Below, one piece after another: positions 1-64,000 of a DNA stretch of 64,000 bases. The position numbers and the translations under genes are program-made. The number at the start of each line of letters is the position of its first letter. Position 1 is the stretch's first letter. The DNA is taken from the NCBI GenBank assembly GCA_964610055.1, contig CAZSUC010000001.1, positions 6,021 to 70,020 on the forward strand, read 5' to 3'. The DNA comes from an uncultured Candidatus Saccharibacteria bacterium (GTDB lineage: Bacteria > Patescibacteriota > Andersenbacteria > UBA10190). The notes below the pieces were generated by a model, which was given only the letters and a program-made list of their open reading frames with translations, was not told where the DNA came from and did no database searches.

Positions 1-1537
1 GCCCTGCTTCCAATTCAGTTAAATGACTTTGCTCGGGATTTAGCTGCACCCACTTATGCAAAGCTTCATCGGGATGCACTTCATCTCCCACCGTGTGCTC
101 ATGTGCCGCGACGCTCGTTAAAAAATGGACTGTCTGCAATGAGAAAGCATCCAAAACCAAATATGGCCGCATCTCACCCTCTTCAGCCAACTGATTAATA
201 TAATTTGATACCACCGTTAAATCGCCCCGATACGCATAATGCGCTTCCGCGTCATTGCGGGAAATTAAGAAATATAATGTCCCGTCATACAACCCGCTTA
301 ACATTAATAATCCTCCCGCTCCGCCCAGTACTGCCGCTTGTACCTGTTGCCATGTCATCTTTCTCTTTAACCAATACAAACTAACTGATCCCGCCGTTCC
401 TGCCATCATAAATATCGGCACCAACATTCCAATTGATCTTAATCCATGCGGTATTCCTTCCGCTGTCGTCACCACTGGCGCCAACATCCCACCCAGTAAT
501 AACAACAAATAGGGGAATATCATATCCAAATGCAGTTCTTCTCCTTTAAAAATCTTATAAACACATTCCACGGTTCCGTTGATCACCCATGCCAAACCCA
601 ATAAACCTAAAATTCCAACTAGCGGATTCAGTAGGGGAAACCCCGCCACGTTATGTCTCCAATTTAAATCGCCGCTCCCTGCAAAAAACGACATGAGCGT
701 TTCTCTAGTTGAATACCATAATGTCCCCATTAAAGTTCCACCTCCATACTCACGTTGCAAATCTGCACTAAATACTGATACCTGTCCTGCTCTCCCCACA
801 AAATCCTCCGGATTTTGCACAAAATACCAACCCAACGGGGCAAATACTATCACTGCTGCTGCCAGCCCCGCTAACATTTGCCAACCATAACGCTTCCAAT
901 GTTCTAACCCGACCTTTTTATGCAAAGCCGCTAACAATAATATCACTGCTATTCCCGCCACCACCCCCACCATAATGCGAAAGGCGATATAAGTGTAAAA
1001 TCCACCGGCAAAAGCTGCGCCTGCCAACACCGCATAAATATACGATCGTTTAATTTGGCCTTTTTTAACTGATTGCACCACATATCCAACCCACGCCGTA
1101 AACAAAGCTAAAAATAGGGGAATGAGAATCGCCCTAAATCCAGTCCGCGATAAAGTTGTATGCCAATAGCTTGTCGCCAGCAAAAAAGCTGCCAACACTC
1201 CGCTTAACCGACCAAACCAGACTCGCGTCGCAAAATATATTGAGAAGACCGTGAGAATACCAACTACTGCTGCTACCGCATGCAATTGCCAAACACCCAC
1301 ACCAAACAATGCAATCGACGCCGCTTCTAAATAATAGAACAACGCTTCTCGCCCATTACCGCGCGGATAAAAGGGTCGCATATCCCCGTCTAAGATCAAT
1401 AACGCATCTTCCCCATTAGCCGCTTCATCTGGAAATAATCCGGGGGGATAGTTTTTAATATCATACAGTCGAAACCACATCGCCAAGACCACAATCCCTA
1501 TTACCATCAAGCCGGTTATCCACGCCCGTTTACTCAT
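1..1537 (-). CDS. Glycosyltransferase family 39 (PMT/ArnT-like) polytopic membrane protein, partial; the 3' end runs off the window
   Basis: Reverse translation from the ATG at 1535-1537 gives MSKRAWITGLMVIGIVVLAMWFRLYDIKNYPPGLFPDEA..., the typical GT39/ArnT N-terminus. The frame stays open to position 1 with no stop. It is not in the ORF track because it has no in-window stop. Confidence 0.6.
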   Translation of the reverse strand, partial: MSKRAWITGLMVIGIVVLAMWFRLYDIKNYPPGLFPDEAANGEDALLILDGDMRPFYPRGNGREALFYYLEAASIALFGVGVWQLHAVAAVVGILTVFSIYFATRVWFGRLSGVLAAFLLATSYWHTTLSRTGFRAILIPLFLALFTAWVGYVVQSVKKGQIKRSYIYAVLAGAAFAGGFYTYIAFRIMVGVVAGIAVILLLAALHKKVGLEHWKRYGWQMLAGLAAAVIVFAPLGWYFVQNPEDFVGRAGQVSVFSADLQREYGGGTLMGTLWYSTRETLMSFFAGSGDLNWRHNVAGFPLLNPLVGILGLLGLAWVINGTVECVYKIFKGEELHLDMIFPYLLLLLGGMLAPVVTTAEGIPHGLRSIGMLVPIFMMAGTAGSVSLYWLKRKMTWQQVQAAVLGGAGGLLMLSGLYDGTLYFLISRNDAEAHYAYRGDLTVVSNYINQLAEEGEMRPYLVLDAFSLQTVHFLTSVAAHEHTVGDEVHPDEALHKWVQLNPEQSHLTELEAG

Positions 1538-1579
1538 GCACACATTGTAGCAAAAAACCCCACAAATTTAATAAATGTT

Positions 1580-1655
1580 ATACTAATCTACATGTTCAAC
1601 GGTCTATCCCGTCGCAAAACAATCTATGCGTTTTTTGGAGCCATTACTGGCGCAA
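1580..1655 (+). repeat. Copy 1 of a 76-bp perfect direct repeat covering the -10-like box, start codon and first 21 codons of a small membrane-protein gene
   Basis: atactaatctacatgttcaacggtctatcccgtcgcaaaacaatctatgcgttttttggagccattactggcgcaa, identical to 1918-1993. Confidence 0.8.
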
Positions 1656-1924
1656 TTCCTGGATTAATCTGGATTTGGTTTTTTAATTCAATTGCTATTG
1701 GACTAGGGGAAGAAGAATTTCTTTTTACTACTCAATATCCTCTCGCCTCAATTTTGTTAGTAGTTATCCCAATGGCTATCGCGATTAACTATTCTTTATA
1801 CGTTGCGACTATAGCTAATAACCATCGCCGATTCAAACTCGCTTTAGTTATTCCAGGTATTACATTGGTAACTATCTTTTTGTATATATCATTCGTCGTG
1901 CTGACTCATCTTCTCTCATACTAA
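1592..1924 (+). CDS. Small hypothetical membrane protein with about three predicted TM helices
   Basis: 110-aa ORF with a hydrophobic profile. Its 5' end lies inside the 76-bp repeat. Confidence 0.4.
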   Translation: MFNGLSRRKTIYAFFGAITGAIPGLIWIWFFNSIAIGLGEEEFLFTTQYPLASILLVVIPMAIAINYSLYVATIANNHRRFKLALVIPGITLVTIFLYISFVVLTHLLSY

Positions 1925-1993
1925 TCTACATGTTCAACGGTCTATCCCGTCGCAAAACAATCTATGCGTTTTTTGGAGCCATTACTGGCGCAA
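1918..1993 (+). repeat. Copy 2 of the 76-bp direct repeat, period 338 bp
   Basis: Exact match to 1580-1655. It starts 6 nt before the stop of ORF 1592..1924. Confidence 0.8.
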
Positions 1994-2148
1994 CCATTAT
2001 CTGTGCCTCAGTTACAACATTCACCACGCACACTACCAACGCCACCGCGCAAACCTTGATACGCATCACAATCACTCCTTATGCAATTGTCAGAGAACAA
2101 AAAACGTGTCTTAAATTTAATAAAATTGTTCTAGCGAAGCAAAGCTAA
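1930..2148 (+). CDS. Paralogous start or duplicated 5' gene fragment. The first 21 aa are the same as ORF 1592..1924, then the C-terminus is unrelated. It may be a pseudogene.
   Basis: MFNGLSRRKTIYAFFGAITGA is shared, followed by TIICASVTTFTTHTTNATAQ... Confidence 0.25.
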   Translation: MFNGLSRRKTIYAFFGAITGATIICASVTTFTTHTTNATAQTLIRITITPYAIVREQKTCLKFNKIVLAKQS

Positions 2149-2155
2149 TTTAACT

Positions 2156-4984
2156 TTATCCCAGCATCTTCTTTAAATATTGCCCGGTATAACTTTGTTT
2201 AACCTGTGCCACTTCTCGCGGTGTACCTACCGCCACCACCGTCCCGCCATGATCACCGCCATCCGGCCCCATATCAATAATATGATCGGCCGACTTAATG
2301 ACATCTAAATTATGTTCAATCACTAACACTGAATTACCCTTATCAACCAACCGCTGTAACACCGCCAACAATCGCCGCACATCATCAAAATGCAAACCAG
2401 TCGTTGGCTCGTCTAAAATATACAAAGTTTTACCTGTCGCCCGTCGCGATAATTCAGTCGCTAATTTAATCCGCTGCGCTTCTCCACCCGACAAGGTTGT
2501 CGCTGGCTGACCCAAGTGAATATATCCTAGCCCCACATCGTTCAAAGTTTGCATTTTATCTCTAATTGTCGGCACTGGTTTGAAAAATTCCAACGCCTGT
2601 TCCACCGTCATATCCAATACATCTGCAATCGTCTTCCCTTTATATTCCACCTCCAACGCCTCCGCGTTATACCGCTTCCCATGACACTCATCACACTCAA
2701 CATAAACATCCGGCAAGAAATGCATCTCAATCTTTAGCACTCCATCGCCCTGACACGTCTCACATCGTCCACCCTTCACATTAAATGAGAACCGCCCCGC
2801 CTGATACCCCCGCACTCGCGCTTCTTCGGTTGCGGCAAACAAATCTCTAATAGACGTAAACACACCGGTGTACGTGGCTGGATTACTTCTCGGCGTTCGA
2901 CCAATCGGAGACTGATCAATCGTAATTACCTTATCTAAATTACTTAATCCAGTAATCTTTTCGTATCTTCCCGGTTGCGTGCGAGCGCGATGAAATTCTC
3001 GCGCCAACACTTTCGCCAAAATATCATTGATCAAAGTTGATTTTCCCGACCCCGACACCCCTGTCACACACGTAAATACACCCAATGGAATATCGACTGT
3101 TACGTTTTTCAAATTATGCTCGCTCGCATTTTTTATACTCAACACCTTCCCCGAACCGTGGCGATATTCTTTCGGCGCTTCAATTTCTAATTTACCAGCT
3201 AAATATTTTCCGGTTAAAGTCGCGCTGCGCTCTAACTGCTTCGGTGTTCCTTGAAAAACCACCACGCCGCCATGCTTACCCGCACCCGGACCAATATCAA
3301 TTACCTGATCCGCCATCCGAATAGTTTCCTCATCATGTTCAACTACCACCACGCTGTTACCTAGATCACGCAAGTTAATCAATGTCTTAATTAACCGACT
3401 ATTGTCACGTTGGTGTAATCCAATCGATGGTTCATCTAAAATATACAGCACACCCACCAAGCCTGATCCAATTTGAGTCGCCAACCGAATCCGTTGCGCT
3501 TCTCCGCCAGCTAAAGTTGAAGCTCGTCGATCCAAAGTCAGATAAGATAATCCCACATTCTCTAAAAACTGCAACCGATCACAAACTTCCTTTAAAATCT
3601 GTTTAGCAATCTTTTGTTTTTGCTCACCAAATTCCAGATTTTTACCCGCACGCATTGTCCGGAAAAAATCTAACAGCTTATCTACCGGCATCGTCACAAT
3701 TTCATTGATATTTTTCCCACCCACCGTCACTGCTAAAGGACCTGGTTTTAATTTCTTCCCCTGACATACCGGACATTCCTGCTCTATCATATATTGCTCA
3801 ATCTCCAGCTTCATCGCTTCACTGCTAGACTCGCGATAACGACGCATTAATTGCGGAATTACCCCTTCATACACCGTTTCCCAAGTCCCGCGCTGAGTGC
3901 GCACTGTAATCGCTATATCTGAACCATATAATATTTTTTCTAAATCCTGCGCCGGCAAATCCTGCACTGGCACTTGCATATCAATTCCTTCCGCCCGGGC
4001 AAATGTTCGTAGCAACTTATCATACCATCGACTACGTCCCGATTTACTCCAGGGCTTAATTGCCCCTTCCGCTAAACTTAATCGTCGATTTGGCACCACT
4101 AAATCTTCAGAAATTTCTTGTTTCGTTCCTAATCCCGTACATTCCGGACATGCTCCATGCGGAGAATTAAATGAAAAATCCCGTGGCTCAATCGACGGTA
4201 AACTTACCCCACATTCCGAACAAGCAAAATCTTCCGAAAAATTCCATTCCTGATCCCCCTCAGCCTCCGCCACCACCACTAAACCACCACCATGTTTCAC
4301 TGCTGTTTCCAAAGAATCAATTAACCGCGGCTTATCTGGTTTGTCTTCCAAGAAATATCGATCCACCACGATTTCAATCGTGTGTCTCTTTTGTTTATCC
4401 AATTTTATTCCTAACGCTTCATCTAATTCATACGCTGTTCCGTCCAATCTAACTCTGGCATAACCTAAATTGCGCACATCTTCCAATACTTGCCGATGCT
4501 CTCCTTTCCGATCTCGCACAATCGGCGCTAAAATCAACAACTTACTTCCGTGCGGTAACTTCACTACCTGATCCGCCATTTGCTTAACTGATTGACGCTC
4601 AATCAAACGTCCGCATTGTGGACAATGTGCTGTCCCAGTGCGTGAATACAACAAGCGTAAATAATCATATATTTCCGTTACTGTTCCAACCGTCGAACGC
4701 GGATTCCTGGAAGACGTTTTTTGATCAATTGAAATAGCAGGGGAGAGACCATCAATCTGATCAACATCAGGTTTATCCATCAAGCCTAAAAATTGCCGCG
4801 CGTAAGCCGACAACGATTCCACATATCTACGCTGGCCTTCCGCATACAACGTATCAAACGCCAAAGAGGACTTCCCCGAGCCAGACAATCCGGTTAAAAC
4901 CACCAGCTTATTCCGTGGAATTTTCACCGTAATATTTCGCAGATTATGCACCCGCGCTCCTTTGATTACAATTTCATCGGCCAT
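2156..4984 (-). CDS. uvrA: Excinuclease ABC subunit A
   Basis: 942 aa with two ABC ATPase modules ([14 protein letters not shown]..., [13 protein letters not shown]...) and zinc-finger Cys clusters. Confidence 0.95.
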
Positions 4985-5072
4985 AGCAAAGAATTAGTAT
5001 AGGCTGTTTGTCAACTCAGAGCAACCTCGCTTAAAAGACAATTTCGCTTTATCTCGGTAACATACATAATAT

Positions 5073-6857
5073 ATGTCGGAAAATTTGGCTCAGCAATTAA
5101 AAAGTTTACCAGCCCAACCCGGAGTTTACATTTTTAAAAATTCCGCCGGAGAAGTGCTTTATGTTGGCAAAGCCAAAAAACTGCGTTCTCGGGTCCCCAG
5201 CTATTTTCGCCCTCGCGCCAATTTAGACCCCGCCAAAGCCCGCATGGTTCCTAAAATCTCCTCTCTCGACACTATATTGTGCGACACTGAGATAGAAGCC
5301 CTAGTTTTAGAAGCCAACCTCATCCGCCAACACAAACCTCCATATAACGTCCTGCTCACCGACGATAAATTTTACCTCTTCATAAAAATAACCAACGAAC
5401 CCCTCCCCCGCATCTACCCTGTACGACGTATTTCGCCAGACGGCGCAAAATATTTTGGTCCCTACTCCTCCGCCAAGTCAGTCCGCGATACTCTGCAATT
5501 ACTTCGTCGCATCTTCCCTTATCATGGCGAAAAAGATCATCCTCGTGATCGCATCTTTCCTCATTCCCTTTTCCATACTAATTCCAATCACCCTGCTCAT
5601 ATTACTCCCGCCGAATATCAGACCAATATTGCTCAAATCACTCGTTTTCTTCAGGGTGATCGGGACGAAATTTTACAGACCCTTACTTCTGGCATGCGCC
5701 TTGCTTCACAAGCGCACGAATATGAACGTGCCGCTCTTTTTCGTGATCAAATCACAGCTATCGAACGCCTTGAAGGTAATCAAAAAGTATATTTGTCTCG
5801 CCCCGAACCATTTGACGTCTTCAGTCTTGCTCATGAAAAAACTCGCACCGCTGCTAATATTTTTTCTATTCGTAAAGGAAAACTTTTAGCCAAAAATACT
5901 TTCTTACTGAAACATTCTCCCGGCACAACTACTTCTGATATCCTCCGCCAATTTCTACTTCAATATTATCGCGATGCCCAAGACATTCCTCAACGCGTCT
6001 TTTTACCTGAACTCCCTGCCGATAGTTCCGTGATTCGTCGCTGGATTAATCCTCATCATCCGCCTCGCTTTACCATTCCTCAGCGGGGATCCAAAAAGAA
6101 ACTGCTTACCATGGGCATCGCTAACGCCCAACAATTACTTACTCATGAACGCACTCACTTTGAACAAGACGCTCGCCTCAAACAAGCTCTCAGTGAATTA
6201 ACCCAGGCTTTGCATCTCTCTTCCCGTCCACTACATCGGATTGAAACTTATGATATTTCGAATACTCAGGGCACTAACGCCACCGGCTCTATGGTTGTCT
6301 TCATCGACGGTCACCCTCGTCCGGGCGAATACCGCAAATTCCGCCTCAAACCAGAGCCGGATCTTCCTGCCGGACAAGCTAATGACTATCGCATGCTCCA
6401 ACAAGTCCTCTCCCGACGTTTTAGTGTTAAACACTCCGACTGGACTCAACCCGACCTCGTTATCATTGACGGCGGTAAAGGCCAACTGTCTTCTGCTCTC
6501 AAAATCATGCGCGAACTTGCTCCTCAAATCCCAGTTGTGTCTCTCGCCAAACAAGAAGAGCTGTTATTCCTTCCTAACCAATCCGAACCAGTCCGACTAC
6601 CTTATGATTCCGACGCTCTTTATCTCGTTCAGCGTATGCGCGACGAAGCTCATCGTTTTACTATTCAATACCATCGCTTACTTCGCAGCCGCCGCTCCAC
6701 CCGTTCTGTCCTTGATGACATTCCTGGCATCGGCCCCAAGACCAAACGTAAGTTGCTCCGCCACTTTGGTTCCATCCAACGTCTCCGCTCCAGCTCCCTG
6801 GCTGAGTTGGAAGCCGTCATCGGTAGCAAAGCTGCTGTCCTAAAAGAATTTTTATAG
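5073..6857 (+). CDS. uvrC: Excinuclease ABC subunit C
   Basis: GIY-YIG N-terminus (GVYIFKNSAGEVLYVGKAKKLRSRV), a UvrBC motif, and an RNase H-like domain plus HhH at the C-terminus. It is divergent from uvrA. Confidence 0.9.
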   Translation: MSENLAQQLKSLPAQPGVYIFKNSAGEVLYVGKAKKLRSRVPSYFRPRANLDPAKARMVPKISSLDTILCDTEIEALVLEANLIRQHKPPYNVLLTDDKFYLFIKITNEPLPRIYPVRRISPDGAKYFGPYSSAKSVRDTLQLLRRIFPYHGEKDHPRDRIFPHSLFHTNSNHPAHITPAEYQTNIAQITRFLQGDRDEILQTLTSGMRLASQAHEYERAALFRDQITAIERLEGNQKVYLSRPEPFDVFSLAHEKTRTAANIFSIRKGKLLAKNTFLLKHSPGTTTSDILRQFLLQYYRDAQDIPQRVFLPELPADSSVIRRWINPHHPPRFTIPQRGSKKKLLTMGIANAQQLLTHERTHFEQDARLKQALSELTQALHLSSRPLHRIETYDISNTQGTNATGSMVVFIDGHPRPGEYRKFRLKPEPDLPAGQANDYRMLQQVLSRRFSVKHSDWTQPDLVIIDGGKGQLSSALKIMRELAPQIPVVSLAKQEELLFLPNQSEPVRLPYDSDALYLVQRMRDEAHRFTIQYHRLLRSRRSTRSVLDDIPGIGPKTKRKLLRHFGSIQRLRSSSLAELEAVIGSKAAVLKEFL

Positions 6858-6938
6858 TAATTGTGGTAAAATATAAAGACAAATTTATAAAACATTGTCA
6901 ACCTTGACGCCTTCCTCATCCTTCCGTAACGTAGAGGA

Positions 6939-7169
6939 TTGACACTTCATCTACCTATGACTTTCTCAGACATCGCCCTTATTATCGTCTCACTTGGCCT
7001 TATCTCTGCCATACTATTGCAAAACCGCTCAGCCGGACTCGGCGGCGCTTTTGGCGGCGGTGAAGGCTTTTATGTCCGGCGCGGTAGCGAAAAACGGCTT
7101 TTCCAAATCACTGTTATCCTAGCCGTTATTTTCCTCGTTATTGTCGCTTCCCACCTTTTCGTAAACTAA
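6939..7169 (+). CDS. secG: Preprotein translocase subunit SecG
   Basis: 76 aa with two TM segments and a Gly-rich loop (SAGLGGAFGGGEGF). Confidence 0.6.
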   Translation: MTLHLPMTFSDIALIIVSLGLISAILLQNRSAGLGGAFGGGEGFYVRRGSEKRLFQITVILAVIFLVIVASHLFVN

Positions 7170-7173
7170 AACC

Positions 7174-7689
7174 TTGGCCTTTAATCAGCCCCTCAATCTA
7201 TCCCTATTCACTCGGCGTTTACCTGTTATCCTAGCGCTTGTTCTCCTCTCTGTCGGTGGTATTTTCTTACTCACTCGCGCTGACCGCCAAGCTCGCGACA
7301 CTATTCGCAAGCATCATCTACAAGATATAGAAGACTCATTGTATTTAGCCTATTCGACTCACGGTGAATATCCGCCTTATGGAGTTTCTTCTTGGTGCGG
7401 TCGTCTTAATGATCCAGCTAACGCAGAAATCCGCGCCCAAATTGAAACCAGCCTACGCCAAAAAATTGAAAAATACGCTAATCCTGATAAACCTTTCCCA
7501 AGCGACCCTAGCTATGCCGGCACCAATCAAGACTATTTTTACTGGAAACACAGTCCTGCTTCCTTTGAACTTTTTTCCATTTTAGAAGCGGATGACAATA
7601 ACAATCGCACTGTCACTGCTTGCACTGAAGCCGACGATAGTACTGCTTACGACTACGGCATCAATTCCATTTTACGCGAACAACCCTAG
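7174..7689 (+). CDS. Pilin/pseudopilin-like protein without a canonical prepilin-peptidase leader
   Basis: N-terminal TM anchor, then RQARDTIRKHHLQDIEDSLYLAYSTHGEYPP, which matches the conserved pilin-core pattern ARDARRKSDLRQIQTALELYYNDNGSYP. There is no G/FTLIE site. Confidence 0.35.
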   Translation: MAFNQPLNLSLFTRRLPVILALVLLSVGGIFLLTRADRQARDTIRKHHLQDIEDSLYLAYSTHGEYPPYGVSSWCGRLNDPANAEIRAQIETSLRQKIEKYANPDKPFPSDPSYAGTNQDYFYWKHSPASFELFSILEADDNNNRTVTACTEADDSTAYDYGINSILREQP

Positions 7690-7694
7690 TCCTC

Positions 7695-9434
7695 ATGTTT
7701 AAGCTTCCGTCTAATTTTTCGCGTTTACGTTTCCCTAAATTACAGTGGCCCGCTTTTACTGAACGTATTCGCACTCATCTTTCGCGTACCGAACAAGCCT
7801 TGCTCGGCTGGCTCATTCTTTTAGTTTTCGTTTCTGGAATTTGGAGCTTAGTTGGATATATCGGCCGCCATACCGAACTCATTGCTCAAACCGGCGGTAC
7901 TTACACCGAAGCCGCCGTTGGTCAACCGCGTTATCTCAACCCTATCCTCGCCATCCGCAGTGGTAACGACATTGATGTCGATATTTCTCAGCTCGTCTAC
8001 TCGTCTCTCTTCAAATTCGACTCTGATTTAAACTTAGTTCCTGATTTAGCCACAACTTACGAGCTCTCCGAAAACGACACTCTTTACACCGTTCACTTAC
8101 GCAACGATGTCCAATGGCACGACGGCGAACATTTTGATGCTGACGACGTTCTTTTCACTATCCGCAGTATCCAAACTCCTGATTACGGCTCCCCCCTCGA
8201 GAGCGATTTTCAAGGCATTGTGATCGAAAAAATTGATGACTACACCATTACCTTCAAACTCAGTAATCCTTACGCTCCTTTTCTCTCCAGCCTGACTGTC
8301 GGTATTGTTCCTGAACATGTTTGGGAAGATATCGCTCCTAACAACGCTCCTTTAGCGGAACAAATTCTTAAACCAGTCGGTACCGGCCCTTACCAATTTG
8401 CAGAACGAAAAACTCGTCGTAAAACCGGTGAAATTACTGAAATTCACCTCGAACGCAACGACAAATATTATGGCCAGCACCAATATATCGATGATATTAT
8501 CTTTGCTTTTTACAACAGTTATGACGAAGCCACCCAAGCTCTTGTCTCCGGCCAAGTCGACGGCGTCAGTTTCCTACCACTTCAATATTTAGAAGATATT
8601 GAAAAACATAAATCTCTTACCATTCACGAACTTAAGTTACCTCAGTATTTTGCCCTCTTCTTTAATCAACAACGCAATGATATTCTGAACGACTCCGGTA
8701 TTCGTAACGCCCTTGCTCTCGGTACTAATCGCGAAGAAATCGTTCAAGAAGCCTTGCAAGGTATGGGTGAACCTCTTCAGCTTCCTATTCCGCCTGGTAT
8801 TTTTGCTTTTAATAATGAATTAGGCGGCTCCAGTTACGACGAGGAAAAAGCCAAACAAAATCTCGAAGAATCTGGTTGGACTGACATTGACGGCGATGGT
8901 ATTCGTGAAAAAGATGACACACGTTTACACTTAACTATTACCACAACCGATTGGCCTGATTACGTTCGCACGGCTGAAATTATTCAAGCCCAATGGCAAA
9001 AAATTGGCATTGAAACTGAAATCCAGCACTACGGTGCCGGCACTATCCAACAAACTGTTATTCGTCCCCGCGACTATGAAATTTTACTCTTCGGTCAAAT
9101 TTTACCAGCCATCCCCGACCCTTATCCTTTCTGGCATTCCACTCAAACCCGCAGCCCCGGCCTTAATTTCTCCCTCTTCAAAAACGAACAAGTCGATAAG
9201 CTCTTGGAAGAAGCCCGCAAAACCATGGATGACTCTGTTCGCCGAGAAAAATATGAAGAGTTTCAAGGTATCATCTTAGACCTCAAACCTGCTCTAATTC
9301 TGTATCGTCCGTATTATCTTTTTGCTGCCAAAAACTCTGTGCGCGGTATTAACGCTAATAACGCCGCTTTAACTTCCGGTCGCTTTAATAATATTGAAGA
9401 ATGGCACGTCCGCACTAAACGCGTTTGGAAATAA
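7695..9434 (+). CDS. ABC transporter substrate-binding protein, family 5 (OppA/DppA-like), membrane-anchored, orphan
   Basis: 579 aa with an N-terminal TM and an SBP_bac_5-like sequence. No permease or ATPase genes are adjacent. Confidence 0.7.
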   Translation: MFKLPSNFSRLRFPKLQWPAFTERIRTHLSRTEQALLGWLILLVFVSGIWSLVGYIGRHTELIAQTGGTYTEAAVGQPRYLNPILAIRSGNDIDVDISQLVYSSLFKFDSDLNLVPDLATTYELSENDTLYTVHLRNDVQWHDGEHFDADDVLFTIRSIQTPDYGSPLESDFQGIVIEKIDDYTITFKLSNPYAPFLSSLTVGIVPEHVWEDIAPNNAPLAEQILKPVGTGPYQFAERKTRRKTGEITEIHLERNDKYYGQHQYIDDIIFAFYNSYDEATQALVSGQVDGVSFLPLQYLEDIEKHKSLTIHELKLPQYFALFFNQQRNDILNDSGIRNALALGTNREEIVQEALQGMGEPLQLPIPPGIFAFNNELGGSSYDEEKAKQNLEESGWTDIDGDGIREKDDTRLHLTITTTDWPDYVRTAEIIQAQWQKIGIETEIQHYGAGTIQQTVIRPRDYEILLFGQILPAIPDPYPFWHSTQTRSPGLNFSLFKNEQVDKLLEEARKTMDDSVRREKYEEFQGIILDLKPALILYRPYYLFAAKNSVRGINANNAALTSGRFNNIEEWHVRTKRVWK

Positions 9435-9477
9435 TTATCCATTGCCGTTTCTGTAAGTCAGTGCCTACAATACCTGT

Positions 9478-10476
9478 ATGCACAACATCATTTCTCAATT
9501 ACCCGATCAAATTCTTCATTCTTTAGAAGTCAACGCCGCAGTTACGGCTGACTCTCAAGCCGACAGTCTCATCCTGGCCGGCCTCGGCGGCAGCTGGCAA
9601 CCAGGTGAACTGCTTAATCTCTTAGACCTCCCCACCGTTCCCCTATACATTCACCGCAATTACGGACTACCCCACATTTTTTCTCAAAAACCACTGCTCA
9701 TCGCGAGCTCATACTCCGGTAATACCGAAGAAACAATCTCCGCTTATGAAGCGGCTCACACCGCCGGTTACCCCATCTTAGTTAATTCCGCCGGTGGTAC
9801 TTTAGCCGAATGGGCTGCGCGTGATAATTTCCCCTTTGCTAAAATCGACTACCCCGGCATGCAGCCACGCCACACCACCTTAGCCAGCTTCACTGGTCTG
9901 TATACCGCCTTGCGCAACGCTGGTTTAGTTAAAGATATTACTAACGATTTAGTTACTGCCGCCGCTACCCTGCGCACAGTTTTAGCCGACATCGAAACTC
10001 CAGCCCAAGCTGTAGCCGACACTCTCGTCGGTAAAATCCCGCTATACATCGCTTCTGATGAAATGGCCTATGCCGCTTGGAATTTCAAAATCCAAACTAA
10101 CGAAAATACTAAAGCGCCCGCATTTTGGAATAAGCTGCCGGAAGCCAATCACAACGAACTGGTCAGTTTCAGTTCCTTGAAAACAATTTTCTCTGATCCA
10201 ACTCACGCCCCGCAATTTCACGCTGTCTTCCTGCACAGCAGTCTCGATTACCCCCGCACTCAAACTCGCCTTAAGATTACTCGTGACCTGTACGAACAAT
10301 GGGGCATTACAACAACTGACCTGGTTTTGGCTGGTACTTCTCGCCTTGATCAAATCTTTTATGCCATCGCCTTTGGTCTCACCACCACCTTAGCTTTAGC
10401 CGAAAAATACGGCATCGACCCTATCCCCGTCGCTGGAGTTGAAGACTTTAAGTCCCGCCTTAAAAAAGCCTCTTAA
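9478..10476 (+). CDS. Bifunctional phosphoglucose/phosphomannose isomerase (SIS domain)
   Basis: GLGGSW...SSYSGNTEET... SIS motifs, PGI/PMI type. Confidence 0.7.
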   Translation: MHNIISQLPDQILHSLEVNAAVTADSQADSLILAGLGGSWQPGELLNLLDLPTVPLYIHRNYGLPHIFSQKPLLIASSYSGNTEETISAYEAAHTAGYPILVNSAGGTLAEWAARDNFPFAKIDYPGMQPRHTTLASFTGLYTALRNAGLVKDITNDLVTAAATLRTVLADIETPAQAVADTLVGKIPLYIASDEMAYAAWNFKIQTNENTKAPAFWNKLPEANHNELVSFSSLKTIFSDPTHAPQFHAVFLHSSLDYPRTQTRLKITRDLYEQWGITTTDLVLAGTSRLDQIFYAIAFGLTTTLALAEKYGIDPIPVAGVEDFKSRLKKAS

Positions 10477-10544
10477 TATGGCCTATTAATCACGCAGAAT
10501 TGGTAAACGTACTGCAATATTAAACATTATACTAAATACTAAAT

Positions 10545-11240
10545 ATGAGGCCTGGTCCAAAACCAAAGGGCTGCGTATCTATTCAATGGTCATCAAAATT
10601 CGCTTATGCAATTGGTCTTCTTGTAGCAGATGGCTGCTTACTCAATGATGAACGACACATTGATTTTACATCCAAAGATTTAGGACAGATACAAACATTT
10701 AAAAAATGCTTGGGACTCAAAGTAAAAATCGGTACAAAAATATCAGGAACAGGCAAAAAATCTTACCGCATACAATTTGGGGACGTACTATTTTACAAGT
10801 TTCTTATACAAATCGGACTATCTACAGCAAAATCAAAAACAATATCGGGTGTTTCTGTGCCCAACCAATATTTCCCTGACTTTCTTCGAGGCTATTTTGA
10901 CGGAGATGGAACTAGTTATTCTTTCTATGATTCTATATTTCCAAAAAGTTATAGATTCTACATTGGATTTACGACTGCCAGCCCTAAGTTTGTCCATTGG
11001 TTAAGAAAGAAAATCAAAGATCTAGTACACGTAAAAGGACATATTTTCAATTATCCCAACAATAACTATTTCCAACTTAAATACTCAAAGCGTGAAGCCG
11101 TGGCAATTTGTCAATACATGTACAAGAAAAACAGTATCTACTTTTTAAAAAGAAAATATTTGAAAATTCAAAATTCTATACGCATAATCAATCAATGCCG
11201 AGGTGGTGAAATTGGTAAACACGCTACGTTCAGGTCGTAG
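10545..11240 (+). CDS. Single-chain double-motif LAGLIDADG homing endonuclease
   Basis: Two LAGLIDADG-type motifs, FAYAIGLLVADGCL and FLRGYFDGDGTS, about 95 aa apart. The region is AT-rich with Lys-rich codon usage unlike its neighbours. The last 14 codons overlap tRNA-Leu. Confidence 0.75.
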   Translation: MRPGPKPKGCVSIQWSSKFAYAIGLLVADGCLLNDERHIDFTSKDLGQIQTFKKCLGLKVKIGTKISGTGKKSYRIQFGDVLFYKFLIQIGLSTAKSKTISGVSVPNQYFPDFLRGYFDGDGTSYSFYDSIFPKSYRFYIGFTTASPKFVHWLRKKIKDLVHVKGHIFNYPNNNYFQLKYSKREAVAICQYMYKKNSIYFLKRKYLKIQNSIRIINQCRGGEIGKHATFRS

Positions 11241-11280
11241 TGCTCGCAAGGGCTTGCGGGTTCAAGTCCCGCTCTCGGCA
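11197..11280 (+). tRNA. tRNA-Leu(CAG), type II with a long variable arm; no CCA encoded
   Basis: Manual cloverleaf: acceptor GCCGAGG/TCTCGGC (7 bp, 1 G-U), D stem GTG/CAC with an 11-nt loop, anticodon stem CTACG/CGTAG with loop TTCAGGT (anticodon CAG), 15-nt variable arm with a 4-bp stem, T arm GCGGG-TTCAAGT-CCCGC, discriminator A. Confidence 0.85.
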
Positions 11281-11525
11281 CAAGAATTACTTATTTTTTA
11301 TTTACAGTTCCCTATTTCTCCATAGTTCCTAATCTAAAAATTAGATTTTACTCGAAACACTATACTAATATTAAATTTAATAATTCTTACCGTCTTCTGA
11401 ACCAGTATCACTGTCTATACCTGTCTAGAAGTCAGAGATATAAGCAATAGAAGATTTGTTATTTGCTCTAATAAAAGATAAAGACTAATTCTTGCTAATT
11501 TCCAGTACCTTTATAAAACACCGTT

Positions 11526-11684
11526 ATGACTCACTATACCTGCACCGAATGCCATGGCGTCTCAGACACCCCTGGCGTTTGCCAAGACCCCGACTGCCTG
11601 AAACAAGAGCAAGAGCTCACTCCTTGCGACTGCACCGACGGCGAGCACGGCGCTGATTACGACGAAGATTACTACGCTCATTAG
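11526..11684 (+). CDS. Cys-rich 52-aa mini-protein (MTHYTCTECHGVSDTPGVCQDPDCLKQEQELTPCDCTDGEHGADYDEDYYAH), possibly a metal-binding ribbon with an acidic tail. It is leaderless.
   Basis: The frame is open with strong 3rd-position C bias (GC3 far above the host average). TTCTTG-17-TATAAA sits about 8 nt upstream of the ATG with no SD. It is below the 60-aa track cutoff. Confidence 0.45.
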   Translation: MTHYTCTECHGVSDTPGVCQDPDCLKQEQELTPCDCTDGEHGADYDEDYYAH

Positions 11685-11929
11685 CTCAAAGTTTGACAAA
11701 TACACTCCCTTCTGCTAAGCTTCATACAGGTACTTCCGTGATGCACGAAAACGCGTGTTTATTTCTGACATTCCTTTTCGCGTCCCACGGCAATCGTTTT
11801 CTGTAATTAAACTTGGTTGTTACCACCCTACTGCTGTAATAACCAGACAAACGAATACCCGTGTGTCCTAGCTATATTTAGCTAATAGTTTTTGACTTTA
11901 ATTTATTTATTAAAATTTAATTCTCAGTA

Positions 11930-13882
11930 ATGAATCAATCTAATTCCGGTACGGCTGTTAAGCGTACTATTCCAACTCCTCCGCCGATCCCTCAGCGGCC
12001 AGCGGCTATTCGTCGTCCTCAATCTACAGTCACCGCGGCTCCAAAAGCTCGTCCCGACTCCAAACGACGCCGTCCTTCTGACAACAATCGTCGTCCTAAT
12101 AATCGCCGTCCTGGCGGCCGCGCTCCGCGTGGCCGTGGAGGTCGCAATGTTGGTGTCCATTTTGGCCCATCCCGCAGCGCCTCTACTCAAGATATTAAAC
12201 AACCACCTCGCAATCCTGATGCCATGCATCTTTTGCCTTTAGGTGGCTTAGAAGAAATTGGCCGTAATTCCGCTGCCGTTGAATACAAAGACAGCATCGT
12301 TATTATCGACATCGGTCTCATGTTCCCGACCGAGAATATGCACGGCATTGACTATATCATCCCTGATATTTCTCCTCTGTATGGCAAAGAGAAAAAAATC
12401 AAAGGTGTGATTATCACCCATGCTCACTACGATCACTTTGGCGGCGCTCCTCATATCTTGCCTAAACTTGGCAATCCTCCCGTTTACGGTTCTGAATTCA
12501 CTACACGTATTTTTCAAAAACGCCACGCTGAATTCCCGGATTATGCTAAACCGCAAATTCACGTTGTCCAACCTAACCAAAGTTTCCGCTTAGGTGATTT
12601 TGAGATTGAAACTTTTCACGTTAATCATTCCGTTCCTAACGCTTTTGGTGTCGTTGTTCGTTCCCCGGCCGGATCTATCGCCTTCACTGGTGATTTCAAA
12701 TTCGACCACAACCCCGTTAACGACAAACCCGCCGACGAAGAACGTATTAAAGAATTAGCTGCTAAAGGCATTAGCGTCCTTTACACTGATTCGACCGGCG
12801 CCGAAAAAGAAGGTCACTCAATTTCCGAGTCAATTATCGAAACTAATCTCGATAAAATTTTCGACGCTCATCCTAACCAGCGCATCATCACCGCTACCTT
12901 CTCCACCATGATCGATCGTCTGCAACAAATGATTTCGGTCGCCGAAAAACATGGTCGGAAAGTTGCGATTGACGGCTACTCCATGAAAACCAACGTCGAA
13001 ATCGCACGTGAAATCGGTTTCATGAAAGTTAAGAAAGAAACTATTATCACCCCTGAAGAAAGCAACAAGCTTCCGCCAGGCAAAGTCCTTATTCTTTGCA
13101 CCGGTGCTCAAGGTGAAGACAACGCTGTTCTTATGCGTTTGGTTAACAAAGAACATCGTAGTCTTGAGTTACAAGCCGGCGACGTTGTTATCTTCTCCTC
13201 GTCAGTCATCCCTGGCAACGAAGCTTCCGTGCAAATTGTTAAAGATCAGATCTACAAACAAGGCGCCGAAGTGTATCACTACAAGATGATGGATATTCAT
13301 TCCGGTGGTCATGGTCATCGCGACGACTTGGTTCACATGATGGAACTGATGCAACCTCAGTACGTTATTCCTGCTCACGGCTATTTCAGTTTCCGTGCCG
13401 AACACGCTAAATTAGCGGTTGCTCACGGCATCCCTCGCGATCACATTCTTTTGCCCAGCAACGGTGAAGTCATTGAAATTACTCCACACAAAGTCCGTCT
13501 CAACGGTGAAAAATATGAAATTAGTCACGTCATGGTTGACGGTCTCGGTGTCGGTGATGTCGGTAACGTAGTTCTACGTGACCGCCAAATCCTTGCCGCT
13601 GACGGTATGGTTGTTTTAATTGCCACCGTTGACGGTCGCACCGGAGAAGTCATTGGCGAACCTGATTTAATCACGCGTGGTTTCATCTATATCAAAGAAC
13701 ATCAACAGTTGGTCAAAGATACCCGCACTAAGATTAAAGACATTATTCGCAAACAAACCGGCAAACGCGGTGAACCGAATTGGACTCACTTGAAAGCCAA
13801 CCTACGCGACGATATTGGTCAATTCCTCTTCCAGAAAACCGAACGTCGCCCCATGGTTTTGCCTGTTATCGTTGAAGTCTAA
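11930..13882 (+). CDS. rnj: Ribonuclease J (metallo-beta-lactamase / beta-CASP) with a ~98-aa Arg/Pro-rich N-terminal extension
   Basis: HAHYDHFGG motif, beta-CASP and C-terminal domain. The catalytic core starts near MHLLPLGGLEEIGRN (alternative start ~12224). Confidence 0.85.
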   Translation: MNQSNSGTAVKRTIPTPPPIPQRPAAIRRPQSTVTAAPKARPDSKRRRPSDNNRRPNNRRPGGRAPRGRGGRNVGVHFGPSRSASTQDIKQPPRNPDAMHLLPLGGLEEIGRNSAAVEYKDSIVIIDIGLMFPTENMHGIDYIIPDISPLYGKEKKIKGVIITHAHYDHFGGAPHILPKLGNPPVYGSEFTTRIFQKRHAEFPDYAKPQIHVVQPNQSFRLGDFEIETFHVNHSVPNAFGVVVRSPAGSIAFTGDFKFDHNPVNDKPADEERIKELAAKGISVLYTDSTGAEKEGHSISESIIETNLDKIFDAHPNQRIITATFSTMIDRLQQMISVAEKHGRKVAIDGYSMKTNVEIAREIGFMKVKKETIITPEESNKLPPGKVLILCTGAQGEDNAVLMRLVNKEHRSLELQAGDVVIFSSSVIPGNEASVQIVKDQIYKQGAEVYHYKMMDIHSGGHGHRDDLVHMMELMQPQYVIPAHGYFSFRAEHAKLAVAHGIPRDHILLPSNGEVIEITPHKVRLNGEKYEISHVMVDGLGVGDVGNVVLRDRQILAADGMVVLIATVDGRTGEVIGEPDLITRGFIYIKEHQQLVKDTRTKIKDIIRKQTGKRGEPNWTHLKANLRDDIGQFLFQKTERRPMVLPVIVEV

Positions 13883-13900
13883 ACTCTGAATTGTCATCTT

Positions 13901-13931
13901 GGCAGCTTGCCTAACAGGCAAGCTGCCTTTA
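13901..13931 (+). terminator. Rho-independent terminator after rnj
   Basis: Perfect 11-bp stem GGCAGCTTGCC / GGCAAGCTGCC with loop TAACA, followed by TTTAT. Confidence 0.7.
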
Positions 13932-13941
13932 TCGTGACAAT

Positions 13942-14931
13942 ATGACTCAAGACTTTGGCCGAATTTTTTCCGGCATTCAACCCTCAGGATCACTCCACAT
14001 CGGTAACTATTTAGGCGCCATGAAAGAATGGGTTCGACTATCTCAAAACTCGGACGCTTTCTTCTGCATTGTCGACGAACACGCTATTACCGTTCCTTAT
14101 GAACCCAAGGATTTACCTGATCGTGTTCTCCAAACCGCCGCCTGGTATTTAGCCGCTGGTATCAATCCTGACCACAGCATCATTTTTGTCCAATCGCACG
14201 TCCCCGCTCACACTGAGTTAGCTTGGCTCCTCATGTCCGTTACGCCTTTCGGCGAACTCTCCCGCATGACTCAATTCAAAGACAAGTCTCTCAAACAAGC
14301 CGATCATACCTCCGCTGCTCTCTTTAATTATCCTGTTTTAATGGCCGCTGATATTCTGTTATACGATACCGACACTGTTCCTGTTGGCGAGGATCAAGTT
14401 CAGCACCTAGAACTCACGCGCGATTTAGCCACCTTATTCAACAAACGCTTCGGTGAAACTTTTAAAATTCCACGCACTCATCTCACCTCTCAGGCCGCCC
14501 GCATTATGTCCCTCACTGACCCAACTAAAAAGATGAGCAAGAGTGATCAGCCTAAAAGTTACATTGCTCTCAACGACGACGCTAACACTATTCGCAAAAA
14601 AATTATGTCTGCCGTCACTGAAACCGAACCAGTTTTCTCTTTTAAAAACAGTGGTCCCGCCGTCACAAACCTCTTGAATATTTACCAAGCCTTTAGCGAT
14701 GAATCCGTAACTGCAATCGAAGAAAAATTCGCCGGCAGCACCTACAAAGATTTTAAAACCGCGTTAGCTGATCTCATTATTGCATCACTCTCTCCTCTGC
14801 AAACCAAATACCAAACCCTGCGCACCGAAGACGACAAACTTCGTATCTTACTTGGTCGCGGCATGCACCAGGCCCAAGCTTACGCTCAACAAACCCTCTC
14901 CCGCGTCAAAACAAAAATGGGATTACTGTAA
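13942..14931 (+). CDS. trpS: Tryptophanyl-tRNA synthetase
   Basis: GSLHIGNYLGA (HIGH region) and KMSKS motifs, 329 aa. Confidence 0.85.
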   Translation: MTQDFGRIFSGIQPSGSLHIGNYLGAMKEWVRLSQNSDAFFCIVDEHAITVPYEPKDLPDRVLQTAAWYLAAGINPDHSIIFVQSHVPAHTELAWLLMSVTPFGELSRMTQFKDKSLKQADHTSAALFNYPVLMAADILLYDTDTVPVGEDQVQHLELTRDLATLFNKRFGETFKIPRTHLTSQAARIMSLTDPTKKMSKSDQPKSYIALNDDANTIRKKIMSAVTETEPVFSFKNSGPAVTNLLNIYQAFSDESVTAIEEKFAGSTYKDFKTALADLIIASLSPLQTKYQTLRTEDDKLRILLGRGMHQAQAYAQQTLSRVKTKMGLL

Positions 14932-14941
14932 TTTGCTCCTG

Positions 14942-16285
14942 TCACGCTGTAATTACCGCCTCAATCTCCTTTTTCTTTTCCGCTAACAGCTCCTGAGTTT
15001 TCGCTTCCATATTCAATCGCAATAACGGCTCAGTATTACTTCCGCGCACATTCGCCCACCATTCTGGATAACTAATTGTTAGTCCGTCTAACTCTAGAAT
15101 TTCAGCGTCCGTAAACAAACTCTTAATTTTTTCCAATATCACTCCTTTATCTTTAACTTCATAATTAAGCTCTGGAGTTTTAGCATATCTTTCTAAGGGC
15201 TTCACTATCGCTGACATTTTTTGGCCTGATTCTTTCAGCATGCGAATAACATACGCCATAGCCAACATTCCTGATTCCGCATACCACGGCGCGAAATAGA
15301 AGTGCCCAGATACTTCTCCCGCAAAAATAGCATTTTCTTTACGCATCTGCGCTTTAATATTTGAATGTCCAACTTTCGACATATTACTCGTTCCTCCTGC
15401 CTCTTCAATTACTTCTTTTACTGTCCGCGAAGATCGCAAATCATACAAAATATGTGCGCCCGGATTTTTCTTGAGCAATTCCTGCGCAATTAAAGCTGTG
15501 GTTAAATCTCCCGGCACTGTTACTCCTTGCTCGGTGCTGAAAAATACTCGATCCCCATCCCCATCAAACGCTACTCCCAAATCTGCTCCGTGTTCTTTTA
15601 CCGCTGCGTTCAAATCCACCATGTTCTTTTCTTCCAACGGGTTAGCTTCATGATGAGGGAATGATCCGTCCGGGTCCCAGTACAATGGCACAACTTCTCC
15701 GCCAATACGTTCAAATACCTCCGCTAATAACACTCCTGCCATCCCATTACCAGCATCAACCACTATCTTCAAGCCATTCGCTATCCCCTCTTCACACACT
15801 TCTTTTAGATATGCCTCTCGCACCGATTGATCCGACGTTACCACCCCTACTTTCACCGGTTCGCTCCACTCTCGTTTCTCGGTTAAATCTCTAATTTCCG
15901 TTAAACCAGAATCGCCTCCAATTGGCACTGCTTCCGCTCGCGTCATTTTTATCCCATTATATTGCCCTGGATTATGGGAAGCCGTCACCATCAATCCACC
16001 ATCAGTTTTTAGATAATGCACCGCAAAATACAATAACGGAGACGTACACAAACCAATATCTATCACATCCACCCCAGCTTCAGTTAGTCCTTGGTGTAAA
16101 TATTTCACCACTTCCGGTGTACTTGTCCGCATATCATAACCCACCACTACGCGCTTGGCGCCTGTATGCACCGCATATGCTCGCCCAATATGATAGGCTT
16201 CACTTGGATCAAATTCATCCGGCACGACCCCCCGGATGTCATACGAATGAAAAATACTTTGATTAAACATAGTTTTATAATACAA
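14942..16285 (-). CDS. Phosphomannomutase/phosphoglucomutase (alpha-D-phosphohexomutase)
   Basis: TASHNPGQYNGIK active-site Ser loop, GDGDR Mg-binding loop. Confidence 0.85.
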   Translation of the reverse strand: MYYKTMFNQSIFHSYDIRGVVPDEFDPSEAYHIGRAYAVHTGAKRVVVGYDMRTSTPEVVKYLHQGLTEAGVDVIDIGLCTSPLLYFAVHYLKTDGGLMVTASHNPGQYNGIKMTRAEAVPIGGDSGLTEIRDLTEKREWSEPVKVGVVTSDQSVREAYLKEVCEEGIANGLKIVVDAGNGMAGVLLAEVFERIGGEVVPLYWDPDGSFPHHEANPLEEKNMVDLNAAVKEHGADLGVAFDGDGDRVFFSTEQGVTVPGDLTTALIAQELLKKNPGAHILYDLRSSRTVKEVIEEAGGTSNMSKVGHSNIKAQMRKENAIFAGEVSGHFYFAPWYAESGMLAMAYVIRMLKESGQKMSAIVKPLERYAKTPELNYEVKDKGVILEKIKSLFTDAEILELDGLTISYPEWWANVRGSNTEPLLRLNMEAKTQELLAEKKKEIEAVITA

Positions 16286-16291
16286 AACTGA

Positions 16292-16600
16292 TTAAATCCC
16301 TCCAACCAAATCAATTTTGGCTGCTAACCGAAAATCTTTTTCCGTTAACTTTCCCCGACCTTCTGTTCCGACTTCTACTATAACCTGACGACTGCCAATC
16401 TCCAGCCCAGGATATTGCCCCACTTCCTCCGCTATCGCTGCTACATCATTAGCAAACAACATCGCTTCCGCAAAGCTGTTAAACTCAAATATCCTTCGTA
16501 ATTTGTCCCCCAAATCCCCTAACTCCCACTGCAATTGAAACTGTTCTAAACATTCTTGCCCTTCTGTATCTATTTTTGTTTTACTATTTTTTCGATTCAT
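16292..16600 (-). CDS. Pterin-4a-carbinolamine dehydratase (PCD/DCoH) family, divergent; the His-His-Pro motif is replaced by Q-Y-P
   Basis: C-terminal GQYPGLEIGSRQVIVEVGTEGRGKLTEKDFRLAAKID aligns with the PCD consensus [37 protein letters not shown]. Confidence 0.45.
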   Translation of the reverse strand: MNRKNSKTKIDTEGQECLEQFQLQWELGDLGDKLRRIFEFNSFAEAMLFANDVAAIAEEVGQYPGLEIGSRQVIVEVGTEGRGKLTEKDFRLAAKIDLVGGI

Positions 16601-16814
16601 GATTTTTGCTTAATGCTTTTATCATGCCGTCTACGTTTTATTACCTCAACTTTATTTTGATCTTGGTAAAAGTATGATACCATATGAAAACACTCGCAAC
16701 AGTCTCCCGTTCTTTTCCTTTTGGCCCCGCATGGAGAGCAACGCCATGTCAACCGCCAATCTTCCTTCTCATTGTTCTTCACTTGGACGCTTACATTCAA
16801 GAGGAATCTTGAAC

Positions 16815-16952
16815 ATGAGCCCCGAAGAACTCACGGAAACTTACCAAGCCTACGGCATTCCCAGAGAAGCTTGGTATTCGCGGGCAAACACAGTGCTCGC
16901 TTTACTCAGAATCGCTGTCTTCGAGCAACCGCTCGGAATCGGCGAAGATTAG
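16815..16952 (+). CDS. Hypothetical 45-aa protein (MSPEELTETYQAYGIPREAWYSRANTVLALLRIAVFEQPLGIGED)
   Basis: AGGAAT Shine-Dalgarno 7 nt upstream, high GC3 codon bias, and an intrinsic terminator 20 nt downstream. It is the in-frame 3' part of track ORF 16674..16952. Confidence 0.35.
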   Translation: MSPEELTETYQAYGIPREAWYSRANTVLALLRIAVFEQPLGIGED

Positions 16953-16974
16953 ATTGGTGGCACGAATCACACAC

Positions 16975-17007
16975 CCCTAAGAGCACAGCTCTCGGGGGTT
17001 CTTTTTA
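16975..17007 (+). terminator. Rho-independent terminator
   Basis: CCCCTAAGAGCACAGCTCTCGGGGG hairpin followed by TTCTTTTT. Confidence 0.55.
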
Positions 17008-17104
17008 CAAAATTATTTCAGTTATTCACTAGCAACTTCACTCAACTTCTGCGATATTAAATATAGATTCGCGTACGTTTCCTTCATATCAGAGCATTTC
17101 TTAC

Positions 17105-19168
17105 ATGCGTATTTTTCGCCAACTCTTTAACCTTTGCTTAATCACTTCGTTACCTTTTGCTCTTTTCGCTCTTTTACTCCTCGCTTATTCCATTCGCATT
17201 TATCGCACTTACGAACTTGGCACAGCTGAGTCAATCATGAATCGTAAGGATACCGGCATTGAAATTGCCGATCAATCCGGACAAGTTTTTTTCGCCTTTG
17301 ACCAAGATCACTTTAGTACGTTCGTTCCGCTTAGCGATATTCCTTTATTCACTCAGACTGCTGTCATTGCTGCCGAAGATAAGAACTTTTACTCCCATCA
17401 CGGCTTTTCTCCCAGCGGTCTTTTCCGTTCAATTTATTTAAATTACCGCACTCACGACCTATCTTACGGCGGCTCTACTATTTCCCAACAATTAGTTAAA
17501 AACTCCTTCTTAACCCCCGATAAAAGCCTACAACGCAAATATTACGAACTTATTTTGGCTCTCAAATTAGAACGCAACTTTTCTAAAAACCAAATCTTAG
17601 AAATGTATCTTAATTCTGCCTATTTCGGCGAGGGTATTTTTGGTATCGAACAAGCCGCTCAAGTCTATTTCGACAAATCCGCACCTAATCTTAATCTCGC
17701 TGAATCCAGCATGCTTGCCGGCCTCTTGCCTGCCCCGGCTGTTCTTTCTCCCTTATCCGGAGAGATCACTGAAAGCCAAAGCCGGCAGCGCTATGTCCTT
17801 GATCGTATGGTGGAAAATAATTTTATCACTGCCACTGATCGCGCCGATGCTCTTACTACTATTCTATCCTTTAATCAACACGGCACCGGTCTTAATCACT
17901 ATGCCCCTCATTTTGCTCTTATGGTTCGCGATCAGCTCATCAATACTTACGGTGAAGAGTATGTGATGCGCTCTGGCTTCAAAGTTACCACTACTCTGAA
18001 TTTAGAATGGCAAAAATATCTCGAAGAAAAATTACCTGAATATATAGCAACTCTCAATCATGTCAACGCCTCTAACGGAGCCGTTGTCGTGCTTGATCCG
18101 CGTACCGGTGCCGTTCGCGCCTTAGCCGGTAGTATCAGTTGGTTTGAACCTAATTGGGGTACAGTTAATATGGCAACATCGCCACGCCAAACCGGTTCCG
18201 CTTTCAAACCGCTTGTCTACGCCACCGCGCTTCAACAACACGTCATCACTCCTGCCAGCGTTATCGCCGACCGCCCCAAAACCTACGCTCCTAATTGGAC
18301 TCCGCAAAATTATGACGGACGTTTCCGCGGTACCGTTACAGCTCGCTTTGCTTTAGGTAATTCTCTTAACATTCCTTCAATTGAAGTAACCCAGCAAACT
18401 GGCCCGTCTGCTATCATCGCTCTCAGTCAAAAACTTGGCATTACCTCTTTTAGTGCAGACGCTTCTCATAATCTTTCTATCGCTCTTGGTACTGAACAAA
18501 TTAGCCTCCTTGAATTAACCGGAGCTTACTCAGCCTTTGCGAATAACGGCAGTTTTAATTCCCCACAATTAATCACTCAAATAATTAACAAAAAAGGGCA
18601 AACTGTCCCCTGGGAGACCGCCGTCCCTCAAGAAGTTATTGATCCCGCTGTCGCCTATCAAATCACCGACATCTTATCTGACAACACTACTCGGCAAATA
18701 ACCTTTGGTAACACTTTAGTTTTGCCTTTTTCTGCTGCGGCGAAAACCGGCACTACTCAAGACTTTCGCGACGCTTGGACGGTCGGTTACACCTCGGAAC
18801 TTGCAGTTGGTATCTGGATTGGAAACAATGACAACTCTTCTATGATAAATCTCCCCGGAGCCACCGGTGCTGCTCCGCTTTGGCGTGATCTCATGCAACG
18901 TTTTACCGGTATACCCGCGCCTACTCGGTCCGATCCGCCTGATACTTTAGTTGCTGTTCGTGTTTGTTCTTCCAGTGGCCTGCTCTTACCCGCCACCAGC
19001 TCGTCTGGCTATATCGAATATTTTGTCTCCGGCACCGAACCTACTCAATACTGTATTATCCCTCAGTCAACTACCAATCCCGTCACCTCGCCTGCTCCCG
19101 CTCAAGTTCCCGCTGCTCCTGCTTCTATCGTCTCGCATTCAGATAACAACAAAACTCCAGAAACATAA
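17105..19168 (+). CDS. Penicillin-binding protein 1A (bifunctional transglycosylase/transpeptidase)
   Basis: N-terminal TM, GT51 motifs (EDKNFYSHHGF, RKYYE), and transpeptidase SxxK (TGSAFKP), 687 aa. Confidence 0.85.
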   Translation: MRIFRQLFNLCLITSLPFALFALLLLAYSIRIYRTYELGTAESIMNRKDTGIEIADQSGQVFFAFDQDHFSTFVPLSDIPLFTQTAVIAAEDKNFYSHHGFSPSGLFRSIYLNYRTHDLSYGGSTISQQLVKNSFLTPDKSLQRKYYELILALKLERNFSKNQILEMYLNSAYFGEGIFGIEQAAQVYFDKSAPNLNLAESSMLAGLLPAPAVLSPLSGEITESQSRQRYVLDRMVENNFITATDRADALTTILSFNQHGTGLNHYAPHFALMVRDQLINTYGEEYVMRSGFKVTTTLNLEWQKYLEEKLPEYIATLNHVNASNGAVVVLDPRTGAVRALAGSISWFEPNWGTVNMATSPRQTGSAFKPLVYATALQQHVITPASVIADRPKTYAPNWTPQNYDGRFRGTVTARFALGNSLNIPSIEVTQQTGPSAIIALSQKLGITSFSADASHNLSIALGTEQISLLELTGAYSAFANNGSFNSPQLITQIINKKGQTVPWETAVPQEVIDPAVAYQITDILSDNTTRQITFGNTLVLPFSAAAKTGTTQDFRDAWTVGYTSELAVGIWIGNNDNSSMINLPGATGAAPLWRDLMQRFTGIPAPTRSDPPDTLVAVRVCSSSGLLLPATSSSGYIEYFVSGTEPTQYCIIPQSTTNPVTSPAPAQVPAAPASIVSHSDNNKTPET

Positions 19169-19201
19169 AAGAAGCCGCTAGTGCTAACCAGCACCAGCGG
19201 C
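19167..19201 (-). terminator. Rho-independent terminator for the minus-strand small gene. The hairpin may also stop PBP1A transcription.
   Basis: 12-bp stem GCCGCTAGTGCT/AGCACCAGCGGC with one mismatch and loop AACC. On the minus strand it is followed by TTCTTTTATGTTT. Confidence 0.6.
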
Positions 19202-19211
19202 CATTCCCTCA

Positions 19212-19415
19212 CTAACCCATATGTGCTTCCCGAAATGTCACCGGATCTCCACAATGAACAATTTGATCAATGAGATCCGCATAACAAAAGCCAGGAACTT
19301 CTTCCTCCAGTTGTTTCTCCAACCACTCGTCAACTTCAACTGCCGTTTTCAGACCTTGCACACCTGGCACCACCCAAACACGATCTTCTTCGCCAACACA
19401 TCCGTGTTCACTCAC
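19212..19415 (-). CDS. Hypothetical 67-aa acidic protein
   Basis: GTG start with an AGGAGGG SD 6 nt upstream and a terminator downstream. A TGCGTTgAACGCA palindrome lies just upstream of the SD. Confidence 0.45.
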   Translation of the reverse strand: MSEHGCVGEEDRVWVVPGVQGLKTAVEVDEWLEKQLEEEVPGFCYADLIDQIVHCGDPVTFREAHMG

Positions 19416-19540
19416 ACAACCCTCCTGTGCGTTGAACGCACCAAAAAGAACAACTTGTAAAACAACAATTTTCTTAAACTACCCTATTTTATCTGAAATT
19501 ACAACTGTTCAAACTAGTCTCCCTGCAGTATATTTCCCCT

Positions 19541-19864
19541 ATGCTTATCACATCCACCCCTACCGTCGCTAATCATGACATTACCGCAACGCTAGGACTT
19601 GTTCGTGGCAGTACTATTCGCGCTAAACACATTGGCAAAGATATTATCGCCGGACTGCGCACAATTATTGGCGGTGAAATAGTCGAGTACACCGAAGCTA
19701 TGCAAGAAGCGCGGGATCAAGCTACACAACGCATGATAGCCGAAGCAGAAACATTGCATGCCGATGCTATCGTCAGCGTCCATTACACCACTTCCCAAGT
19801 TATGACCGGCGCAGCCGAATTACTTGTTTACGGTACTGCCGTTACTCTCAAAAAACGCGCCTAA
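19541..19864 (+). CDS. YbjQ/UPF0145 family protein
   Basis: 107 aa: ITATLGLVRGSTIRAKHIGKDIIAGLRTIIGGEIVEYTEAMQEARDQA...AIVSVHY. Confidence 0.7.
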   Translation: MLITSTPTVANHDITATLGLVRGSTIRAKHIGKDIIAGLRTIIGGEIVEYTEAMQEARDQATQRMIAEAETLHADAIVSVHYTTSQVMTGAAELLVYGTAVTLKKRA

Positions 19865-19865
19865 C

Positions 19866-20591
19866 ATGGAACTGCTTTTTCTCGATACCGAAACCACCGG
19901 CAACGATATTAAGAATGATCGTTTATGCCAGGTCAGTTATCAGACTCAAGCCGGCATTAGAACAGAACTATTCCAACCGCCTCTGCCAATCTCAGTTAAA
20001 GCAATGAGCATCACCCATATTACAAACGATATGGTTGCTGACAAACCATCTTTTGCTCACAGCCCCATGTACTCTGAACTTGAACAGTTGCTCACTGATC
20101 ATATTCTCGTTGCTCATAATGCTCCGTTTGATGTTGCCATGCTTACCGCTGAAGGACTACGCATCCCAACTTATATCTGCACTCTGCGCCTCGTTTCTTT
20201 CCTAGATGAAGACGGCGAAATCCCAGAATATAACCTGCAATACCTACGCTATTTCCTTAATCTAAATGTTGCTAACGCTCACGCGCATGATGCTGAAGGT
20301 GATGTTCTTGTGTTAACCGCCCTTTTTCAACACTTAATGACAAAAATGCTCTCTCGAGTTTCTGATCCAAATGAGGCCTTGGCCCAAATGATTCAAATTT
20401 CACAACAACCTTTCCTGCGCCGTACCTTCAAATTTGGCAAATATCGCGGTGCTAAAATCGCTGACATTGCTCAACAAGACCCCGGCTACCTCGAATGGCT
20501 ACTTCAGCAAAAAATGGCTGACGGTGACCCCAACGATCCCGACACTGAAACATGGATTTATTCTCTTAAGCACCATCTCGGTCGCTCTTAA
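19866..20591 (+). CDS. DEDDh 3'-5' exonuclease (DnaQ/ExoX-like) with a C-terminal ExoX-type domain
   Basis: Exo I motif LFLDTETTG, HNAPFD, and HDAEGD at the exo III region. The C-terminus has FGKYRGAKIADIAQQDPGYLEWLL. The start is taken at the internal Met after the YbjQ stop. Confidence 0.75.
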   Translation: MELLFLDTETTGNDIKNDRLCQVSYQTQAGIRTELFQPPLPISVKAMSITHITNDMVADKPSFAHSPMYSELEQLLTDHILVAHNAPFDVAMLTAEGLRIPTYICTLRLVSFLDEDGEIPEYNLQYLRYFLNLNVANAHAHDAEGDVLVLTALFQHLMTKMLSRVSDPNEALAQMIQISQQPFLRRTFKFGKYRGAKIADIAQQDPGYLEWLLQQKMADGDPNDPDTETWIYSLKHHLGRS

Positions 20592-20667
20592 TCTCAACTT
20601 GACGAATAAGCTTAAAAGCCTAAGCTAAACCCATCCTGGTTCTTTACTTTCTCAAGGAGAGAGACCG

Positions 20668-20934
20668 ATGCAAGCAGAACTGGCTGAAATCATGTCCGTA
20701 TCTTTTGTCCTGGCCAAGCTCATGGTTACCGCTCTCTGCATTGGCCTCCTCGGAGCCATGGCCTCTTACTTTTTCTCCTGGGCCAAGATCCGAAAACGGC
20801 CACATCGTTTCGTTTTATCCACCGAGGCAGTTCATCGCACCTATACCCGGGAAATCAAGCTTAATTGCCTCTTTTCCGGATTCGCCTGCTTCGCAATCAG
20901 CTTGTTATTTCTCATCAGGTTCTACCTGAAATAA
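20668..20934 (+). CDS. Small hypothetical membrane protein (2 TM)
   Basis: AAGGAGAG SD, hydrophobic segments, and a terminator follows. Confidence 0.45.
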   Translation: MQAELAEIMSVSFVLAKLMVTALCIGLLGAMASYFFSWAKIRKRPHRFVLSTEAVHRTYTREIKLNCLFSGFACFAISLLFLIRFYLK

Positions 20935-20962
20935 CACGCTCATGTGCCTGCTCGTCAATTCA

Positions 20963-20987
20963 CCCGCCAATCACGGCGGGTTTTCTT
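20963..20987 (+). terminator. Rho-independent terminator
   Basis: CCCGCC-aatcac-GGCGGG followed by TTTTCTT. Confidence 0.65.
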
Positions 20988-21834
20988 ACTTTAATTGCAT
21001 CTCAGTTACTAGTCGCTGCGCTTCAGCCTGAATTTTAGCCACAACTTGATCGCTGAACTCTGCCTTTTGTTTCAGCTTATCTGCCGGCATTTCTGCTGCC
21101 TGCGTTACTAAAACAATCCCTTGAGCGCTCATTGCTTGCCATTCCGCACTACCAACTGCCTCCAACACCGTTACCGGATACAACCCTTTTGTTTCAATAA
21201 TTTGCGCTAAATTTCCTCGATCCGGATATCGCCAAGCAATAATTTTCATCCCCACACATTTACCATACGCCGCCGCATCAGACGTCACTTTTGTATTTGT
21301 CACCACCCATGCTCGGTAATTCCTTCCGTCCGTCTGCGCAATATCTAAATACCGCGCGTAAGCCGCTAAAGTTACCTTTACATCCGAACGCGTTCCGGAT
21401 TGGTTGTGATATTTACATTCAATTAAATTACGTCTATCGCCTTTATCCGCCACCACATCAACTTCGTGCTGCACACATTCACCTGCTACCAATTGGCTCA
21501 CTTTCACCTTATACCCATAAAACCGTAATACTGCTCCAATATACTGCTCAAACGGATAGCCACTCGGACCCATTCTCATCATTGCTTTCTTTAAAGAATA
21601 TCGAGCGGCTAAAACCGGTTGTTCTCGCTTTAATTCCGCAAATGTCGCCTCATATACTTCACTCGAAGTCACACTTGCCCCTAGAGCTTTCTCTACTTTT
21701 TTCGCCGTACTCCGTGCTAAAGCCTCGCTTACCCCCGCCCGCTCCAAAGAAGAGACGATTTTGTTAGCATTAAAATTTTCTTCAACTCCGCTTGCTTTCC
21801 GTACTCTTGGCTCCATACCCATATACCTTCCCAT
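20986..21834 (-). CDS. ATP-cone domain fused to a Mrr-like PD-(D/E)xK restriction-endonuclease domain
   Basis: N-terminus VRKASGVEENFNANKIVSSLERAGV (ATP-cone, as in NrdR/RNR). The core is HEVDVVADKGDRRNLIECKYHNQ (D...ExK). Confidence 0.65.
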   Translation of the reverse strand: MGRYMGMEPRVRKASGVEENFNANKIVSSLERAGVSEALARSTAKKVEKALGASVTSSEVYEATFAELKREQPVLAARYSLKKAMMRMGPSGYPFEQYIGAVLRFYGYKVKVSQLVAGECVQHEVDVVADKGDRRNLIECKYHNQSGTRSDVKVTLAAYARYLDIAQTDGRNYRAWVVTNTKVTSDAAAYGKCVGMKIIAWRYPDRGNLAQIIETKGLYPVTVLEAVGSAEWQAMSAQGIVLVTQAAEMPADKLKQKAEFSDQVVAKIQAEAQRLVTEMQLK

Positions 21835-21864
21835 ACTTGCCTCAAAAATTCCATTCCTTTACTC

Positions 21865-21893
21865 TTGACACCTTCATTCTTCAAATATATATT
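21865..21893 (+). promoter_or_regulatory. Sigma70-like promoter for the arsR-grx-gdh unit
   Basis: TTGACA, a 17-bp spacer, then TATATT, about 30 nt upstream of the arsR ATG. Confidence 0.45.
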
Positions 21894-21922
21894 TAAGTAA
21901 TTAGTTAAACTATTAAACATTC

Positions 21923-22207
21923 ATGTCACCCTCACAACCACCTTTAGCCGACATTTTTGCTGCCTTAGCTGACACTACCAGACTTCAAATTTATCGCCGT
22001 CTTTTACGTCAACGTAATATCTGTGTCAGTGATTTAGCTGTCACTGCCGGCATTTCTGTTCCCGCTGCTTCCCAGCATCTCCAAATTTTAGAACGAGCTG
22101 GATTTATTACCCGCCAACGCCAGGGTCAAAAAGTATGCTACTGCACACATACTAATACTGCCCTCGTGCGCGCTTTAACTAAGTTAATTAAAGAATATAA
22201 ACCTTAA
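21923..22207 (+). CDS. ArsR/SmtB-family transcriptional regulator
   Basis: wHTH: LADTTRLQIYRRLLRQRNICVSDLAVTAGISVPAASQHLQILERAGFI. Confidence 0.75.
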   Translation: MSPSQPPLADIFAALADTTRLQIYRRLLRQRNICVSDLAVTAGISVPAASQHLQILERAGFITRQRQGQKVCYCTHTNTALVRALTKLIKEYKP

Positions 22208-22217
22208 CTAAATCATT

Positions 22218-22451
22218 ATGAACAACGTTACTATCTACACCACGCCTACTTGCGGTTATTGCCACATGGCCAAAGAATTTTTGAACTCACATAATATCGC
22301 TTTCACGGAAAAAGATGTGTCTCAAGATCAAGCCGCTGTCCAAGAAATGATGACTAAAAGCGGACAAATGGGAGTCCCTGTGATTGATGTTAACGGTCAA
22401 ATCATTATTGGTTTTGATCAAGTCCGCCTCATTCAAGCCCTGTCCGTATAA
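22218..22451 (+). CDS. Glutaredoxin-like protein (NrdH/Grx, CGYC active site)
   Basis: 77 aa, VTIYTTPTCGYCHMAKEFL, thioredoxin fold pattern. Confidence 0.7.
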   Translation: MNNVTIYTTPTCGYCHMAKEFLNSHNIAFTEKDVSQDQAAVQEMMTKSGQMGVPVIDVNGQIIIGFDQVRLIQALSV

Positions 22452-22459
22452 TTACATAA

Positions 22460-23800
22460 ATGTCTGCGTCTATTTCTAGTCCGTTCGAACGGACTCTGCA
22501 TCAGGTTGGCCGTAAAATGCAGGCTCACCCTGACATCCTGACCCTTCTCTCTCGTCCTCAAAAAGTGATTCAGTTAGAAATCCCTTTACTACGCGATAAC
22601 GGCCACCTTGAAATCTTTCATGGCTATCGCGTCCAACATAACAATGCCCGCGGACCTTTTAAAGGCGGTATTCGCTTTCATCCGAATGTCGACGAAAACG
22701 AAATTAGAATGTTAGCTGCTTGGATGACCATCAAAACCGCTGTCGTCAATATTCCCTATGGCGGTGCTAAAGGCGGAATCGCTGTCGATCCTCGTACTCT
22801 TAGCGACCGAGAACTACAACAACTTTCTCGTCGCTTTATCGAACGCCTCGGCACTAACATTGGTCCACATACTGATATTCCCGCCCCTGATATGAACACC
22901 AACGACCAAATCATGGCCTGGTTCACGGATGAATATTCTCGTCTTAATGCGGATCATCAGTCCGCCCTCGCAACTTTCACCGGCAAACCTATTTCGCTCG
23001 GCGGTAGTTTAGGCCGCGATGCCGCAACTGGCCGCGGTGGACTTTTCGCCTTACAAACTTATCTCTCCAGTCATCAGTCTCAGTTTAAACATCGTCCCCT
23101 AACTGTGGCCGTTCAAGGTTTTGGTAATGTCGGTTCTCATTTTGCTCGCCTCGCTGACGAAGCTGGCTTCAAAGTTATTGCTATCTCCGATGTCGATGGC
23201 GGTATTTATCATCCTGATGGTCTTGATATTTCCGCTACCATCACCGCTCAAGCAGCCGGCGGAAAACTAACTCGTAATATTTGTTATCCCAAACTCAGCT
23301 TAAACGAAGCAAGCCAATCTAACGCCGCATGTCGCCCTATTACCAACCAAGAATTGCTTGAATTAGATGTCGATATTCTTGTCCCGGCCGCAATTGAAAA
23401 TCAAATTACTGCTGCTAATGTCAATCAAATCAAAGCTCGTTTAATTCTTGAACTTGCAAACGGACCCATCACACCAGACGCCGATATTGTTCTTAATCGC
23501 CGTCACATTCCTGTCATTCCAGACGTTCTGGCTAATGCCGGTGGAGTTACGGTTAGTTATTACGAATGGACTCAAAATCTACAAAATCTTTACTGGACTG
23601 AAACAGAAGTTAACCAAAAACTTCATCACACTCTAACTACCGCTACCCAACAAGTTATTCATTTAACTCAACAATATCACTGCACCTTACGTGAAGCGGC
23701 CTATCGAGTCGCCTTAGAACGGCTGCAAGAAACTATGTTGCTCCGTGGTTGGGCCAATCCACGTCACACTGATACCGTTGGTCACGTACATCATCGCTAA
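22460..23800 (+). CDS. gdh: Glutamate dehydrogenase (Glu/Leu/Phe/Val dehydrogenase family)
   Basis: FKGGIRFHP and GGAKGGI catalytic Lys region, Rossmann GFGNVG. Confidence 0.85.
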   Translation: MSASISSPFERTLHQVGRKMQAHPDILTLLSRPQKVIQLEIPLLRDNGHLEIFHGYRVQHNNARGPFKGGIRFHPNVDENEIRMLAAWMTIKTAVVNIPYGGAKGGIAVDPRTLSDRELQQLSRRFIERLGTNIGPHTDIPAPDMNTNDQIMAWFTDEYSRLNADHQSALATFTGKPISLGGSLGRDAATGRGGLFALQTYLSSHQSQFKHRPLTVAVQGFGNVGSHFARLADEAGFKVIAISDVDGGIYHPDGLDISATITAQAAGGKLTRNICYPKLSLNEASQSNAACRPITNQELLELDVDILVPAAIENQITAANVNQIKARLILELANGPITPDADIVLNRRHIPVIPDVLANAGGVTVSYYEWTQNLQNLYWTETEVNQKLHHTLTTATQQVIHLTQQYHCTLREAAYRVALERLQETMLLRGWANPRHTDTVGHVHHR

Positions 23801-23870
23801 CTTGCTTGATTTTCTTGTCCCGATCGTTATCTTCGGCTATTCTGCCAATATAATTCGTTAAATATTTTCT

Positions 23871-24821
23871 ATGAACGCCTCTCGTTCTACCCTTTTATTC
23901 ATCCTCACTGCTATCCTCTTGCTTGGCTTAGCCCTATTCGCCGCTAACCACTTCTCCACTTCTTCAAACCAGAGCAATTCCGGTCAATTGCAAATTGCCA
24001 CCACTATCTTCCCTTTGACTGACATCGCTCAGCAAATCGGCGGCGACAACATTGCCATTACTCAACTCCTACCTAGCGGGGCCTCTCCTCACTCTTACAC
24101 CTTAACCCCTCAACAAGTTGCCGATTTAGGCTCCGCTCAAACCCTGTTTATCATTGGTCATAGCCTGGATGATTGGGCTTCTAAACCTGCAACTGCCGCT
24201 GGTATCCCTATTACCACTGTCGATACCGACATTACCCTATTACCCTTTATCGGTGGCCATGACCACGATCACGACACTGATACCGAACACGAAGATGAAG
24301 ACGAAGAAGAATCTTCTGATGGCTTAGATCCACACTATTGGCTTACCGTTCCTAACGGACAGCAAATTGCCCGCAACATTGCCGCTCGTCTTCAAGAACT
24401 CGATCCCGTTCATGCTGATATCTACGCCGCTAACTTATCATCTTATCTCCAACAGTTAGACACCCTGGAAAACGAACTGCAAGACATTACTTCTTCAGCC
24501 ACTCAACCTCATTTCATGACCATTCATAACGCCTGGTCATATTTAGCCAACCAATATCACTTTGAACTTGTTGATACTTACGAACCCGAAGAAGGTCAAT
24601 CGCCAACTCTCGCTGACCTCCAGCACCTTCAAGCTTCTATCAACCAATACGGTCTCAAAACTTTCTACACTGAGCCCCAAAAACAATCCTCCGCTGGTAT
24701 CCGCCTCATTGAGCAAGAACTTGGCCTTTCAATCAAAACTCTTGATCCTCTTGGTGGCATTGAGGATCGTTCCAGCTTCGCCGATCTAATGCGCTATAAC
24801 ATCACACAACTGGCTAACTAG
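23871..24821 (+). CDS. Metal ABC transporter substrate-binding protein, ZnuA/TroA-like with a His/Asp/Glu-rich loop; orphan
   Basis: Signal/TM, then the GGHDHDHDTDTEHEDEDEEE loop, and LDPHYW. No adjacent permease or ATPase. Confidence 0.7.
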   Translation: MNASRSTLLFILTAILLLGLALFAANHFSTSSNQSNSGQLQIATTIFPLTDIAQQIGGDNIAITQLLPSGASPHSYTLTPQQVADLGSAQTLFIIGHSLDDWASKPATAAGIPITTVDTDITLLPFIGGHDHDHDTDTEHEDEDEEESSDGLDPHYWLTVPNGQQIARNIAARLQELDPVHADIYAANLSSYLQQLDTLENELQDITSSATQPHFMTIHNAWSYLANQYHFELVDTYEPEEGQSPTLADLQHLQASINQYGLKTFYTEPQKQSSAGIRLIEQELGLSIKTLDPLGGIEDRSSFADLMRYNITQLAN

Positions 24822-24879
24822 CCCTTGACCTATCTCTTAAACCCTGATACAGTCAGCAGCACTCGTTGTTCATTTTTCT

Positions 24880-24888
24880 CCCCCCCCC
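24880..24888 (+). repeat. C9 homopolymer tract in the csrA 5' region
   Basis: ctccccccccctg lies 34 nt upstream of the csrA ATG, between a TTGACC box and the SD. Confidence 0.7.
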
Positions 24889-24921
24889 TGATTACGCCAC
24901 CACTGGCGAAAGGAGGCGTCC

Positions 24922-25125
24922 ATGTTGGTTTTGTCTCGCAAAAAGGATGAATGCATCATCATCGGTGATGGTATCATCATCACCGTAGTGGACATCCGAG
25001 GCGACAAAGTTCGCCTCGGCATCACTGCCCCCGCAGAAATCCCGGTACACCGCCGGGAAATCTATGAAGCGATTCAGCGCGAAAACCTTCGTGCTGCGCA
25101 ACAAGACACTGACCTCCAGCCGTAA
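24922..25125 (+). CDS. csrA: Carbon storage regulator CsrA
   Basis: MLVLSRKKDECIIIGDGIIITVVDIRGDKVRLGITAPAEIPVHRREIY aligns closely with the CsrA consensus. AAAGGAGG SD. Confidence 0.85.
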   Translation: MLVLSRKKDECIIIGDGIIITVVDIRGDKVRLGITAPAEIPVHRREIYEAIQRENLRAAQQDTDLQP

Positions 25126-25135
25126 GCCACACACA

Positions 25136-25164
25136 GCGCATCCTCGGATGCGCTTCTTTATTTC
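25136..25164 (+). terminator. Rho-independent terminator after csrA
   Basis: GCGCATCC-tcg-GGATGCGC followed by TTCTTTATTT. Confidence 0.7.
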
Positions 25165-25165
25165 C

Positions 25166-26011
25166 CTATTCCCAACTTTTCAGCACCTGATCGTAAATTT
25201 CCGGTGTCGACACATCAAACCATTGCCCAGCAAACGGATATCCTGATAGTACATTTCGCTCTGCCAATTTAGGAAAAACGTCTTTCTCTAAAGCATAGCG
25301 CTTTTTCTCACCCTCACCTTTTGGAATTAGCCCTATCACTTTTTTATCAACCACCGCACATCCCGCAAACACTAAATGTGACACCCCGGGTTTTAATTCC
25401 GGTTTTTCTTTGAACTCCACCACTCGACTACCACGCATCTTAACGGCACCATACGCTGACGGATCTGCCACTGACGACAAAGCTAGTGTCGCCCAGCTTC
25501 CTCCCATTGCCTGATGCGATTCTAATAAATCCGTCACGTCTACATCCATTAACACATCCCCGTACATTAACAAAAACGGCGACTTTTTAATGTAAGCCGC
25601 TGCACTCCGTAACGCCCCTGCTGTCCCCGTTAATCTTTTCTCTTTAATATACTTAATCCTAACCCCAAACCGCGTCCCATCCCCAAAATATTCTTGAATT
25701 TTATTCGCCAAATGACTAACCGTAATGATAATCTCCTGAAATCCATGTGTGCGTAAATTTTCAATTGTATATTCCAACAACGGCTTCCCATGAACCGGAA
25801 TCAACGGCTTTGGCACTTCATACGTAAATGGACGTAATGACACGCCGCGTCCACTCGCCAAAATCACCGCTTGAGTACTATTCGACCGAAACGATTTCGA
25901 TAACACGTATTCCAGCGCGTGTGAACGATTGCGCAATTTCTCACCATCAATCATCTCGTCCAACGAGCGCAATAGATCACGTCTAATTGTTACTGTAATT
26001 CTGGTTCTCAT
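25166..26011 (-). CDS. Ribbon-helix-helix (CopG-like) domain fused to a sugar-phosphate nucleotidyltransferase
   Basis: MRTRITVTIRRDLLRSLDEMIDGEKLRNRSHALEYVL (RHH), then ILASGRGVSLRPFTYEVPKPLIPVHGKPLLEY (NTP_transferase G-loop). The track ORF extends to a GTG at 26143; the Met at 26011 is the likelier start. Confidence 0.65.
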   Translation of the reverse strand: MRTRITVTIRRDLLRSLDEMIDGEKLRNRSHALEYVLSKSFRSNSTQAVILASGRGVSLRPFTYEVPKPLIPVHGKPLLEYTIENLRTHGFQEIIITVSHLANKIQEYFGDGTRFGVRIKYIKEKRLTGTAGALRSAAAYIKKSPFLLMYGDVLMDVDVTDLLESHQAMGGSWATLALSSVADPSAYGAVKMRGSRVVEFKEKPELKPGVSHLVFAGCAVVDKKVIGLIPKGEGEKKRYALEKDVFPKLAERNVLSGYPFAGQWFDVSTPEIYDQVLKSWE

Positions 26012-26096
26012 AGACCACTTTGCAAAATAGCTTTCCTCACCCAAAAGTTCAAGCCGTGCTATAATTAGCTTACCATTTTTAATCCACACTAACTTT

Positions 26097-26246
26097 ATGC
26101 CCAAGAAGACTCGCTGTAAACCGAACGCCAAAGGCACAACCACGCATCAACCATCACCGGTTATCGCCTGGTCATTAATCTGTTTTGTTTCCGCCTTAAT
26201 CGCCATTACCGTTTACGTTGGCGTCAATAGCTTAGTCGTTGTTTAA
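26097..26246 (+). CDS. Possible 49-aa protein with a C-terminal TM helix (MPKKTRCKPNAKGTTTHQ...)
   Basis: Open frame overlapping the 5' extension of the minus ORF. There is no SD. Confidence 0.15.
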   Translation: MPKKTRCKPNAKGTTTHQPSPVIAWSLICFVSALIAITVYVGVNSLVVV

Positions 26247-26253
26247 TACCGGA

Positions 26254-27321
26254 TTACTCCACCGGATCAATATCAATTGTTGTTACAAAGCCGGCATGAT
26301 CATATTCCCATACGATCTCGCCGGTTTTTGGATTAACTTCAATAATCCGCCCACGTCCCGCCTCCGCCACCAATAAATTCCCTGTCGCTAATTTAATTAC
26401 GTCTGATGGATATTTCACTGTACTGCCATCCGCAAACGTATTCCAAGTCCATAATCTCTGACTATTTTGATCTAACTCAAAAATCTCATGTTTTTGCCTG
26501 TCTTCCATAACTAATGTGCCTTCCGGCGTATACCACACATGCTGAATCCATTTCACGTCCGGTACTTCCCACGTATATTCCAATTGATTACTTTCTCGAT
26601 CAACTAAAAATACCTTCTCTTCTAAAGTATCAGTTATTAAAAATTTAGTGTTATTTTCAATCGGCCGCACTGACGTATTTCCGCGCAGCAATCCCGGCCC
26701 GCTTCCCATTTTTTTCGTCACGCCATACTGCCAAACAATTTCATTTGTATTTTGATCTACTATAATCACTCGCCGATTATTGCCATCGTTAATTAACACC
26801 TCATGGTCATTTAATTTCCACGATTTATCCGGCTGATGCAGTTGTCCTCCGGCATAATCTTGCTTGTCTTTTACTCCGTACTGCCAAACCAACTCGTGTT
26901 TTTCTCGGCTAATTTCTTGCACCATCATTCCGTCTCCGTCCGCCACAATCAAATTTCCATTCGGCGCCACAGTTACATATTCAGTATTAGTTGCATAACT
27001 TGCCGTTGGTATCGGCGGACTTCCCATTTGTTGATACCATATCTCTTTCCCAGTTCGATCCACCGCCCCAATTGCATCTCCTTCAAAATCCGAATACCAA
27101 ATCAGCTCAAAATCAGACGGTGCTTCCGTTACTTCTTCTTCCGGCTCACTCAAGCGTGTCACATTCTGAGCTATCGGCAAAAACCTTGTCACCGCCGCCT
27201 CCTTAACCGTTAGTCCTGGCTGTTTTTTCATTTCCCACCCAACCAATCCTATTCCTATTATTACTACCAGCGTTAGCCATAATCCTATCATCAATAACCC
27301 CACACTCAGCCAACGCTTCAT
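26254..27321 (-). CDS. Membrane-anchored beta-propeller repeat protein
   Basis: N-terminal TM and six or more repeats of the E-I/L-V-W-Q/E-Y-G type (KEIWYQQMG, HELVWQYGV, NEIVWQYGV, GEIVWEYDH). Confidence 0.5.
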   Translation of the reverse strand: MKRWLSVGLLMIGLWLTLVVIIGIGLVGWEMKKQPGLTVKEAAVTRFLPIAQNVTRLSEPEEEVTEAPSDFELIWYSDFEGDAIGAVDRTGKEIWYQQMGSPPIPTASYATNTEYVTVAPNGNLIVADGDGMMVQEISREKHELVWQYGVKDKQDYAGGQLHQPDKSWKLNDHEVLINDGNNRRVIIVDQNTNEIVWQYGVTKKMGSGPGLLRGNTSVRPIENNTKFLITDTLEEKVFLVDRESNQLEYTWEVPDVKWIQHVWYTPEGTLVMEDRQKHEIFELDQNSQRLWTWNTFADGSTVKYPSDVIKLATGNLLVAEAGRGRIIEVNPKTGEIVWEYDHAGFVTTIDIDPVE

Positions 27322-27335
27322 AAACTATATCCCCC

Positions 27336-27611
27336 TTAAGCTGCCCACCGACCTTGCTGTATATCGTTTCGACCTTGCTTATTCCTTTTCTCAAAAAACT
27401 CGCTAATTTGGTTATTTTTGAAATAAATCAAAAACTGCCGCGCCTCATCTACTGTTAATTGATATTTACGTAAATACCCTAAAAATTCTGGTCTTTGCTC
27501 AGACGTAAGCTCTTGAGCTGTTTGTTCTAAAAACAACTGCTCATTTGGATTTTCGCTTATTGGTATATTCACCAACATATTTGGCTCATGTTCTGTTGTC
27601 ATGTTTCTCAT
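27336..27611 (-). CDS. Hypothetical protein
   Basis: 91-aa ORF directly downstream of the GT39 gene on the same strand. Confidence 0.35.
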   Translation of the reverse strand: MRNMTTEHEPNMLVNIPISENPNEQLFLEQTAQELTSEQRPEFLGYLRKYQLTVDEARQFLIYFKNNQISEFFEKRNKQGRNDIQQGRWAA

Positions 27612-27664
27612 TTAATAATCTTTCTTATAGTGTACTCTCTTCAAACCTGATTCGGCAGTTTTAG

Positions 27665-29155
27665 CTACTGCACACCTGTTTTATAAATCCAAACAAAATC
27701 TACTCCGTTAAAAGAAATAACTTTCTCTGGTTTTTTATCCTGGAAATAGTTCAACACATCTGTCTCCCAGGCATCCGGTCCACGCTCCATCATTGCCCTG
27801 TAAACCACAACATAATCAACTTCTGCCTCATCGTACCTATTTGCCGACACGGTATCGCCGTCAAACTTTGCCTCAAATTCATGAGGATAATATGAAGCAG
27901 CTACCAAATTTGCAGCGTCTTGTTTCTGATTTAAATACGCCGCCGCTAAATCAAGTCCCTCCCCCCAACCAGCTCGCCTCTCCCCAAACCATTGTTTTGT
28001 CACCGGATTTACGTATGCCAACACATGTGGATGTAATTGCACAATCATACATTCTTGCCAAATCGCTGCTATCAGTAACAACCCAACCACAGTTCTCGGC
28101 CCAATTGATTTCTTATATTGCTTAATAATTTCCAACAACCATACTGCACCCGCTGCCGCTATCAGATCCATCAATAAAAACGCAGATAATATATATCGAT
28201 CCCCCTTCTTTACCGACCAAGACATTATTAAAACTAGAGCAATTGCCGATAACAGCCACAAAGCAATGTGCTGCAAATAATTTAAATATTTCTTCTTATA
28301 CACAGTGGTCACCAACATCGCCATTACTAAAATTAAACCAATCAACTGCACTGGCGTGGAAAAGAAAACTAGCGTTCTTAGGTAATAATACGGCCCCATA
28401 TTATGCATCAAATTAAAAGCATCTCCGCCAAAGAATTCACGCACTTTATCAACCACTCCCCCAAAATTCACCCCAATTGATGGCAAAATTAATACCGAAC
28501 TCACAACAAAAGCAACCAACCATAATGCAATTTGCTTTATAAAATCACGCCAATATTTGGCACTTTTTAGTTCCGATAAAGAATAATTATGAAATACCAA
28601 AAACAGGCCCGTTATCGGAACCAGTAAAATTCCAGGCATTTTTGATAAAACCGCAGCCGCAGCCGTTGCTCCCGCCAATAAAAGATATCTGTTCTCTCGT
28701 GTCTTATGCCAAAGCAAAAGCAGGCTTAACGACAACACAAAAAACAAAGCCAATAATGCTTCCATCTCATAGATACGCATATGCGCATACAGCAGCGGAT
28801 CAACAATTAGAAAAAACATACTCATTAATCCCCCCGCTCTCCCCCATAATCTGTACAAAACATACCAAATAAACAACAAAATAATTATTTGTCCCCAGAC
28901 CAATGGCACTTTTTTTATGCCCCAATCATCAAAACGAACCGCTAACATGCCCAGCCATTGCATTGTAATCGCCGGATGCGCTTCGCTTACCAAATGCCCC
29001 CAATCGCCCGTCGCTAATTTAGTCGTAAAATATTCCGTATGGCTAATCCATATTTTTTCATCTGCCGCCCGAAAAGCATCTAATTGCAAAACTCTCGGCA
29101 CAACCGCCAGGATCACTAAGCCGATTATTAGTCCATACCAAACAATTCTCTGCAT
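27665..29155 (-). CDS. Glycosyltransferase family 39 (PMT/ArnT-like) membrane protein
   Basis: 496 aa, multi-TM, N-terminus LIIGLVILAVVPRVLQLDAFRAADEKIW. Confidence 0.6.
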   Translation of the reverse strand: MQRIVWYGLIIGLVILAVVPRVLQLDAFRAADEKIWISHTEYFTTKLATGDWGHLVSEAHPAITMQWLGMLAVRFDDWGIKKVPLVWGQIIILLFIWYVLYRLWGRAGGLMSMFFLIVDPLLYAHMRIYEMEALLALFFVLSLSLLLLWHKTRENRYLLLAGATAAAAVLSKMPGILLVPITGLFLVFHNYSLSELKSAKYWRDFIKQIALWLVAFVVSSVLILPSIGVNFGGVVDKVREFFGGDAFNLMHNMGPYYYLRTLVFFSTPVQLIGLILVMAMLVTTVYKKKYLNYLQHIALWLLSAIALVLIMSWSVKKGDRYILSAFLLMDLIAAAGAVWLLEIIKQYKKSIGPRTVVGLLLIAAIWQECMIVQLHPHVLAYVNPVTKQWFGERRAGWGEGLDLAAAYLNQKQDAANLVAASYYPHEFEAKFDGDTVSANRYDEAEVDYVVVYRAMMERGPDAWETDVLNYFQDKKPEKVISFNGVDFVWIYKTGVQ

Positions 29156-29185
29156 ATAAACCTAAATTATATTACTATCTATAAC

Positions 29186-29587
29186 ATGCAGCGTACGGCA
29201 TTATGGGAATTTTTGGTATTAAGCCTATTATTGGCACTTTTTATCTGCTTGTTATTACCAGCCGCGCAATACTCTCGTCGAAAATATCGCGACGACATAC
29301 GCATCCAACAATTAGCCGAACTAAAAACATCACTTGAACAATATAATAATAAATACGAAATGTATCCGCTTAACTATCCTGATACATCTTTTCAATACAT
29401 TATTACCGAAGAAAACGGCATCAGTGCCATCAGCTGGTTTATCCGCACCCCTTTAGAAAACTCTTATTCCACCAAAATTGATTTTGATGAAGAAGCTGGC
29501 CGCAATTATCTTTATCGCATTATTAGATTAGAGAATAAAACCTTTTACGACATCGCCGGCGGTAACGAAACCTTCGATACCGAATAA
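29186..29587 (+). CDS. Pilin/pseudopilin-like protein (second one) without a canonical prepilin leader
   Basis: TM anchor, then SRRKYRDDIRIQQLAELKTSLEQYNNKYEMYP, which matches the pilin core pattern. Confidence 0.35.
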   Translation: MQRTALWEFLVLSLLLALFICLLLPAAQYSRRKYRDDIRIQQLAELKTSLEQYNNKYEMYPLNYPDTSFQYIITEENGISAISWFIRTPLENSYSTKIDFDEEAGRNYLYRIIRLENKTFYDIAGGNETFDTE

Positions 29588-29601
29588 ATAAAAACAACAA
29601 A
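29572..29601 (+). repeat. Left copy of a perfect 30-bp direct repeat (cttcgataccgaataaataaaaacaacaaa). It overlaps the stop codon of the pilin-like gene.
   Basis: Exact 30/30 match to 30295-30324. The flanking bases differ on both sides. Confidence 0.75.
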
Positions 29602-29646
29602 AAAGCCTCTCTGATTTGATGCAATGATGCAAAGAATCAAAGAGGC
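29589..29646 (-). terminator. Rho-independent terminator of the cassette ORF. The U-tract is formed by the left direct repeat.
   Basis: Minus strand: GCCTCTTTGATT...AATCAGAGAGGC (12-bp stem, one G-U) followed by TTTTTTGTTGTTTTTATTTATT. Confidence 0.6.
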
Positions 29647-30294
29647 AAAGGGTCGAAGGGCAAAAGCACAAACCTCTAAGCGACAGCAGTCGCAGAGAAG
29701 ACACGGCTCCCAGCATTCTGCGCACCTTCGCGAAGCCGCATAATCAAAACCCATTTGCAAAGATCAGGGTTCAGTGTGACACAGATGACGCAGAGAGGAA
29801 CGACCCGGCCACCAGTGATATTAACATAGAATATGTTAACACGACCGTCGTTGAGTAAATCACCTTCCGTGTCGCCTGACCGACGTTTCATCATGTCATA
29901 CAGAAAAGCATAAAAGTCGGCCCCAGCTTGAAACACGTGCCCCACGGGCAACCCAGCACGAATCTCTGCATCACACGAATCCCGCGATAGAGTGTAAGTC
30001 CCGTGCACGTTACCATCTCCTTTAAATTTGCGAGCAGTGTATGAGAAAACAACAAGTTTACGATACCAACACGTACCTTAGGGAACTTCTCGCACAGTAC
30101 TGTGATTACAATGTTATGTCAACCTGTCGCACTAGAAAGAAACGAGACGCAAAGTCGAGTTGATGAGAATGAGTGCTTTCGTTTTTAAAGGACTCACCTG
30201 ACCACACGCTTGCGTAAGCCATGACCGACGCAACTCTGGTGACCAATCGGTTCAAAGCTCCTTGCCCAAGCCGTAACCGAGGCAATATCGAAAG
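29602..30294. mobile_element. ~0.69-kb GC-rich insertion/cassette bracketed by 30-bp direct repeats. No recombinase gene.
   Basis: The base composition jumps to >50% GC (for example gggttcagtgtgacacagatgacgcagagaggaacgacccggccaccagtg) against AT-rich flanks. It carries one ORF with its own promoter, SD and terminator. Confidence 0.5.
29676..30008 (-). CDS. Hypothetical 110-aa protein encoded inside the insertion
   Basis: GTG start with an AAAGGAG SD 8 nt upstream and TTGACA-17-TACTGT about 80 nt upstream. A terminator lies downstream. No family recognised. Confidence 0.4.
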   Translation of the reverse strand: MHGTYTLSRDSCDAEIRAGLPVGHVFQAGADFYAFLYDMMKRRSGDTEGDLLNDGRVNIFYVNITGGRVVPLCVICVTLNPDLCKWVLIMRLREGAQNAGSRVFSATAVA

Positions 30295-30324
30295 CTTCGA
30301 TACCGAATAAATAAAAACAACAAA
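30295..30324 (+). repeat. Right copy of the 30-bp direct repeat
   Basis: Exact match to the left copy. Confidence 0.75.
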
Positions 30325-30421
30325 CAACATATCACTCCAAAATTACTTTATTGTCAAATTAATTAACACATGATATGTTCAAAACCATGATATACGCCCT
30401 TAACAGTCTTAATTAGCCTCT

Positions 30422-31504
30422 ATGTCACTCCAGATTGGCATCGTCGGCCTTCCTAACGTTGGCAAATCAACCCTCTTTAATGCTCTTACTAAGCAAGCAG
30501 CCGCTAGCGCTAATTTTCCGTTCACTACTATTGAACCTAACGTCGGTATTGTTCCCGTCCCTGATGAACGTCTTCAAGCTCTTTCCGATCTTTCTCAATC
30601 CGCCAAAATCACTCCAACCACCATTGAATTTGTCGACATTGCCGGCTTAGTTAAAAACGCTCATGCCGGCGAAGGATTGGGTAATAAATTTCTCTCCCAT
30701 ATTCGCGAAGTTGACGCCATCGTCCATGTCATCCGCTTTTTTGACGATCCCAATGTCACTCATGTCGATAATAAAATCGATCCTATCGCCGACGCTGCCA
30801 CCATTGAAACCGAACTAGCTTTAGCCGACCTGGAAACTATTGACCGGCTTATTAAAAAAGCCGAGGAAGATGTTAAACGACAAGACAAAACCGCCCCGCT
30901 CCGTCTCCAAGCTCTCACTCGCTTTCATGCGGCGCTCAGCCAGGGTCAGCAAGCTCGCACCGTTACCCTAACTGAAACGGAAGCCGAGACTGTCGGCTCT
31001 CTCCCTTTATTAACGCTCAAACCCACCCTTTACGTCGCTAATGTCAACGAATCGCAAATATCTCAAACCGACCAGCTCATTGCCGATTTTTCCCAGCAAT
31101 ACGCTCCTGTCCTTCCTCTTTCTGTTAAAATTGAACAAGAGCTAATCGGACTGCCCGACACCGAAAGAGATACTTTCCTCCAAGAATATGGACTACATGA
31201 AACCGGTCTCAACCGCCTTATTAAAGCCGGTTACGAGCTTTTAGGCCTGATTACTTTCCTAACCACTGGAGAGACTGAGAGTCGTGCTTGGACTATTACC
31301 AAAGGCAGCACTGCTCCCCAAGCCGCCGGTAAAATCCACACTGATATGGAACGCGGATTCATTCGAGCCGAAACTGTAGCCTACACCGACCTTGTGACAG
31401 CCGGCTCCTATGCCGCTGCTCGCGCCGCCGGTAAAATCCGCGATGAAGGCAAAAATTACCTCGTCCAAGACGGGGACGTCATGATCTTCAAATTCTCCGT
31501 TTAA
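30422..31504 (+). CDS. ychF: Ribosome-binding ATPase YchF (Obg-family GTPase with TGS domain)
   Basis: GIVGLPNVGKSTLFNALT G1 motif and C-terminal TGS (HTDMERGFIRAE). Confidence 0.9.
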   Translation: MSLQIGIVGLPNVGKSTLFNALTKQAAASANFPFTTIEPNVGIVPVPDERLQALSDLSQSAKITPTTIEFVDIAGLVKNAHAGEGLGNKFLSHIREVDAIVHVIRFFDDPNVTHVDNKIDPIADAATIETELALADLETIDRLIKKAEEDVKRQDKTAPLRLQALTRFHAALSQGQQARTVTLTETEAETVGSLPLLTLKPTLYVANVNESQISQTDQLIADFSQQYAPVLPLSVKIEQELIGLPDTERDTFLQEYGLHETGLNRLIKAGYELLGLITFLTTGETESRAWTITKGSTAPQAAGKIHTDMERGFIRAETVAYTDLVTAGSYAAARAAGKIRDEGKNYLVQDGDVMIFKFSV

Positions 31505-31545
31505 TATTTGCATAATCGAACATAATCCAGTACAATTCCGGCACC

Positions 31546-31983
31546 ATGAATGAATACGAAATCACCTATATTTCCAGCCCTAGCCTCTCCGAAGACGATC
31601 GCGGAGCCGTCGATTTAGCCATCGATACTACAATTGATCATCTTGAGGGTCGAATCAGCTACAACTCAACCCCGACTCGTCGTCGTCTCGCTTATCCGGT
31701 CAAGAAGCAAGCTATTGGCTTTTTACGCACCGTCCAAGCCTCTTTAGAGCCCAATCAAATTGAAAATTTACGCAATGAACTCAAGAAGAATAAGGGCGTT
31801 ATTCGCTTTAGTATTTTACAAACCTCTCGCCGCGAAGAAGTCTCGCCTGCCATTCTTGACCGCACCGCTAAAGAACAAACCGCTCCTAAAAAAGTTTCCA
31901 AGAACCAAGAATCAGCCAAAGAAGTCACCATGAGCGAAGTTGAAAGCCAAATTGAAAAAGCCTTAGAAGAAGAGGTAAAGTAA
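31546..31983 (+). CDS. rpsF: 30S ribosomal protein S6 with an acidic C-terminal extension
   Basis: YEITYISSP...RRRLAYP S6 pattern, in the rpsF-ssb-rpsR order. Confidence 0.7.
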   Translation: MNEYEITYISSPSLSEDDRGAVDLAIDTTIDHLEGRISYNSTPTRRRLAYPVKKQAIGFLRTVQASLEPNQIENLRNELKKNKGVIRFSILQTSRREEVSPAILDRTAKEQTAPKKVSKNQESAKEVTMSEVESQIEKALEEEVK

Positions 31984-31987
31984 ACTT

Positions 31988-32461
31988 ATGGATCTAAATA
32001 AAGTTATGTTAATTGGCCGCTTGACTCGAGACCCAGAGTCAAGAACCACTCCTCAAGGAGTTACTGTTGTTAATTTTGGTCTCGCCACTAATCGCGTTTG
32101 GAAAGATGATCAAGGTAATCAACGCGACATGACTGAATATCACAACATTGTTGCCTGGCGTAAACTAGGTGAAATTTGTGCTCAGTATTTATCCAAAGGC
32201 CGTCAAATTTATATCGAAGGCCATTTGCAAACTCGTTCTTGGGATGGACAGGACGGTAAGAAAAATTATCGCACTGAAGTAGTTGCTGACAACATGATTA
32301 TGCTTGGTAGCCGCTCTGATAATAGTGCCCCTACCTATTCTGCTCCTGCCCCTCAAGCAGCTCCATCTTCTCCTTCTGAAACACCTTTGCCTCCTCAAGA
32401 ATCAGCTCCTTCCGCTCCCGCCAGTGACGAAGAAATTAGAATTGAAGATATTCCTTTTTAA
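31988..32461 (+). CDS. ssb: Single-stranded DNA-binding protein
   Basis: OB fold (MLIGRLTRDPE...NIVAWRKLGE) and a C-terminal EDIPF tail. Confidence 0.9.
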   Translation: MDLNKVMLIGRLTRDPESRTTPQGVTVVNFGLATNRVWKDDQGNQRDMTEYHNIVAWRKLGEICAQYLSKGRQIYIEGHLQTRSWDGQDGKKNYRTEVVADNMIMLGSRSDNSAPTYSAPAPQAAPSSPSETPLPPQESAPSAPASDEEIRIEDIPF

Positions 32462-32471
32462 CTACTTAATC

Positions 32472-32693
32472 ATGCCTATCAAGAAACAATCTAACACCGT
32501 TTGCCTGTTTTGCGCCGAAGGCGTTAAGCAAGTCACCTTACGAGACACCGAAGTTCTGCGCCGCTTCACCAGCAGCCAAAACAAAATCTTGCCTCGCAAA
32601 AAAACTGGTTCTTGTGCCAAGCACCAACGTCAAATTGCTCGCGAAATCAAACGTGCCCGTGAAATGGGGCTCTTGGCTTATCGCGGCCAATAG
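32472..32693 (+). CDS. rpsR: 30S ribosomal protein S18
   Basis: MPIKKQSNTVCLFCAEGVKQVTLRDTEVLRRFTSSQNKILPRKKTGSCAKHQRQIAREIKRAREMGLL. The start is at the internal Met of track ORF 32304..32693. Confidence 0.85.
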   Translation: MPIKKQSNTVCLFCAEGVKQVTLRDTEVLRRFTSSQNKILPRKKTGSCAKHQRQIAREIKRAREMGLLAYRGQ

Positions 32694-33026
32694 TTGACCG
32701 ATAAACGGAAAAATTTTATCCCCCGTAACGAAGGCTTCCTCTGTGAAGCCTGCGGCTTTTTAGTTCCTCCCGCCACCGGAACATTTCGGAATCACTGCCC
32801 TCAATGCCTCGCCTCAAAACACGTTGACGACTTAATTCCTGGCGATCGCGCCTCTCACTGCCACGGCCTAATGCCAGCCATTAGCTATGAAGGCACCGAC
32901 ACCGCCAAGCTTGATTTAATTCATCGCTGCTGCATTTGCGGCAAGACCATACGCAACCGTATCGCCCTCGATGACAACCTCGCTCAAATTATGCAGCTTT
33001 CCCCATCCCCACCAAGCATACGTTAA
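32694..33026 (+). CDS. RNHCP-domain zinc-ribbon protein
   Basis: FLCEACG...RNHCPQCLASKHVD...CCICG motifs. Apparent TTG start. Confidence 0.55.
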   Translation: MTDKRKNFIPRNEGFLCEACGFLVPPATGTFRNHCPQCLASKHVDDLIPGDRASHCHGLMPAISYEGTDTAKLDLIHRCCICGKTIRNRIALDDNLAQIMQLSPSPPSIR

Positions 33027-33132
33027 CAACACCACTCCGATTACCAACAAGATCACGCCGGCTACTTTTGGCCACCACTTACTCTTTGGAGCAGCTACAG
33101 TATTTCGTTCTGACTGATCAAACATATTTATA

Positions 33133-34161
33133 TTAATCAGCTTTCTCTTCTTCTTCAGCCGCTTTCCAAATTTCTTTATCAATCTCAGCTGCCAACTTTT
33201 TATCTTCTCGCAAAGCTGCTTTTGCCGCTTCCCGGCCTTGTCCTAATTTTTTATCTTTATATGCCAGCCAACTCCCCGACTTCTCAACAATCTTATATTT
33301 TATTCCTTGATCAACCAAATCACCTTCGTAGCTAATTCCCTCGTTATACATAATATCAAACTCAGCCACCTTGAATGGCGGCGCTACTTTATTTTTCACA
33401 ACTTTCGCATACACTCGGTTTCCAATAATTTTTTCCCCTATCTTGATATTCGCCCGTCGTCGCACCTCAATCCGTACTGAAGCATAAAACTTCAATGCTT
33501 TTCCACCCGTCGTCGTTTCCGGATTACCAAACATTACCCCAATTTGCATCCGAATCTGGTTAATAAAAATAACTGTCGTATTAGTTTTAGCTGTAATTCC
33601 GGTTAATTTACGTAACGCTTGCGACATTAATCGCGCTTGTAACCCCATGTGAGAATCCCCCATGTCACCCTCAATTTCCGCTCGTGGCGTCAATGCCGCC
33701 ACTGAATCAACCACAATCAGACTAACTGCCCCGGATTGTACCAACGTCTCGACAATCTCTAACGCCTGCTCTCCGTTATCGGGCTGACTAATTAATAATT
33801 TATCAATGTCCACCCCAACTCGACGAGCATACTGCGGATCCAACGCATGTTCAGCGTCAACATATGCTACTGTACCACCTTTTTTCTGCGCATTTGCCGA
33901 AATATGCAGCGCTAACGTAGATTTACCACTTGATTCCGGTCCGTAAACTTCAATAATTCTACCGCGCGGCACCCCTTTAATTCCTAATGCCAAATCTAAT
34001 GATACCGAGCCAGTTGCAATGGAATCAATATCCACCTTTCGTGCTTGTCCTAACATCATAATAGCACCCTCTCCAAATCTCTCCTTAATCGAATCCACCG
34101 CCGCCATTACTGCTTCTTGACTCATATCATTTTTTTCTGTTTTCACGTTTTGTTTAGCCAT
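33133..34161 (-). CDS. recA: Recombinase RecA
   Basis: [12 protein letters not shown] Walker A, and high identity to the RecA core throughout. Confidence 0.95.
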
Positions 34162-34228
34162 AGAGAAAAATATGTGTTAAATAACCCATCGCTTTACCAT
34201 ACCTCGCTTAGAAACGTACATCAATGCT

Positions 34229-34891
34229 TTATCGCGGCACCAATACATCTTTTTGAATAACTTTTGACCGCCCGGCCGCATTAGTCGCTTGCACTCTTAC
34301 AACATTTACTCCTTCGTGCACATATAGATTCGTTTCAAACGTTCCTGCTTGCGTTAATAAGACTTGTTCTCCGTTAACTGTAATCTCTGCGTCTTCAGCC
34401 GCCGTGCCAGCAACCCTAACCACGTCATCGCTTAACACCACGCTTTCTGGCGAATTAACCGCTAAAGCCGGCAATCGCACAAACGATGCTACCTGCCACG
34501 CCACATACCCACCAACTACAAAAGCTAACGCTCCTAACCCAAGCGCTAAAAACAACCGCGGCGTTGCCACTGCTTCCAACCACGGTCTTGGAGTATGTAC
34601 CCGTAACGGCACTAATTCTCTTGCCCCTGACAGAGTACGTTGAAACGCTCGATTATATGATTCCGCTGCCACTCCTAAAAAAGTCGCGTACTTTCGAAAC
34701 GCTCCTCGCGCATAAATTTCCGCCGGAAAAACACTTAAATTACCTTCCTCTAACGCTCGTAAATGCTTAGCCGGAATATGCAACTGAGTTGCTGCGTCCT
34801 CTAACAGCAAACCTTGCCGACATCGAGCTTCTTCTAAAACACGCCCGACTGTTCTATCCGGACGCGTCCGGCACGGTCGAGCTCCTACCAT
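34229..34891 (-). CDS. RodZ-like protein (XRE-type HTH, TM, C-terminal DUF4115-like domain)
   Basis: HTH (LLLEDAATQLHIPAKHLRALEEG), one TM segment, and a C-terminal beta-rich domain. Confidence 0.55.
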   Translation of the reverse strand: MVGARPCRTRPDRTVGRVLEEARCRQGLLLEDAATQLHIPAKHLRALEEGNLSVFPAEIYARGAFRKYATFLGVAAESYNRAFQRTLSGARELVPLRVHTPRPWLEAVATPRLFLALGLGALAFVVGGYVAWQVASFVRLPALAVNSPESVVLSDDVVRVAGTAAEDAEITVNGEQVLLTQAGTFETNLYVHEGVNVVRVQATNAAGRSKVIQKDVLVPR

Positions 34892-37140
34892 GGTTGCCCT
34901 GTCTCCTGTTTGCCAGGCTCCGTTTCATCTGGCGACAATTGCTCTTGCCGATCAAAACCTGCTTCTAAATTACCAATAACTTCTCGGGGCTTATTGCCTT
35001 TAGCCGGCCCAATGATTCCTTCTTCTTCCAACATATCTAAAATCCGCGCTGCTCGTGCATACCCCACTCGTAATCTGCGCTGCAACAAACTCGCGCTTAC
35101 TTTACCCGCATCGTAAGCCACTCGCTTGGCCTCTTCAAACAAGGGATCATCGGCTGACTCTCCTGTACCACTCGATTCCCCTCCTACCTCATGCACTGCG
35201 GTAATTGATTCAGCTGCAACATATTGATCAGCCTCATTATTCTCCTCCACAAACTGTACTACTGCCCTAACTTCTTCTTCGGAAATATATCCTCCTTGTA
35301 AGCGTCGCGGCTTAGTGTTATCTGTTGCTAAAAATAACATATCACCAGTCCCTAATAATTTTTCTGCCCCACCCATATCTAAAATAGTACGAGAATCCAC
35401 TTGCGACGCCACCTTAAATGCAATTCGAGCCGGTACGTTCGCTTTAATTAACCCAGTAATAACATTCACTGACGGTCGCTGCGTCGCTAAAATCAAATGA
35501 ATCCCAACCGCTCGCGCTAACTGCGCCAATCTTACAATTGGCCCCTCAACTTCTCTTCCATGTTTTGCCATCAAATCAGCTAACTCATCAATCACAATTA
35601 CAATAAATGGCTGTGCATTATCCGGATGATTGAAATTATACGAGACCAAATTTCGCGACCCAGTCTCCTCTAACATCCGATATCGTTTATCCATCTCACT
35701 AATTGCCCATTTCAAAGCATTTAGAGTCTTTCCGGGATCAGTAATGACATTTTGCCCCCACAAATGCGGTATCCCATTATACGCCGTTAACTCGACTCGT
35801 TTCGGATCAACTAGTACTAATCGCAACAAGGATGGCGAATTACGAAAAATTAATGACATTAAGATCGTATGAATACACACCGATTTTCCTGAATTAGTTG
35901 CCCCCGCAATCAACAAGTGAGGCATCCGATCCAGTTCCGCAGTTACTGCCGAACCAGTTACATCTTTACCAAGCGCCAACATCAGTGGAGACTCGGAACG
36001 CTTAACTTCTTTAGATGACAATAAGCTGTGCAATCTAACCAAAGCTACTTCCTTATTCGGTATCTCAATCCCTACTAAATCAGTATTTGGTATCGGCGCT
36101 TCAATACGTACTGGATGTGCCCGTAAAGCTCGTGCTAAATCATTTTGCAACGCCGTAATTTGTGACAGCCGTACTCCCTCATCCGGACGCAACGTATATT
36201 GAGTTACTGTTGGCCCCACTTTCGCCTTTCCCATTGTCACCGTAATACCAAAATTTTCCAGAGTTTTCGCAATAATCTCTTTATTACCTTCCACATCCCC
36301 ACCTTCTGGTTGTCGACTCGTTGATAATAATAAGTCCAAAGAAGGCGGATGATATTCTCTATTCGCCTGCTTTAATTGTTTACGCCGCATTTCTTCTTGT
36401 TGTTTTTCTTGTTGCGCCTGCTGCTCTAATTTTGCCTGATCAGGATCTGGGGTTACTGGTTTCGCAATCGGCGTTAAATGGAATCTTGGCAAAACTCCTC
36501 CTGCCGGCCTTGACTCCGTCTCCTCGCGATCTCCGTCTTCCTCGCTTTCGTCTTCACTATCTGCCGAAGCTGAACCAGGAACTAATCCTTTAATCCATCT
36601 CCCTACATCAGACGGAGAAACATCAAAGCCAATGCATACACCAATCAAACTCGCGGCTATAAATATCAGTCCGGACATTAACGGCGAAAGCGCTAAACTT
36701 AACGGATAGCTCAACAAAAAGCCCAGAAAACCTCCGCCACCGCCCTCGTAAGCCACCTGCAACGACTCATCTACCGGTCCCCCAATTAAATGTAACCCAC
36801 CCAACAGTCCTACAAATACTAAAATAAAACCGGCTAAACGAGTGCGAGTTAACGCTTCTTGAGCTGGCCTCACTAATCGATAGCCTATCCACATCACCAC
36901 CACCGGCATCACATAAGCTAACCATCCAAATATTTTTTGCCAAACCAATAACAATCCGTCCCCTAACTTACCTGACTGTCCAAAAAAGCTAAATACCGTA
37001 ATTATTGCCAGCGTAATCAGTAAAACACCGGTAACAGCCCGTTTTGTCTCTGGTTTCAGCCAACTCACTGGCGAAGGAGCCGCCTGCGGCCGCCGGTTAT
37101 GACGTCGTTGTTTCTTTCCCCCAAAAGGATTTAATTTCAT
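34885..37140 (-). CDS. ftsK: DNA translocase FtsK/SpoIIIE
   Basis: N-terminal TM segments, an acidic linker, the motor domain (AGATNSGKSVCIHTIL, DELADL) and a C-terminal gamma wHTH. Confidence 0.9.
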   Translation of the reverse strand: MKLNPFGGKKQRRHNRRPQAAPSPVSWLKPETKRAVTGVLLITLAIITVFSFFGQSGKLGDGLLLVWQKIFGWLAYVMPVVVMWIGYRLVRPAQEALTRTRLAGFILVFVGLLGGLHLIGGPVDESLQVAYEGGGGGFLGFLLSYPLSLALSPLMSGLIFIAASLIGVCIGFDVSPSDVGRWIKGLVPGSASADSEDESEEDGDREETESRPAGGVLPRFHLTPIAKPVTPDPDQAKLEQQAQQEKQQEEMRRKQLKQANREYHPPSLDLLLSTSRQPEGGDVEGNKEIIAKTLENFGITVTMGKAKVGPTVTQYTLRPDEGVRLSQITALQNDLARALRAHPVRIEAPIPNTDLVGIEIPNKEVALVRLHSLLSSKEVKRSESPLMLALGKDVTGSAVTAELDRMPHLLIAGATNSGKSVCIHTILMSLIFRNSPSLLRLVLVDPKRVELTAYNGIPHLWGQNVITDPGKTLNALKWAISEMDKRYRMLEETGSRNLVSYNFNHPDNAQPFIVIVIDELADLMAKHGREVEGPIVRLAQLARAVGIHLILATQRPSVNVITGLIKANVPARIAFKVASQVDSRTILDMGGAEKLLGTGDMLFLATDNTKPRRLQGGYISEEEVRAVVQFVEENNEADQYVAAESITAVHEVGGESSGTGESADDPLFEEAKRVAYDAGKVSASLLQRRLRVGYARAARILDMLEEEGIIGPAKGNKPREVIGNLEAGFDRQEQLSPDETEPGKQETGQPW

Positions 37141-37195
37141 GCTGCTTGCCCAAAATCAATGAGTGTTATGCCATTATAGCCTGTTTTTCTCCTAA

Positions 37196-37230
37196 AAGTT
37201 AAGCGGCTATTTAACTTAGCCGCTTAACTT
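37196..37230. other. Perfect 14-bp-stem hairpin between rpoC (stop) and ftsK (start); no U-tract
   Basis: AAGTTAAGCGGCTA-tttaact-TAGCCGCTTAACTT. A TATAAT box follows on the minus strand about 36 nt before the ftsK ATG. Confidence 0.5.
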
Positions 37231-37254
37231 CGTATCACTGACTTTTACTGAGTT

Positions 37255-40200
37255 CTACTCTCCTTTTTCTGTTTCAGTTTCTGCAACAGTAGCAGGTTCT
37301 TCTGCGGTCACCACAACATTTTCATCTCGTACTACTTCTTGCTGACGAGCAGCTGCCTGAGCTTCCTCTACTAATCGCGTCGCGCCACGATAACCTGTAC
37401 CGACCGGAATCAAACGTCCGATAATTACGTTCTCTTTCAAGCCAAGCAACATGTCCTCGCGCCCTGTCACAGCCGCATCAATCAAAGTTCTTGCCGTTTC
37501 CATAAATGAAGCCGCCGCCAAGAAACTATTTGTCGTCAAAGATACTTTCGTGATTCCGAGTAATAAACGCTCTCCCACCGCAGGCTGTTTTCCTTCGGCT
37601 TCTGCCTCTGCATTAGCCTGCAAGAAAGCTTGAATCTCTACTACTCTCCCTGGTGGCAATTGTGTGTCTCCAGCGTCTTTAATTCGAATTCGAGACAGCA
37701 TCTGTCGCACAATTATTTCCAAGTGCTTATCGTTAATTGTTTCACCTTGAATACCATACACTTGTTGTACTTCTTTCAAGATGTAATGCTGCACGGATCG
37801 CACACCGGCATTATTAAATAATTCTTGCACATTCAAGTGTCCTTCAGTTAACTGCTGCCCAGAAACAACTTCACTTCCATCTTCTACTTCTAACGATACA
37901 TTACCCGGCACTCTAAACTCCACAACATCTTTATCCCGTCCACGAATCGACAACACATTATCTTTGATAGTTACGGTTCCACTAAAAGGAGCTGTAATCT
38001 TCTCAGCTTCTACGCTAGTAAACAACAACTCTCCTTCTTTAACACTCTTGCCTGATTCTATATCTTTGGCTAATTGTGCCCCCACCGTATCAAACTTTCG
38101 ATTTTTCGTCCCTTTGCTTGTTACGGTTACAACTATTTCTTTGCCCTCAGCTTTAACCGTTACCACTCCATCAATCGGACTCATAATCGCCTCACCTTTA
38201 GGCTGACGCGCTTCAAAAAGTTCTTCTACCCGCGGTAACCCCTGAGTAATATCATCTCCTCCGACACCACCAGAATGGAACGTTCTCATAGTCAACTGGG
38301 TTCCTGGCTCACCAATAGCTTGGGCTGCAACCACCCCAACCGCTTCTCCGATCTCAACCGCCTTATTCTTCCCCAAATCCCAGCCATAACATTGCTGACA
38401 AATTCCTCGTGGCGACTTACATGTTACCACTGAACGAATCGTCACTTCGTCTACATCTAATTTATCAATTTCAGCTGCTTCTTTTTCACCAATCATTGTT
38501 CCTCGTGACAACACTGTTTTCCCTGTCTTTGGATCTTTAATACCTTCCGCTAAAACTCGTCCCGTTACTCGCTGTCCTAAGCTAATACCTACTTCTTCGC
38601 TATCTTGTTTCGTAATGACTGCTCCTTCCGTGTCCTGACAATCCTCTTCTCGAATTACAACATCCTGCGCTACGTTTACTAACCGCCGCGTCAAATATCC
38701 AGCCGAGGCTGTTCTCAAAGCAGTGTCAGCCATACCCTTACGAGTACCGTGAGTTGACAAGAAGTATTCCAGCGCTGTGAATCCTTCTTTAAAGCTACTT
38801 TTAATCGGTAATTCTTCAACCCGACCAGTCGGACCAGCAACTGTTCCTTTCATACCAGTCATCTGCAAAGTCTGTCCCCAGCTTCCTCTCGCTCCTGAAC
38901 TTACCATCGCGAATACTGATCCTCTTGGATCCAACGCAGCTTGAGTCTGCTTGCCCATTTCTTCTCGAGCTCGATCCCATACCGCCACTGTCATTTTATA
39001 TCGCTCATCGTTTGTCAATAATCCGTTGTCATACTGCTCTCGAATTGTCGCTACTTCTTTTTCGGCTCTCACAATAATTTCTTCCTTTGCTTCCGGAGTT
39101 TTAAGATCTAACATCCCCCATGACAGACCACTCAAAGTTGCAAACTTGAATCCTAAGTCTTTCATCCGGTCAATTAACGCTGCCGCTTGCTCAGACCCAT
39201 AATGATTTAACACGTCAGCAATCACACGCTTTAATCGTCCCTTATCAAACGTTTCGTTAATAAACTTATAATCTCTCGGCAAAATCTCCGCGAAGATCAA
39301 ACGACCAACAGTTGTTTCGATAATCTCGGCCGATTCACTAGGTTGATCCGGATGTGGCACTTTAATTAGTGCATTTACCGCTAAATCATCTAGCTCAAAC
39401 GCAGCTAACGCTTCTTCAACTGATGAGAAATAACGTCCTTCGCCTTTCATTTCTGGCACTGGACATGTCATATGGTATACCCCTAAGACAACGTCTTGAG
39501 TTGCTGCTGTTGAGGGACGACCATCAGCCGGCTTTAACAAATTATGACTCGCTAACATGACGTTTTTAGCTTCGTATTGCGCCTGAGCCGACAATGGTAC
39601 GTGTACCGCCATTTGGTCACCATCGAAATCAGCGTTAAACGGTACCGTCACCATCGGATGAATCTGGATTGCTTTTCCTTCAATTAAAATTGGTTGAAAA
39701 GCTTGAATCCCCAACCGGTGCAAAGTCGGTGCCCGGTTTAACATAACCGTGTGCTTCTTAGTTACCTCTTCCAACGAATCCCACACTTCTGGAATTGCCT
39801 GTTCAATCAAGCGACCAGCCGAACGAATATTATGGGCTAACTCACGTTCAATTAATTCATGAATCACAAACGGCTTAAATAGCTCCAAAGCCATTGTTTT
39901 CGGTAAACCACACTGGTGCAATTCCAATTCCGGACCAATAACAATTACCGATCGTCCTGAGTAATCCACCCGCTTACCCAATAAGTTTTGTCGGAATCGT
40001 CCTTGCTTACCCTTTAACATATCCGCCAAGGACTTCAATTGACGCCGTTGCCCTGTTGCGCTCATTGTCGTTGAACCGCGTCGAGCCGAATTATCAATCA
40101 AGGCATCAACTGCTTCCTGTAACATTCTTTTTTCATTGCGCGTGATTACTTCCGGTGCCCCTAATTCCAATAATCGCTTTAACCGATTATTTCTATTAAT

Positions 40201-41199
40201 TACTCTGCGGTATAAGTCATTTAAATCTGATGCAGCAAATCTACCTCCATCTAATTGAACCATTGGTCGCAAATCAGGCGGAATAACCGGCAAAACCGTC
40301 ATTAACATCCATTCTGGTCGAATTCCAACCTTATCCATAGATTGGATTAACGACAAACGTCGCACAATTCTTTTTCTCTCCGCCGCCGACGCATCCTCCA
40401 TCCGCTTAGTCAGATCTTCTGTCATCTGTTTTAAATCAATTCCCTCAAAAATAGTTCTGATCGCTTCTGAACCAATTCCTGCTTTAAACACATGCCCGTA
40501 CTTCAAGGACAGATCTCGAAACTCTCCTTCTGAAATGATTTGATAGCGATGCAAACTTTCTAATTGTTCTTTTGCAGCAGTAATAGCTTCATCTAACTTC
40601 TGTAATTGTTCGCGCTCTTCTTTAACTAATTTCTCCTTGCGCTCCTCTCTGTCTGAAGCATCTTTTGGTAACTGTCCTCGCAATTGTCTATATCCTTGTT
40701 TCACCGCTGCGCGCTTTGACTCCGCTTCTCGTCCTAATCGATCCAGTACTTCTTGTCGTGCATTCTCATCAACATCCGTAACAATATATGATGCAAAATA
40801 AATCACCTTTTCTAATTGTGACACGTTAATATCCAGCAGCAGTCCCATCTTAGACGGCACACCTCGTAAGAACCAAATATGAGACACTGGAGTCGCCAAT
40901 TTAATATGTCCCATTCGCTCACGACGAACAATTGACCGCGTTACTTCCACTCCGCATTTATCACAAATGATTCCCTTGTACCGAATACGACGGTATTTTC
41001 CACACGAGCATTCCCAGTCTTTCACTGGCCCAAAAATTCGCTCATCAAATAAACCTTCTTTTTCTGGTTTTTGGGTTCGATAGTTAATTGTTTCCGGTTT
41101 TGTCACCTCTCCGTGTGACCACTCTAAAATACGGTCGGGCGAGGCTAAGGTTAATCGAACTGAATCGAACATTGTTTCTTGTTGTTGTATAGGTTCCAT
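37255..41199 (-). CDS. rpoC: DNA-directed RNA polymerase subunit beta'
   Basis: 1314 aa, NADFDGD catalytic motif, zinc-binding Cys, trigger loop. Confidence 0.95.
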   Translation of the reverse strand: MEPIQQQETMFDSVRLTLASPDRILEWSHGEVTKPETINYRTQKPEKEGLFDERIFGPVKDWECSCGKYRRIRYKGIICDKCGVEVTRSIVRRERMGHIKLATPVSHIWFLRGVPSKMGLLLDINVSQLEKVIYFASYIVTDVDENARQEVLDRLGREAESKRAAVKQGYRQLRGQLPKDASDREERKEKLVKEEREQLQKLDEAITAAKEQLESLHRYQIISEGEFRDLSLKYGHVFKAGIGSEAIRTIFEGIDLKQMTEDLTKRMEDASAAERKRIVRRLSLIQSMDKVGIRPEWMLMTVLPVIPPDLRPMVQLDGGRFAASDLNDLYRRVINRNNRLKRLLELGAPEVITRNEKRMLQEAVDALIDNSARRGSTTMSATGQRRQLKSLADMLKGKQGRFRQNLLGKRVDYSGRSVIVIGPELELHQCGLPKTMALELFKPFVIHELIERELAHNIRSAGRLIEQAIPEVWDSLEEVTKKHTVMLNRAPTLHRLGIQAFQPILIEGKAIQIHPMVTVPFNADFDGDQMAVHVPLSAQAQYEAKNVMLASHNLLKPADGRPSTAATQDVVLGVYHMTCPVPEMKGEGRYFSSVEEALAAFELDDLAVNALIKVPHPDQPSESAEIIETTVGRLIFAEILPRDYKFINETFDKGRLKRVIADVLNHYGSEQAAALIDRMKDLGFKFATLSGLSWGMLDLKTPEAKEEIIVRAEKEVATIREQYDNGLLTNDERYKMTVAVWDRAREEMGKQTQAALDPRGSVFAMVSSGARGSWGQTLQMTGMKGTVAGPTGRVEELPIKSSFKEGFTALEYFLSTHGTRKGMADTALRTASAGYLTRRLVNVAQDVVIREEDCQDTEGAVITKQDSEEVGISLGQRVTGRVLAEGIKDPKTGKTVLSRGTMIGEKEAAEIDKLDVDEVTIRSVVTCKSPRGICQQCYGWDLGKNKAVEIGEAVGVVAAQAIGEPGTQLTMRTFHSGGVGGDDITQGLPRVEELFEARQPKGEAIMSPIDGVVTVKAEGKEIVVTVTSKGTKNRKFDTVGAQLAKDIESGKSVKEGELLFTSVEAEKITAPFSGTVTIKDNVLSIRGRDKDVVEFRVPGNVSLEVEDGSEVVSGQQLTEGHLNVQELFNNAGVRSVQHYILKEVQQVYGIQGETINDKHLEIIVRQMLSRIRIKDAGDTQLPPGRVVEIQAFLQANAEAEAEGKQPAVGERLLLGITKVSLTTNSFLAAASFMETARTLIDAAVTGREDMLLGLKENVIIGRLIPVGTGYRGATRLVEEAQAAARQQEVVRDENVVVTAEEPATVAETETEKGE

Positions 41200-41216
41200 A
41201 AGTCTTTCCTCCTAAA

Positions 41217-44200
41217 TTAACGTATGCGCGGTTGTTTAGATCTGGCCGTCCGCGCCGCATCTCGGTCGACTCCGACATGTTCGGTTTGGATCTCTTGTTC
41301 TTCAGCGCGTTTTCCTACTAATTCAACATCTAGCGCCAATCCTTTAAGTTCTTGTACTAAGACATCAAATGCAGCTGGTGCATGCGGCGTTCGAATTGGC
41401 TCTCCTTTCACAATTGCCTCATATGTTTTACTGCGCCCAACTACATCATCTGACTTAATTGTTAACATTTCTTGTAAAGTGTAAGCTGCTCCGTACGCTT
41501 CCAATGCCCATACTTCCATCTCTCCAAACCGCTGGCCACCAAACTGTGCTTTTCCTCCTAATGGCTGCTGCGTTACTAATGAGTACGGTCCTGTTGAACG
41601 CATATGAATCTTGTCCTCAACTAAGTGATGCAACTTTAGAATATACATCACCCCTACTGTTACTGGGTTATCAAACTTTTCACCGGATAAACCATCGTAC
41701 AATTCAACTTTTCCGTTCTCAGGTAAACCCGCTTTCTTTAGTTCTTCTTTAATTGTTTCTTCCGCAACCCCGGCAAACGGCGCTGAGGCCACGTAATAAT
41801 CCAAGCGTTCTGCTGCAATACCTAAATGTGTTTCCAAAATCTGACCAATATTCATACGACTTGCGACTCCCATTGGATTCAACACGATATCAACTGGTGT
41901 TCCATCCTCTAAGAACGGCATATCTTCTACTGGCACCACTTTAGAAATAACACCTTTATTACCGTGCCGTCCGGCAAATTTATCTCCTACTTGCAACTTT
42001 CTAATTTGCGCAACACTTACTTGAACCTGCTTGATAACTCCACTCGGCAATTTATCTCCGTCTTCTCGTGAAAATATCTTTACGTCCACAACTTTTCCTT
42101 CTTGGCCGTGACGCAAATACAATGATGTATCTTTAACATCTTTTGCTTTTTCACCAAAGATCGCTCGCAATAACCGCTCTTCAGCCGTTAAATCAGTCTC
42201 ACCTTTATTAGTCACTTTTCCAACCAAAATATCACCTGATCGCACTTCCGCTCCGATCCGCACAATTCCTTCTTCATCTAAATTACGCAGCTTTTCCTCA
42301 CTTACATTTGGAATATCACGTGTTACAACTTCTGGACCTAACTTTGTATCCCGCACATCTACTACAAAATCCTCAATATGAATCGAGCTATATCGGTCAT
42401 CACTCACTACTCGCTCCGACACCACGATAGCATCTTCAAAATTACCGCCATACCACGGAATAAAGGCAACTAATAAGTTTTGTCCTAAGGCTAGTTCTCC
42501 TTTTTCCGTGGATGATCCATCCGCAATTACATCCCCCTTCTTTACCTTTTGTCCCGGTTCAACTAATACTCTCTGCAGCAATGCCGTTGATTGATTACTT
42601 CTCAAGAAATTATACAACCGGAAGATATGTTTCTCCTTCTTTTCATCGTCAATTACCGTGATGTGTTTTCCATCCGCTTCCACCACTGTTCCGTTCACTG
42701 TTGAAACAACTACTTGACCAGAATCAACCGCAGCTCGATGCTCCATTCCCGTTCCAATTCGCGGCGCCTGCGGCATAATTGATGGAACCGCCTGACGTTG
42801 CATATTCGATCCCATCAACGCCCGCTGGGCATCATCATGCTCAATAAACGGAATTAAACTACTAGCCAATGACACCATCTGGCTAGTCGAAACATCCATG
42901 TAATTAATTTCTTTCGGGTCAACGGCTGAGAACTGGCCACGTGCGCGCACTTCTACCATCTCATTCACAAACTCGCCGTTATTTTTTATTGGTTCACCGG
43001 CATGTGCAATCACCATTTTATCTTCCCGATATGCGTCTAAATATTCCACTTCTTCCGTTACTTTTCCGTTAGTCACCTTACGATATGGCGTCTCTAAAAA
43101 TCCGTATTCATTGATTCTGGCATATAAAGCCATATGTCCCACCAATCCAATATTTGGACCTTCTGGCGACTGAATCGGACAGATTCGACCATAATGACTT
43201 CGGTGTACGTCTCGAACCTCGAATCCTGCTCGATGCCGATCCAAGCCCCCTGGACCCATCGCTGACAAACGACGCTTATTTTCTACTTCAGACAACAAAT
43301 TGGTCTGATCCATAAATTGCGACAACTGAGAACTTGTGAAAAATTCTTTAATGGCCGCAATAATCGGTCGTGCGTTAATCAGTTGTGCTGGTGTCACTGT
43401 TTCCAAATCTAAAGTACTCATTCGATCTTTGGCAATCCGCTCCATTCGCATCAATCCGACTCGAAACTTATTCTGAATTAACTCTCCCACGGCTCGCACT
43501 CGTCGATTACCTAAATGATCAATATCGTCCGCTGCTTCTTGTGTTACGTTTAATCGAATTACTTCGCGTACTGTTGCAATCAAATCTTCTAATCGGAAAA
43601 TACGACTTTCCGGATCTTCTGATACGCTCATTTCTAACCGCTGATTCATGCGATAGCGTCCCACTCGGCCAAAGTCATATCGATCAAATCTGAAAAACAT
43701 ATCATGCACCATCTGTCGCGCATTATCTGCCGTCGCTAAATCTCCCGGACGCAAACGTCGGTATACTTCTTTTAATCCTTCATCCTGAGTTTTAGTTGTA
43801 TCACGTGCTAACGTTGCATCCACATATGAAATTTCCTTATCAACGTCTACATCTTGCAGCGCTTTTTTAATTTCTTCATTTGTTGTTAACCCTAGTGCTC
43901 GGAATAATGCTGATGCAGCTAATTTACGTTTGCGATCAATCTTCACGTAAATTGCCCCGTCCATCGCCGTTTCTACCTCTAACCACGCTCCCCGGTTAGG
44001 AATAATTTTTGCCCCATACCAATTTCGTCCTCGCGCACTTGCTGACGTGAAAAATACGCCCGGTGAGCGTATTAACTGTGAAACCACAACTCTTTCAACA
44101 CCATTAATAATAAAGGTGCCGCGCGGTGTCATTACTGGAAATTCTCCTAAATAAACCTCTTGTTCTTTCACCTCTCCCGTCTTCTTATTAACCAAACGCA

Positions 44201-44495
44201 CCGCTGAACGTAGCGGAGCTTCATAGGTTGCATTTCGATCACGTGCTGTTTCTTCCGTATGCTTCGGTGCATCTAAATAATGATCCAAAAATTGTAATTC
44301 TAAATTACCAGCGTAATCAGTAATCGGTGAAATTTCGGCAAACAGTTCACCTAGACCCTGCTGGAAAAACCAATCGTAAGACTCTAATTGAGCCTGAAGT
44401 AAATAATTAAAATTGATTGCGCTTACTGGCTGGCTTGTAAATGATTCCCGCTTACGCACTGCGGAACCATGGGGAGAGGAATTGGTTTTTAGCAT
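41217..44495 (-). CDS. rpoB: DNA-directed RNA polymerase subunit beta
   Basis: 1092 aa, conserved rpoB blocks. Confidence 0.95.
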
Positions 44496-44789
44496 AAATA
44501 GTTAAATGAGGCGTTAGAACTAAAAAAATTAATCTCACTACTAGATGCCTCTTGAGTTATGCCTTACAGTCAACCAACTCCCTTCTCGACTACATCATTT
44601 ATCGTAAAAACCCCAAGAAAAGTTACGGCTTGCGGAGCTACCTACCGGGCGAAGCAATTTGCTCTTCAAGGTGTAACTAATACCTTGCGCCCATTATTCG
44701 CACTCCACTATTATTTTTTGACTACATGCACACAAATAACACTCGTCTTACGACGATTACTTGAGTATATGCGTAAAAAAAATCACTTG

Positions 44790-45167
44790 TCAAGAGTTTT
44801 TGTCCAAATAATACCTTACTTGAGCCACCTCTTTGACTTTTTCTTGATTTAATTGTATAATTAAAGAATCAATCTCGCCGGCTTCTAATTCCACCACCGG
44901 AATTCTCCATCCCAACGCCAACGCATTTGCTATTGTTACTCCGGTCCTAACTCCCATAGTTCGATTTCTCGCTGTTGCCACCACCCCAATTCGGTCTAAT
45001 TCCGCTCCTTCAATATTTAGCTTATTTAAAGCATTTTTTAAAATTTCTAAAACTAACTTCGTTGTCACTTTATTATTTTTTCCTCTTTCTTGAGCCAAAA
45101 CTTCTGTATCTTTAACTAATACCACTGTAATCTCCTCTCCCGAGGTATCAATTAAAACTCCTGTCAT
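44790..45167 (-). CDS. tsaB: tRNA threonylcarbamoyladenosine biosynthesis protein TsaB (YeaZ), truncated 125-aa form
   Basis: MTGVLIDTSGEEITVVLV... and ARNRTMGVRTGVTIANALALG match the TsaB GPGSFTGxRIGxxxAxGLAL region. The C-terminal half is missing. Confidence 0.5.
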   Translation of the reverse strand: MTGVLIDTSGEEITVVLVKDTEVLAQERGKNNKVTTKLVLEILKNALNKLNIEGAELDRIGVVATARNRTMGVRTGVTIANALALGWRIPVVELEAGEIDSLIIQLNQEKVKEVAQVRYYLDKNS

Positions 45168-46351
45168 ATTTTACGATTTAATACATCTAATACGACCTGC
45201 TTCTCATTCCAAGGCACTATCTTATGTCCTATTGCCATCCCTGTTTCCGCCCCCTTACCAGTCACCACTATAGTGTCTCCTGCCTGGGCTTGCTCAATAC
45301 AATATTGAATCGCTTCTCGTCGATCTGTAATCCTCTGCCACGGAATCTTGGCTTCTTTTAGACCTTCTTCTAAATCCTGAAAAATTTGCTCTTCGTCTTC
45401 TGTCCAAGGATCTTCTCGCGTCAACACTAACTCATCGGCTCGTTCCGCCACCGCTGCCGACATTAACGGTCTTTTTCCTCGATCTCGCAAACCACAAGCC
45501 CCTAATATTCCCCATACTTTTCCTTCGGTCTTTACTCTGACATCATCGTATAATCGCTCCAACGCATCCGGTGTTACTGCATAGTCAATTAAAATAGCTG
45601 GCTTATTTCCTTGTCTAATCCACTCCATTCTTCCCGGCACCACCTTTACGTAATTAATCCCCGCTTTTATTTTATCCGCGGTAATACCAACGGCTTCCGC
45701 CGCTAACTTAACAGCCGCTGCGTTCTCCTGATTAAAAGACCCTAATAAATGTGTCTCAACATTTTTTGCCTGCTCACTTGTCCATTGCTCTGTTTTTATC
45801 CCTTTCTCTTTTGCCTGTAATAAAATTTCCTTTACCAACTTATCATCCCCCTTCCCCACTAAAATTCCATCCGCTTCTAGCATGTTTACAATTTTAGCTT
45901 TTGCGAGCGCATATTCTTTCATCGTCCCATGATAGTCTAAGTGCTCTCGCGCAATATTAGTTATAATCGCAACCCGAAAACGTAATCCCGCTAATCTATG
46001 CTGATCCAACGCATGTGAAGTCACTTCTAATACAGCTTTCTCCACTCCCGCGTTCACCATTTTGCGCAAATATTTCATCACCACCGCACTTTTTAATGTC
46101 GTCATTTTACTTTCATTAACTTCCGTTTTCTCTCCCACTCGAAAAGACACCGTTGTCAGCATACCAACTTTATCCGCACCAAACGCTTCCTCCAAAACAC
46201 TCGTTAAAATATAGCAAGTAGTTGTCTTTCCGTTTGTTCCTGTCACCCCATGCAGAACCAATTTTTTATCTGGCCAACGATAATAAGCCCGCCACCATTG
46301 CGCTCGCACCCAATGCAACAAATTTTTAATTTTTTGCCAGGCTCGTATCAT
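45164..46351 (-). CDS. Mur ligase family protein (MurE/MurF-like), short form lacking the N-terminal domain
   Basis: GVTGTNGKTTT P-loop and the Mur ligase central and C-terminal domains, 395 aa. Confidence 0.6.
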   Translation of the reverse strand: MIRAWQKIKNLLHWVRAQWWRAYYRWPDKKLVLHGVTGTNGKTTTCYILTSVLEEAFGADKVGMLTTVSFRVGEKTEVNESKMTTLKSAVVMKYLRKMVNAGVEKAVLEVTSHALDQHRLAGLRFRVAIITNIAREHLDYHGTMKEYALAKAKIVNMLEADGILVGKGDDKLVKEILLQAKEKGIKTEQWTSEQAKNVETHLLGSFNQENAAAVKLAAEAVGITADKIKAGINYVKVVPGRMEWIRQGNKPAILIDYAVTPDALERLYDDVRVKTEGKVWGILGACGLRDRGKRPLMSAAVAERADELVLTREDPWTEDEEQIFQDLEEGLKEAKIPWQRITDRREAIQYCIEQAQAGDTIVVTGKGAETGMAIGHKIVPWNEKQVVLDVLNRKI

Positions 46352-47295
46352 ACTAACCGTCGTCCTAATTTATATAACTCATACCATCCCTTCTTGACCG
46401 GATAATCCAGCGCATCTGGATAATCTATTCTTTGCCCGCCAAACCCCAACTTAAATCGTGTAATTCCAGCCCAGGGATGTGTTTTATCCGCATTTTCCGG
46501 AGCCACTCCATAAAAATCGTACTGCCTCATTCCCTGTTCCTGAGCTCGTTTAATCGAATTCCATTGCAATAAAACTGGCGCCATTACCGAACGTGATAGG
46601 GAAGAGCTCGCTCCATGAACATAAGTTGTCACCCCGCCATAGTTAACCAAGACATGAGCCGCTAATGGTTGATCGTTTAAATACGCCACTCCAATTTCGC
46701 ATAATCCAGCAGGGGAGAGCACACTCTGCATTTTGCGGTAATAATCATCTGGATGAAATTTAAACTCACTGCGTTCTTCTACCTCTCGACTTAATTGCAA
46801 AAAAACATCCACCATCTTCTCACCCGCCGCAAACTCTGTTCGCACTCCTTTTCGTTCCGCCAGTCTAATATTATATCTTGTTTTTTGATGCATCCCATTT
46901 AATAATTCCTCTTCTCTTTTATGCAAATCTAAAACAACTGTGTGTTGTGGCTGTACTGTTCGCGCTGTTTTCCAGCCCGGTACCTTCCAGCTTGGTTCTA
47001 TTTTTATAAATATCGCCCTTTCTTTATGCGCTAACTCAATCAATGCCCGCTCTAATTCTGGCCATATCTCCTCTGCACACACAAAGCCCCTTGGTACATA
47101 AATCCAATTCAATCCCATCGGCAAATTACGCTGTATCACTACAGCTCCCGCAATTAATTTATTTTCTTGACGCACACCTATGCGCCAAACCTTAAATCCA
47201 GCTGCCTCCTGAAAATCACCCCATTCCCAAGATTGTAAAAAAGGGGAGTGTTGGGTTAATTCCTGCCATTCTTTTTTATCTTCAACTATTTCCAT
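46348..47295 (-). CDS. FemAB-family peptidoglycan bridge-formation aminoacyltransferase
   Basis: FLQSWEWGDFQ...IWPELERALIELAHKERAIFIKIEP, a Fem/GNAT-like pattern, adjacent to the Mur ligase. Confidence 0.5.
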   Translation of the reverse strand: MEIVEDKKEWQELTQHSPFLQSWEWGDFQEAAGFKVWRIGVRQENKLIAGAVVIQRNLPMGLNWIYVPRGFVCAEEIWPELERALIELAHKERAIFIKIEPSWKVPGWKTARTVQPQHTVVLDLHKREEELLNGMHQKTRYNIRLAERKGVRTEFAAGEKMVDVFLQLSREVEERSEFKFHPDDYYRKMQSVLSPAGLCEIGVAYLNDQPLAAHVLVNYGGVTTYVHGASSSLSRSVMAPVLLQWNSIKRAQEQGMRQYDFYGVAPENADKTHPWAGITRFKLGFGGQRIDYPDALDYPVKKGWYELYKLGRRLV

Positions 47296-47298
47296 AGT

Positions 47299-47856
47299 TT
47301 ATTTCCCTTGTAACACCTGACGCACAGCTTGCTCAACAGTTTTAATTTCATCCGGCAACTTCTGTACTGCCAATCTGGCCTGCGATTTTGTATATCCCAA
47401 ACTTTCTAGCACTAATAAAGTTTCTTCTTGAATATCCGTCACTGAATTAGCTGTCTGAACACTACCAACTTTACCGGTTAGCTCAACCAAAATTCTTTCC
47501 GCTGTTTTCTTGCCTACGCCAGAAACTTTGGTTAACAACTTCACATCTTTATTCGCTACCGCCTGCTCTAATGTCCGCGGTGGCGCAATATCCAGCACAT
47601 TTAAAGCTGTGCGTGGACCTACGGACGGCACCGTAATCAAGAGCTCAAAATATTGTAGAAGCTCAGGATCATCAAATCCATACAGATTTTCCGCCTCATC
47701 ACTTACTTGGTGATGAATTCGCAATTCTAGCTCTTCCCCTATTTTCGCTCGTGCCATCAAAGAAGCTGGCACTGCCACCCGATACCCCACTCCTTGCACG
47801 TCTAAAACCACCCCCCGTTTTTCAAGCTCTAAAATTTCTCCCTTTAATCTGGCAAT
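47299..47856 (-). CDS. ruvA: Holliday junction DNA helicase RuvA
   Basis: MIARLKGEILELEKRGVVLDVQGVGYRV..., HhH domains and C-terminal domain III. The start is at the internal Met with an AGGGG SD. Confidence 0.85.
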   Translation of the reverse strand: MARLKGEILELEKRGVVLDVQGVGYRVAVPASLMARAKIGEELELRIHHQVSDEAENLYGFDDPELLQYFELLITVPSVGPRTALNVLDIAPPRTLEQAVANKDVKLLTKVSGVGKKTAERILVELTGKVGSVQTANSVTDIQEETLLVLESLGYTKSQARLAVQKLPDEIKTVEQAVRQVLQGK

Positions 47857-47951
47857 CATACTGCCCCTAAAGTATATCACCCTTCCTCAGGACACAATCC
47901 ATTATCACGCTCATGCTTTATAATTTTGTCAAGTAATCCTATGCTTTCCGT

Positions 47952-49943
47952 ATGACCTCCCAAACTACTACTCACCCCTTTTCACTCATCGCTCCCTACA
48001 AACCAGCTGGTGACCAACCTCAGGCTATTAAAAAACTTACTCGCGGCCTAGCTCAAGATTTTAAACGTCAAACACTTTTAGGTGTTACTGGTTCCGGCAA
48101 AACCATGACCATGGCTTCCGTTATTGAGCAAACTCAAAAACCCGCCCTAATTATCAGCCACAATAAAACTCTTGCTGCTCAACTTTCTCAAGAATTTCGA
48201 GAATATTTTCCTCACAACTCCGTCTCTTATTTCGTTTCCTATTACGACTATTATCAGCCAGAAGCCTATTTACCACGCACTGATACCTATATTGCCAAAG
48301 ACGCCAATATTAACGATGAGATTGATCGTCTTCGTCACGCCACCATGGAAGCTATCCTTACTCGTCCCGACGCTATTGTTGTTGCCTCCGTTTCTTGTAT
48401 TTACGGACTTGGCAGACCAACCTCTTATCTCAACCAACGTCTTCACCTTGAAGTTAACCAGCCAGCCAATCGTCGCGATATTCTTGCTCACCTCACCCGC
48501 CTCCAGTACCAACGCAATGACACTGATCTCACACGCGGCGCTTATCGAGTGCGTGGTGATGTTATTGATATTCATCCCGCCGGCGAAGAGTCTGTCTTAC
48601 GTATTGAAATTTTCGGCCCTAAAATCGATCGCTTAACATATCTTGATAGTCTCACTGGCGAAGTGATTAAGGCCACTAACACTGCGCTTGTCTTTCCTGC
48701 AAAATTTTTCCTCGCCGACTCTCCGCAAACCAAACTCGCCATTGACTCAATCCGACACGAATTAGATGAGCGCATTCTTCAATTGAAAAAAATTGGCAAA
48801 GAAATAGAAGCTCAGCGCCTTCTCCAACGCACCACCTACGATTTAGAAATGCTGCAGGAACTAGGCTACGTTTCTGGAATTGAAAATTATTCTCGTCACA
48901 TGGATGGCCGTACTTCCGGTGAACCTCCCTCTACTCTTTTAGATTATTTCCATCATGCTTATGGATCAGACGGATTTCTAACCTTCATCGACGAATCTCA
49001 TATTACTATCCCACAAATTGGCGGCATGCACGCTGGCGATAAAGCTCGTAAAGATACTTTAATTCAATACGGCTTTCGCCTGCCCTCAGCTCGCGATAAT
49101 CGACCGCTTACTTTCAGCGAGTTTGAAGATCGTGTTAATCAAGTAATTTTCGTTTCCGCCACTCCTGGCGACTACGAACTAAACACCAGCCATCAAATCA
49201 TCGAACAAATTGTTCGTCCCACCGGCTTGCTTGACCCCGATATCGAAATTAAACCAACCACTCATCAAATTGATGATGTTATTTCTCAAATCCAAACTCG
49301 CATTCAAAATAGACAACGCGTAATTGTTACCACGCTCACTAAACGCATGGCCGAGGAACTTTCCGCTTACCTGGTCGAAATGGGTTTAAAATCTGCCTAT
49401 ATTCACGGTGACATTGATACCATTGAACGTATCGATATCCTTCGTAATTTACGCCTTGGCACTTATGACATCCTTATCGGTATTAATCTCCTGCGCGAGG
49501 GGTTAGATTTACCGGAAGTTTCTTTAGTTGCCATTATGGATGCTGATAAAGAAGGATATTTACGTTCTGCCCCATCTTTAATTCAGGTCATGGGACGCGC
49601 CGCTCGACACGCTGACGGACATGTTATTATGTACGCCGACAAAATTACAGGCTCCATGCGCCAAGCTATTAAAGAAACAGATCGTCGTCGCCAAATCCAA
49701 TCCGCCTACAATCAAACTCACCACATTACACCTCAATCAATCATTAAAGCAGTAGGGGACAGTGGTTTCTCCGCTAAATCCGACCAAATACATGTGCCAA
49801 ACACACACGATCTCCCTGCATCCGAAAAAAGACGCGTTCTTAAAGAGCTAACCAATAAGATGGAACTTGCTGCCCGCAATCTAGAATTTGAACAAGCCGC
49901 TACTCTTCGAGACACTATTCGCACTTTACGCCTCGGTTCTTAA
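47952..49943 (+). CDS. uvrB: Excinuclease ABC subunit B
   Basis: GVTGSGKT Walker A, DESH box, beta-hairpin and C-terminal UVR domain. Confidence 0.95.
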   Translation: MTSQTTTHPFSLIAPYKPAGDQPQAIKKLTRGLAQDFKRQTLLGVTGSGKTMTMASVIEQTQKPALIISHNKTLAAQLSQEFREYFPHNSVSYFVSYYDYYQPEAYLPRTDTYIAKDANINDEIDRLRHATMEAILTRPDAIVVASVSCIYGLGRPTSYLNQRLHLEVNQPANRRDILAHLTRLQYQRNDTDLTRGAYRVRGDVIDIHPAGEESVLRIEIFGPKIDRLTYLDSLTGEVIKATNTALVFPAKFFLADSPQTKLAIDSIRHELDERILQLKKIGKEIEAQRLLQRTTYDLEMLQELGYVSGIENYSRHMDGRTSGEPPSTLLDYFHHAYGSDGFLTFIDESHITIPQIGGMHAGDKARKDTLIQYGFRLPSARDNRPLTFSEFEDRVNQVIFVSATPGDYELNTSHQIIEQIVRPTGLLDPDIEIKPTTHQIDDVISQIQTRIQNRQRVIVTTLTKRMAEELSAYLVEMGLKSAYIHGDIDTIERIDILRNLRLGTYDILIGINLLREGLDLPEVSLVAIMDADKEGYLRSAPSLIQVMGRAARHADGHVIMYADKITGSMRQAIKETDRRRQIQSAYNQTHHITPQSIIKAVGDSGFSAKSDQIHVPNTHDLPASEKRRVLKELTNKMELAARNLEFEQAATLRDTIRTLRLGS

Positions 49944-49974
49944 CCATCTGCCATGGTAAGCTAAGAACACACCT

Positions 49975-51873
49975 ATGGCTATTTTAGCGATCCTCTTATT
50001 TATCATCCCTGCTTTCACCGGATCTATCACTTGGTTACTCTGGAATTTAGCTCACGAAAAAATCACTATCTTAATCGGCGGAACATTTACTGGGCTTTCT
50101 GTTTTTACTCTGTCTCTTTTTGGACTTTATGTTTTTTTTCCACTCTCATCCACTTTAATTCTTAGTCTTCTTTCATTTTTCTTGTGCATTGGACTGTCTT
50201 TAATTTTAATCGCTTCTCGGCGCCAGATTGATTTAGCCGAACGTTGGCATCATCTTGATTTTGATTACTGGCTTCTTGGCGTCATCTTATTTATTAGCCT
50301 CATCTTTTCTATTATTTCGCCCAAACTCTTACTCGTTAATGAAAACGGCGGACTTTCCACTGGTATTATCAATGCTTATGGCGACGTCGCTTGGCATGCC
50401 TCTAATATTACTTATTTCGTTAATAATCACGCTTTCCCTCCTGAAGACGCTATCTTTGCTGGACACCCCTTAGTCTATCCTTTCCTAACCAACTTTTTCA
50501 GTTCTGCTCTTATGATTAGCGGACTTCCTCTTCACCAGAGCCTCACTGTCCCAGCTATTATTCTTATTCCTCTGCTTTTTGCTTGTTTATATATTTTTTC
50601 CCGTGCCCTCTTGCGCTCATCTTCACCACGCATTTCTGTTTTAATTATTCTTTTGTTTCTTTGTGGCGGCGCCACTCTTGGCTTTACGCGCCTTCCTGCT
50701 GACTTTCAACAAAGCAATTTATCTCTTGGATCATTTTTATGGCATTTGCCACAAGCCGATTATTCCGGGGTTGGCACCAGCACAGATGGTTTTCATTTTC
50801 TTAACCCCAGTACCTCGCTCCTGCTTCCTCAACGCGCTTTTCTCTTTGGTTTACCGTTAGCCTTACTTATTCTCTATCTGTTTATCATCGGCACGACCAC
50901 CTCTTCTCGCCCTCACTATTTCTTTGCTGGTTTACTTGCCGGCACCCTGCCTCTTTTCCACGCTCATACTATTATCGCTCTTATACCCGCTATTATTATT
51001 TTTAGTTTACCCGTCGGATGGCATCGCTCTCATCGTTTTGGTCTCTTTATTTTTGCTTTAACCTCTCTCTGTGTTGGAGCTCCTGGTATCTGGTATTACT
51101 ACACCTTCATGAGCAGCGGATCATCTTTCTTTCGTTGGGATCCCGGCTGGATGTCAACCGGAAATTTTATCTGGTATTGGTTTAAGAACACTGGTTTTTT
51201 GTTTCCTGTCATTTTATCCGGACTTTTCTTACCTGCTCCAAAATTAATCAAAAAACTTACCCTCGCGGGATTAATTCTTTTTATCGCCTCCAATCTTTTC
51301 TTATTTGCGCCATGGGCTTGGGATAATTTTAAATTACTCATCTATTTCTTTATTTTTTCATTACCCTTATTTACATGGACTCTTGCTTGGATCTGGCGTA
51401 AATATACCTACGCACCCTTACATATCGTGCTTGGATTAATTGTCTTGTTCCAAATTTCCGCTGCCACCTTAGATATATGGAAACTCCTATTACCAACCGC
51501 CACTACTTGGGAAGAGTGGAGCCAAAACGACATTGCGGCTGCTGCCATGATCACTCAAACCACCCCAGCCGATGCTGTTATTGCAACTGCTGCTATCCAT
51601 AATTCACCCGTTGTTTTAGCTGGCCGTGCTCGTTATCTCGGCTACACCGCGCACATTTGGAGCCATGGAGGTAACCCTTGGGAACGCGAACAATCCCTAA
51701 AACTATTTTACCAGGGATTCTTAAACACTCTGCCTGACATCGCCGTGGATTATGTTCTCATTGGACCAGCCGAAAACTATCGCTATCGATCCCTTAAAAT
51801 CGCACCTAATTGGCAGCTAGTTGCTCAAAGCAATTCCTACCAACTTTACCAAGTTAATACTTCGTCTAATTAA
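49975..51873 (+). CDS. Large polytopic membrane protein, possibly a PMT/ArnT/YfhO-like glycosyltransferase
   Basis: 632 aa with more than 12 predicted TM helices. The function is an inference from topology only. Confidence 0.3.
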   Translation: MAILAILLFIIPAFTGSITWLLWNLAHEKITILIGGTFTGLSVFTLSLFGLYVFFPLSSTLILSLLSFFLCIGLSLILIASRRQIDLAERWHHLDFDYWLLGVILFISLIFSIISPKLLLVNENGGLSTGIINAYGDVAWHASNITYFVNNHAFPPEDAIFAGHPLVYPFLTNFFSSALMISGLPLHQSLTVPAIILIPLLFACLYIFSRALLRSSSPRISVLIILLFLCGGATLGFTRLPADFQQSNLSLGSFLWHLPQADYSGVGTSTDGFHFLNPSTSLLLPQRAFLFGLPLALLILYLFIIGTTTSSRPHYFFAGLLAGTLPLFHAHTIIALIPAIIIFSLPVGWHRSHRFGLFIFALTSLCVGAPGIWYYYTFMSSGSSFFRWDPGWMSTGNFIWYWFKNTGFLFPVILSGLFLPAPKLIKKLTLAGLILFIASNLFLFAPWAWDNFKLLIYFFIFSLPLFTWTLAWIWRKYTYAPLHIVLGLIVLFQISAATLDIWKLLLPTATTWEEWSQNDIAAAAMITQTTPADAVIATAAIHNSPVVLAGRARYLGYTAHIWSHGGNPWEREQSLKLFYQGFLNTLPDIAVDYVLIGPAENYRYRSLKIAPNWQLVAQSNSYQLYQVNTSSN

Positions 51874-52780
51874 CCTCTTCTCTCCAATAGTTCAAAATAT
51901 CAATCAATGAATCCTGCAACTTAATCTGCGGCTGCCATCCGGTCTCATTTTTTAATTTACTTGCATCACCTACTAAAACCGGCACGTCGCTCGGTCGCAT
52001 CCTTTCCGGATCTTGCTCTACTGTAATTTTAACCTTTGTCTGCTCTAACAACATACTTAGAATCTCACTAATCGCCGTCCCTTGACCCGAAGCGACATGA
52101 TACACTTCGCCCATTTTGCCTGCTTCCATTAATAATCGATAAGCTCTCACCACATCTCGAACATCAGTGAAATCTCGCCGAGCCTCTAAATTTCCGACTT
52201 TTATCTGCGGATCTTGTTTATGTGCTTCAATCCGCGCTATTTGCATAGCAAAATCAGCTGTCACAAATCCTTCTTTTTGCCCCGGACCGATATGGGGGAA
52301 TGGACGCACCCTCACTACCTTCTCCTGAAATTTATCTATTATCATTTTTTCCATTGCCAACTTACTCTCTGCATATGGATTCTTAGGACGTGCCACTTCT
52401 AAATCCAACTCTGGGATCGGCTTACCTTCTTTCCCTATCTCAGCTGTCCCATAAATATCCGCGCTACTCGCTACCATGATTTTAGTCTGCGGACTAACTT
52501 GCTCAATCGTTTCTAGCAAAACCTGGGTTGCTTCAACGTTCACTCGCCACACTAAATCTTTTTGCTTAAAACTTTCTCCTGGCGCGCTGAACGCCGCTAA
52601 GTGCACTAACCAATCTGGCTGTTCTGTCGCTAAATTTTCAACATACGAATCCTTGCTTGTTATATCAACTTCTGGTCGATCCCAGCTTAAAACTTTTACT
52701 TCTGGCCACGATTGTTCCAGCTCTTTTTTTAGATAAGAACCAACAAATCCTTGGCCACCAGTAATAACAACTGTTTTCAT
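51866..52780 (-). CDS. NAD(P)-dependent epimerase/dehydratase (SDR), probably a GDP-4-keto-6-deoxymannose reductase or GDP-fucose synthase
   Basis: ITGGQGFVGSYL Rossmann motif, YAESK catalytic motif, and it abuts gmd. Confidence 0.55.
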   Translation of the reverse strand: MKTVVITGGQGFVGSYLKKELEQSWPEVKVLSWDRPEVDITSKDSYVENLATEQPDWLVHLAAFSAPGESFKQKDLVWRVNVEATQVLLETIEQVSPQTKIMVASSADIYGTAEIGKEGKPIPELDLEVARPKNPYAESKLAMEKMIIDKFQEKVVRVRPFPHIGPGQKEGFVTADFAMQIARIEAHKQDPQIKVGNLEARRDFTDVRDVVRAYRLLMEAGKMGEVYHVASGQGTAISEILSMLLEQTKVKITVEQDPERMRPSDVPVLVGDASKLKNETGWQPQIKLQDSLIDILNYWREEVN

Positions 52781-53778
52781 TAGGCAATAGGCAAACGAGG
52801 CACCTCACCAGATCGCGCTCGCGCAATTTTTTCTAAAGCCGCATCCACCATTCCAGTTACTAATGCTTCAAACTTTACTTCCGGTTCCCACCCTAATTTT
52901 TCCCGCGCCTTTGTCGCATCCGACAATAATAAATCTACTTCCGCCGGACGCATAAATTTCTCATCTTGCACCACATAGTCCTCCCATTTAAGTCCAACAT
53001 GACTAAACGCTAACTCACAGAATTCTTTAATTGAATGAGTTTCACCAGTTCCAATCACATAATCATCCGCTTCATCCTGCTGCAACATTAACCACATTGC
53101 TCGGACATAATCTTTAGCATGCCCCCAATCTCGTTTCGAATCTAAATTTCCTAAACGCAATTCCTTGGCCAATCCTTCCTTAATATACGCTGCGGTACTC
53201 GCGATCTTTTGAGTTACAAATTCAAATCCACGACGAGGACCTTCGTGATTAAACAAAATTCCCGAACAAGCAAACATGTTATAACTTTCCCGATAATTCA
53301 CAGTAATCCAATGGCCATACACTTTAGCTACCCCGTATGGACTGCGCGGATGGAAGGGTGTTGTTTCCTTTTGTGGAGTTTCAACTACCTTGCCAAACAT
53401 TTCTGAACTTGAGGCCTGATAAAAACGTGCGTCTGGTTTCGTTTTTCTAATCGCCTCCAATACCCGAGTTACCCCCACCCCAGTTACATCTCCTGTCATC
53501 TCTGGCACATCAAAACTTGTTTTCACAAAAGATTGAGCGGCCAGATTATATACTTCATCCGGTTGCGCTATTTCAATCGCCCTAATCAAGGATGATGAAT
53601 CGCTCAAATCTGCCGGCATCACTTCGATTTTATCCAGAATATGACGTATGTTATCAAAAGGATCAGTTGCCGAACGCTGCACTATCCCGAATACTTGATA
53701 TTCTTTTTCTAATAATAATTCCGCTAAATATGATCCATCTTGCCCGGTTATACCTGTTATTAATGCTCGTTTTGCCAT
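52780..53778 (-). CDS. gmd: GDP-mannose 4,6-dehydratase
   Basis: [31 protein letters not shown]. Confidence 0.85.
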
Positions 53779-53823
53779 ATTAATGCTTTATCAATTAACC
53801 CTATTCTCTTAGATTAACCATCC

Positions 53824-54759
53824 ATGGCCTCTATCGCAAACTTAAATGGCATTGTCTTAATCGACAAGCCGTCCGGTCCAAGTTCACACGACATCGTTAA
53901 TAAAGTTCGTTACCTCTTAAAACCATCACGCATTAAGGTCGGACATACTGGCACTTTAGACCCATTTGCCCGCGGCCTCTTAATCATCGCCCTTGGATCA
54001 GCCACTCGACTCATCCAATATTCACACACATTACCTAAATCATATTCAGCGACAGCTATTCTAGGCACTTCCAGTTCTACCGACGATCTTACCGGCACAC
54101 TTTCTCCGCTCACCAACGCGCCCTTAATTACATTAGCTGATATTCAAAAAGTTTTACCGCAATTTACCGGCAAAATTGCTCAGACTCCTCCCGCCTACTC
54201 TGCAGTTAAGATTAACGGCCAGCCTCTATACAAACTTGCTCGTCATGGAAATCTCACTGAAGCTCAGCGCAAAGCAGGGGAGAGGGGACGCATCGTTACG
54301 ATATATGATATTCAAATTACTGAGTTTTCATACCCTGAACTGCATCTCCATATTAATTGCGGTACCGGCACATATATTCGCAGTCTTGTTCGCGACATCG
54401 GTAACGCCCTGAGTACTACTGCCTACGTCAGCGCTTTAACTCGTGTAACTACAGGTAAGTTCCACATTTCTGATAATGAAGTTATCCACAATTTATCCAC
54501 AGAAGTTATCCACAATAATATTTTGCCTCCAGAAACCCTTATTGACCACTTACCTAAACTGTATCTTGATCAAAACAGCGTCGCACAATTACAACAGGGT
54601 AGAGCAGTACCAACTTTGACTCCACCCAATCTATCCCCTTACTACGCTATCTTTTCTCCCCAAAAACGCCTCATTGGTATTAGTACATTTGACCCTGACA
54701 CCAATTTGTTACGTCCCAAAACTATTCTCTCCCACCCCTCTGCGCCAATATCCTCTTAA
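53824..54759 (+). CDS. truB: tRNA pseudouridine(55) synthase TruB
   Basis: VLIDKPSGPSSHDIV...GHTGTLDPFARGLL catalytic Asp region. Confidence 0.85.
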   Translation: MASIANLNGIVLIDKPSGPSSHDIVNKVRYLLKPSRIKVGHTGTLDPFARGLLIIALGSATRLIQYSHTLPKSYSATAILGTSSSTDDLTGTLSPLTNAPLITLADIQKVLPQFTGKIAQTPPAYSAVKINGQPLYKLARHGNLTEAQRKAGERGRIVTIYDIQITEFSYPELHLHINCGTGTYIRSLVRDIGNALSTTAYVSALTRVTTGKFHISDNEVIHNLSTEVIHNNILPPETLIDHLPKLYLDQNSVAQLQQGRAVPTLTPPNLSPYYAIFSPQKRLIGISTFDPDTNLLRPKTILSHPSAPISS

Positions 54760-54814
54760 CCCGCCCATCCTATTAATATTTGACTTTATTCGCTCAGCAT
54801 CTCATACTCACCCC

Positions 54815-55084
54815 ATGCCTCAAACAAGTTCAGCCAAAAAGGCCCTACGTAGCAGTGAGCGTAAGCGCGTGATCAACAACCGCTGGCGTCATATTATGCG
54901 TGCTAACATTCGAACCGTTCGTGATGCAATTCAAGCCGGTGATTCTCAAACAGCCACCCAGGCGTTCACAAAAGCTCAACGCATCATTGATCGTGCTGCC
55001 CGCAGAAACATTATTCATCCTACAAACGCTGCTCGCAAAAAATCTCGCCTTCAATTGGCTATTCAAAAAATCGTTGCTAAATAG
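54815..55084 (+). CDS. rpsT: 30S ribosomal protein S20
   Basis: MPQTSSAKKALRSSERKRVINNRWRH... The start is at the internal Met of track ORF 54674..55084. Confidence 0.8.
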   Translation: MPQTSSAKKALRSSERKRVINNRWRHIMRANIRTVRDAIQAGDSQTATQAFTKAQRIIDRAARRNIIHPTNAARKKSRLQLAIQKIVAK

Positions 55085-56000
55085 CCGGTTCCACTAAACC
55101 AGCTATTAACATTAATAAGGCCGTCCGTTCTTGTACGCGGCCTTGTTTAATCGCCAGATTACTTGCTGCAATTTTGCGCATCGCCATCCACCACTCCTGA
55201 GAATTTAATTTACTCGCTCTACCCCAATTTTTTTCCACGACATAAGGATGTATTTTTGCTTCTCGTGAAATATCTGTCGGCCTCTTACCTTGATCCTTCC
55301 CTTGGCTAATTATCCATAACGATCGAAACTGGCTGTTTAATGTTGCCATAATTCTTAATTCAGGCTCACCTTGATCCAAAAGCTTCGTTATGCCTTCTAC
55401 AGCCTGCTGCGCATGCCTCGCTACGATTGCATCCATAACCTTAAATATTTCTGCTTCTATTTGAGTTTCATTATCTTGCTGAACCAAGTCTAACGATATT
55501 TGTTTATGTATAATCGCTAGCTTCTGTATTTCATTCTCAATCCTCCATCGATTCCCTTTATATGCCGAGACTAACCAGTGAATCGCTTTTTTCTCTATTT
55601 CCGCTCCATTCATCTGCACCAGTTGACGCACCCAATCCTCTAACTTAGACCATTCTAACGCCTTGTATTCTCGAGACTTCAATTTTACTAATTCTTTATG
55701 CAATTTTAAGCGCAAATCAGGCTTTCCTTGTTCCCATAAAATTAGACGACTCGTATCCCTATCTGTTGCTATTACTCGTCGTACTTGGTCTTGCTCTTTT
55801 ATTAATAGTCGCAACGGATTATTTACCACTACCAACTCGGACCCCCATAAACTTTGACCACTATCTAACCAGGAACCTAGCCCTTTTTGTTCCAAATCCT
55901 CCTGATTAAGCCAGCGTACTATCGCCTTCTTCTCTTGTGCCAAATCTTGAATTTCATGCCAAGCAGCATAAGTATCTTCACCCCAATAATATTCGGCCAT
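55077..56000 (-). CDS. holA: DNA polymerase III delta subunit
   Basis: YWGEDTYAAWHEI N-terminal pattern, length, and the C-terminal helical domain. Confidence 0.5.
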   Translation of the reverse strand: MAEYYWGEDTYAAWHEIQDLAQEKKAIVRWLNQEDLEQKGLGSWLDSGQSLWGSELVVVNNPLRLLIKEQDQVRRVIATDRDTSRLILWEQGKPDLRLKLHKELVKLKSREYKALEWSKLEDWVRQLVQMNGAEIEKKAIHWLVSAYKGNRWRIENEIQKLAIIHKQISLDLVQQDNETQIEAEIFKVMDAIVARHAQQAVEGITKLLDQGEPELRIMATLNSQFRSLWIISQGKDQGKRPTDISREAKIHPYVVEKNWGRASKLNSQEWWMAMRKIAASNLAIKQGRVQERTALLMLIAGLVEPAI

Positions 56001-56020
56001 TCCTCCCCCTTTCTTAAATC

Positions 56021-57235
56021 TTACTCCGCTGCTCCTGTTGGACTAGCCACTGAAGATTCCGGTACCCACGTTACGGGAATTGATGGATCTGGAGCCATAA
56101 CCCACACCTGGCCTCGAGTAAATGTAATTTCTTCTCCTGTTTCGTCCATGAAATGTACCGGGTCTTTTTTGTTTAATTCATCCTTGCGCCAAGTGCCTTT
56201 TATTTCTTGGCCATCCTGATAAACCATTAACTCACCTGTTCCTTCAATTGACACATCATTATACCCTCCATCCGCCGGCACTGCTGACTGATTGGTTGCT
56301 CGCATAATTACCACAACACTTGGAGCTACTCCCGTCCCACTTTCGGGATCAGTTTGTTCTACCCCTCCCCAATATCTCACATAGCGATTAGTCTCTGGAT
56401 CATATTCATAACTCACTCGAAATTGACCCGGCCAATCCACCGAAAGTGTACCCCCAGCCGGACGTTCTGACATTGGTGCGTCATCTTTAAATTCGTACCC
56501 AGCAAACTGCGTCTCAGTGCGATAACCTAATTTTTGCAATGCTTCCCACAGTCTTTTGTAACTAGTAAATCCATTATATGGAGCCGGTAAAGTATCTTTT
56601 CTATAAAAAGCATCATACGGATTAGTTAAAGCATTCATTGTTTGAAATTCACCCGCCGTAATTCGATTCAAAGCGTGAAAACTACCTCCCCAGTGTGCTA
56701 ATATTGCATCTATCCCATCTGCTAAGAATAAATAATCATGTCGAGCGGATCGAACTGAACCAATTTCAGTTGGTTCACCGCATTGATAAACCGCCATTAA
56801 TCGCGTCACATTACTCACCAAAACCGGTAATTCCCACACCATATCCGCCTTAGCAAATCCAGATACTGGCCGATTAATCGGATCAGAAGCTAGCATTACA
56901 GCAACTGGACGTCTATTAGCGTTTTCACAACTCATTCCTGACAACCCGCTTACTTCCGAACTAATTGTAACTTTTTCCTCTCTCTCTCCGGCCATAGGCA
57001 AATCCCCTCCGGTTAAACTATCGTCTCCACCATTTCGTTGCCCACTACGAGCAGCTACCCAAGCTAAAGCTGCCACTAAAACTAATGCCACCACTACTCC
57101 AACAATTGCCATGATTTTTTTATTCCCTTTTCGCTTCGACCGCTTTGGTCCTTCGTGAAATAAATCCGACTTTAACTCCACCGTTGCCATCGGTCTTGAC
57201 GGCATTTCATTATCTTCTTCACGCCCATCATTCAT
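56021..57235 (-). CDS. DUF3048-domain membrane-anchored protein (YerB-like)
   Basis: TM, then PVAVMLASDPINRPVSGFAKADMVWELPV...TRLMAVY, matching DUF3048. Confidence 0.5.
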   Translation of the reverse strand: MNDGREEDNEMPSRPMATVELKSDLFHEGPKRSKRKGNKKIMAIVGVVVALVLVAALAWVAARSGQRNGGDDSLTGGDLPMAGEREEKVTISSEVSGLSGMSCENANRRPVAVMLASDPINRPVSGFAKADMVWELPVLVSNVTRLMAVYQCGEPTEIGSVRSARHDYLFLADGIDAILAHWGGSFHALNRITAGEFQTMNALTNPYDAFYRKDTLPAPYNGFTSYKRLWEALQKLGYRTETQFAGYEFKDDAPMSERPAGGTLSVDWPGQFRVSYEYDPETNRYVRYWGGVEQTDPESGTGVAPSVVVIMRATNQSAVPADGGYNDVSIEGTGELMVYQDGQEIKGTWRKDELNKKDPVHFMDETGEEITFTRGQVWVMAPDPSIPVTWVPESSVASPTGAAE

Positions 57236-57308
57236 AAGGAAATTGAACTAAAAAATTAATATATGACGGTAGTATACCCAATTCACTCTCATTTACGCCA
57301 ATCACATT

Positions 57309-59789
57309 CTAACTAATATCAAATAAAGATTCGCTCAAATAATCCTGGCTACCTCCTTTATTATTATCTCGTGGCCCACCTAAGCTAAATCTTTCTAAAA
57401 TTTGCTCCTCAATTATTTCTCGTGATCGACCATATTTTTGGCGAGATAATTCTCTAATCTCCTCTCGTCTTTGACTATCCCCACCCGCTGGCGGCGGAGA
57501 AATTTTCAAACTAAAGGGTCGTGTCGGCGTGCCATCTACCAACAAACGCACTGCTGCCGTAAATCTCTCCAAATTGACTAAATCATATTGCTTAAATACT
57601 GGATCAAATTGTTTCTCCAAAAATTCAGCGTCCTCGACTCCTACCCGATAGCTGACCACCGTTCCTACGTTCCCAAACACCGCTTCTCTAATGCCATCCT
57701 CTAATTGCTGAATAAATTGATGCGTGAGGTTTAAATCCAAATTATATTTCCGGGCTTCCGACAGAATTGTCACTATACTATCTGTCGTAAAATTCTGAAA
57801 CTCATCTAAGTACAGATAGAAATCAGGTCGTTGATCACTCGGTTTATTTGCTCGTCCCAATGCTGCAATTTGAATTTTCGAAACCAAAATAAATCCTAAC
57901 AAGTCAGAATTAATATCACCTAACTGACCTTTAGATAAGTTACATAGTAAAATTTTGCGTTGATCCATAACTTCTCTTACATCAAATGACGATCGCGGTT
58001 GGCCAATCATATTTCGCATCACTCGGTTACCCAAGAAACGCCCTAGTTTACTAATAACATAGCTCAGCATATCCGCTGACATCTGTCCTCGCTGCGACTG
58101 CACAAACTCTTTTTCCCAGAACTGGCGCACCGTTGGATCAACCTGATGTTTTAATATGTTCGCTCTAAACTCTTCATCCACAAACATTCTTGGCACATCT
58201 AATAGAGTCGAGGCTTCATCTTCAACTAAAGCTAATAACGAATTCCTTAAATAATGTTCAAACATGGGACCAATCGATTCCGGATTCAAACGCGCCGCTA
58301 ATTTTTGCAATATCTGCACTACTTCATTTACAACCAGGTCTTTCTGACCAGGATCTTTTGCTTCTAAAATATTAAAACCTAATGGCTTTTCCGTGTCTCT
58401 CGGATCAAACAAAATAACATCCTGCATTCTTTCCGGCGGGATTAATTGCAAAATATCCTCAATTAAATCTCCGTGCGGATCAACCACCCCAACCCCATGT
58501 CCCGCTAAAATATCTTGAACCACCATATTTAAAAATAATGTCGTTTTACCAGTTCCTGTCTGCCCAATTAAATACAAATGTCGCCGCCGATCATCCGCTT
58601 GTAAATGTACCGGTTGACTCACTCCTCGATAAACATTATGCCCTAGCAGTATGCCTTCTTCTGGTAAATTAGCCGGTATTGGCGCTATCTTCGCGCCTCT
58701 CCACAAAATATTTGGTGTTGCTGTAGTTTCCAGCGGAAAATGAAATAACGATGCTAACTCAGTTGTACTCAAAGAACTGGATTTTTTTTGTCGCGGCACA
58801 CGAAAAATTAAGTCGCGTAACCATGCTTTTGAGTTTTTGGTCTTAATTATTTTCAGAGAATTCAAATCTGGTAAATCGTATTGCGCAAAACTTCCTAACA
58901 AAGCATTAAACACTCGATCAGCATCTTCTGGCGCTCTAGTAGAAACTCCGACTCTAATATTCACGTCAAACTGTTGTTGCGATAATTTTTGCTCTACCAA
59001 TTCAACTCTCTGTTGCGCTCGTGGAGTTAATCTTGACCATTCTTCCCGTTCTCGTTGTTTTTCCTCTGTCTTTCGCAACGAATCTCGTGCCGCACCTATC
59101 AATGATTGTTTATTCGCCACATCCATCTGTCGACCACGCATAGTTTTCATTGCCGCCTGTCGGCCTCGTCGCCGCGCCTTCTCTCCACCCGCTCTTAACA
59201 CTAACTGAACTACCGCCGCGTCTAGTCTCTGTATTTTTGCTAACGCCCCTGTAATTGATTGCATCGGATCAGCTTCCAACTCTTTATATGTCGCCAACGG
59301 CAAATGACCATCTTTCTTCAATTTTAAATTTGCTGTCCTGATTGTATCTCCCAACTCGAAAATAGTATGTTCATCCATCCTCTTCACCTCTGCTTCTGGA
59401 TAAAAGGCATATATTTGCTTCTCCAGATGATCTAAATATTTACGCTCCGTTCCCGCATAGAAAACAATCACCCCATCCTCCCGCGCTACAATTTCTAACA
59501 CTATAACTGGCCGTCCATATAACCACTTATTCCATCCTGCCGTTGGTAAATTTGATAAGGTCGATAACCACTGCTCTGCCACCGCAATTCTTTCTTTAAT
59601 TGCATCTCCGACTCCTTCTTCTCGTTCTTCCCGAGTTAAATCTTTTGGCAACGCCACTTGCAACATTTCAATATCCAAGGTACGACGCACTATCGCCTGT
59701 TCTTTCACAACCTGCCAAACAATCATAATAGTAATTACACCTAGTCCTACTAGACCAATTATTAAACTAATTGTAATAAATGGCTCCAT
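57309..59789 (-). CDS. Type IV coupling protein-like ATPase (TraD/TrwB/VirD4 family) with an N-terminal TM and a ~380-aa extra domain
   Basis: GQTGTGKTTLFLNMV...VVDPHGDL (Walker A plus the DPxGD typical of T4CPs) and YLYLDEFQNF Walker B. Confidence 0.6.
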   Translation of the reverse strand: MEPFITISLIIGLVGLGVITIMIVWQVVKEQAIVRRTLDIEMLQVALPKDLTREEREEGVGDAIKERIAVAEQWLSTLSNLPTAGWNKWLYGRPVIVLEIVAREDGVIVFYAGTERKYLDHLEKQIYAFYPEAEVKRMDEHTIFELGDTIRTANLKLKKDGHLPLATYKELEADPMQSITGALAKIQRLDAAVVQLVLRAGGEKARRRGRQAAMKTMRGRQMDVANKQSLIGAARDSLRKTEEKQREREEWSRLTPRAQQRVELVEQKLSQQQFDVNIRVGVSTRAPEDADRVFNALLGSFAQYDLPDLNSLKIIKTKNSKAWLRDLIFRVPRQKKSSSLSTTELASLFHFPLETTATPNILWRGAKIAPIPANLPEEGILLGHNVYRGVSQPVHLQADDRRRHLYLIGQTGTGKTTLFLNMVVQDILAGHGVGVVDPHGDLIEDILQLIPPERMQDVILFDPRDTEKPLGFNILEAKDPGQKDLVVNEVVQILQKLAARLNPESIGPMFEHYLRNSLLALVEDEASTLLDVPRMFVDEEFRANILKHQVDPTVRQFWEKEFVQSQRGQMSADMLSYVISKLGRFLGNRVMRNMIGQPRSSFDVREVMDQRKILLCNLSKGQLGDINSDLLGFILVSKIQIAALGRANKPSDQRPDFYLYLDEFQNFTTDSIVTILSEARKYNLDLNLTHQFIQQLEDGIREAVFGNVGTVVSYRVGVEDAEFLEKQFDPVFKQYDLVNLERFTAAVRLLVDGTPTRPFSLKISPPPAGGDSQRREEIRELSRQKYGRSREIIEEQILERFSLGGPRDNNKGGSQDYLSESLFDIS

Positions 59790-59793
59790 TTTT

Positions 59794-60276
59794 CTACTCC
59801 GCCAAAATTACCAAAATTGCTAGCCCAATTCCTAATACCATTCCTCCTATCAGCAACACCCAGCCAGCTAACGGTTGCTTATTTAACTTAGAAGTTACCA
59901 CTAAATCGTACATCTCACTTGTTAATACATCATGAAAAAGATCTAAATTACGAGGGTAGTTAGGGCTGCTTTGCGCTTGTTTGATAGCTGCAGTCAAATC
60001 TTTTGCAAACGCGGTATTAACTAATATCTGCGCTTCTTCATGCTCTTCTTTAGTATGCTCCCACGGAGACTTAATCGAATCCACTGCCTCTCCTGCAGCC
60101 GCAATTTGCTCCGCCACAATCTCGCCTATTTTTTCTTTAGTTCGATCTACTCCCTTTACTTCATTCTGAGTTTGCAGTCTTTCACCTACTTCTTGCCGAA
60201 AAGATTCCGCTCTTTCTTGATCCGGAAAAACTAAAGTCTCACGTTCCCAATCTGTCCGTTCACGTCTTTTCTCCAT
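59794..60276 (-). CDS. Hypothetical protein with a C-terminal TM helix
   Basis: 160 aa, acidic, with C-terminal WVLLIGGMVLGIGLAILVILA. It has a 4-nt gap to the T4CP gene. Confidence 0.4.
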   Translation of the reverse strand: MEKRRERTDWERETLVFPDQERAESFRQEVGERLQTQNEVKGVDRTKEKIGEIVAEQIAAAGEAVDSIKSPWEHTKEEHEEAQILVNTAFAKDLTAAIKQAQSSPNYPRNLDLFHDVLTSEMYDLVVTSKLNKQPLAGWVLLIGGMVLGIGLAILVILAE

Positions 60277-60298
60277 GCTTACATCATACCACGCCTAT

Positions 60299-61933
60299 CT
60301 ACTTCAATCCGTATTCCCTCTGCTCAATCAACGTTAAATGACGCAATTTCTTTGCTATCACCGGATTAGATTCTGCTATTATTTTTATTGCTTCCTCTCT
60401 CGCGCTTTGTCGTCTTTGATGTAAATAATTCCACCCCGGCACTCTCCTTAAAACATTTTTAATACTCACCATTGTCCGTTGAAATTTAGCCTGAGCATTA
60501 TCACCGTATTGCAAAGTGTCATAATCAACAATATCCCAATACAACCCATTATTTAAATATTTTATAATTTGTCCTTTTTTACTGTCTGGCAAACTACTGC
60601 TCTGTAACTTTTCCACCACGCGATTATCTTCCGCTAGTCTCTCCCAGTCCCCGCCCGCCAACGATTCTCCTTCTGCTTTTAGATAGCCTTCCAATTCAGC
60701 CATTTCAGTTAAATCAGTATCTCGCGCTCGTCTCTCTTCTTTACTCCTCACTGTTTCTTTTCCTTGCCTTTTTAATTCTTCTTTCCTCTGATCAATCATA
60801 CGCCCTATCTGCAATTTACGATCATCGATTTTTTCTTGCGTACTTCTCTCTTTAAATTTGTACAATCTAGTCTTTTCAATCATTCGTATCAACAAACCTT
60901 TTTTATTACTATACAAATGCCTATCATATCTACTACCCCTTCGCGTGAATCCTTTCATTAAACCTTGCATCACCTCATCTTTTCTATCTTTAACTGGCAT
61001 CTGATCTATTACTTCCCATAATTCAGTCTTATTTCCACATTGCTTAGCTATATTTAAAAATGCCATTTCAGCATAAAGTGACAATAATTTAGGATCAATG
61101 TCCTCAATTTTTATATCTTCTCGCGCTGATCCTGCCGCCGGAGTAACTTCATTATTTTTTTCCTTTGACGGTTCACTTTCATTCACAACCCTAGCACCTT
61201 CACGGCCTTCTTTTTTATCATCCTCAGCCTCACCAACCGCCTCCGGCTCAGCTCCTTCAGGCCTCGTATCTTCAGGTTTTGGGTTCATCTCTTCCGCCGG
61301 TCTTTTGATTTCATAAGCCTGATTAAGCCTTTCTAGCATACTCCTAACTAAAGTCGGCAGGTCTTCTATTTGTCGTATGTCTCCATATTCCCTCGATACC
61401 CCTGCTCTAATTTCGGCCCGTTTTTTTCGTTTTTCATCTAGACTCAAATTTTGAAAATCGTTTGCTTCTCGCAGCCATCTTTGACCACGTAATAACAATG
61501 TTATTGATTGTCCCAACAGATATGATTTACGTCCTGCCGCTTCCACTTTATCTGTCTCGTTAGCAACCTTTGGTGCACTACTTACACAAAGTTTAGCTAA
61601 TAAAACCAGTGCCCGAGCTTGATTACGGTCACTACCTACCTTCTTTATCACATCCTCAAAATTAAATCTCCCACCATCTCTAAGCATTGCCCCCGTAATT
61701 TTTTTATAAGCCTCGTTCACCCCCTCACCCTCGCCCTCAAACACACGATCATTAAGTAAGCCAAATAATTTTCCTGATAACGATGATTCTCCTGTTAATA
61801 TTCCATCTACAGCCACTCTCACCTTTTCATTTGTATCCCTATCCTCACTAGACCTATCAACCGTCAATAATTTCCCTACTCTCTCCTCCACGCTAACACC
61901 AGTACCACTGTGTGGATTTACTTCTATCTTCAT
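60299..61933 (-). CDS. Large charged hypothetical protein (544 aa), no recognisable domain
   Basis: Long open frame, coiled-coil-like K/E/R-rich segments, same strand and tight spacing with the two genes downstream. Confidence 0.45.
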   Translation of the reverse strand: MKIEVNPHSGTGVSVEERVGKLLTVDRSSEDRDTNEKVRVAVDGILTGESSLSGKLFGLLNDRVFEGEGEGVNEAYKKITGAMLRDGGRFNFEDVIKKVGSDRNQARALVLLAKLCVSSAPKVANETDKVEAAGRKSYLLGQSITLLLRGQRWLREANDFQNLSLDEKRKKRAEIRAGVSREYGDIRQIEDLPTLVRSMLERLNQAYEIKRPAEEMNPKPEDTRPEGAEPEAVGEAEDDKKEGREGARVVNESEPSKEKNNEVTPAAGSAREDIKIEDIDPKLLSLYAEMAFLNIAKQCGNKTELWEVIDQMPVKDRKDEVMQGLMKGFTRRGSRYDRHLYSNKKGLLIRMIEKTRLYKFKERSTQEKIDDRKLQIGRMIDQRKEELKRQGKETVRSKEERRARDTDLTEMAELEGYLKAEGESLAGGDWERLAEDNRVVEKLQSSSLPDSKKGQIIKYLNNGLYWDIVDYDTLQYGDNAQAKFQRTMVSIKNVLRRVPGWNYLHQRRQSAREEAIKIIAESNPVIAKKLRHLTLIEQREYGLK

Positions 61934-62008
61934 ATTTTCAATATATCACTCAATTTTTCATCACACTATCACTATTTCGACTTTTCTTGTTAAATTTATA
62001 AATACTCC

Positions 62009-63058
62009 ATGCCTCATCCTAAACTCATTTTTTCTCTTTTTAGCACGCTAATTTTAAGTGCTGCTATCGTATTATTTCAGCCTCAGCTTTCTTCTCTGTT
62101 CCATAATTTGTCGTCTGCCAACTCAACCGACTCATCTTCACTGCCTCAACCATTACAAGACTTTACCGGAAATGACACCGGCCAATTAACTTTAGATGGA
62201 ATCTTGGCTGCCACTAATAATTACCGCCAAGAGCAAGGTTTATCGCCGCTTACTCTTAACTCTCAACTTAATCAAGCTGCCATCACTAAAGCTAACGATA
62301 TTTTAGCCAAACAATATTTTGATCATGTTGCCCCCGATGGCACTCAGCCGGCCGATCTAGTCACTGCGACTGGTTATGCCTATTTACGCGTTGGAGAGAA
62401 TCTCGCTCTTGGTAATTTTACTACCGACAATGATTTAGTGTCAGCTTGGATGAATAGTCCTGGTCATCGCGCCAACATTCTCGCTCCTAATTTCAGTGAA
62501 ATCGGTATTGCCGCTGTCGCTGGAACTTACGAAAATCAATTTGCTTGGGTCGCCGTTCAAACCTTCGCTTTACCTACTTCAGCCTGCCCCACGGTCTCTC
62601 CTGATTTACACACTCAAGTAGAAACACTTACTCAAACCGCTACTACTCAACAAAACGATCTTGTTGCTCGTCGAACTAACCTAGAAAATTATCAAACCCA
62701 ACTCCAAGATTTAACCGATCAATTTAACACTTTTGTCGCTTCTGCTAATCAGAAATTAACTGCCGGCAATGAACGTATCGATCAAGGCAATCAAATCATG
62801 CAATCAACTTACGATCCTGATCGCGCTCAAGATGACTGGGATGCCGGCGCCGCCCTCCAATCTGAAAGTCAACAGCTCCAAACACAAGCCGATGAAATTC
62901 GCTTACAGATTAATCATCTCAATACCACCTATTCAACCTATCAAGATGAATACAATCAATTAGTTGATACTTACAACAGCACCGCTGCTAATTTGCGTTC
63001 CTTAACCGAGCAACTCAACGAACAAATTAACGCTTATAACAATTGTATTTCAATCTAA
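62009..63058 (+). CDS. CAP/SCP (PR-1-like) domain protein with an N-terminal TM or signal and a C-terminal Q-rich coiled-coil
   Basis: NNYRQEQGLSPL...GENLALGNF...WMNSPGHRANIL CAP motifs. Confidence 0.6.
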   Translation: MPHPKLIFSLFSTLILSAAIVLFQPQLSSLFHNLSSANSTDSSSLPQPLQDFTGNDTGQLTLDGILAATNNYRQEQGLSPLTLNSQLNQAAITKANDILAKQYFDHVAPDGTQPADLVTATGYAYLRVGENLALGNFTTDNDLVSAWMNSPGHRANILAPNFSEIGIAAVAGTYENQFAWVAVQTFALPTSACPTVSPDLHTQVETLTQTATTQQNDLVARRTNLENYQTQLQDLTDQFNTFVASANQKLTAGNERIDQGNQIMQSTYDPDRAQDDWDAGAALQSESQQLQTQADEIRLQINHLNTTYSTYQDEYNQLVDTYNSTAANLRSLTEQLNEQINAYNNCISI

Positions 63059-64000
63059 CCTTTTGCCTTTTGCCAATTTTTTCCACTCCCTACGTCAACT
63101 TCCAACGGTACATCTAACACTACGACATTCTCCATAACTTCTTTCATAGTTTGCTTAACCTGATCCGCTATGTTTTGTTCCGCCTCAACTACCAATTCAT
63201 CATGAACCGTTAATACCATTTGTGCTTGCCCCGAAAACTGTTGGTCTAATTCCGTCGCTAATTTAATCATGGCTTTCTTTAAAATATCCGCGGCCGTTCC
63301 TTGTAATGGAAAATTATAAGCCGCTCGTTCTGCTTGCGCGCGTATTCCTGGTCTACTCGATTGCATTTCTGGAAAATATCTTCGCCTCCCAAAAATAGTC
63401 TCCGTGTATCCCATTGCCTGCGCCTGTTCAATCATTCTCTCAATCATCATTGTAATTCCCGAATACTGCTTATGATATCGCTCAATAAATGATCGCGCCT
63501 CTTCAACCGATAAACCCGTTTCGCGCGCAAACTTCATTGGTCCCATACCATACAACACTCCAAAATTTAAAGTTTTCGCTGCCCTACGCTGTTGGTCTGT
63601 AACCTCTTGGAGTTCAATCCCATGCACCCAAGCCGCTGTAGCTCGATGAATATCTTCTCCTTGTCGAAACGCTTCTTTCATTTTTTCATCACCTGACACA
63701 TGAGCCGCAATCCGTAATTCCAACTGAGAATAATCCGCCTTTATTAAAACCTTACCTTCCGGCGCAATAAAAGCAGCTCTAATTTCCTGGCCTAATTCAG
63801 TTCTCGCCGGAATATTTTGTAAATTCGGATCTGATGAACTTAAACGCCCCGTCGCCGTAACTGTTTGATTAAAAGAAGTATATACCCGCCCTGTTTCTTT
63901 ATCTGCTAATTCTGGCAATGTCACGATATAAGTACTGAGTAATTTACTCAATTCTCGTTGTTCCTGTATTAATCCAATAATCGGATGTTGTCCCTCTAAT
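63055..64000 (-). CDS. polA: DNA polymerase I, C-terminal polymerase domain (partial; the 5' end is beyond the window)
   Basis: Motif A DYSQLELR, motif B RRAAKTLNFGVLYG and motif C VHDELV. The frame stays open to the window end. Confidence 0.9.
   Translation of the reverse strand, partial: LEGQHPIIGLIQEQRELSKLLSTYIVTLPELADKETGRVYTSFNQTVTATGRLSSSDPNLQNIPARTELGQEIRAAFIAPEGKVLIKADYSQLELRIAAHVSGDEKMKEAFRQGEDIHRATAAWVHGIELQEVTDQQRRAAKTLNFGVLYGMGPMKFARETGLSVEEARSFIERYHKQYSGITMMIERMIEQAQAMGYTETIFGRRRYFPEMQSSRPGIRAQAERAAYNFPLQGTAADILKKAMIKLATELDQQFSGQAQMVLTVHDELVVEAEQNIADQVKQTMKEVMENVVVLDVPLEVDVGSGKNWQKAKG

Follow-up and report, generated by a model that had tools for sequence, protein, structure and literature searches.

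A LAGLIDADG endonuclease ORF that runs into tRNA-Leu(CAG): a probable mobile cassette in place of a resident tRNA gene of a CPR bacterium

Results and discussion

The LAGLIDADG endonuclease ORF described here and the tRNA-Leu(CAG) gene into which it runs probably constitute one mobile cassette, which interrupted and replaced the resident tRNA-Leu(CAG) gene without an intron or an intein. This reading follows from the tRNA alleles of syntenic relatives and from one relative, L088, in which the resident tRNA gene is split. The endonuclease gene, together with the tRNA that it overlaps, appears to be a small selfish element of a kind that is widespread in ultra-small (CPR) bacteria. The window is the whole 64 kb stretch of DNA that was analysed, and all the data are metagenome assemblies. 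The features are collected in Table 1.

Table 1. Features of the endonuclease–tRNA locus in the window
Feature	Position	Strand	Basis or remark
Apparent decayed 5' fragment (about nt 1–27) of the former resident tRNA-Leu(CAG)	10484..10511	+	alignment to relatives
TTATACT, -10-like box, 11 nt ahead of the endonuclease ATG	10527..10533	+	conservation
LAGLIDADG homing-endonuclease ORF	10545..11240	+	ATG start, 231 codons (231 aa)
Sigma-70-like putative promoter TTGAAA-17 nt-CATAAT in the endonuclease 3' coding region	11160..11188	+	promoter scan
44-nt ORF/tRNA overlap	11197..11240	+	codons C218 to S231 and stop TAG
Complete type II tRNA-Leu(CAG), 'element' allele	11197..11281	+	ARAGORN; Rfam tRNA
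AT-rich spacer (27.5% GC), cassette tRNA to mini-ORF	11282..11525	+	composition
Cys-rich mini-ORF	11526-11684		conserved resident gene, same place in L088 and L093

The endonuclease

The ORF matches Pfam LAGLIDADG_3 with E=1.2e-8 and 35.6 bits (cut-off 22.5). The two motifs named in the first-pass annotation were located at residues 22–30 (AIGLLVADG, nt 10608–10634) and 117–122 (YFDGDG, nt 10893–10910). LAGLIDADG motifs each end in a catalytic acidic residue. In the alignment of 28 homologues, D29/G30 and D121/G122 are invariant, and the mean column identity is 71%. The AlphaFold model (pLDDT 86.9, pTM 0.85) predicts two alpha/beta LAGLIDADG domains in a folded core of residues ~15–217, and residues 221–231 have a pLDDT below 50. 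The best Foldseek match to the model is I-Tsp061I (PDB 2dch, E=1e-11, TM 0.74), followed by I-AniI, I-SmaMI, I-OnuI, I-SceI and I-DmoI among the top matches. The best PDB sequence match is likewise 2dch (E=5e-9). Two motifs with acidic residues and, in the model, two packed alpha-beta-beta-alpha-beta-beta-alpha domains correspond to the monomeric two-domain type of LAGLIDADG enzyme. According to the invariant catalytic aspartates and the confidently predicted fold, the endonuclease is in all likelihood intact. LAGLIDADG endonucleases cleave a target of about 20 bp site-specifically and leave 4-nt 3' overhangs.

The region had been described as AT-rich and codon-atypical, and the composition bears this out. 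At 33.9% GC, the endonuclease core falls below every one of the 616 other equal-sized windows (host 44.1 +/- 2.7%); the GC skew of the core is -0.086, compared with -0.281 for the host. In four genomes, the endonuclease gene has 34–43% GC versus 49–52% for PGI, the gene upstream. In the window the ORF starts 68 nt past the PGI stop, and no other ORF separates PGI from the tRNA.

The overlap with tRNA-Leu(CAG)

The tRNA adjoining the ORF is intact, as had been proposed. The Rfam tRNA model gives 54.5 bits (gathering score 29) over the same positions as ARAGORN, and this is the only Rfam match in the whole window; the end position of 11280 given previously is 1 nt short, a trivial difference. 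The allele, termed the element allele, has the acceptor stem GCCGAGG/CCTCGGC and the anticodon stem CTACG/CGTAG. The claim that the ORF runs 44 nt into the tRNA was also correct: the final 14 codons plus the stop are formed by the acceptor 5' strand, the D-arm and the complete anticodon arm, and the stop TAG (11238–11240) is the final three nucleotides of the anticodon stem 3' strand. The tail encoded by the tRNA shows no conservation as protein and is predicted to be disordered. In the relatives L087 and L088, the D-loop is 1 nt shorter; thus, the frame is shifted and the ORF reads through the whole tRNA. Rather than a functional protein tail, the overlap would be a side effect of selection that leaves no gap between nuclease and rescue tRNA.

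The first-pass annotation had allowed for a lost stop codon or a frameshift in the assembly, in which case the ORFs of relatives would end before the tRNA. The unusual appearance of the overlap is all that speaks for such an artefact. An identical endonuclease protein is present on three independent contigs. Moreover, 1482 homologues of the endonuclease were found, and among the best 120 of them, 103 share the tail that the tRNA encodes, and a further 11 continue through the tRNA in a different frame. Thus 114 of the best 120, from many unrelated assemblies, run into the tRNA, and we give an assembly artefact practically no weight.

Association of the family with tRNA genes

Fusion of the ORF with a tRNA is the rule for this endonuclease family. 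In 67 of the 80 related loci of Patescibacteria (CPR), the ORF end falls within -56 to +53 nt relative to a tRNA start on the same strand. The remaining 13 loci, of which the majority agree with this arrangement, consist of three truncated ORFs still followed by a tRNA, six tRNAs split by an intron, one inverted tRNA and three contig ends. The protein clades track the identity of the tRNA (Leu-CAG, Leu-GAG, Asp-GUC and others). Degenerate copies of the endonuclease occur in L002, L047 and L048, as the homing cycle predicts. Phages were considered as vectors and rejected: viral contigs hold only distant homologues (<=34% identity), with a tRNA adjoining in 1 of the 80 viral loci.

Remnants of tRNA genes are found beside many of these ORFs. 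Remnants of the 3' part are present in L006, L018, L021, L054, L057 and L075. In the Leu clades, pseudo-halves upstream of the ORF end at the anticodon. Among Leu(GAG)-clade loci, conservation is higher in the pseudo-half upstream than in the tRNA next to the ORF, a pattern that a simple cassette model does not explain fully.

Occupied and empty sites in relatives

The window shows no synteny with the 80 genome loci except one weak match to SBP5. Orthologous loci were therefore sought via PGI homologues. Two relatives have no endonuclease at this site: the order is SBP5-PGI-[10 nt]-tRNA-Leu(CAG) in L084 and PGI-[46 nt]-tRNA in L086. The cassette occupies the same PGI-downstream site in the window and in L087, L088 and L089. 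Cassette-bearing and cassette-free syntenic genomes are interleaved on the scale of host (PGI) similarity: PGI of the cassette-bearing L087 and L088 is 68–70% identical to that of the cassette-free L084 and L086, but 52–53% identical to that of the cassette-bearing window. Presence or absence at a single conserved site, distributed independently of how the hosts are related, is the behaviour of a homing element.

The tRNA allele follows the endonuclease and not the host. The tRNA-Leu(CAG) alleles linked to an endonuclease are 92–100% identical among themselves and those of endonuclease-free loci 87–94%, whereas the identity between the two groups is 66–79%. The similarity between cassettes stops exactly at the 3' end of the tRNA. 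The adjacent tRNA allele thus seems to be inherited together with the ORF, as in the co-conversion of markers by free-standing endonucleases of the T4 Seg/Mob type.

These comparisons bear on the view of the first-pass annotation that the gene merely abuts a resident tRNA. In this view, a free-standing endonuclease gene inserted immediately 5' of a tRNA-Leu(CAG) that belongs to the host, and the ORF would be the sole foreign part. The tRNA is indeed intact, the ORF alone is compositionally odd, and the tRNAs adjacent to the ORF in the Leu(GAG) clade are diverse, as expected of host genes. However, the tRNA of the window is 94–98% identical to the endonuclease-linked tRNAs of L087, L088, L089 and L092, in genomes whose PGI is 52–56% identical, and its identity to the counterpart at this site in the endonuclease-free relatives L083–L086 is only 70–76%. 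The resident-type halves in L088 enclose the endonuclease and the tRNA together, and in the window a decayed 5' tRNA fragment lies between PGI and the ORF. A host-derived tRNA is therefore unlikely, and the tRNA in the window is probably a replacement copy carried by the endonuclease cassette.

The endonuclease proteins of the syntenic genomes are 66–76% identical in a star-like pattern, and no recent transfer event is thus caught directly. An ancient insertion followed by repeated loss is formally conceivable for some lineages.

The split resident tRNA

In L088, a fresh insertion, the cassette is flanked by the split resident tRNA. Nucleotides 1–26 and 32–85 of the resident tRNA lie on the two sides of an insert of ~0.8 kb, which consists of the endonuclease and a complete tRNA, followed by a spacer of 58 nt. 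The first half (positions 3394–3419 of that locus) is 96–100% identical to the endonuclease-free relatives. The second half (4244–4297) is 93% identical to L086 but 67% identical to the cassette tRNA of L088 itself, and it ends 40 nt before the homologue of the mini-ORF. The missing resident nucleotides 27–31 would fit the loss of a short overhang, which is not a proof. L088 is the one locus with both halves pristine, and 5' or 3' remnants occur in many other loci. Among the closest relatives of the window, resident-type 5' remnants (GGGGATG...) abut the endonuclease in L092, L093 and L094.

In the window, the flanking remnants seem to be largely decayed, the 5' one being recognisable mainly via the relatives. 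The fragment begins 8–10 nt past the PGI stop codon (10474–10476), in agreement with the endonuclease-free L084, where the tRNA begins 10 nt past this stop. It contains an 11-mer, AATTGGTAAAC (10498–10508), identical to a stretch of the tRNA D-loop. The upstream region can be aligned with the remnants of L094, the closest relative, where the remnant is better kept (shuffle p=0.0005), and of L092 (p=0.02), but only weakly with the resident-type tRNA itself (p=0.08). On the 3' side, the AT-rich spacer is the place to look for a 3' fragment of the former resident tRNA, but its alignment to resident-type 3' halves is no better than that of shuffled sequences (p>0.2), and the same applies to a candidate remnant at 11487–11504. 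An nhmmer search of both window flanks with a resident-type tRNA profile gave no match.

Replacement of the 5' half of the tRNA only was also considered. The acceptor stem, the variable arm and the T-arm all differ between the alleles, and in L088 the two resident halves both lie beyond the borders of the cassette. The whole tRNA is thus apparently carried by the cassette.

Elements of the integrase/att type that target tRNA genes encode a recombinase of the tyrosine or serine class and are bounded on the far side by a directly repeated copy of the tRNA 3' end. An element of this type was rejected for the present locus: the LAGLIDADG ORF stands alone between PGI and the tRNA, and the repeated piece of tRNA is the 5' part and lies upstream. 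The first-pass annotation had suggested an integration hotspot at the tRNA 3' end that included the Cys-rich mini-ORF. The insertion point instead appears to be the anticodon-stem region of the former resident tRNA, and the mini-ORF, for which an exact-match look-up returned no record, is a resident gene (Table 1).

Promoters

A TTATACT or TATAAT box is found at the same position in 13 aligned loci of the Leu(CAG) clade. In the window, TTATACT is probably the promoter of a near-leaderless endonuclease mRNA. A promoter scan with two hexamers did not pick up this box, and no -35 hexamer at a plausible spacing upstream was seen when the alignment was read by eye. Its promoter function is thus one that we infer.

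The second putative promoter, in the codons ..YLKI..RII.. of the endonuclease, matches 10 of 12 positions in the scan. CATAAT ends 8 nt before nucleotide 1 of the tRNA, and TTGAAA-CATAAT is thus probably the promoter of the cassette tRNA. The DNA motif is present at an equal distance in L001–L004, L006, L007, L087–L089 and L092. The Leu codon at the -35 position is TTG in 11 of 14 loci (23% TTG overall), and the Ile-Ile codons at the -10 position are ATA ATC in 11 of 14.

A promoter shared with the tRNA, the very consistent tie to the tRNA 5' flank and the strong purifying selection reflected in the column identity would also suit a LAGLIDADG protein that has been domesticated and passes vertically. 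Such a protein would act on behalf of the tRNA next to it, for instance as a regulatory or maturase-like factor transcribed together with that tRNA. We consider this very improbable. The gene is present or absent at one syntenic site irrespective of host similarity, resident tRNA genes are disrupted, and some copies of the endonuclease are pseudogenised. Both catalytic aspartates are kept, the composition is AT-rich and foreign in four genomes, and the endonuclease-free relatives express the same tRNA species without the endonuclease.

Group I introns

No group I intron signal of Rfam was detected around the ORF (9500–12500) even at E<=10, nor at the gathering score in the whole window. An endonuclease encoded by an intron or an intein was rejected on the lack of an Rfam intron match and on the start codon that the ORF has of its own; here the first-pass annotation, which regarded the gene as neither, was right. 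Its alternative, that the gene was formerly intronic, finds no support at this locus, though relatives of the same family adjoin intron-bearing tRNAs. In L040, a group I intron is inserted in the anticodon loop of the adjacent tRNA-Phe, between nucleotides 33 and 34. In L058, L064, L070, L072 and L078, group I introns are inserted in the adjacent tRNA-Asp, between nucleotides 35 and 36. The introns of L040, L070 and L072 are above the Rfam gathering score (RF00028; 71.4, 53.3 and 52.8 bits among these loci), and those of L058, L064 and L078 were recognised by joining the exons.

These introns, together with the Leu-clade pseudo-halves that end at the anticodon, lend some credit to a relic of an intron-encoded endonuclease, in which the group I ribozyme decayed and a duplication restored the tRNA. 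In the intron loci, however, the endonuclease ORF lies upstream of the 5' exon and outside the intron of 213–235 nt. The cassette tRNA is a different allele and no copy of the resident one, and the window is free of intron signal as stated above. We regard an intron relic as very improbable and retain the mobile cassette as the preferred reading.

Proposed mechanism

The cassette would be ~0.75–0.8 kb long and comprise the -10 box, the two-domain endonuclease, the tRNA promoter and the complete tRNA-Leu(CAG). The tRNA promoter would be written within the last helix of the endonuclease, and the 5' half of the tRNA would supply the last 14 codons and the stop. The cassette seems to have been placed inside the former tRNA-Leu(CAG) gene of the host, directly downstream of PGI. 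The resident gene would have been interrupted in the anticodon-stem region, with its halves left on both sides to decay, and the tRNA allele of the cassette would now do the job of the resident tRNA.

We infer that the endonuclease cuts endonuclease-free tRNA-Leu(CAG) genes in or beside the anticodon loop. This stem-loop is a natural pseudo-palindrome, and the group I introns of the relatives are located at the same place. Repair of the break might then copy the cassette, the flanks derived from the tRNA serving as homology arms. The cassette allele may escape cutting through two swapped base pairs in the anticodon stem (28:42 and 29:41) and through its differing acceptor stem, variable arm and T-arm. 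Resident and cassette alleles do not differ in the anticodon loop; thus, immunity would rest on few differences in the stem or arms. Immunity through a distinct D-arm was considered, as one comparison had suggested a D-loop 2 nt longer in endonuclease-linked Leu(CAG) tRNAs than in endonuclease-free ones. This idea was dropped because syntenic endonuclease-free relatives have the same long D-arm.

We further put forward, tentatively and with slightly more doubt than conviction, that the CPR LAGLIDADG family spreads in general by destroying the resident tRNA gene and installing a fused, cut-resistant allele, a natural counterpart of 'cleave and rescue'. Resistance would be gained by recoded stems or by a group I intron in the anticodon loop, and tRNA alleles would be turned over repeatedly across lineages. 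A nested older pseudo-half in L088 might be a trace of successive invasions.

To our knowledge, homing endonuclease genes have been thought to survive inside essential genes only by means of self-splicing introns or inteins, and otherwise to lie harmlessly between genes. The present family appears to represent a third solution on a bacterial chromosome, which is to disrupt the gene while delivering a functional substitute. That substitute would be a complete tRNA whose promoter is embedded in the coding sequence of the nuclease. If the proposed cleavage and immunity hold, the family would be a natural model for engineered cleave-and-rescue drives and would explain why certain CPR tRNA alleles depart from the host tree. 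It would also link free-standing endonucleases, allele replacement and anticodon-loop group I introns in one protein family, which bears on the origin of mobile introns, and provide a collection of compact nucleases whose targets, the tRNA anticodon arms, are related and easy to read. For annotation, such endonuclease ORFs are routinely labelled "hypothetical" or mis-extended, and the half-tRNA remnants beside them are real features and not noise.

Comparison with known systems

A close likeness in layout is to the mobile endonuclease ORFs (mORFs) of fungal mitochondria, which bring a foreign piece of the target gene, as in atp6 of Allomyces macrogynus and atp6, atp9, cox2 and nad3 of Glomus (PMC3630166 and references therein). 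In both cases, an intron-less endonuclease ORF, often LAGLIDADG, is inserted inside a gene and carries a foreign copy of the displaced segment, and the native segment stays nearby as an unexpressed remnant. The ORF and the gene can also share a reading frame. Insertion in the target, a carried copy and a native remnant are all seen in L088, and in part in L006, L018, L021, L092 and L094; the window shows the decayed 5' remnant only. Unlike the mORFs, the present cassette lies on a bacterial (CPR) chromosome, and its target is a tRNA gene. It brings a whole gene with its own promoter and not a C-terminal piece, and both native halves are therefore discarded. The ORF here overlaps the 5' end of the rescue gene and not the 3' end of the host gene.

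SegB of phage T4 is a free-standing GIY-YIG endonuclease in a tRNA gene cluster (PMC2330249). It is likewise a free-standing homing endonuclease among tRNA genes and recognises a conserved tRNA-gene motif. Its own gene and the neighbouring tRNA genes are preferentially inherited, and markers of the recipient tRNA region are lost. SegB differs in being a phage enzyme of the GIY-YIG family that has the T-psi-C stem-loop as its recognition site and is active during co-infection by phages. It neither overlaps a tRNA nor is nested in a disrupted resident tRNA gene.

The layout of collaborative homing, a free-standing endonuclease with a target intron, is present in the relatives L040, L058, L064, L070, L072 and L078 and absent in the window. 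Protection of the cassette's own tRNA in the window must come from sequence differences between the alleles. The nuclease family and the type of target are also different from those of collaborative homing.

LAGLIDADG endonucleases are known from rRNA-gene insertions of CPR bacteria (PMC11270868), and the word tRNA does not occur in the main text of that paper. These enzymes and the archaeal intron-encoded I-Tsp061I and I-DmoI belong to the same superfamily; the former share the host group, and I-Tsp061I is the best match in sequence and fold. All of these differ from the present enzyme in being encoded within introns or insertion sequences of rRNA genes, and most of them are single-domain.

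ClvR is an engineered cleave-and-rescue gene drive based on Cas9 and gRNAs (PMC6442612). As in ClvR, a nuclease that disrupts a needed endogenous gene would be tightly linked to a recoded copy that escapes cutting. The linkage of nuclease and tRNA is tight here (overlap, shared promoter), the resident copy is disrupted in L088, and the escape from cutting is presumed. ClvR acts from a separate locus and spreads in sexual populations by killing non-carriers, whereas the present cassette is located within its own target, and break repair would be its means of spread.

Overlapping genes and the encoded enzyme

The LAGLIDADG endonuclease ORF and the tRNA-Leu(CAG) gene of the window overlap by 44 nt, and their coordinates are listed below with those of the neighbouring features. 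Codons 218–231 and the stop codon correspond to the acceptor 5' strand, the D-arm and the entire anticodon arm of the tRNA, and the stop TAG (11238–11240) is the final three bases of the anticodon stem. The tRNA scores 54.5 bits by Rfam (gathering score 29) and is the sole Rfam match across the 64 kb. Pfam assigns the ORF to LAGLIDADG_3 (E=1.2e-8), with the motifs AIGLLVADG at residues 22–30 and YFDGDG at residues 117–122. According to ARAGORN, Rfam and Pfam, the first-pass annotation of an ORF reading 44 nt into an intact tRNA-Leu(CAG) was correct in every respect. The region was also described as AT-rich, and this was borne out: the ORF core, at 33.9% GC, lies below every one of the 616 other stretches of the same length (host 44.1 +/- 2.7%). 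The GC skew of the ORF core is -0.086, compared with -0.281 for the host. The strand asymmetry is strong and uniform over positions 1–64000 (-0.13 to -0.43 per 2-kb block, mean -0.28) and is missing from few places, among them the endonuclease ORF. A similar 'nucleotide composition disparity between strands' is reported for a Microgenomates genome (PMC7143001).

Features of the window and of the comparison locus L088
Feature	Position	Strand	Remarks
Decayed tRNA 5' fragment	~10484-10511		between the stop of PGI, the gene directly upstream (10476), and the ORF; PGI offset as in the tRNA of locus L084
TTATACT box	10527-10533		between PGI stop (10476) and ORF
Endonuclease ORF	10545-11240	+	ATG start, 231 aa
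Predicted promoter, TTGAAA-17 nt-CATAAT	11160-11188		inside endonuclease codons ..YLKI..RII..
tRNA-Leu(CAG)	11197-11281	+	ARAGORN; sole tRNA in the window
Cys-rich mini-ORF	11526-11684		52 aa, MTHYTCTEC...CQDPDC...CDCTDGEHG...DEDYYAH
L088 resident tRNA nt 1-26 (GGGGATGTGGTGGAATTGGCAGACAC)	3394-3419		30 nt upstream of endonuclease start
L088 resident tRNA nt 32-85	4244-4297		58 nt downstream of cassette tRNA

Asp29/Gly30 and Asp121/Gly122 are invariant among 28 homologues (55–71% identity to the window protein). The AlphaFold model (pLDDT 86.9, pTM 0.85) shows two alpha/beta LAGLIDADG domains. By both sequence and fold, the closest solved structure is the archaeal, intron-encoded I-Tsp061I (PDB 2dch), and the next structural relatives are I-AniI, the I-OnuI family, I-SceI and I-DmoI. 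The window protein thus appears to be a homing endonuclease of the monomeric type, with predicted activity.

Fusion of the endonuclease and tRNA genes

Homologues of the protein number 1482, and almost all of them come from Patescibacteria/CPR metagenome assemblies. Among the best 120 of the 1482, the tRNA-encoded tail (..RRGGEIGKHAxFRS) is shared by 103, another 11 continue across the tRNA in another frame (..GGEMANTLRSGRSARKGLRVQVPPSAQ), and six are truncated. The shared tail and the other-frame read-through contradict the alternative that the true stop was lost or frameshifted in this assembly. The frame through the tRNA is set by a 1-nt difference in D-loop length, and tail residues 221–231 are predicted to be disordered (pLDDT <50). 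Both features indicate that the C-terminal tail is dictated by the tRNA, presumably without selection as protein.

A profile scan over one genome per GTDB species gave 80 loci (L-numbers, which also label the further contigs compared below). At 67 loci a same-strand tRNA follows, and the ORF ends -56 to +53 nt from its first base. The remaining 13 comprise three truncated ORFs (the tRNA still follows), six intron-split tRNAs, one inverted tRNA and three contig ends. Homologues from viral contigs, which are more distant (<=34% identity), served as the control set; only 1/80 of their loci adjoins a tRNA. Protein clusters track tRNA identity, namely Leu(CAG), Leu(GAG), Leu(UAG/UAA) and Asp(GUC), with single Cys, Val and Phe cases. 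The endonuclease and the tRNA are a fused unit, referred to here as the cassette. Degenerate endonuclease copies occur at L002, L047 and L048, in line with what a homing cycle predicts. At L038, a pseudo-tRNA-Leu missed by ARAGORN (1288–1351; profile positions 1–64, E=2e-4) sits between an intact tRNA-Leu(CAG) and a tRNA-Leu(UAG), with no endonuclease nearby.

Putative promoter within the coding sequence

The predicted -10 element inside the ORF stops 8 nt before tRNA nt 1, and the DNA motif is kept at equal distance throughout the Leu(CAG) clade. At the motif, Leu is encoded by TTG in 11/14 loci (23% overall) and Ile-Ile by ATA ATC in 11/14 loci; the sampled lineages are related, and both counts overstate independence. 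At the codon level, synonymous choices are fixed at this putative promoter. The conserved motif and the fixed codons indicate that the last helix of the nuclease encodes a putative promoter of the rescue tRNA; the tRNA encodes the nuclease stop. At L011, the sole locus with an inverted adjacent tRNA-Leu(CAG) (1518–1602, minus strand), the motif is degraded (CTGAAA ... TATCAT). At several loci of the Leu(GAG) and Asp clades (L015, L022, L025, L046 and L080), a perfect TTGACA stops 7–8 nt upstream of tRNA nt 1, an odd place for a -35 box.

Occupied and empty sites

No flanking genes are common to the window and the 80 genome loci, and therefore orthologous loci were reached through PGI. The nearest PGI homologues are only 54–56% identical, and the endonuclease relatives 70–77%; the gene order UvrC-SecG-x-SBP5-PGI of the window is kept on the contigs with PGI homologues. 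At the empty sites L084 and L086, tRNA-Leu(CAG) starts 10 and 46 nt past the PGI stop, respectively, with no endonuclease. The occupied sites L087, L088 and L089 have the arrangement of the window, with the endonuclease placed after PGI and before the tRNA. What the tRNA alleles group with is the presence or absence of the endonuclease, and not the host. The allele common to the four endonuclease-free genomes (GGGGATG...CATCCCC) has a mutual identity of 87–94%, and the endonuclease-linked allele (GCCGAGG...CCTCGGC, anticodon stem CTACG/CGTAG) one of 92–100%, whereas identity between the groups is 66–79%. PGI of the occupied L087/L088 is 68–70% identical to that of the empty L084/L086, but 52–53% to that of the occupied window. 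Similarity between cassettes stops exactly at the tRNA 3' end, and in 4/4 genomes the endonuclease has a higher AT content than PGI. The distribution is patchy at one site, and the tRNA allele is linked to the endonuclease. In L089, PGI and the cassette are separated by an ORF of the DUF559 (Vsr-like endonuclease) type (1406–1735), followed at ~1736–1900 by three tandem ~45-nt GC-rich units (..CGTCGTGTTCTCCCCCTT..GGGGGAGCTAGAGGGGGTC..).

The resident tRNA of L088 is found in two fragments. The 5' fragment is 96–100% identical to endonuclease-free relatives. The 3' fragment shares 93% identity with L086, down to a compensatory variable-arm change, but only 67% with the neighbouring cassette tRNA. 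Five nucleotides from the 5' strand of the resident anticodon stem are missing. With resident halves on both sides, the resident tRNA gene is thus interrupted by an insert of ~824 bp (leader, endonuclease, complete tRNA and 58 nt). A left junction of the same kind is found in the closest relatives of the window protein, L092 and L093 (77%) and L094 (75%), where a resident-type GGGGATG... fragment stops at nt ~27–30 just before the endonuclease. In 8/120 of the best homologues (from the 1482), an annotated N-terminal extension translates such a D-arm. Fragments of the 3' side (T-arm and acceptor strand) lie past the intact tRNA at L006, L018, L021, L054, L057 and L075, spanning the Leu(CAG), Leu(GAG) and Asp clades. 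Most Leu-clade loci have a conserved pseudo-5' half with matching anticodon 15–60 nt upstream of the endonuclease start. The unit inserts into resident tRNA genes and replaces them. A second, older pseudo-5' half at L088 (~3330–3365; GTGTGGTGGAATTAGCAATATACAGTTCAGAAGC, then TTACAAT), upstream of the pristine fragment, could have been left by a previous invasion of this site.

The cassette is old in the window. The decayed 5' fragment aligns well to the L094 remnant (shuffle p=0.0005) but less well to the resident tRNA (p=0.08), and no tRNA 3' fragment was detectable in the AT-rich 244 nt past the window tRNA. Neither Pfam nor an exact-match look-up gave a hit for the mini-ORF, which probably encodes a small protein that binds zinc. 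It is conserved downstream of tRNA-Leu(CAG) in L088 (4338–4496) and L093 (~1107–1283). By this comparison it is a conserved resident gene, not cargo, and the suggested integration hotspot at the tRNA 3' end is not upheld. Further downstream (11930–12200, local GC 54–58%), RNase J has an Arg/Pro/Asn-rich, low-complexity N-terminal extension of ~90 residues, and its Pfam domains begin only at ~residue 112.

Target site

In five relatives (L058, L064, L070, L072 and L078; ~3610–3940 each), tRNA-Asp(GUC) is split between anticodon nt 35 and 36 by 213–235 nt. At L040 (3655–3949), a 222-nt stretch separates nt 33 from nt 34 of tRNA-Phe(GAA). ARAGORN missed these tRNAs. Exon joining restores the tRNA in all six, and a group I intron scores above the Rfam gathering score in L040, L070 and L072. 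The introns of the five tRNA-Asp genes are ORF-less. All six split tRNAs are in CPR genomes and directly follow a homologous endonuclease gene, which lies upstream of the 5' exon, outside the intron. This arrangement points to the anticodon loop as the predicted nuclease target. The L088 junctions at nt 26–32 and the upstream pseudo-halves ending at nt 37–43 agree with this target. Pseudo-palindromes are the kind of site used by LAGLIDADG enzymes, and the anticodon stem-loop, a natural pseudo-palindrome, would suit such enzymes.

Proposed mechanism and comparison with known systems

We presume that the endonuclease cleaves naive tRNA genes in the anticodon region, and that the break would be repaired with the cassette as template, its tRNA-derived flanks serving as homology arms. 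The cassette allele would resist cutting through stem/arm differences or, in the relatives, through the intron. Immunity is the weakest step of the mechanism. The anticodon loop is identical in resident and cassette alleles, and the D-arm, the first candidate difference, failed on comparison.

In a full-text search combining LAGLIDADG/homing endonuclease, tRNA gene and CPR/Patescibacteria, this arrangement was not described, a provisional result given incomplete literature coverage. The CPR endonuclease literature searched concerns rRNA insertions, and the word tRNA is absent from the main text of PMC11270868. The layout of the intron-bearing relatives is that of "collaborative homing" in phages (PMC3984707, PMC6083498). 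The nearest system in logic is the fungal mitochondrial mORF: it carries in a foreign segment of the gene, and the native segment stays behind as a remnant (PMC3630166). Nearest in target is T4 SegB, an enzyme driving the inheritance of its own tRNA region (PMC2330249), and the synthetic ClvR element is nearest in design (PMC6442612).

Follow-up and report, generated by a model that had tools for sequence, protein, structure and literature searches.

The analysed stretch of DNA (hereafter the window) comprises 64 kb of vertically inherited core chromosome and comes from a member of Candidatus Andersenbacteria (Patescibacteria/CPR). At the locus of interest three ORFs on the minus strand, encoding proteins of 544, 160 and 826 residues, follow one another with intergenic spacings of 22 and 4 nt; the ORF check placed and spaced them exactly as had been claimed in a first-pass annotation. 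The last of the three encodes a P-loop ATPase of coupling-protein (T4CP) type. The features of the locus are as follows.

60299..61933, minus strand: highly charged orphan protein, 544 aa, adjacent and co-directional, not a conserved component (ORF confirmed)
59794..60276, minus strand: small acidic tail-anchored partner protein, 160 aa (ORF confirmed; position kept in relatives)
57309..59789, minus strand: DUF8128-type T4CP-family ATPase, 826 aa, whole gene (ORF, Pfam, hhalign, AF2 model)
59676..59789, minus strand: ATPase residues 1-38, long N-terminal helix with single predicted TM anchor at ~5-27 (hydropathy and model)
58680..59675, minus strand: ATPase residues 39-370, DUF8128 alpha/beta domain with VirB4-like fold (model and Foldseek)
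57381..58679, minus strand: ATPase residues 371-803, T4CP-type nucleotide-binding domain with all-alpha insert at ~480-600 (hhalign, Foldseek)
58542..58565, minus strand: Walker A motif GQTGTGKT, residues 409-416 (sequence; family alignment)
57795..57806, minus strand: Walker B motif DEFQ, residues 662-665 (sequence; family alignment)
56021..57235, minus strand: DUF3048 membrane-anchored protein, 73 nt downstream of the ATPase (Pfam DUF3048 3.9e-35, DUF3048_C 1.1e-22)
55077..56000, minus strand: holA (DNA polymerase III delta), final co-directional gene in the cluster (precomputed Pfam DNA_pol3_delta_C)

The junction sequence places a strong GGGGGAGG ribosome-binding site of holA 20 nt past the DUF3048 gene. 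Some 40 ORFs spread over the 64 kb were scanned against Pfam, yielding housekeeping genes only (uvrABC, rpoBC, recA, ftsK, ruvA, ssb, murein ligases and others) and no VirB4, VirB6, pilin or relaxase; T4SS components were likewise lacking from the ~10 kb beyond the window end on the 698,565-bp contig. The DUF3048 assignment, the lack of relaxase, VirB4, VirB6 and pilus genes in the window and its core-chromosome character, all proposed from first inspection, are thus upheld, the last also by synteny kept among Andersenbacteria.

The AF2 model of the 826-aa protein (pLDDT 85.5) begins with a helix at residues 2-38, within which hydropathy peaks at 2.6 at residue 5, and the single N-terminal TM helix expected from the first-pass annotation is indeed predicted, at residues ~5-27. 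Since basic residues come after this helix, the remainder of the protein is, by the positive-inside rule, probably cytoplasmic. Canonical T4CPs usually have two TM helices. Between anchor and ATPase domain, an extra coiled-coil-rich domain of ~380 residues had been described: an extra domain does exist, although it measures ~330-340 residues and is a confidently modelled alpha/beta fold (pLDDT 87.4, pTM 0.85) in which a charged, low-confidence helical insert at ~203-270 is the only coiled-coil-like part. It carries PF26449/DUF8128 in the precomputed Pfam annotation, as do 120 of 120 homologues among the matches listed; our own hmmscan gave no PF26449 match, the local library probably lacking that model. 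In Foldseek searches with the domain model the best 14 PDB matches were all TrwK/VirB4 (E 6e-7 to 4.5e-4, TMq 0.40-0.50) and were the only significant ones, subsequent matches having E values of 3e-3 or above. The matched span fits the N-terminal domain of VirB4, which the DUF8128 domain, as modelled, resembles in fold; no sequence-level similarity between the two was found.

The C-terminal portion contains all the motifs originally quoted (GQTGTGKT 409-416, VVDPHGDL 435-442 and DEFQNF 662-667), with seven helices predicted at 480-595, in the interval from Walker A (409) to Walker B (662). Residues G409, G412, K415, D662 and E663 are invariant in a 34-sequence family alignment. Pfam matches were obtained to TrwB_AAD_bind (28.2 bits, cut-off 20.5) and T4SS-DNA_transf (26.5, cut-off 20.1), and hhalign aligned residues 394-696 with TrwB 115-393 (96.3% probability, E 1.8e-9), an alignment covering Walker A, the all-alpha insert and Walker B. 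TrwB (6.5e-8) and DotL are also the top PDB sequence matches, while Foldseek with the ATPase model yields TMt values of 0.60-0.64 against TrwB, along with matches to DotL and Cagbeta (8dol). The pattern extends to 34 diverse family members, among which TrwB_AAD_bind is matched by 33, TraG-D_C by 32 and T4SS-DNA_transf by 20.

As initially described, the 160-aa protein is acidic (pI 4.9) and C-terminally anchored, with one predicted helix at 134-160. A GGAG sequence lies just ahead of its stop codon, a few nucleotides before the ATG at which the ATPase starts. Equivalents 44-51% identical occupy the same position in five Andersenbacteria relatives, the small gene overlapping the ATPase start by 4 nt in two of them (L003 and L004) and, by called coordinates, in a third (L005). 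Homologues of the 160-aa protein number at least 1,100, all lacking a Pfam domain, and the HMM family is present at 25 of 85 loci, each time as the ORF immediately upstream of the ATPase. More broadly, 50 of the 79 loci with sufficient upstream sequence have a co-directional ORF of 90-210 residues ending between -30 and +40 nt from the ATPase start. At least three families, with no detectable homology between them, are represented among these small partners, and none of the partners resembles TrwA or any solved structure. Judged by gene arrangement, the 160-aa gene is a conserved partner, probably translationally coupled with the ATPase, and it is this coupling that suggests the two proteins may bind one another.

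The conserved unit is therefore the pair of small upstream protein and ATPase. At every Andersenbacteria locus DUF3048 and then holA come after this pair: the DUF3048 protein is found in the same position, 56-67% identical, in five of five relatives, and holA keeps its place in all the loci. In other classes no DUF3048 gene was found adjoining the ATPase. Among Andersenbacteria, identity in the ATPase domain is 72-79%, compared to 64-65% for PolA and 24-34% for HolA. The family as a whole numbers 22,754 clusters at 50% identity, its loci drawn from all major CPR classes.

Coupling-protein homologues of this phylum have recently been surveyed. According to the main text of Quinonero-Coronel et al. 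(2025, PMC12102498), 2,918 of 3,035 Patescibacteria genomes (96%) encode them, fewer (2,417) have VirB4, and only 148 of 5,713 homologues lie near virB4; the norm is for them to be distant from a chromosomal virB4 cluster that is itself usually near dnaA. The secretion systems concerned are described there as MPF-FATA-derived and mostly missing a relaxase. The window gene, from the same phylum, with a VirD4/TrwB-type HMM match, remote from virB4 and lacking a relaxase, is a further member of this published set, and the pattern of coupling-protein homologues far from virB4 is, having been reported in 96% of genomes, already known. Calling the gene an orphan, as was done at first, is correct insofar as no T4SS part lies within 64 kb, but misleading in that such separation is the Patescibacteria norm (PMC12102498). 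In the main text of that paper no description was found of a DUF8128 N-domain resembling VirB4 in fold, of small genes tightly coupled to the ATPase on its upstream side or of synteny with clamp-loader genes. Its Table S1 flags the three Andersenbacteria assemblies that it shows as VirB4-carrying, and the genome containing the window probably has a T4SS elsewhere.

Full-length homologues beyond the CPR are found in conjugation-related surroundings. An 886-aa 'DUF87 domain-containing protein' of ~25-kb Bacillus subtilis plasmids (e.g. NZ_CP032854.1) aligns with residues 70-765 of the window ATPase, covering DUF8128 and ATPase domains (hhalign E 9e-51). Its gene lies directly upstream of a Replic_Relax gene, with TcpC, TcpE and an ATP-binding protein coming after, so that within this Tcp-type conjugation module it takes the place of the coupling protein. 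Similarly, gp156 of Bacillus phage G is a full-length homologue (hhalign E 1e-52) that adjoins the VirB4-like gp155. These contexts indicate a conjugative ancestry for the DUF8128-ATPase architecture. The window copy differs from both in its core-chromosome position, with neither a Tcp-type module nor a VirB4-like gene beside it, and from the plasmid protein in that the latter has no TM helix at its N-terminus and ends in a long acidic tail.

Our favoured reading is that a DUF8128-subtype T4CP-family ATPase has been inherited vertically throughout the Patescibacteria, with the 826-aa gene as its orthologue in Andersenbacteria, that this ATPase serves a chromosomal T4SS with the small partner as adaptor, and that the 544-aa gene, fast-evolving and specific to its lineage, is a neighbour outside the machine. 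We assign this reading as a whole a probability of about 0.5. The ATPase would assemble, by analogy with TrwB, as a membrane-anchored hexameric ring, and would use ATP to recruit a macromolecular substrate and feed it into a monoderm-type (MPF-FATA-like) T4SS whose genes lie at another chromosomal site, usually close to dnaA. The small protein encoded by the closely coupled gene may act as adaptor or regulator, as TrwA does for TrwB and CagZ for Cagbeta, and the VirB4-like N-domain would be a likely docking surface for membrane partners; the hexameric state, the topology and the binding of partners are inferences. A plasmid is a less likely substrate than protein, or than DNA handled non-conjugatively, since a relaxase is missing from most Patescibacteria. 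Against a T4SS role stand the empty surroundings (64 kb and the ~10 kb past the window end), the existence, by subtraction of the published counts, of at least 501 Patescibacteria genomes having a T4CP homologue and no detected VirB4 (PMC12102498), and the division of the small partners into at least three unrelated-looking families, none TrwA-like. In Southlakia epibionticum, moreover, the t4cp homologue is given as non-essential and the T4SS genes as essential (PMC12102498), and Wang et al. (PMC10633639) recognised no coupling protein in the T4SS of that organism; both speak against an obligate T4SS role.

The same observations lend themselves to a different explanation, possible although on balance rather unlikely, in which the DUF8128 ATPase and its small partner form an exapted, T4SS-independent motor, a lone membrane translocase or DNA-handling ATPase engaged in a housekeeping process. 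Candidate roles are nucleic-acid uptake or export, or a replication- or cell-division-linked function. Exaptation is allowed for by the authors of the survey (PMC12102498), and it accords with the excess of T4CP homologues over VirB4 and their almost never adjoining, with the dispensability of the Southlakia homologue and with conservation of the ATPase domain above that of PolA. Related ATPase domains with other N-termini are also mostly found on non-mobilizable replicons (275 of 335 records). The gene neighbourhood is suggestive too: in two classes a different clamp-loader gene lies just downstream of the ATPase on the same strand, holA in Andersenbacteria and dnaX in 21 loci labelled Uhr-, Magasanik-, Komeili-, Buchananbacteria and similar, while 7-8 loci (those labelled being Levy-, Woese- and Daviesbacteria) have genes for a phage-integrase-family (XerC/D-like) recombinase, divIC and ribonucleotide reductase nearby. 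However, this synteny may be incidental, and it amounts to two or three lineage-level events rather than independent observations. Furthermore, the closest non-CPR full-length homologues occur in conjugation-type or VirB4-adjacent settings, a bona fide FtsK with all domains is already encoded in the window (34885-37140), and a DNA-binding or competence partner was not identified.

A novel minimal translocation module composed of the 544-aa protein, the 160-aa protein and the ATPase, as envisaged in the first-pass annotation, is improbable. The three genes are co-directional and closely spaced, and the 544-aa protein is, as stated at the outset, highly charged (96 D+E, 101 K+R); it has no predicted TM segment. 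In four of five other Andersenbacteria loci the same upstream slot holds a large (592-772 aa), highly charged, Pfam-less protein, a few of these being weakly alike (E 1.6e-6 and 1e-3). Yet the 544-aa protein found only itself among 5.8 billion proteins, gave no Pfam, NCBIfam, PADLOC or PHROG match, and showed no significant similarity to its positional equivalents in relatives (BLASTP E of 0.5 or more; hhalign probability 0.7%). The slot is empty in L003 and interrupted by a reverse-strand gene in L004, and outside Andersenbacteria an unrelated gene lies upstream of the small partner. Co-conservation of the three genes had been set beforehand as the test by which the module could be refuted; since one relative lacks the 544-aa gene and the others have dissimilar proteins in its place, the three-gene module is unsupported and largely refuted.

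Very improbable is an FtsK/SpoIIIE- or HerA-type ATPase misread as a T4CP. DUF87, the HerA central domain, is matched by 32 of the 34 family members, and HerA structures are among the Foldseek matches; in the window protein, however, DUF87 scores 20.7 bits, under its 23.2 cut-off, over residues 388-443 only, and TrwB_AAD_bind, T4SS-DNA_transf and TraG-D_C have higher scores and extend over a larger part of it. FtsK_SpoIIIE has no match in the window ATPase and weak ones in just three of 34 members, and nurA was not detected among the ~40 window ORFs scanned. The HMM searches suggested at first pass, taken with the TrwB alignment, thus bear out the original identification: the 826-aa protein is a T4CP-family member and is neither FtsK- nor HerA-like. 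Finally, the idea that the locus is what remains of a decaying, integrated conjugative element, for which the plasmid conjugation genes among the distant relatives and a sub-threshold Relaxase_C match in a neighbouring CAP-domain protein (28.5 bits, cut-off 30) might be adduced, is already contradicted by the intact ATPase gene with its invariant catalytic motifs, by the high identity and constant housekeeping neighbours across Andersenbacteria, by uniform GC content and skew over the whole window, and by the lack there of integrase, relaxase and mobile-element-type repeats.

Returning to the favoured reading, the canonical coupling proteins (VirD4, TraD, TraG and TrwB of R388) provide the closest comparison. 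TrwB is likewise a P-loop ATPase that is anchored in the membrane and has an all-alpha insert between its two Walker motifs, A and B, and it matches the window ATPase with 96% hhalign probability over the insert-containing span and a TMt of ~0.62, yet with only ~16% identity in structural alignment. In both cases a small gene lies directly upstream, trwA ending 1 nt before trwB on R388, although the 160-aa partner is unrelated to TrwA. TrwB has two TM helices. The window ATPase, in contrast, has one predicted, carries the ~330-aa DUF8128 domain between anchor and ATPase, and lacks relaxase or MPF genes nearby. VirB4 (TrwK of R388) shares the two-domain layout with C-terminal ATPase, the full-length window model aligning with VirB4 over ~900 columns in Foldseek; the ATPase profile nevertheless fits TrwB and not TrwK (hhalign 12.8% probability, 98 columns), among the 34 family members AAA_10 is seen in five and CagE_TrbE_VirB in none, and the adjacent virB3, virB6 and virB8 of a VirB4 setting are missing. 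In the Cagbeta-CagZ (Helicobacter pylori) and TraD-TraM (F plasmid) pairs a small protein binds and regulates or loads a T4CP, the likeness being one of idea. Cagbeta is among the structural matches of the window ATPase, whereas the 160-aa protein has no detectable homology to solved structures. The window ATPase thus displays the nucleotide-binding domain, modelled all-alpha insert and predicted N-terminal anchor of a T4CP away from T4SS or relaxase neighbours, and the further T4CP feature of being encoded with a T4SS is shown by its distant full-length homologues on the B. subtilis plasmid and in phage G.

The three co-directional open reading frames (ORFs) on which the first-pass annotation centred were recovered as it had described them, with intergenic gaps of 4 and 22 nt:

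57309-59789, minus strand: gene for the 826-aa ATPase
59794-60276, minus strand: gene for the 160-aa protein
60299-61933, minus strand: gene for the 544-aa protein

The motifs quoted for the 826-aa protein were likewise found (GQTGTGKT at residues 409-416, VVDPHGDL at 435-442 and DEFQNF at 662-667), and hydropathy analysis agreed in giving it one N-terminal helix and the acidic 160-aa protein (pI 4.9) one C-terminal helix as anchor. The 544-aa protein is indeed highly charged (96 Asp+Glu, 101 Lys+Arg), with no transmembrane segment by hydropathy. A DUF3048 gene lies just downstream of the ATPase gene, followed by holA, rpsT and truB. Pfam scans of about 40 ORFs in the window revealed housekeeping functions only (uvrA/B/C, rpoB/C, recA, ftsK, ruvA, ssb, RNase J, PBP1, murein ligases and trpS among them) and, as reported, neither VirB4, VirB6, pilin nor relaxase. 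An identical 826-aa protein is encoded on a 698,565-bp contig. Since its close homologues (60-73% identity) are labelled Candidatus Andersenbacteria or Patescibacteria, the window represents the core chromosome of a CPR bacterium, a placement also supported by the housekeeping neighbours. GC content and skew are uniform across it. A promoter and terminator scan of 54600-62300 gave counts not above those of shuffled sequences. The original observation is confirmed, and its interpretation is partly supported.

Several other features of the window and its surroundings were recorded:

10545-11240, plus strand: 231-aa ORF with a LAGLIDADG-like domain
11197-11281: tRNA-Leu(CAG) gene
20986-21834, minus strand: 282-aa protein with an N-terminal ATP-cone and an Mrr-type restriction endonuclease domain
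49975-51873, plus strand: 632-aa protein without Pfam match
62009-63058, plus strand: secreted CAP/YkwD-domain protein, divergently oriented, with a Q/N-rich coiled-coil C-terminus

The LAGLIDADG-like ORF has its 3' end inside the start of the tRNA gene, and the pairing of ATP-cone and Mrr-type domains seems unusual. At 44% identity, the 632-aa protein recurs in three Andersenbacteria relatives in the same position after two sugar epimerase/dehydratase genes. Two Andersenbacteria relatives encode the CAP/YkwD protein near the locus (38-44% identity); its C-terminus scores 28.9 for FadA against a cut-off of 28.5 and a sub-threshold 28.5 for Relaxase_C against 30. Some 8-10 kb past the window's right end, in the locus reaching beyond it (L001:1-1573), lies a gene for a PilB-like type IV pilus/T2SS assembly ATPase (MshEN + T2SSE), with DHH, BacA, TsaE and PolA in between; the same T2SSE gene is also near the locus in L003, one of five other Andersenbacteria loci compared. 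Plus-strand GC skew is uniformly negative over 1-64000 (-0.13 to -0.43), which seems unusually large, and looks replication-related since its sign is the same in the plus-strand (about 5-32 kb) and minus-strand (about 33-62 kb) gene blocks.

Profile comparisons upheld the proposed identity of the 826-aa protein as a TraD/VirD4-like type IV coupling protein (T4CP). Its Pfam matches are TrwB_AAD_bind (28.2, cut-off 20.5) and T4SS-DNA_transf (26.5, cut-off 20.1), with TraG-D_C and DUF87 slightly under their cut-offs, and its NCBIfam matches, all sub-threshold, are all of T4CP type (SXT TraD, the VirD4-like CD1115 family, TOL TraD, TrbC, CedB/D). Among 34 diverse relatives, TrwB_AAD_bind was matched by 33, TraG-D_C and DUF87 by 32 each, T4SS-DNA_transf by 20, FtsK_SpoIIIE by three and CagE_TrbE_VirB by none. 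The best PDB sequences for the family profile were TrwB, the coupling protein of plasmid R388 (6.5e-8), and DotL (2.7e-5), HerA-like proteins scoring far lower. Alignment to TrwB with hhalign (96.3% probability, E 1.8e-9) covered residues 394-696, from Walker A through an all-alpha insert to Walker B; TrwK, the VirB4 of R388, reached a probability of only 12.8%. Given these matches to T4CP models, TrwB and DotL, membership of the FtsK/HerA families is unlikely and was rejected. Judged by its sequence, the protein is a T4CP-family ATPase with intact catalytic motifs and a single predicted membrane helix. PADLOC yielded a 46-bit mad8 match and a weak HerA match; as further defence components are lacking, these were read as generic ATPase similarity and a defence system was rejected. 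Some family members (P0131, P0141, P0145, P0148 and P0149 among them) are 1,100-2,000 aa long and match the query over their own first 800 or so residues, and so possess large C-terminal extensions.

The region N-terminal to the ATPase domain is DUF8128 (PF26449) in the precomputed Pfam annotation, both for the 826-aa protein and for each of the 120 homologues listed; we found no mention of 'DUF8128' in the literature searched. AlphaFold2, run with an alignment of 34 sequences, gave a confident model (pLDDT 85.5, pTM 0.74) with these parts:

residues 2-38: helix with the transmembrane segment
residues ~40-350: alpha/beta domain
residues ~203-270: charged helical insert, low confidence
residues 380-800: ATPase
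residues 480-600: all-alpha insert in the ATPase
in addition: a disordered tail

Since the N-domain is modelled as alpha/beta, its earlier description as an extra coiled-coil-rich domain of about 380 aa does not hold outside the insert at ~203-270. In a Foldseek search of the PDB with the whole model, TrwK/VirB4 came first (about 900 columns, E 3e-15), followed by TrwB (TMt 0.60-0.64) and then HerA, DotL and Cagbeta. When residues 36-370 were modelled alone (pLDDT 87.4, pTM 0.85), TrwK/VirB4 chains took all of the first 14 places (E 6e-7 to 4.5e-4, TMq 0.40-0.50), ahead of chlorite dismutases and FAD oxidases with E of at least 3e-3 and lower TM scores. The DUF8128 profile met only noise among PDB sequences. 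In our reading, the protein joins an N-domain of VirB4-like predicted fold to a nucleotide-binding domain of VirD4/TrwB type.

Conservation of all three genes, on which a novel three-gene translocation module would depend, did not survive comparison with relatives: the 160-aa gene accompanies the ATPase gene, the 544-aa gene does not. The 544-aa protein has no homologue but itself in 5.8 billion proteins, no match in Pfam, NCBIfam, PADLOC or PHROGs, and no significant similarity to its positional equivalents by BLASTP, HMM or hhalign. Its slot is empty in L003 and is filled in the other four Andersenbacteria loci by large charged Pfam-less proteins of 592-772 aa (L004:4592-6910, L005:5667-7475, L086:3556-5334, L087:3283-5412), some pairs of which are weakly alike (E 1.6e-6 and 1e-3); the genes in this position may belong to a single family that evolves very fast. 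The 160-aa protein, by contrast with this replaced or absent neighbour, is found directly upstream of the ATPase in all five loci (44-51% identity), overlapping the ATPase start in L003 and L004 (4 nt) and, by called coordinates, in L005; the window has a GGAG immediately ahead of the stop codon of the 160-aa gene, a few nt upstream of the ATPase ATG. With the 544-aa protein an orphan and a small upstream ORF recurrent, the conserved unit is the small partner plus the ATPase, and the three-gene module is unlikely.

An iterated HMM extended the 160-aa family to 25 of 85 loci, each time as the ORF upstream of the ATPase, with a common C-terminal motif KG(V/I)..AV..A....DPY.LD.FHD.L and a membrane tail limited to Andersenbacteria. 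A database search puts the family at 1,100 members or more, all of them lacking a Pfam domain. Where enough upstream sequence was available (79 loci), 56 have a co-directional ORF ending -30 to +40 nt from the ATPase start, 50 of these ORFs being 90-210 aa long. They form at least three families: that of the 160-aa protein, a second with the motif KGEETA...WLK.IPGVNKFFLEQEAKIKTDKI (21 loci), and a third in Levy-, Woese- and Daviesbacteria-type loci. Among the upstream ORFs of L007-L057 (alignment A4, e.g. L008:5334-5864) and of L058-L084, which come from other classes, the 160-aa family gives way to at least two of these counterparts, one with an invariant WL..IPGVNKFFLEQEAKIKTDKI and another with a WLA...R.LKQ-like C-terminus. 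Both have no detectable homology to that of the 160-aa protein, for which hhalign gave probabilities of 0.2% against the second family and 0.3% against TrwA, the small R388 protein, and a search of PDB sequences gave nothing.

Clustering of flanking genes at 84 loci placed no T4SS genes near the ATPase; replication and division genes recur beside it. In 21-23 loci, of which those with a label are Uhr-, Magasanik-, Komeili-, Buchananbacteria and similar, a gene for a protein of about 200 aa and then dnaX come after the ATPase gene on the same strand, as in L020 (8496-9101 and 9105-10583 for the latter two). The ~200-aa protein is highly conserved and Pfam-less, with the motif IEGVFDGQNMVGPDGKQY...ANYASKSKLVEGD.LKLTI. 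DUF3048 and then holA occupy the equivalent positions in Andersenbacteria, so that the clamp-loader gene found after this ATPase differs between the two classes. Seven to eight loci (labelled Levy-, Woese- and Daviesbacteria where labelled) have a ribonucleotide reductase gene upstream and a phage-integrase-family (XerC/D-like) recombinase gene and divIC downstream. This synteny is suggestive, reflecting a few lineage-level events only.

Constraint was gauged from the identity of each window protein to its Andersenbacteria counterparts: 72-79% for the ATPase domain, 52-65% for DUF8128, 56-67% for DUF3048, 64-65% for the C-terminus of PolA, 37-45% for TruB and 24-34% for HolA. By this sequence measure the ATPase domain is more constrained than PolA. 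The gene is a strongly constrained, vertically inherited core gene, and its reading as a decaying remnant of an ICE or other mobile element, unlikely on these grounds, was rejected.

Patescibacteria account for a large share of bacterial diversity and are host-dependent. The T4SS is essential in their one genetically tractable species, and dislocated T4CP homologues are nearly universal among them. Of 3,035 Patescibacteria genomes, Quinonero-Coronel et al. (2025; PMC12102498) found VirD4-type T4CP homologues in 2,918 (5,713 homologues, only 148 of them near virB4) and VirB4 in 2,417, in many cases close to dnaA; they describe relaxases as almost absent and, in Southlakia epibionticum, a t4cp homologue as non-essential and T4SS genes as essential. 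At least three Andersenbacteria assemblies in their Table S1 are flagged VirB4-positive. Wang et al. (2023; PMC10633639) describe the S. epibionticum T4SS as having no recognisable coupling protein or relaxase. On the survey's counts, orphan status is the norm for the phylum, and the 826-aa gene is a further member of an already surveyed group, the patescibacterial T4CP homologues (Pfam DUF8128). We found no literature account of the VirB4-like DUF8128 fold, of the near-universal small partner genes upstream or of the synteny with clamp-loader genes.

We favour, at a probability of about 0.5, a role for the ATPase as partner of a T4SS. The protein would form a membrane-anchored hexamer coupling ATP hydrolysis to substrate delivery to a chromosomal T4SS encoded elsewhere; its N-domain may be the docking surface, and the small upstream protein, by analogy with TrwA or CagZ, a putative adaptor or regulator. 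The main rival, a T4SS-independent housekeeping translocase, strikes us as possible though rather unlikely; in its favour are the extreme conservation and replication-gene synteny of the ATPase and, in the published survey, the wider spread of T4CP homologues than of VirB4 and the dispensability reported for one. More speculative still, and improbable as a whole, is that DUF8128 ATPases are a third lineage of T4SS-type motors (VirB4-like N-domain, VirD4-like nucleotide-binding domain), domesticated in Patescibacteria as an autonomous, near-universal housekeeping translocase loaded by lineage-specific small adaptors, with the fast-evolving charged upstream proteins of Andersenbacteria as candidate substrates; such a translocase might move nucleic acids or proteins in connection with replication, division or the epibiotic interface. 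The locus opens no new category and adds testable detail on the role of T4CP homologues: small partner and ATPase are a two-gene unit amenable to deletion, pull-down or co-folding in Saccharibacteria. The authors of the survey keep exaptation of T4CP homologues as a possibility (PMC12102498).

An exhaustive phmmer search with the 826-aa query returned 22,754 clusters (50% identity) at E <= 1e-3, with 6,348 reaching E <= 1e-30; many are full-length matches and some have long C-terminal extensions. A scan of species-representative genomes, several of whose MAG labels are doubtful, gave at least 600 matches, the best 80 coming from Uhr-, Magasanik-, Falkow-, Komeili-, Staskawicz-, Sacchari-, Levy-, Woese-, Davies-, Curtiss-, Peregrini-, Berkel- and Doudnabacteria. 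Outside CPR there are relatives of the ATPase domain alone (31-37% identity, different N-termini), mostly on non-mobilizable plasmids or chromids. Several Bacillus and Geobacillus phages also carry the ATPase part. Full-length homologues include an 886-aa protein encoded on Bacillus subtilis plasmids of ~25 kb (hhalign over residues 70-765, E 9e-51), with Replic_Relax directly downstream and then TcpC, TcpE and an ATP-binding protein; its position is that of the coupling protein in a Tcp-type conjugation module of monoderms. Another is gp156 of Bacillus phage G (E 1e-52; also matched by phrog_5156), directly after gp155 (the pair spans L092:2195-6337); gp155 of this ~500-kb phage is a VirB4-like ATPase with P-loop_TraG and AAA_10. 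The DUF8128-ATPase architecture is of conjugative ancestry, from monoderm conjugation modules, and the plasmid and phage G homologues fit the monoderm MPF-FATA origin of the patescibacterial T4SS concluded in the published survey (PMC12102498).
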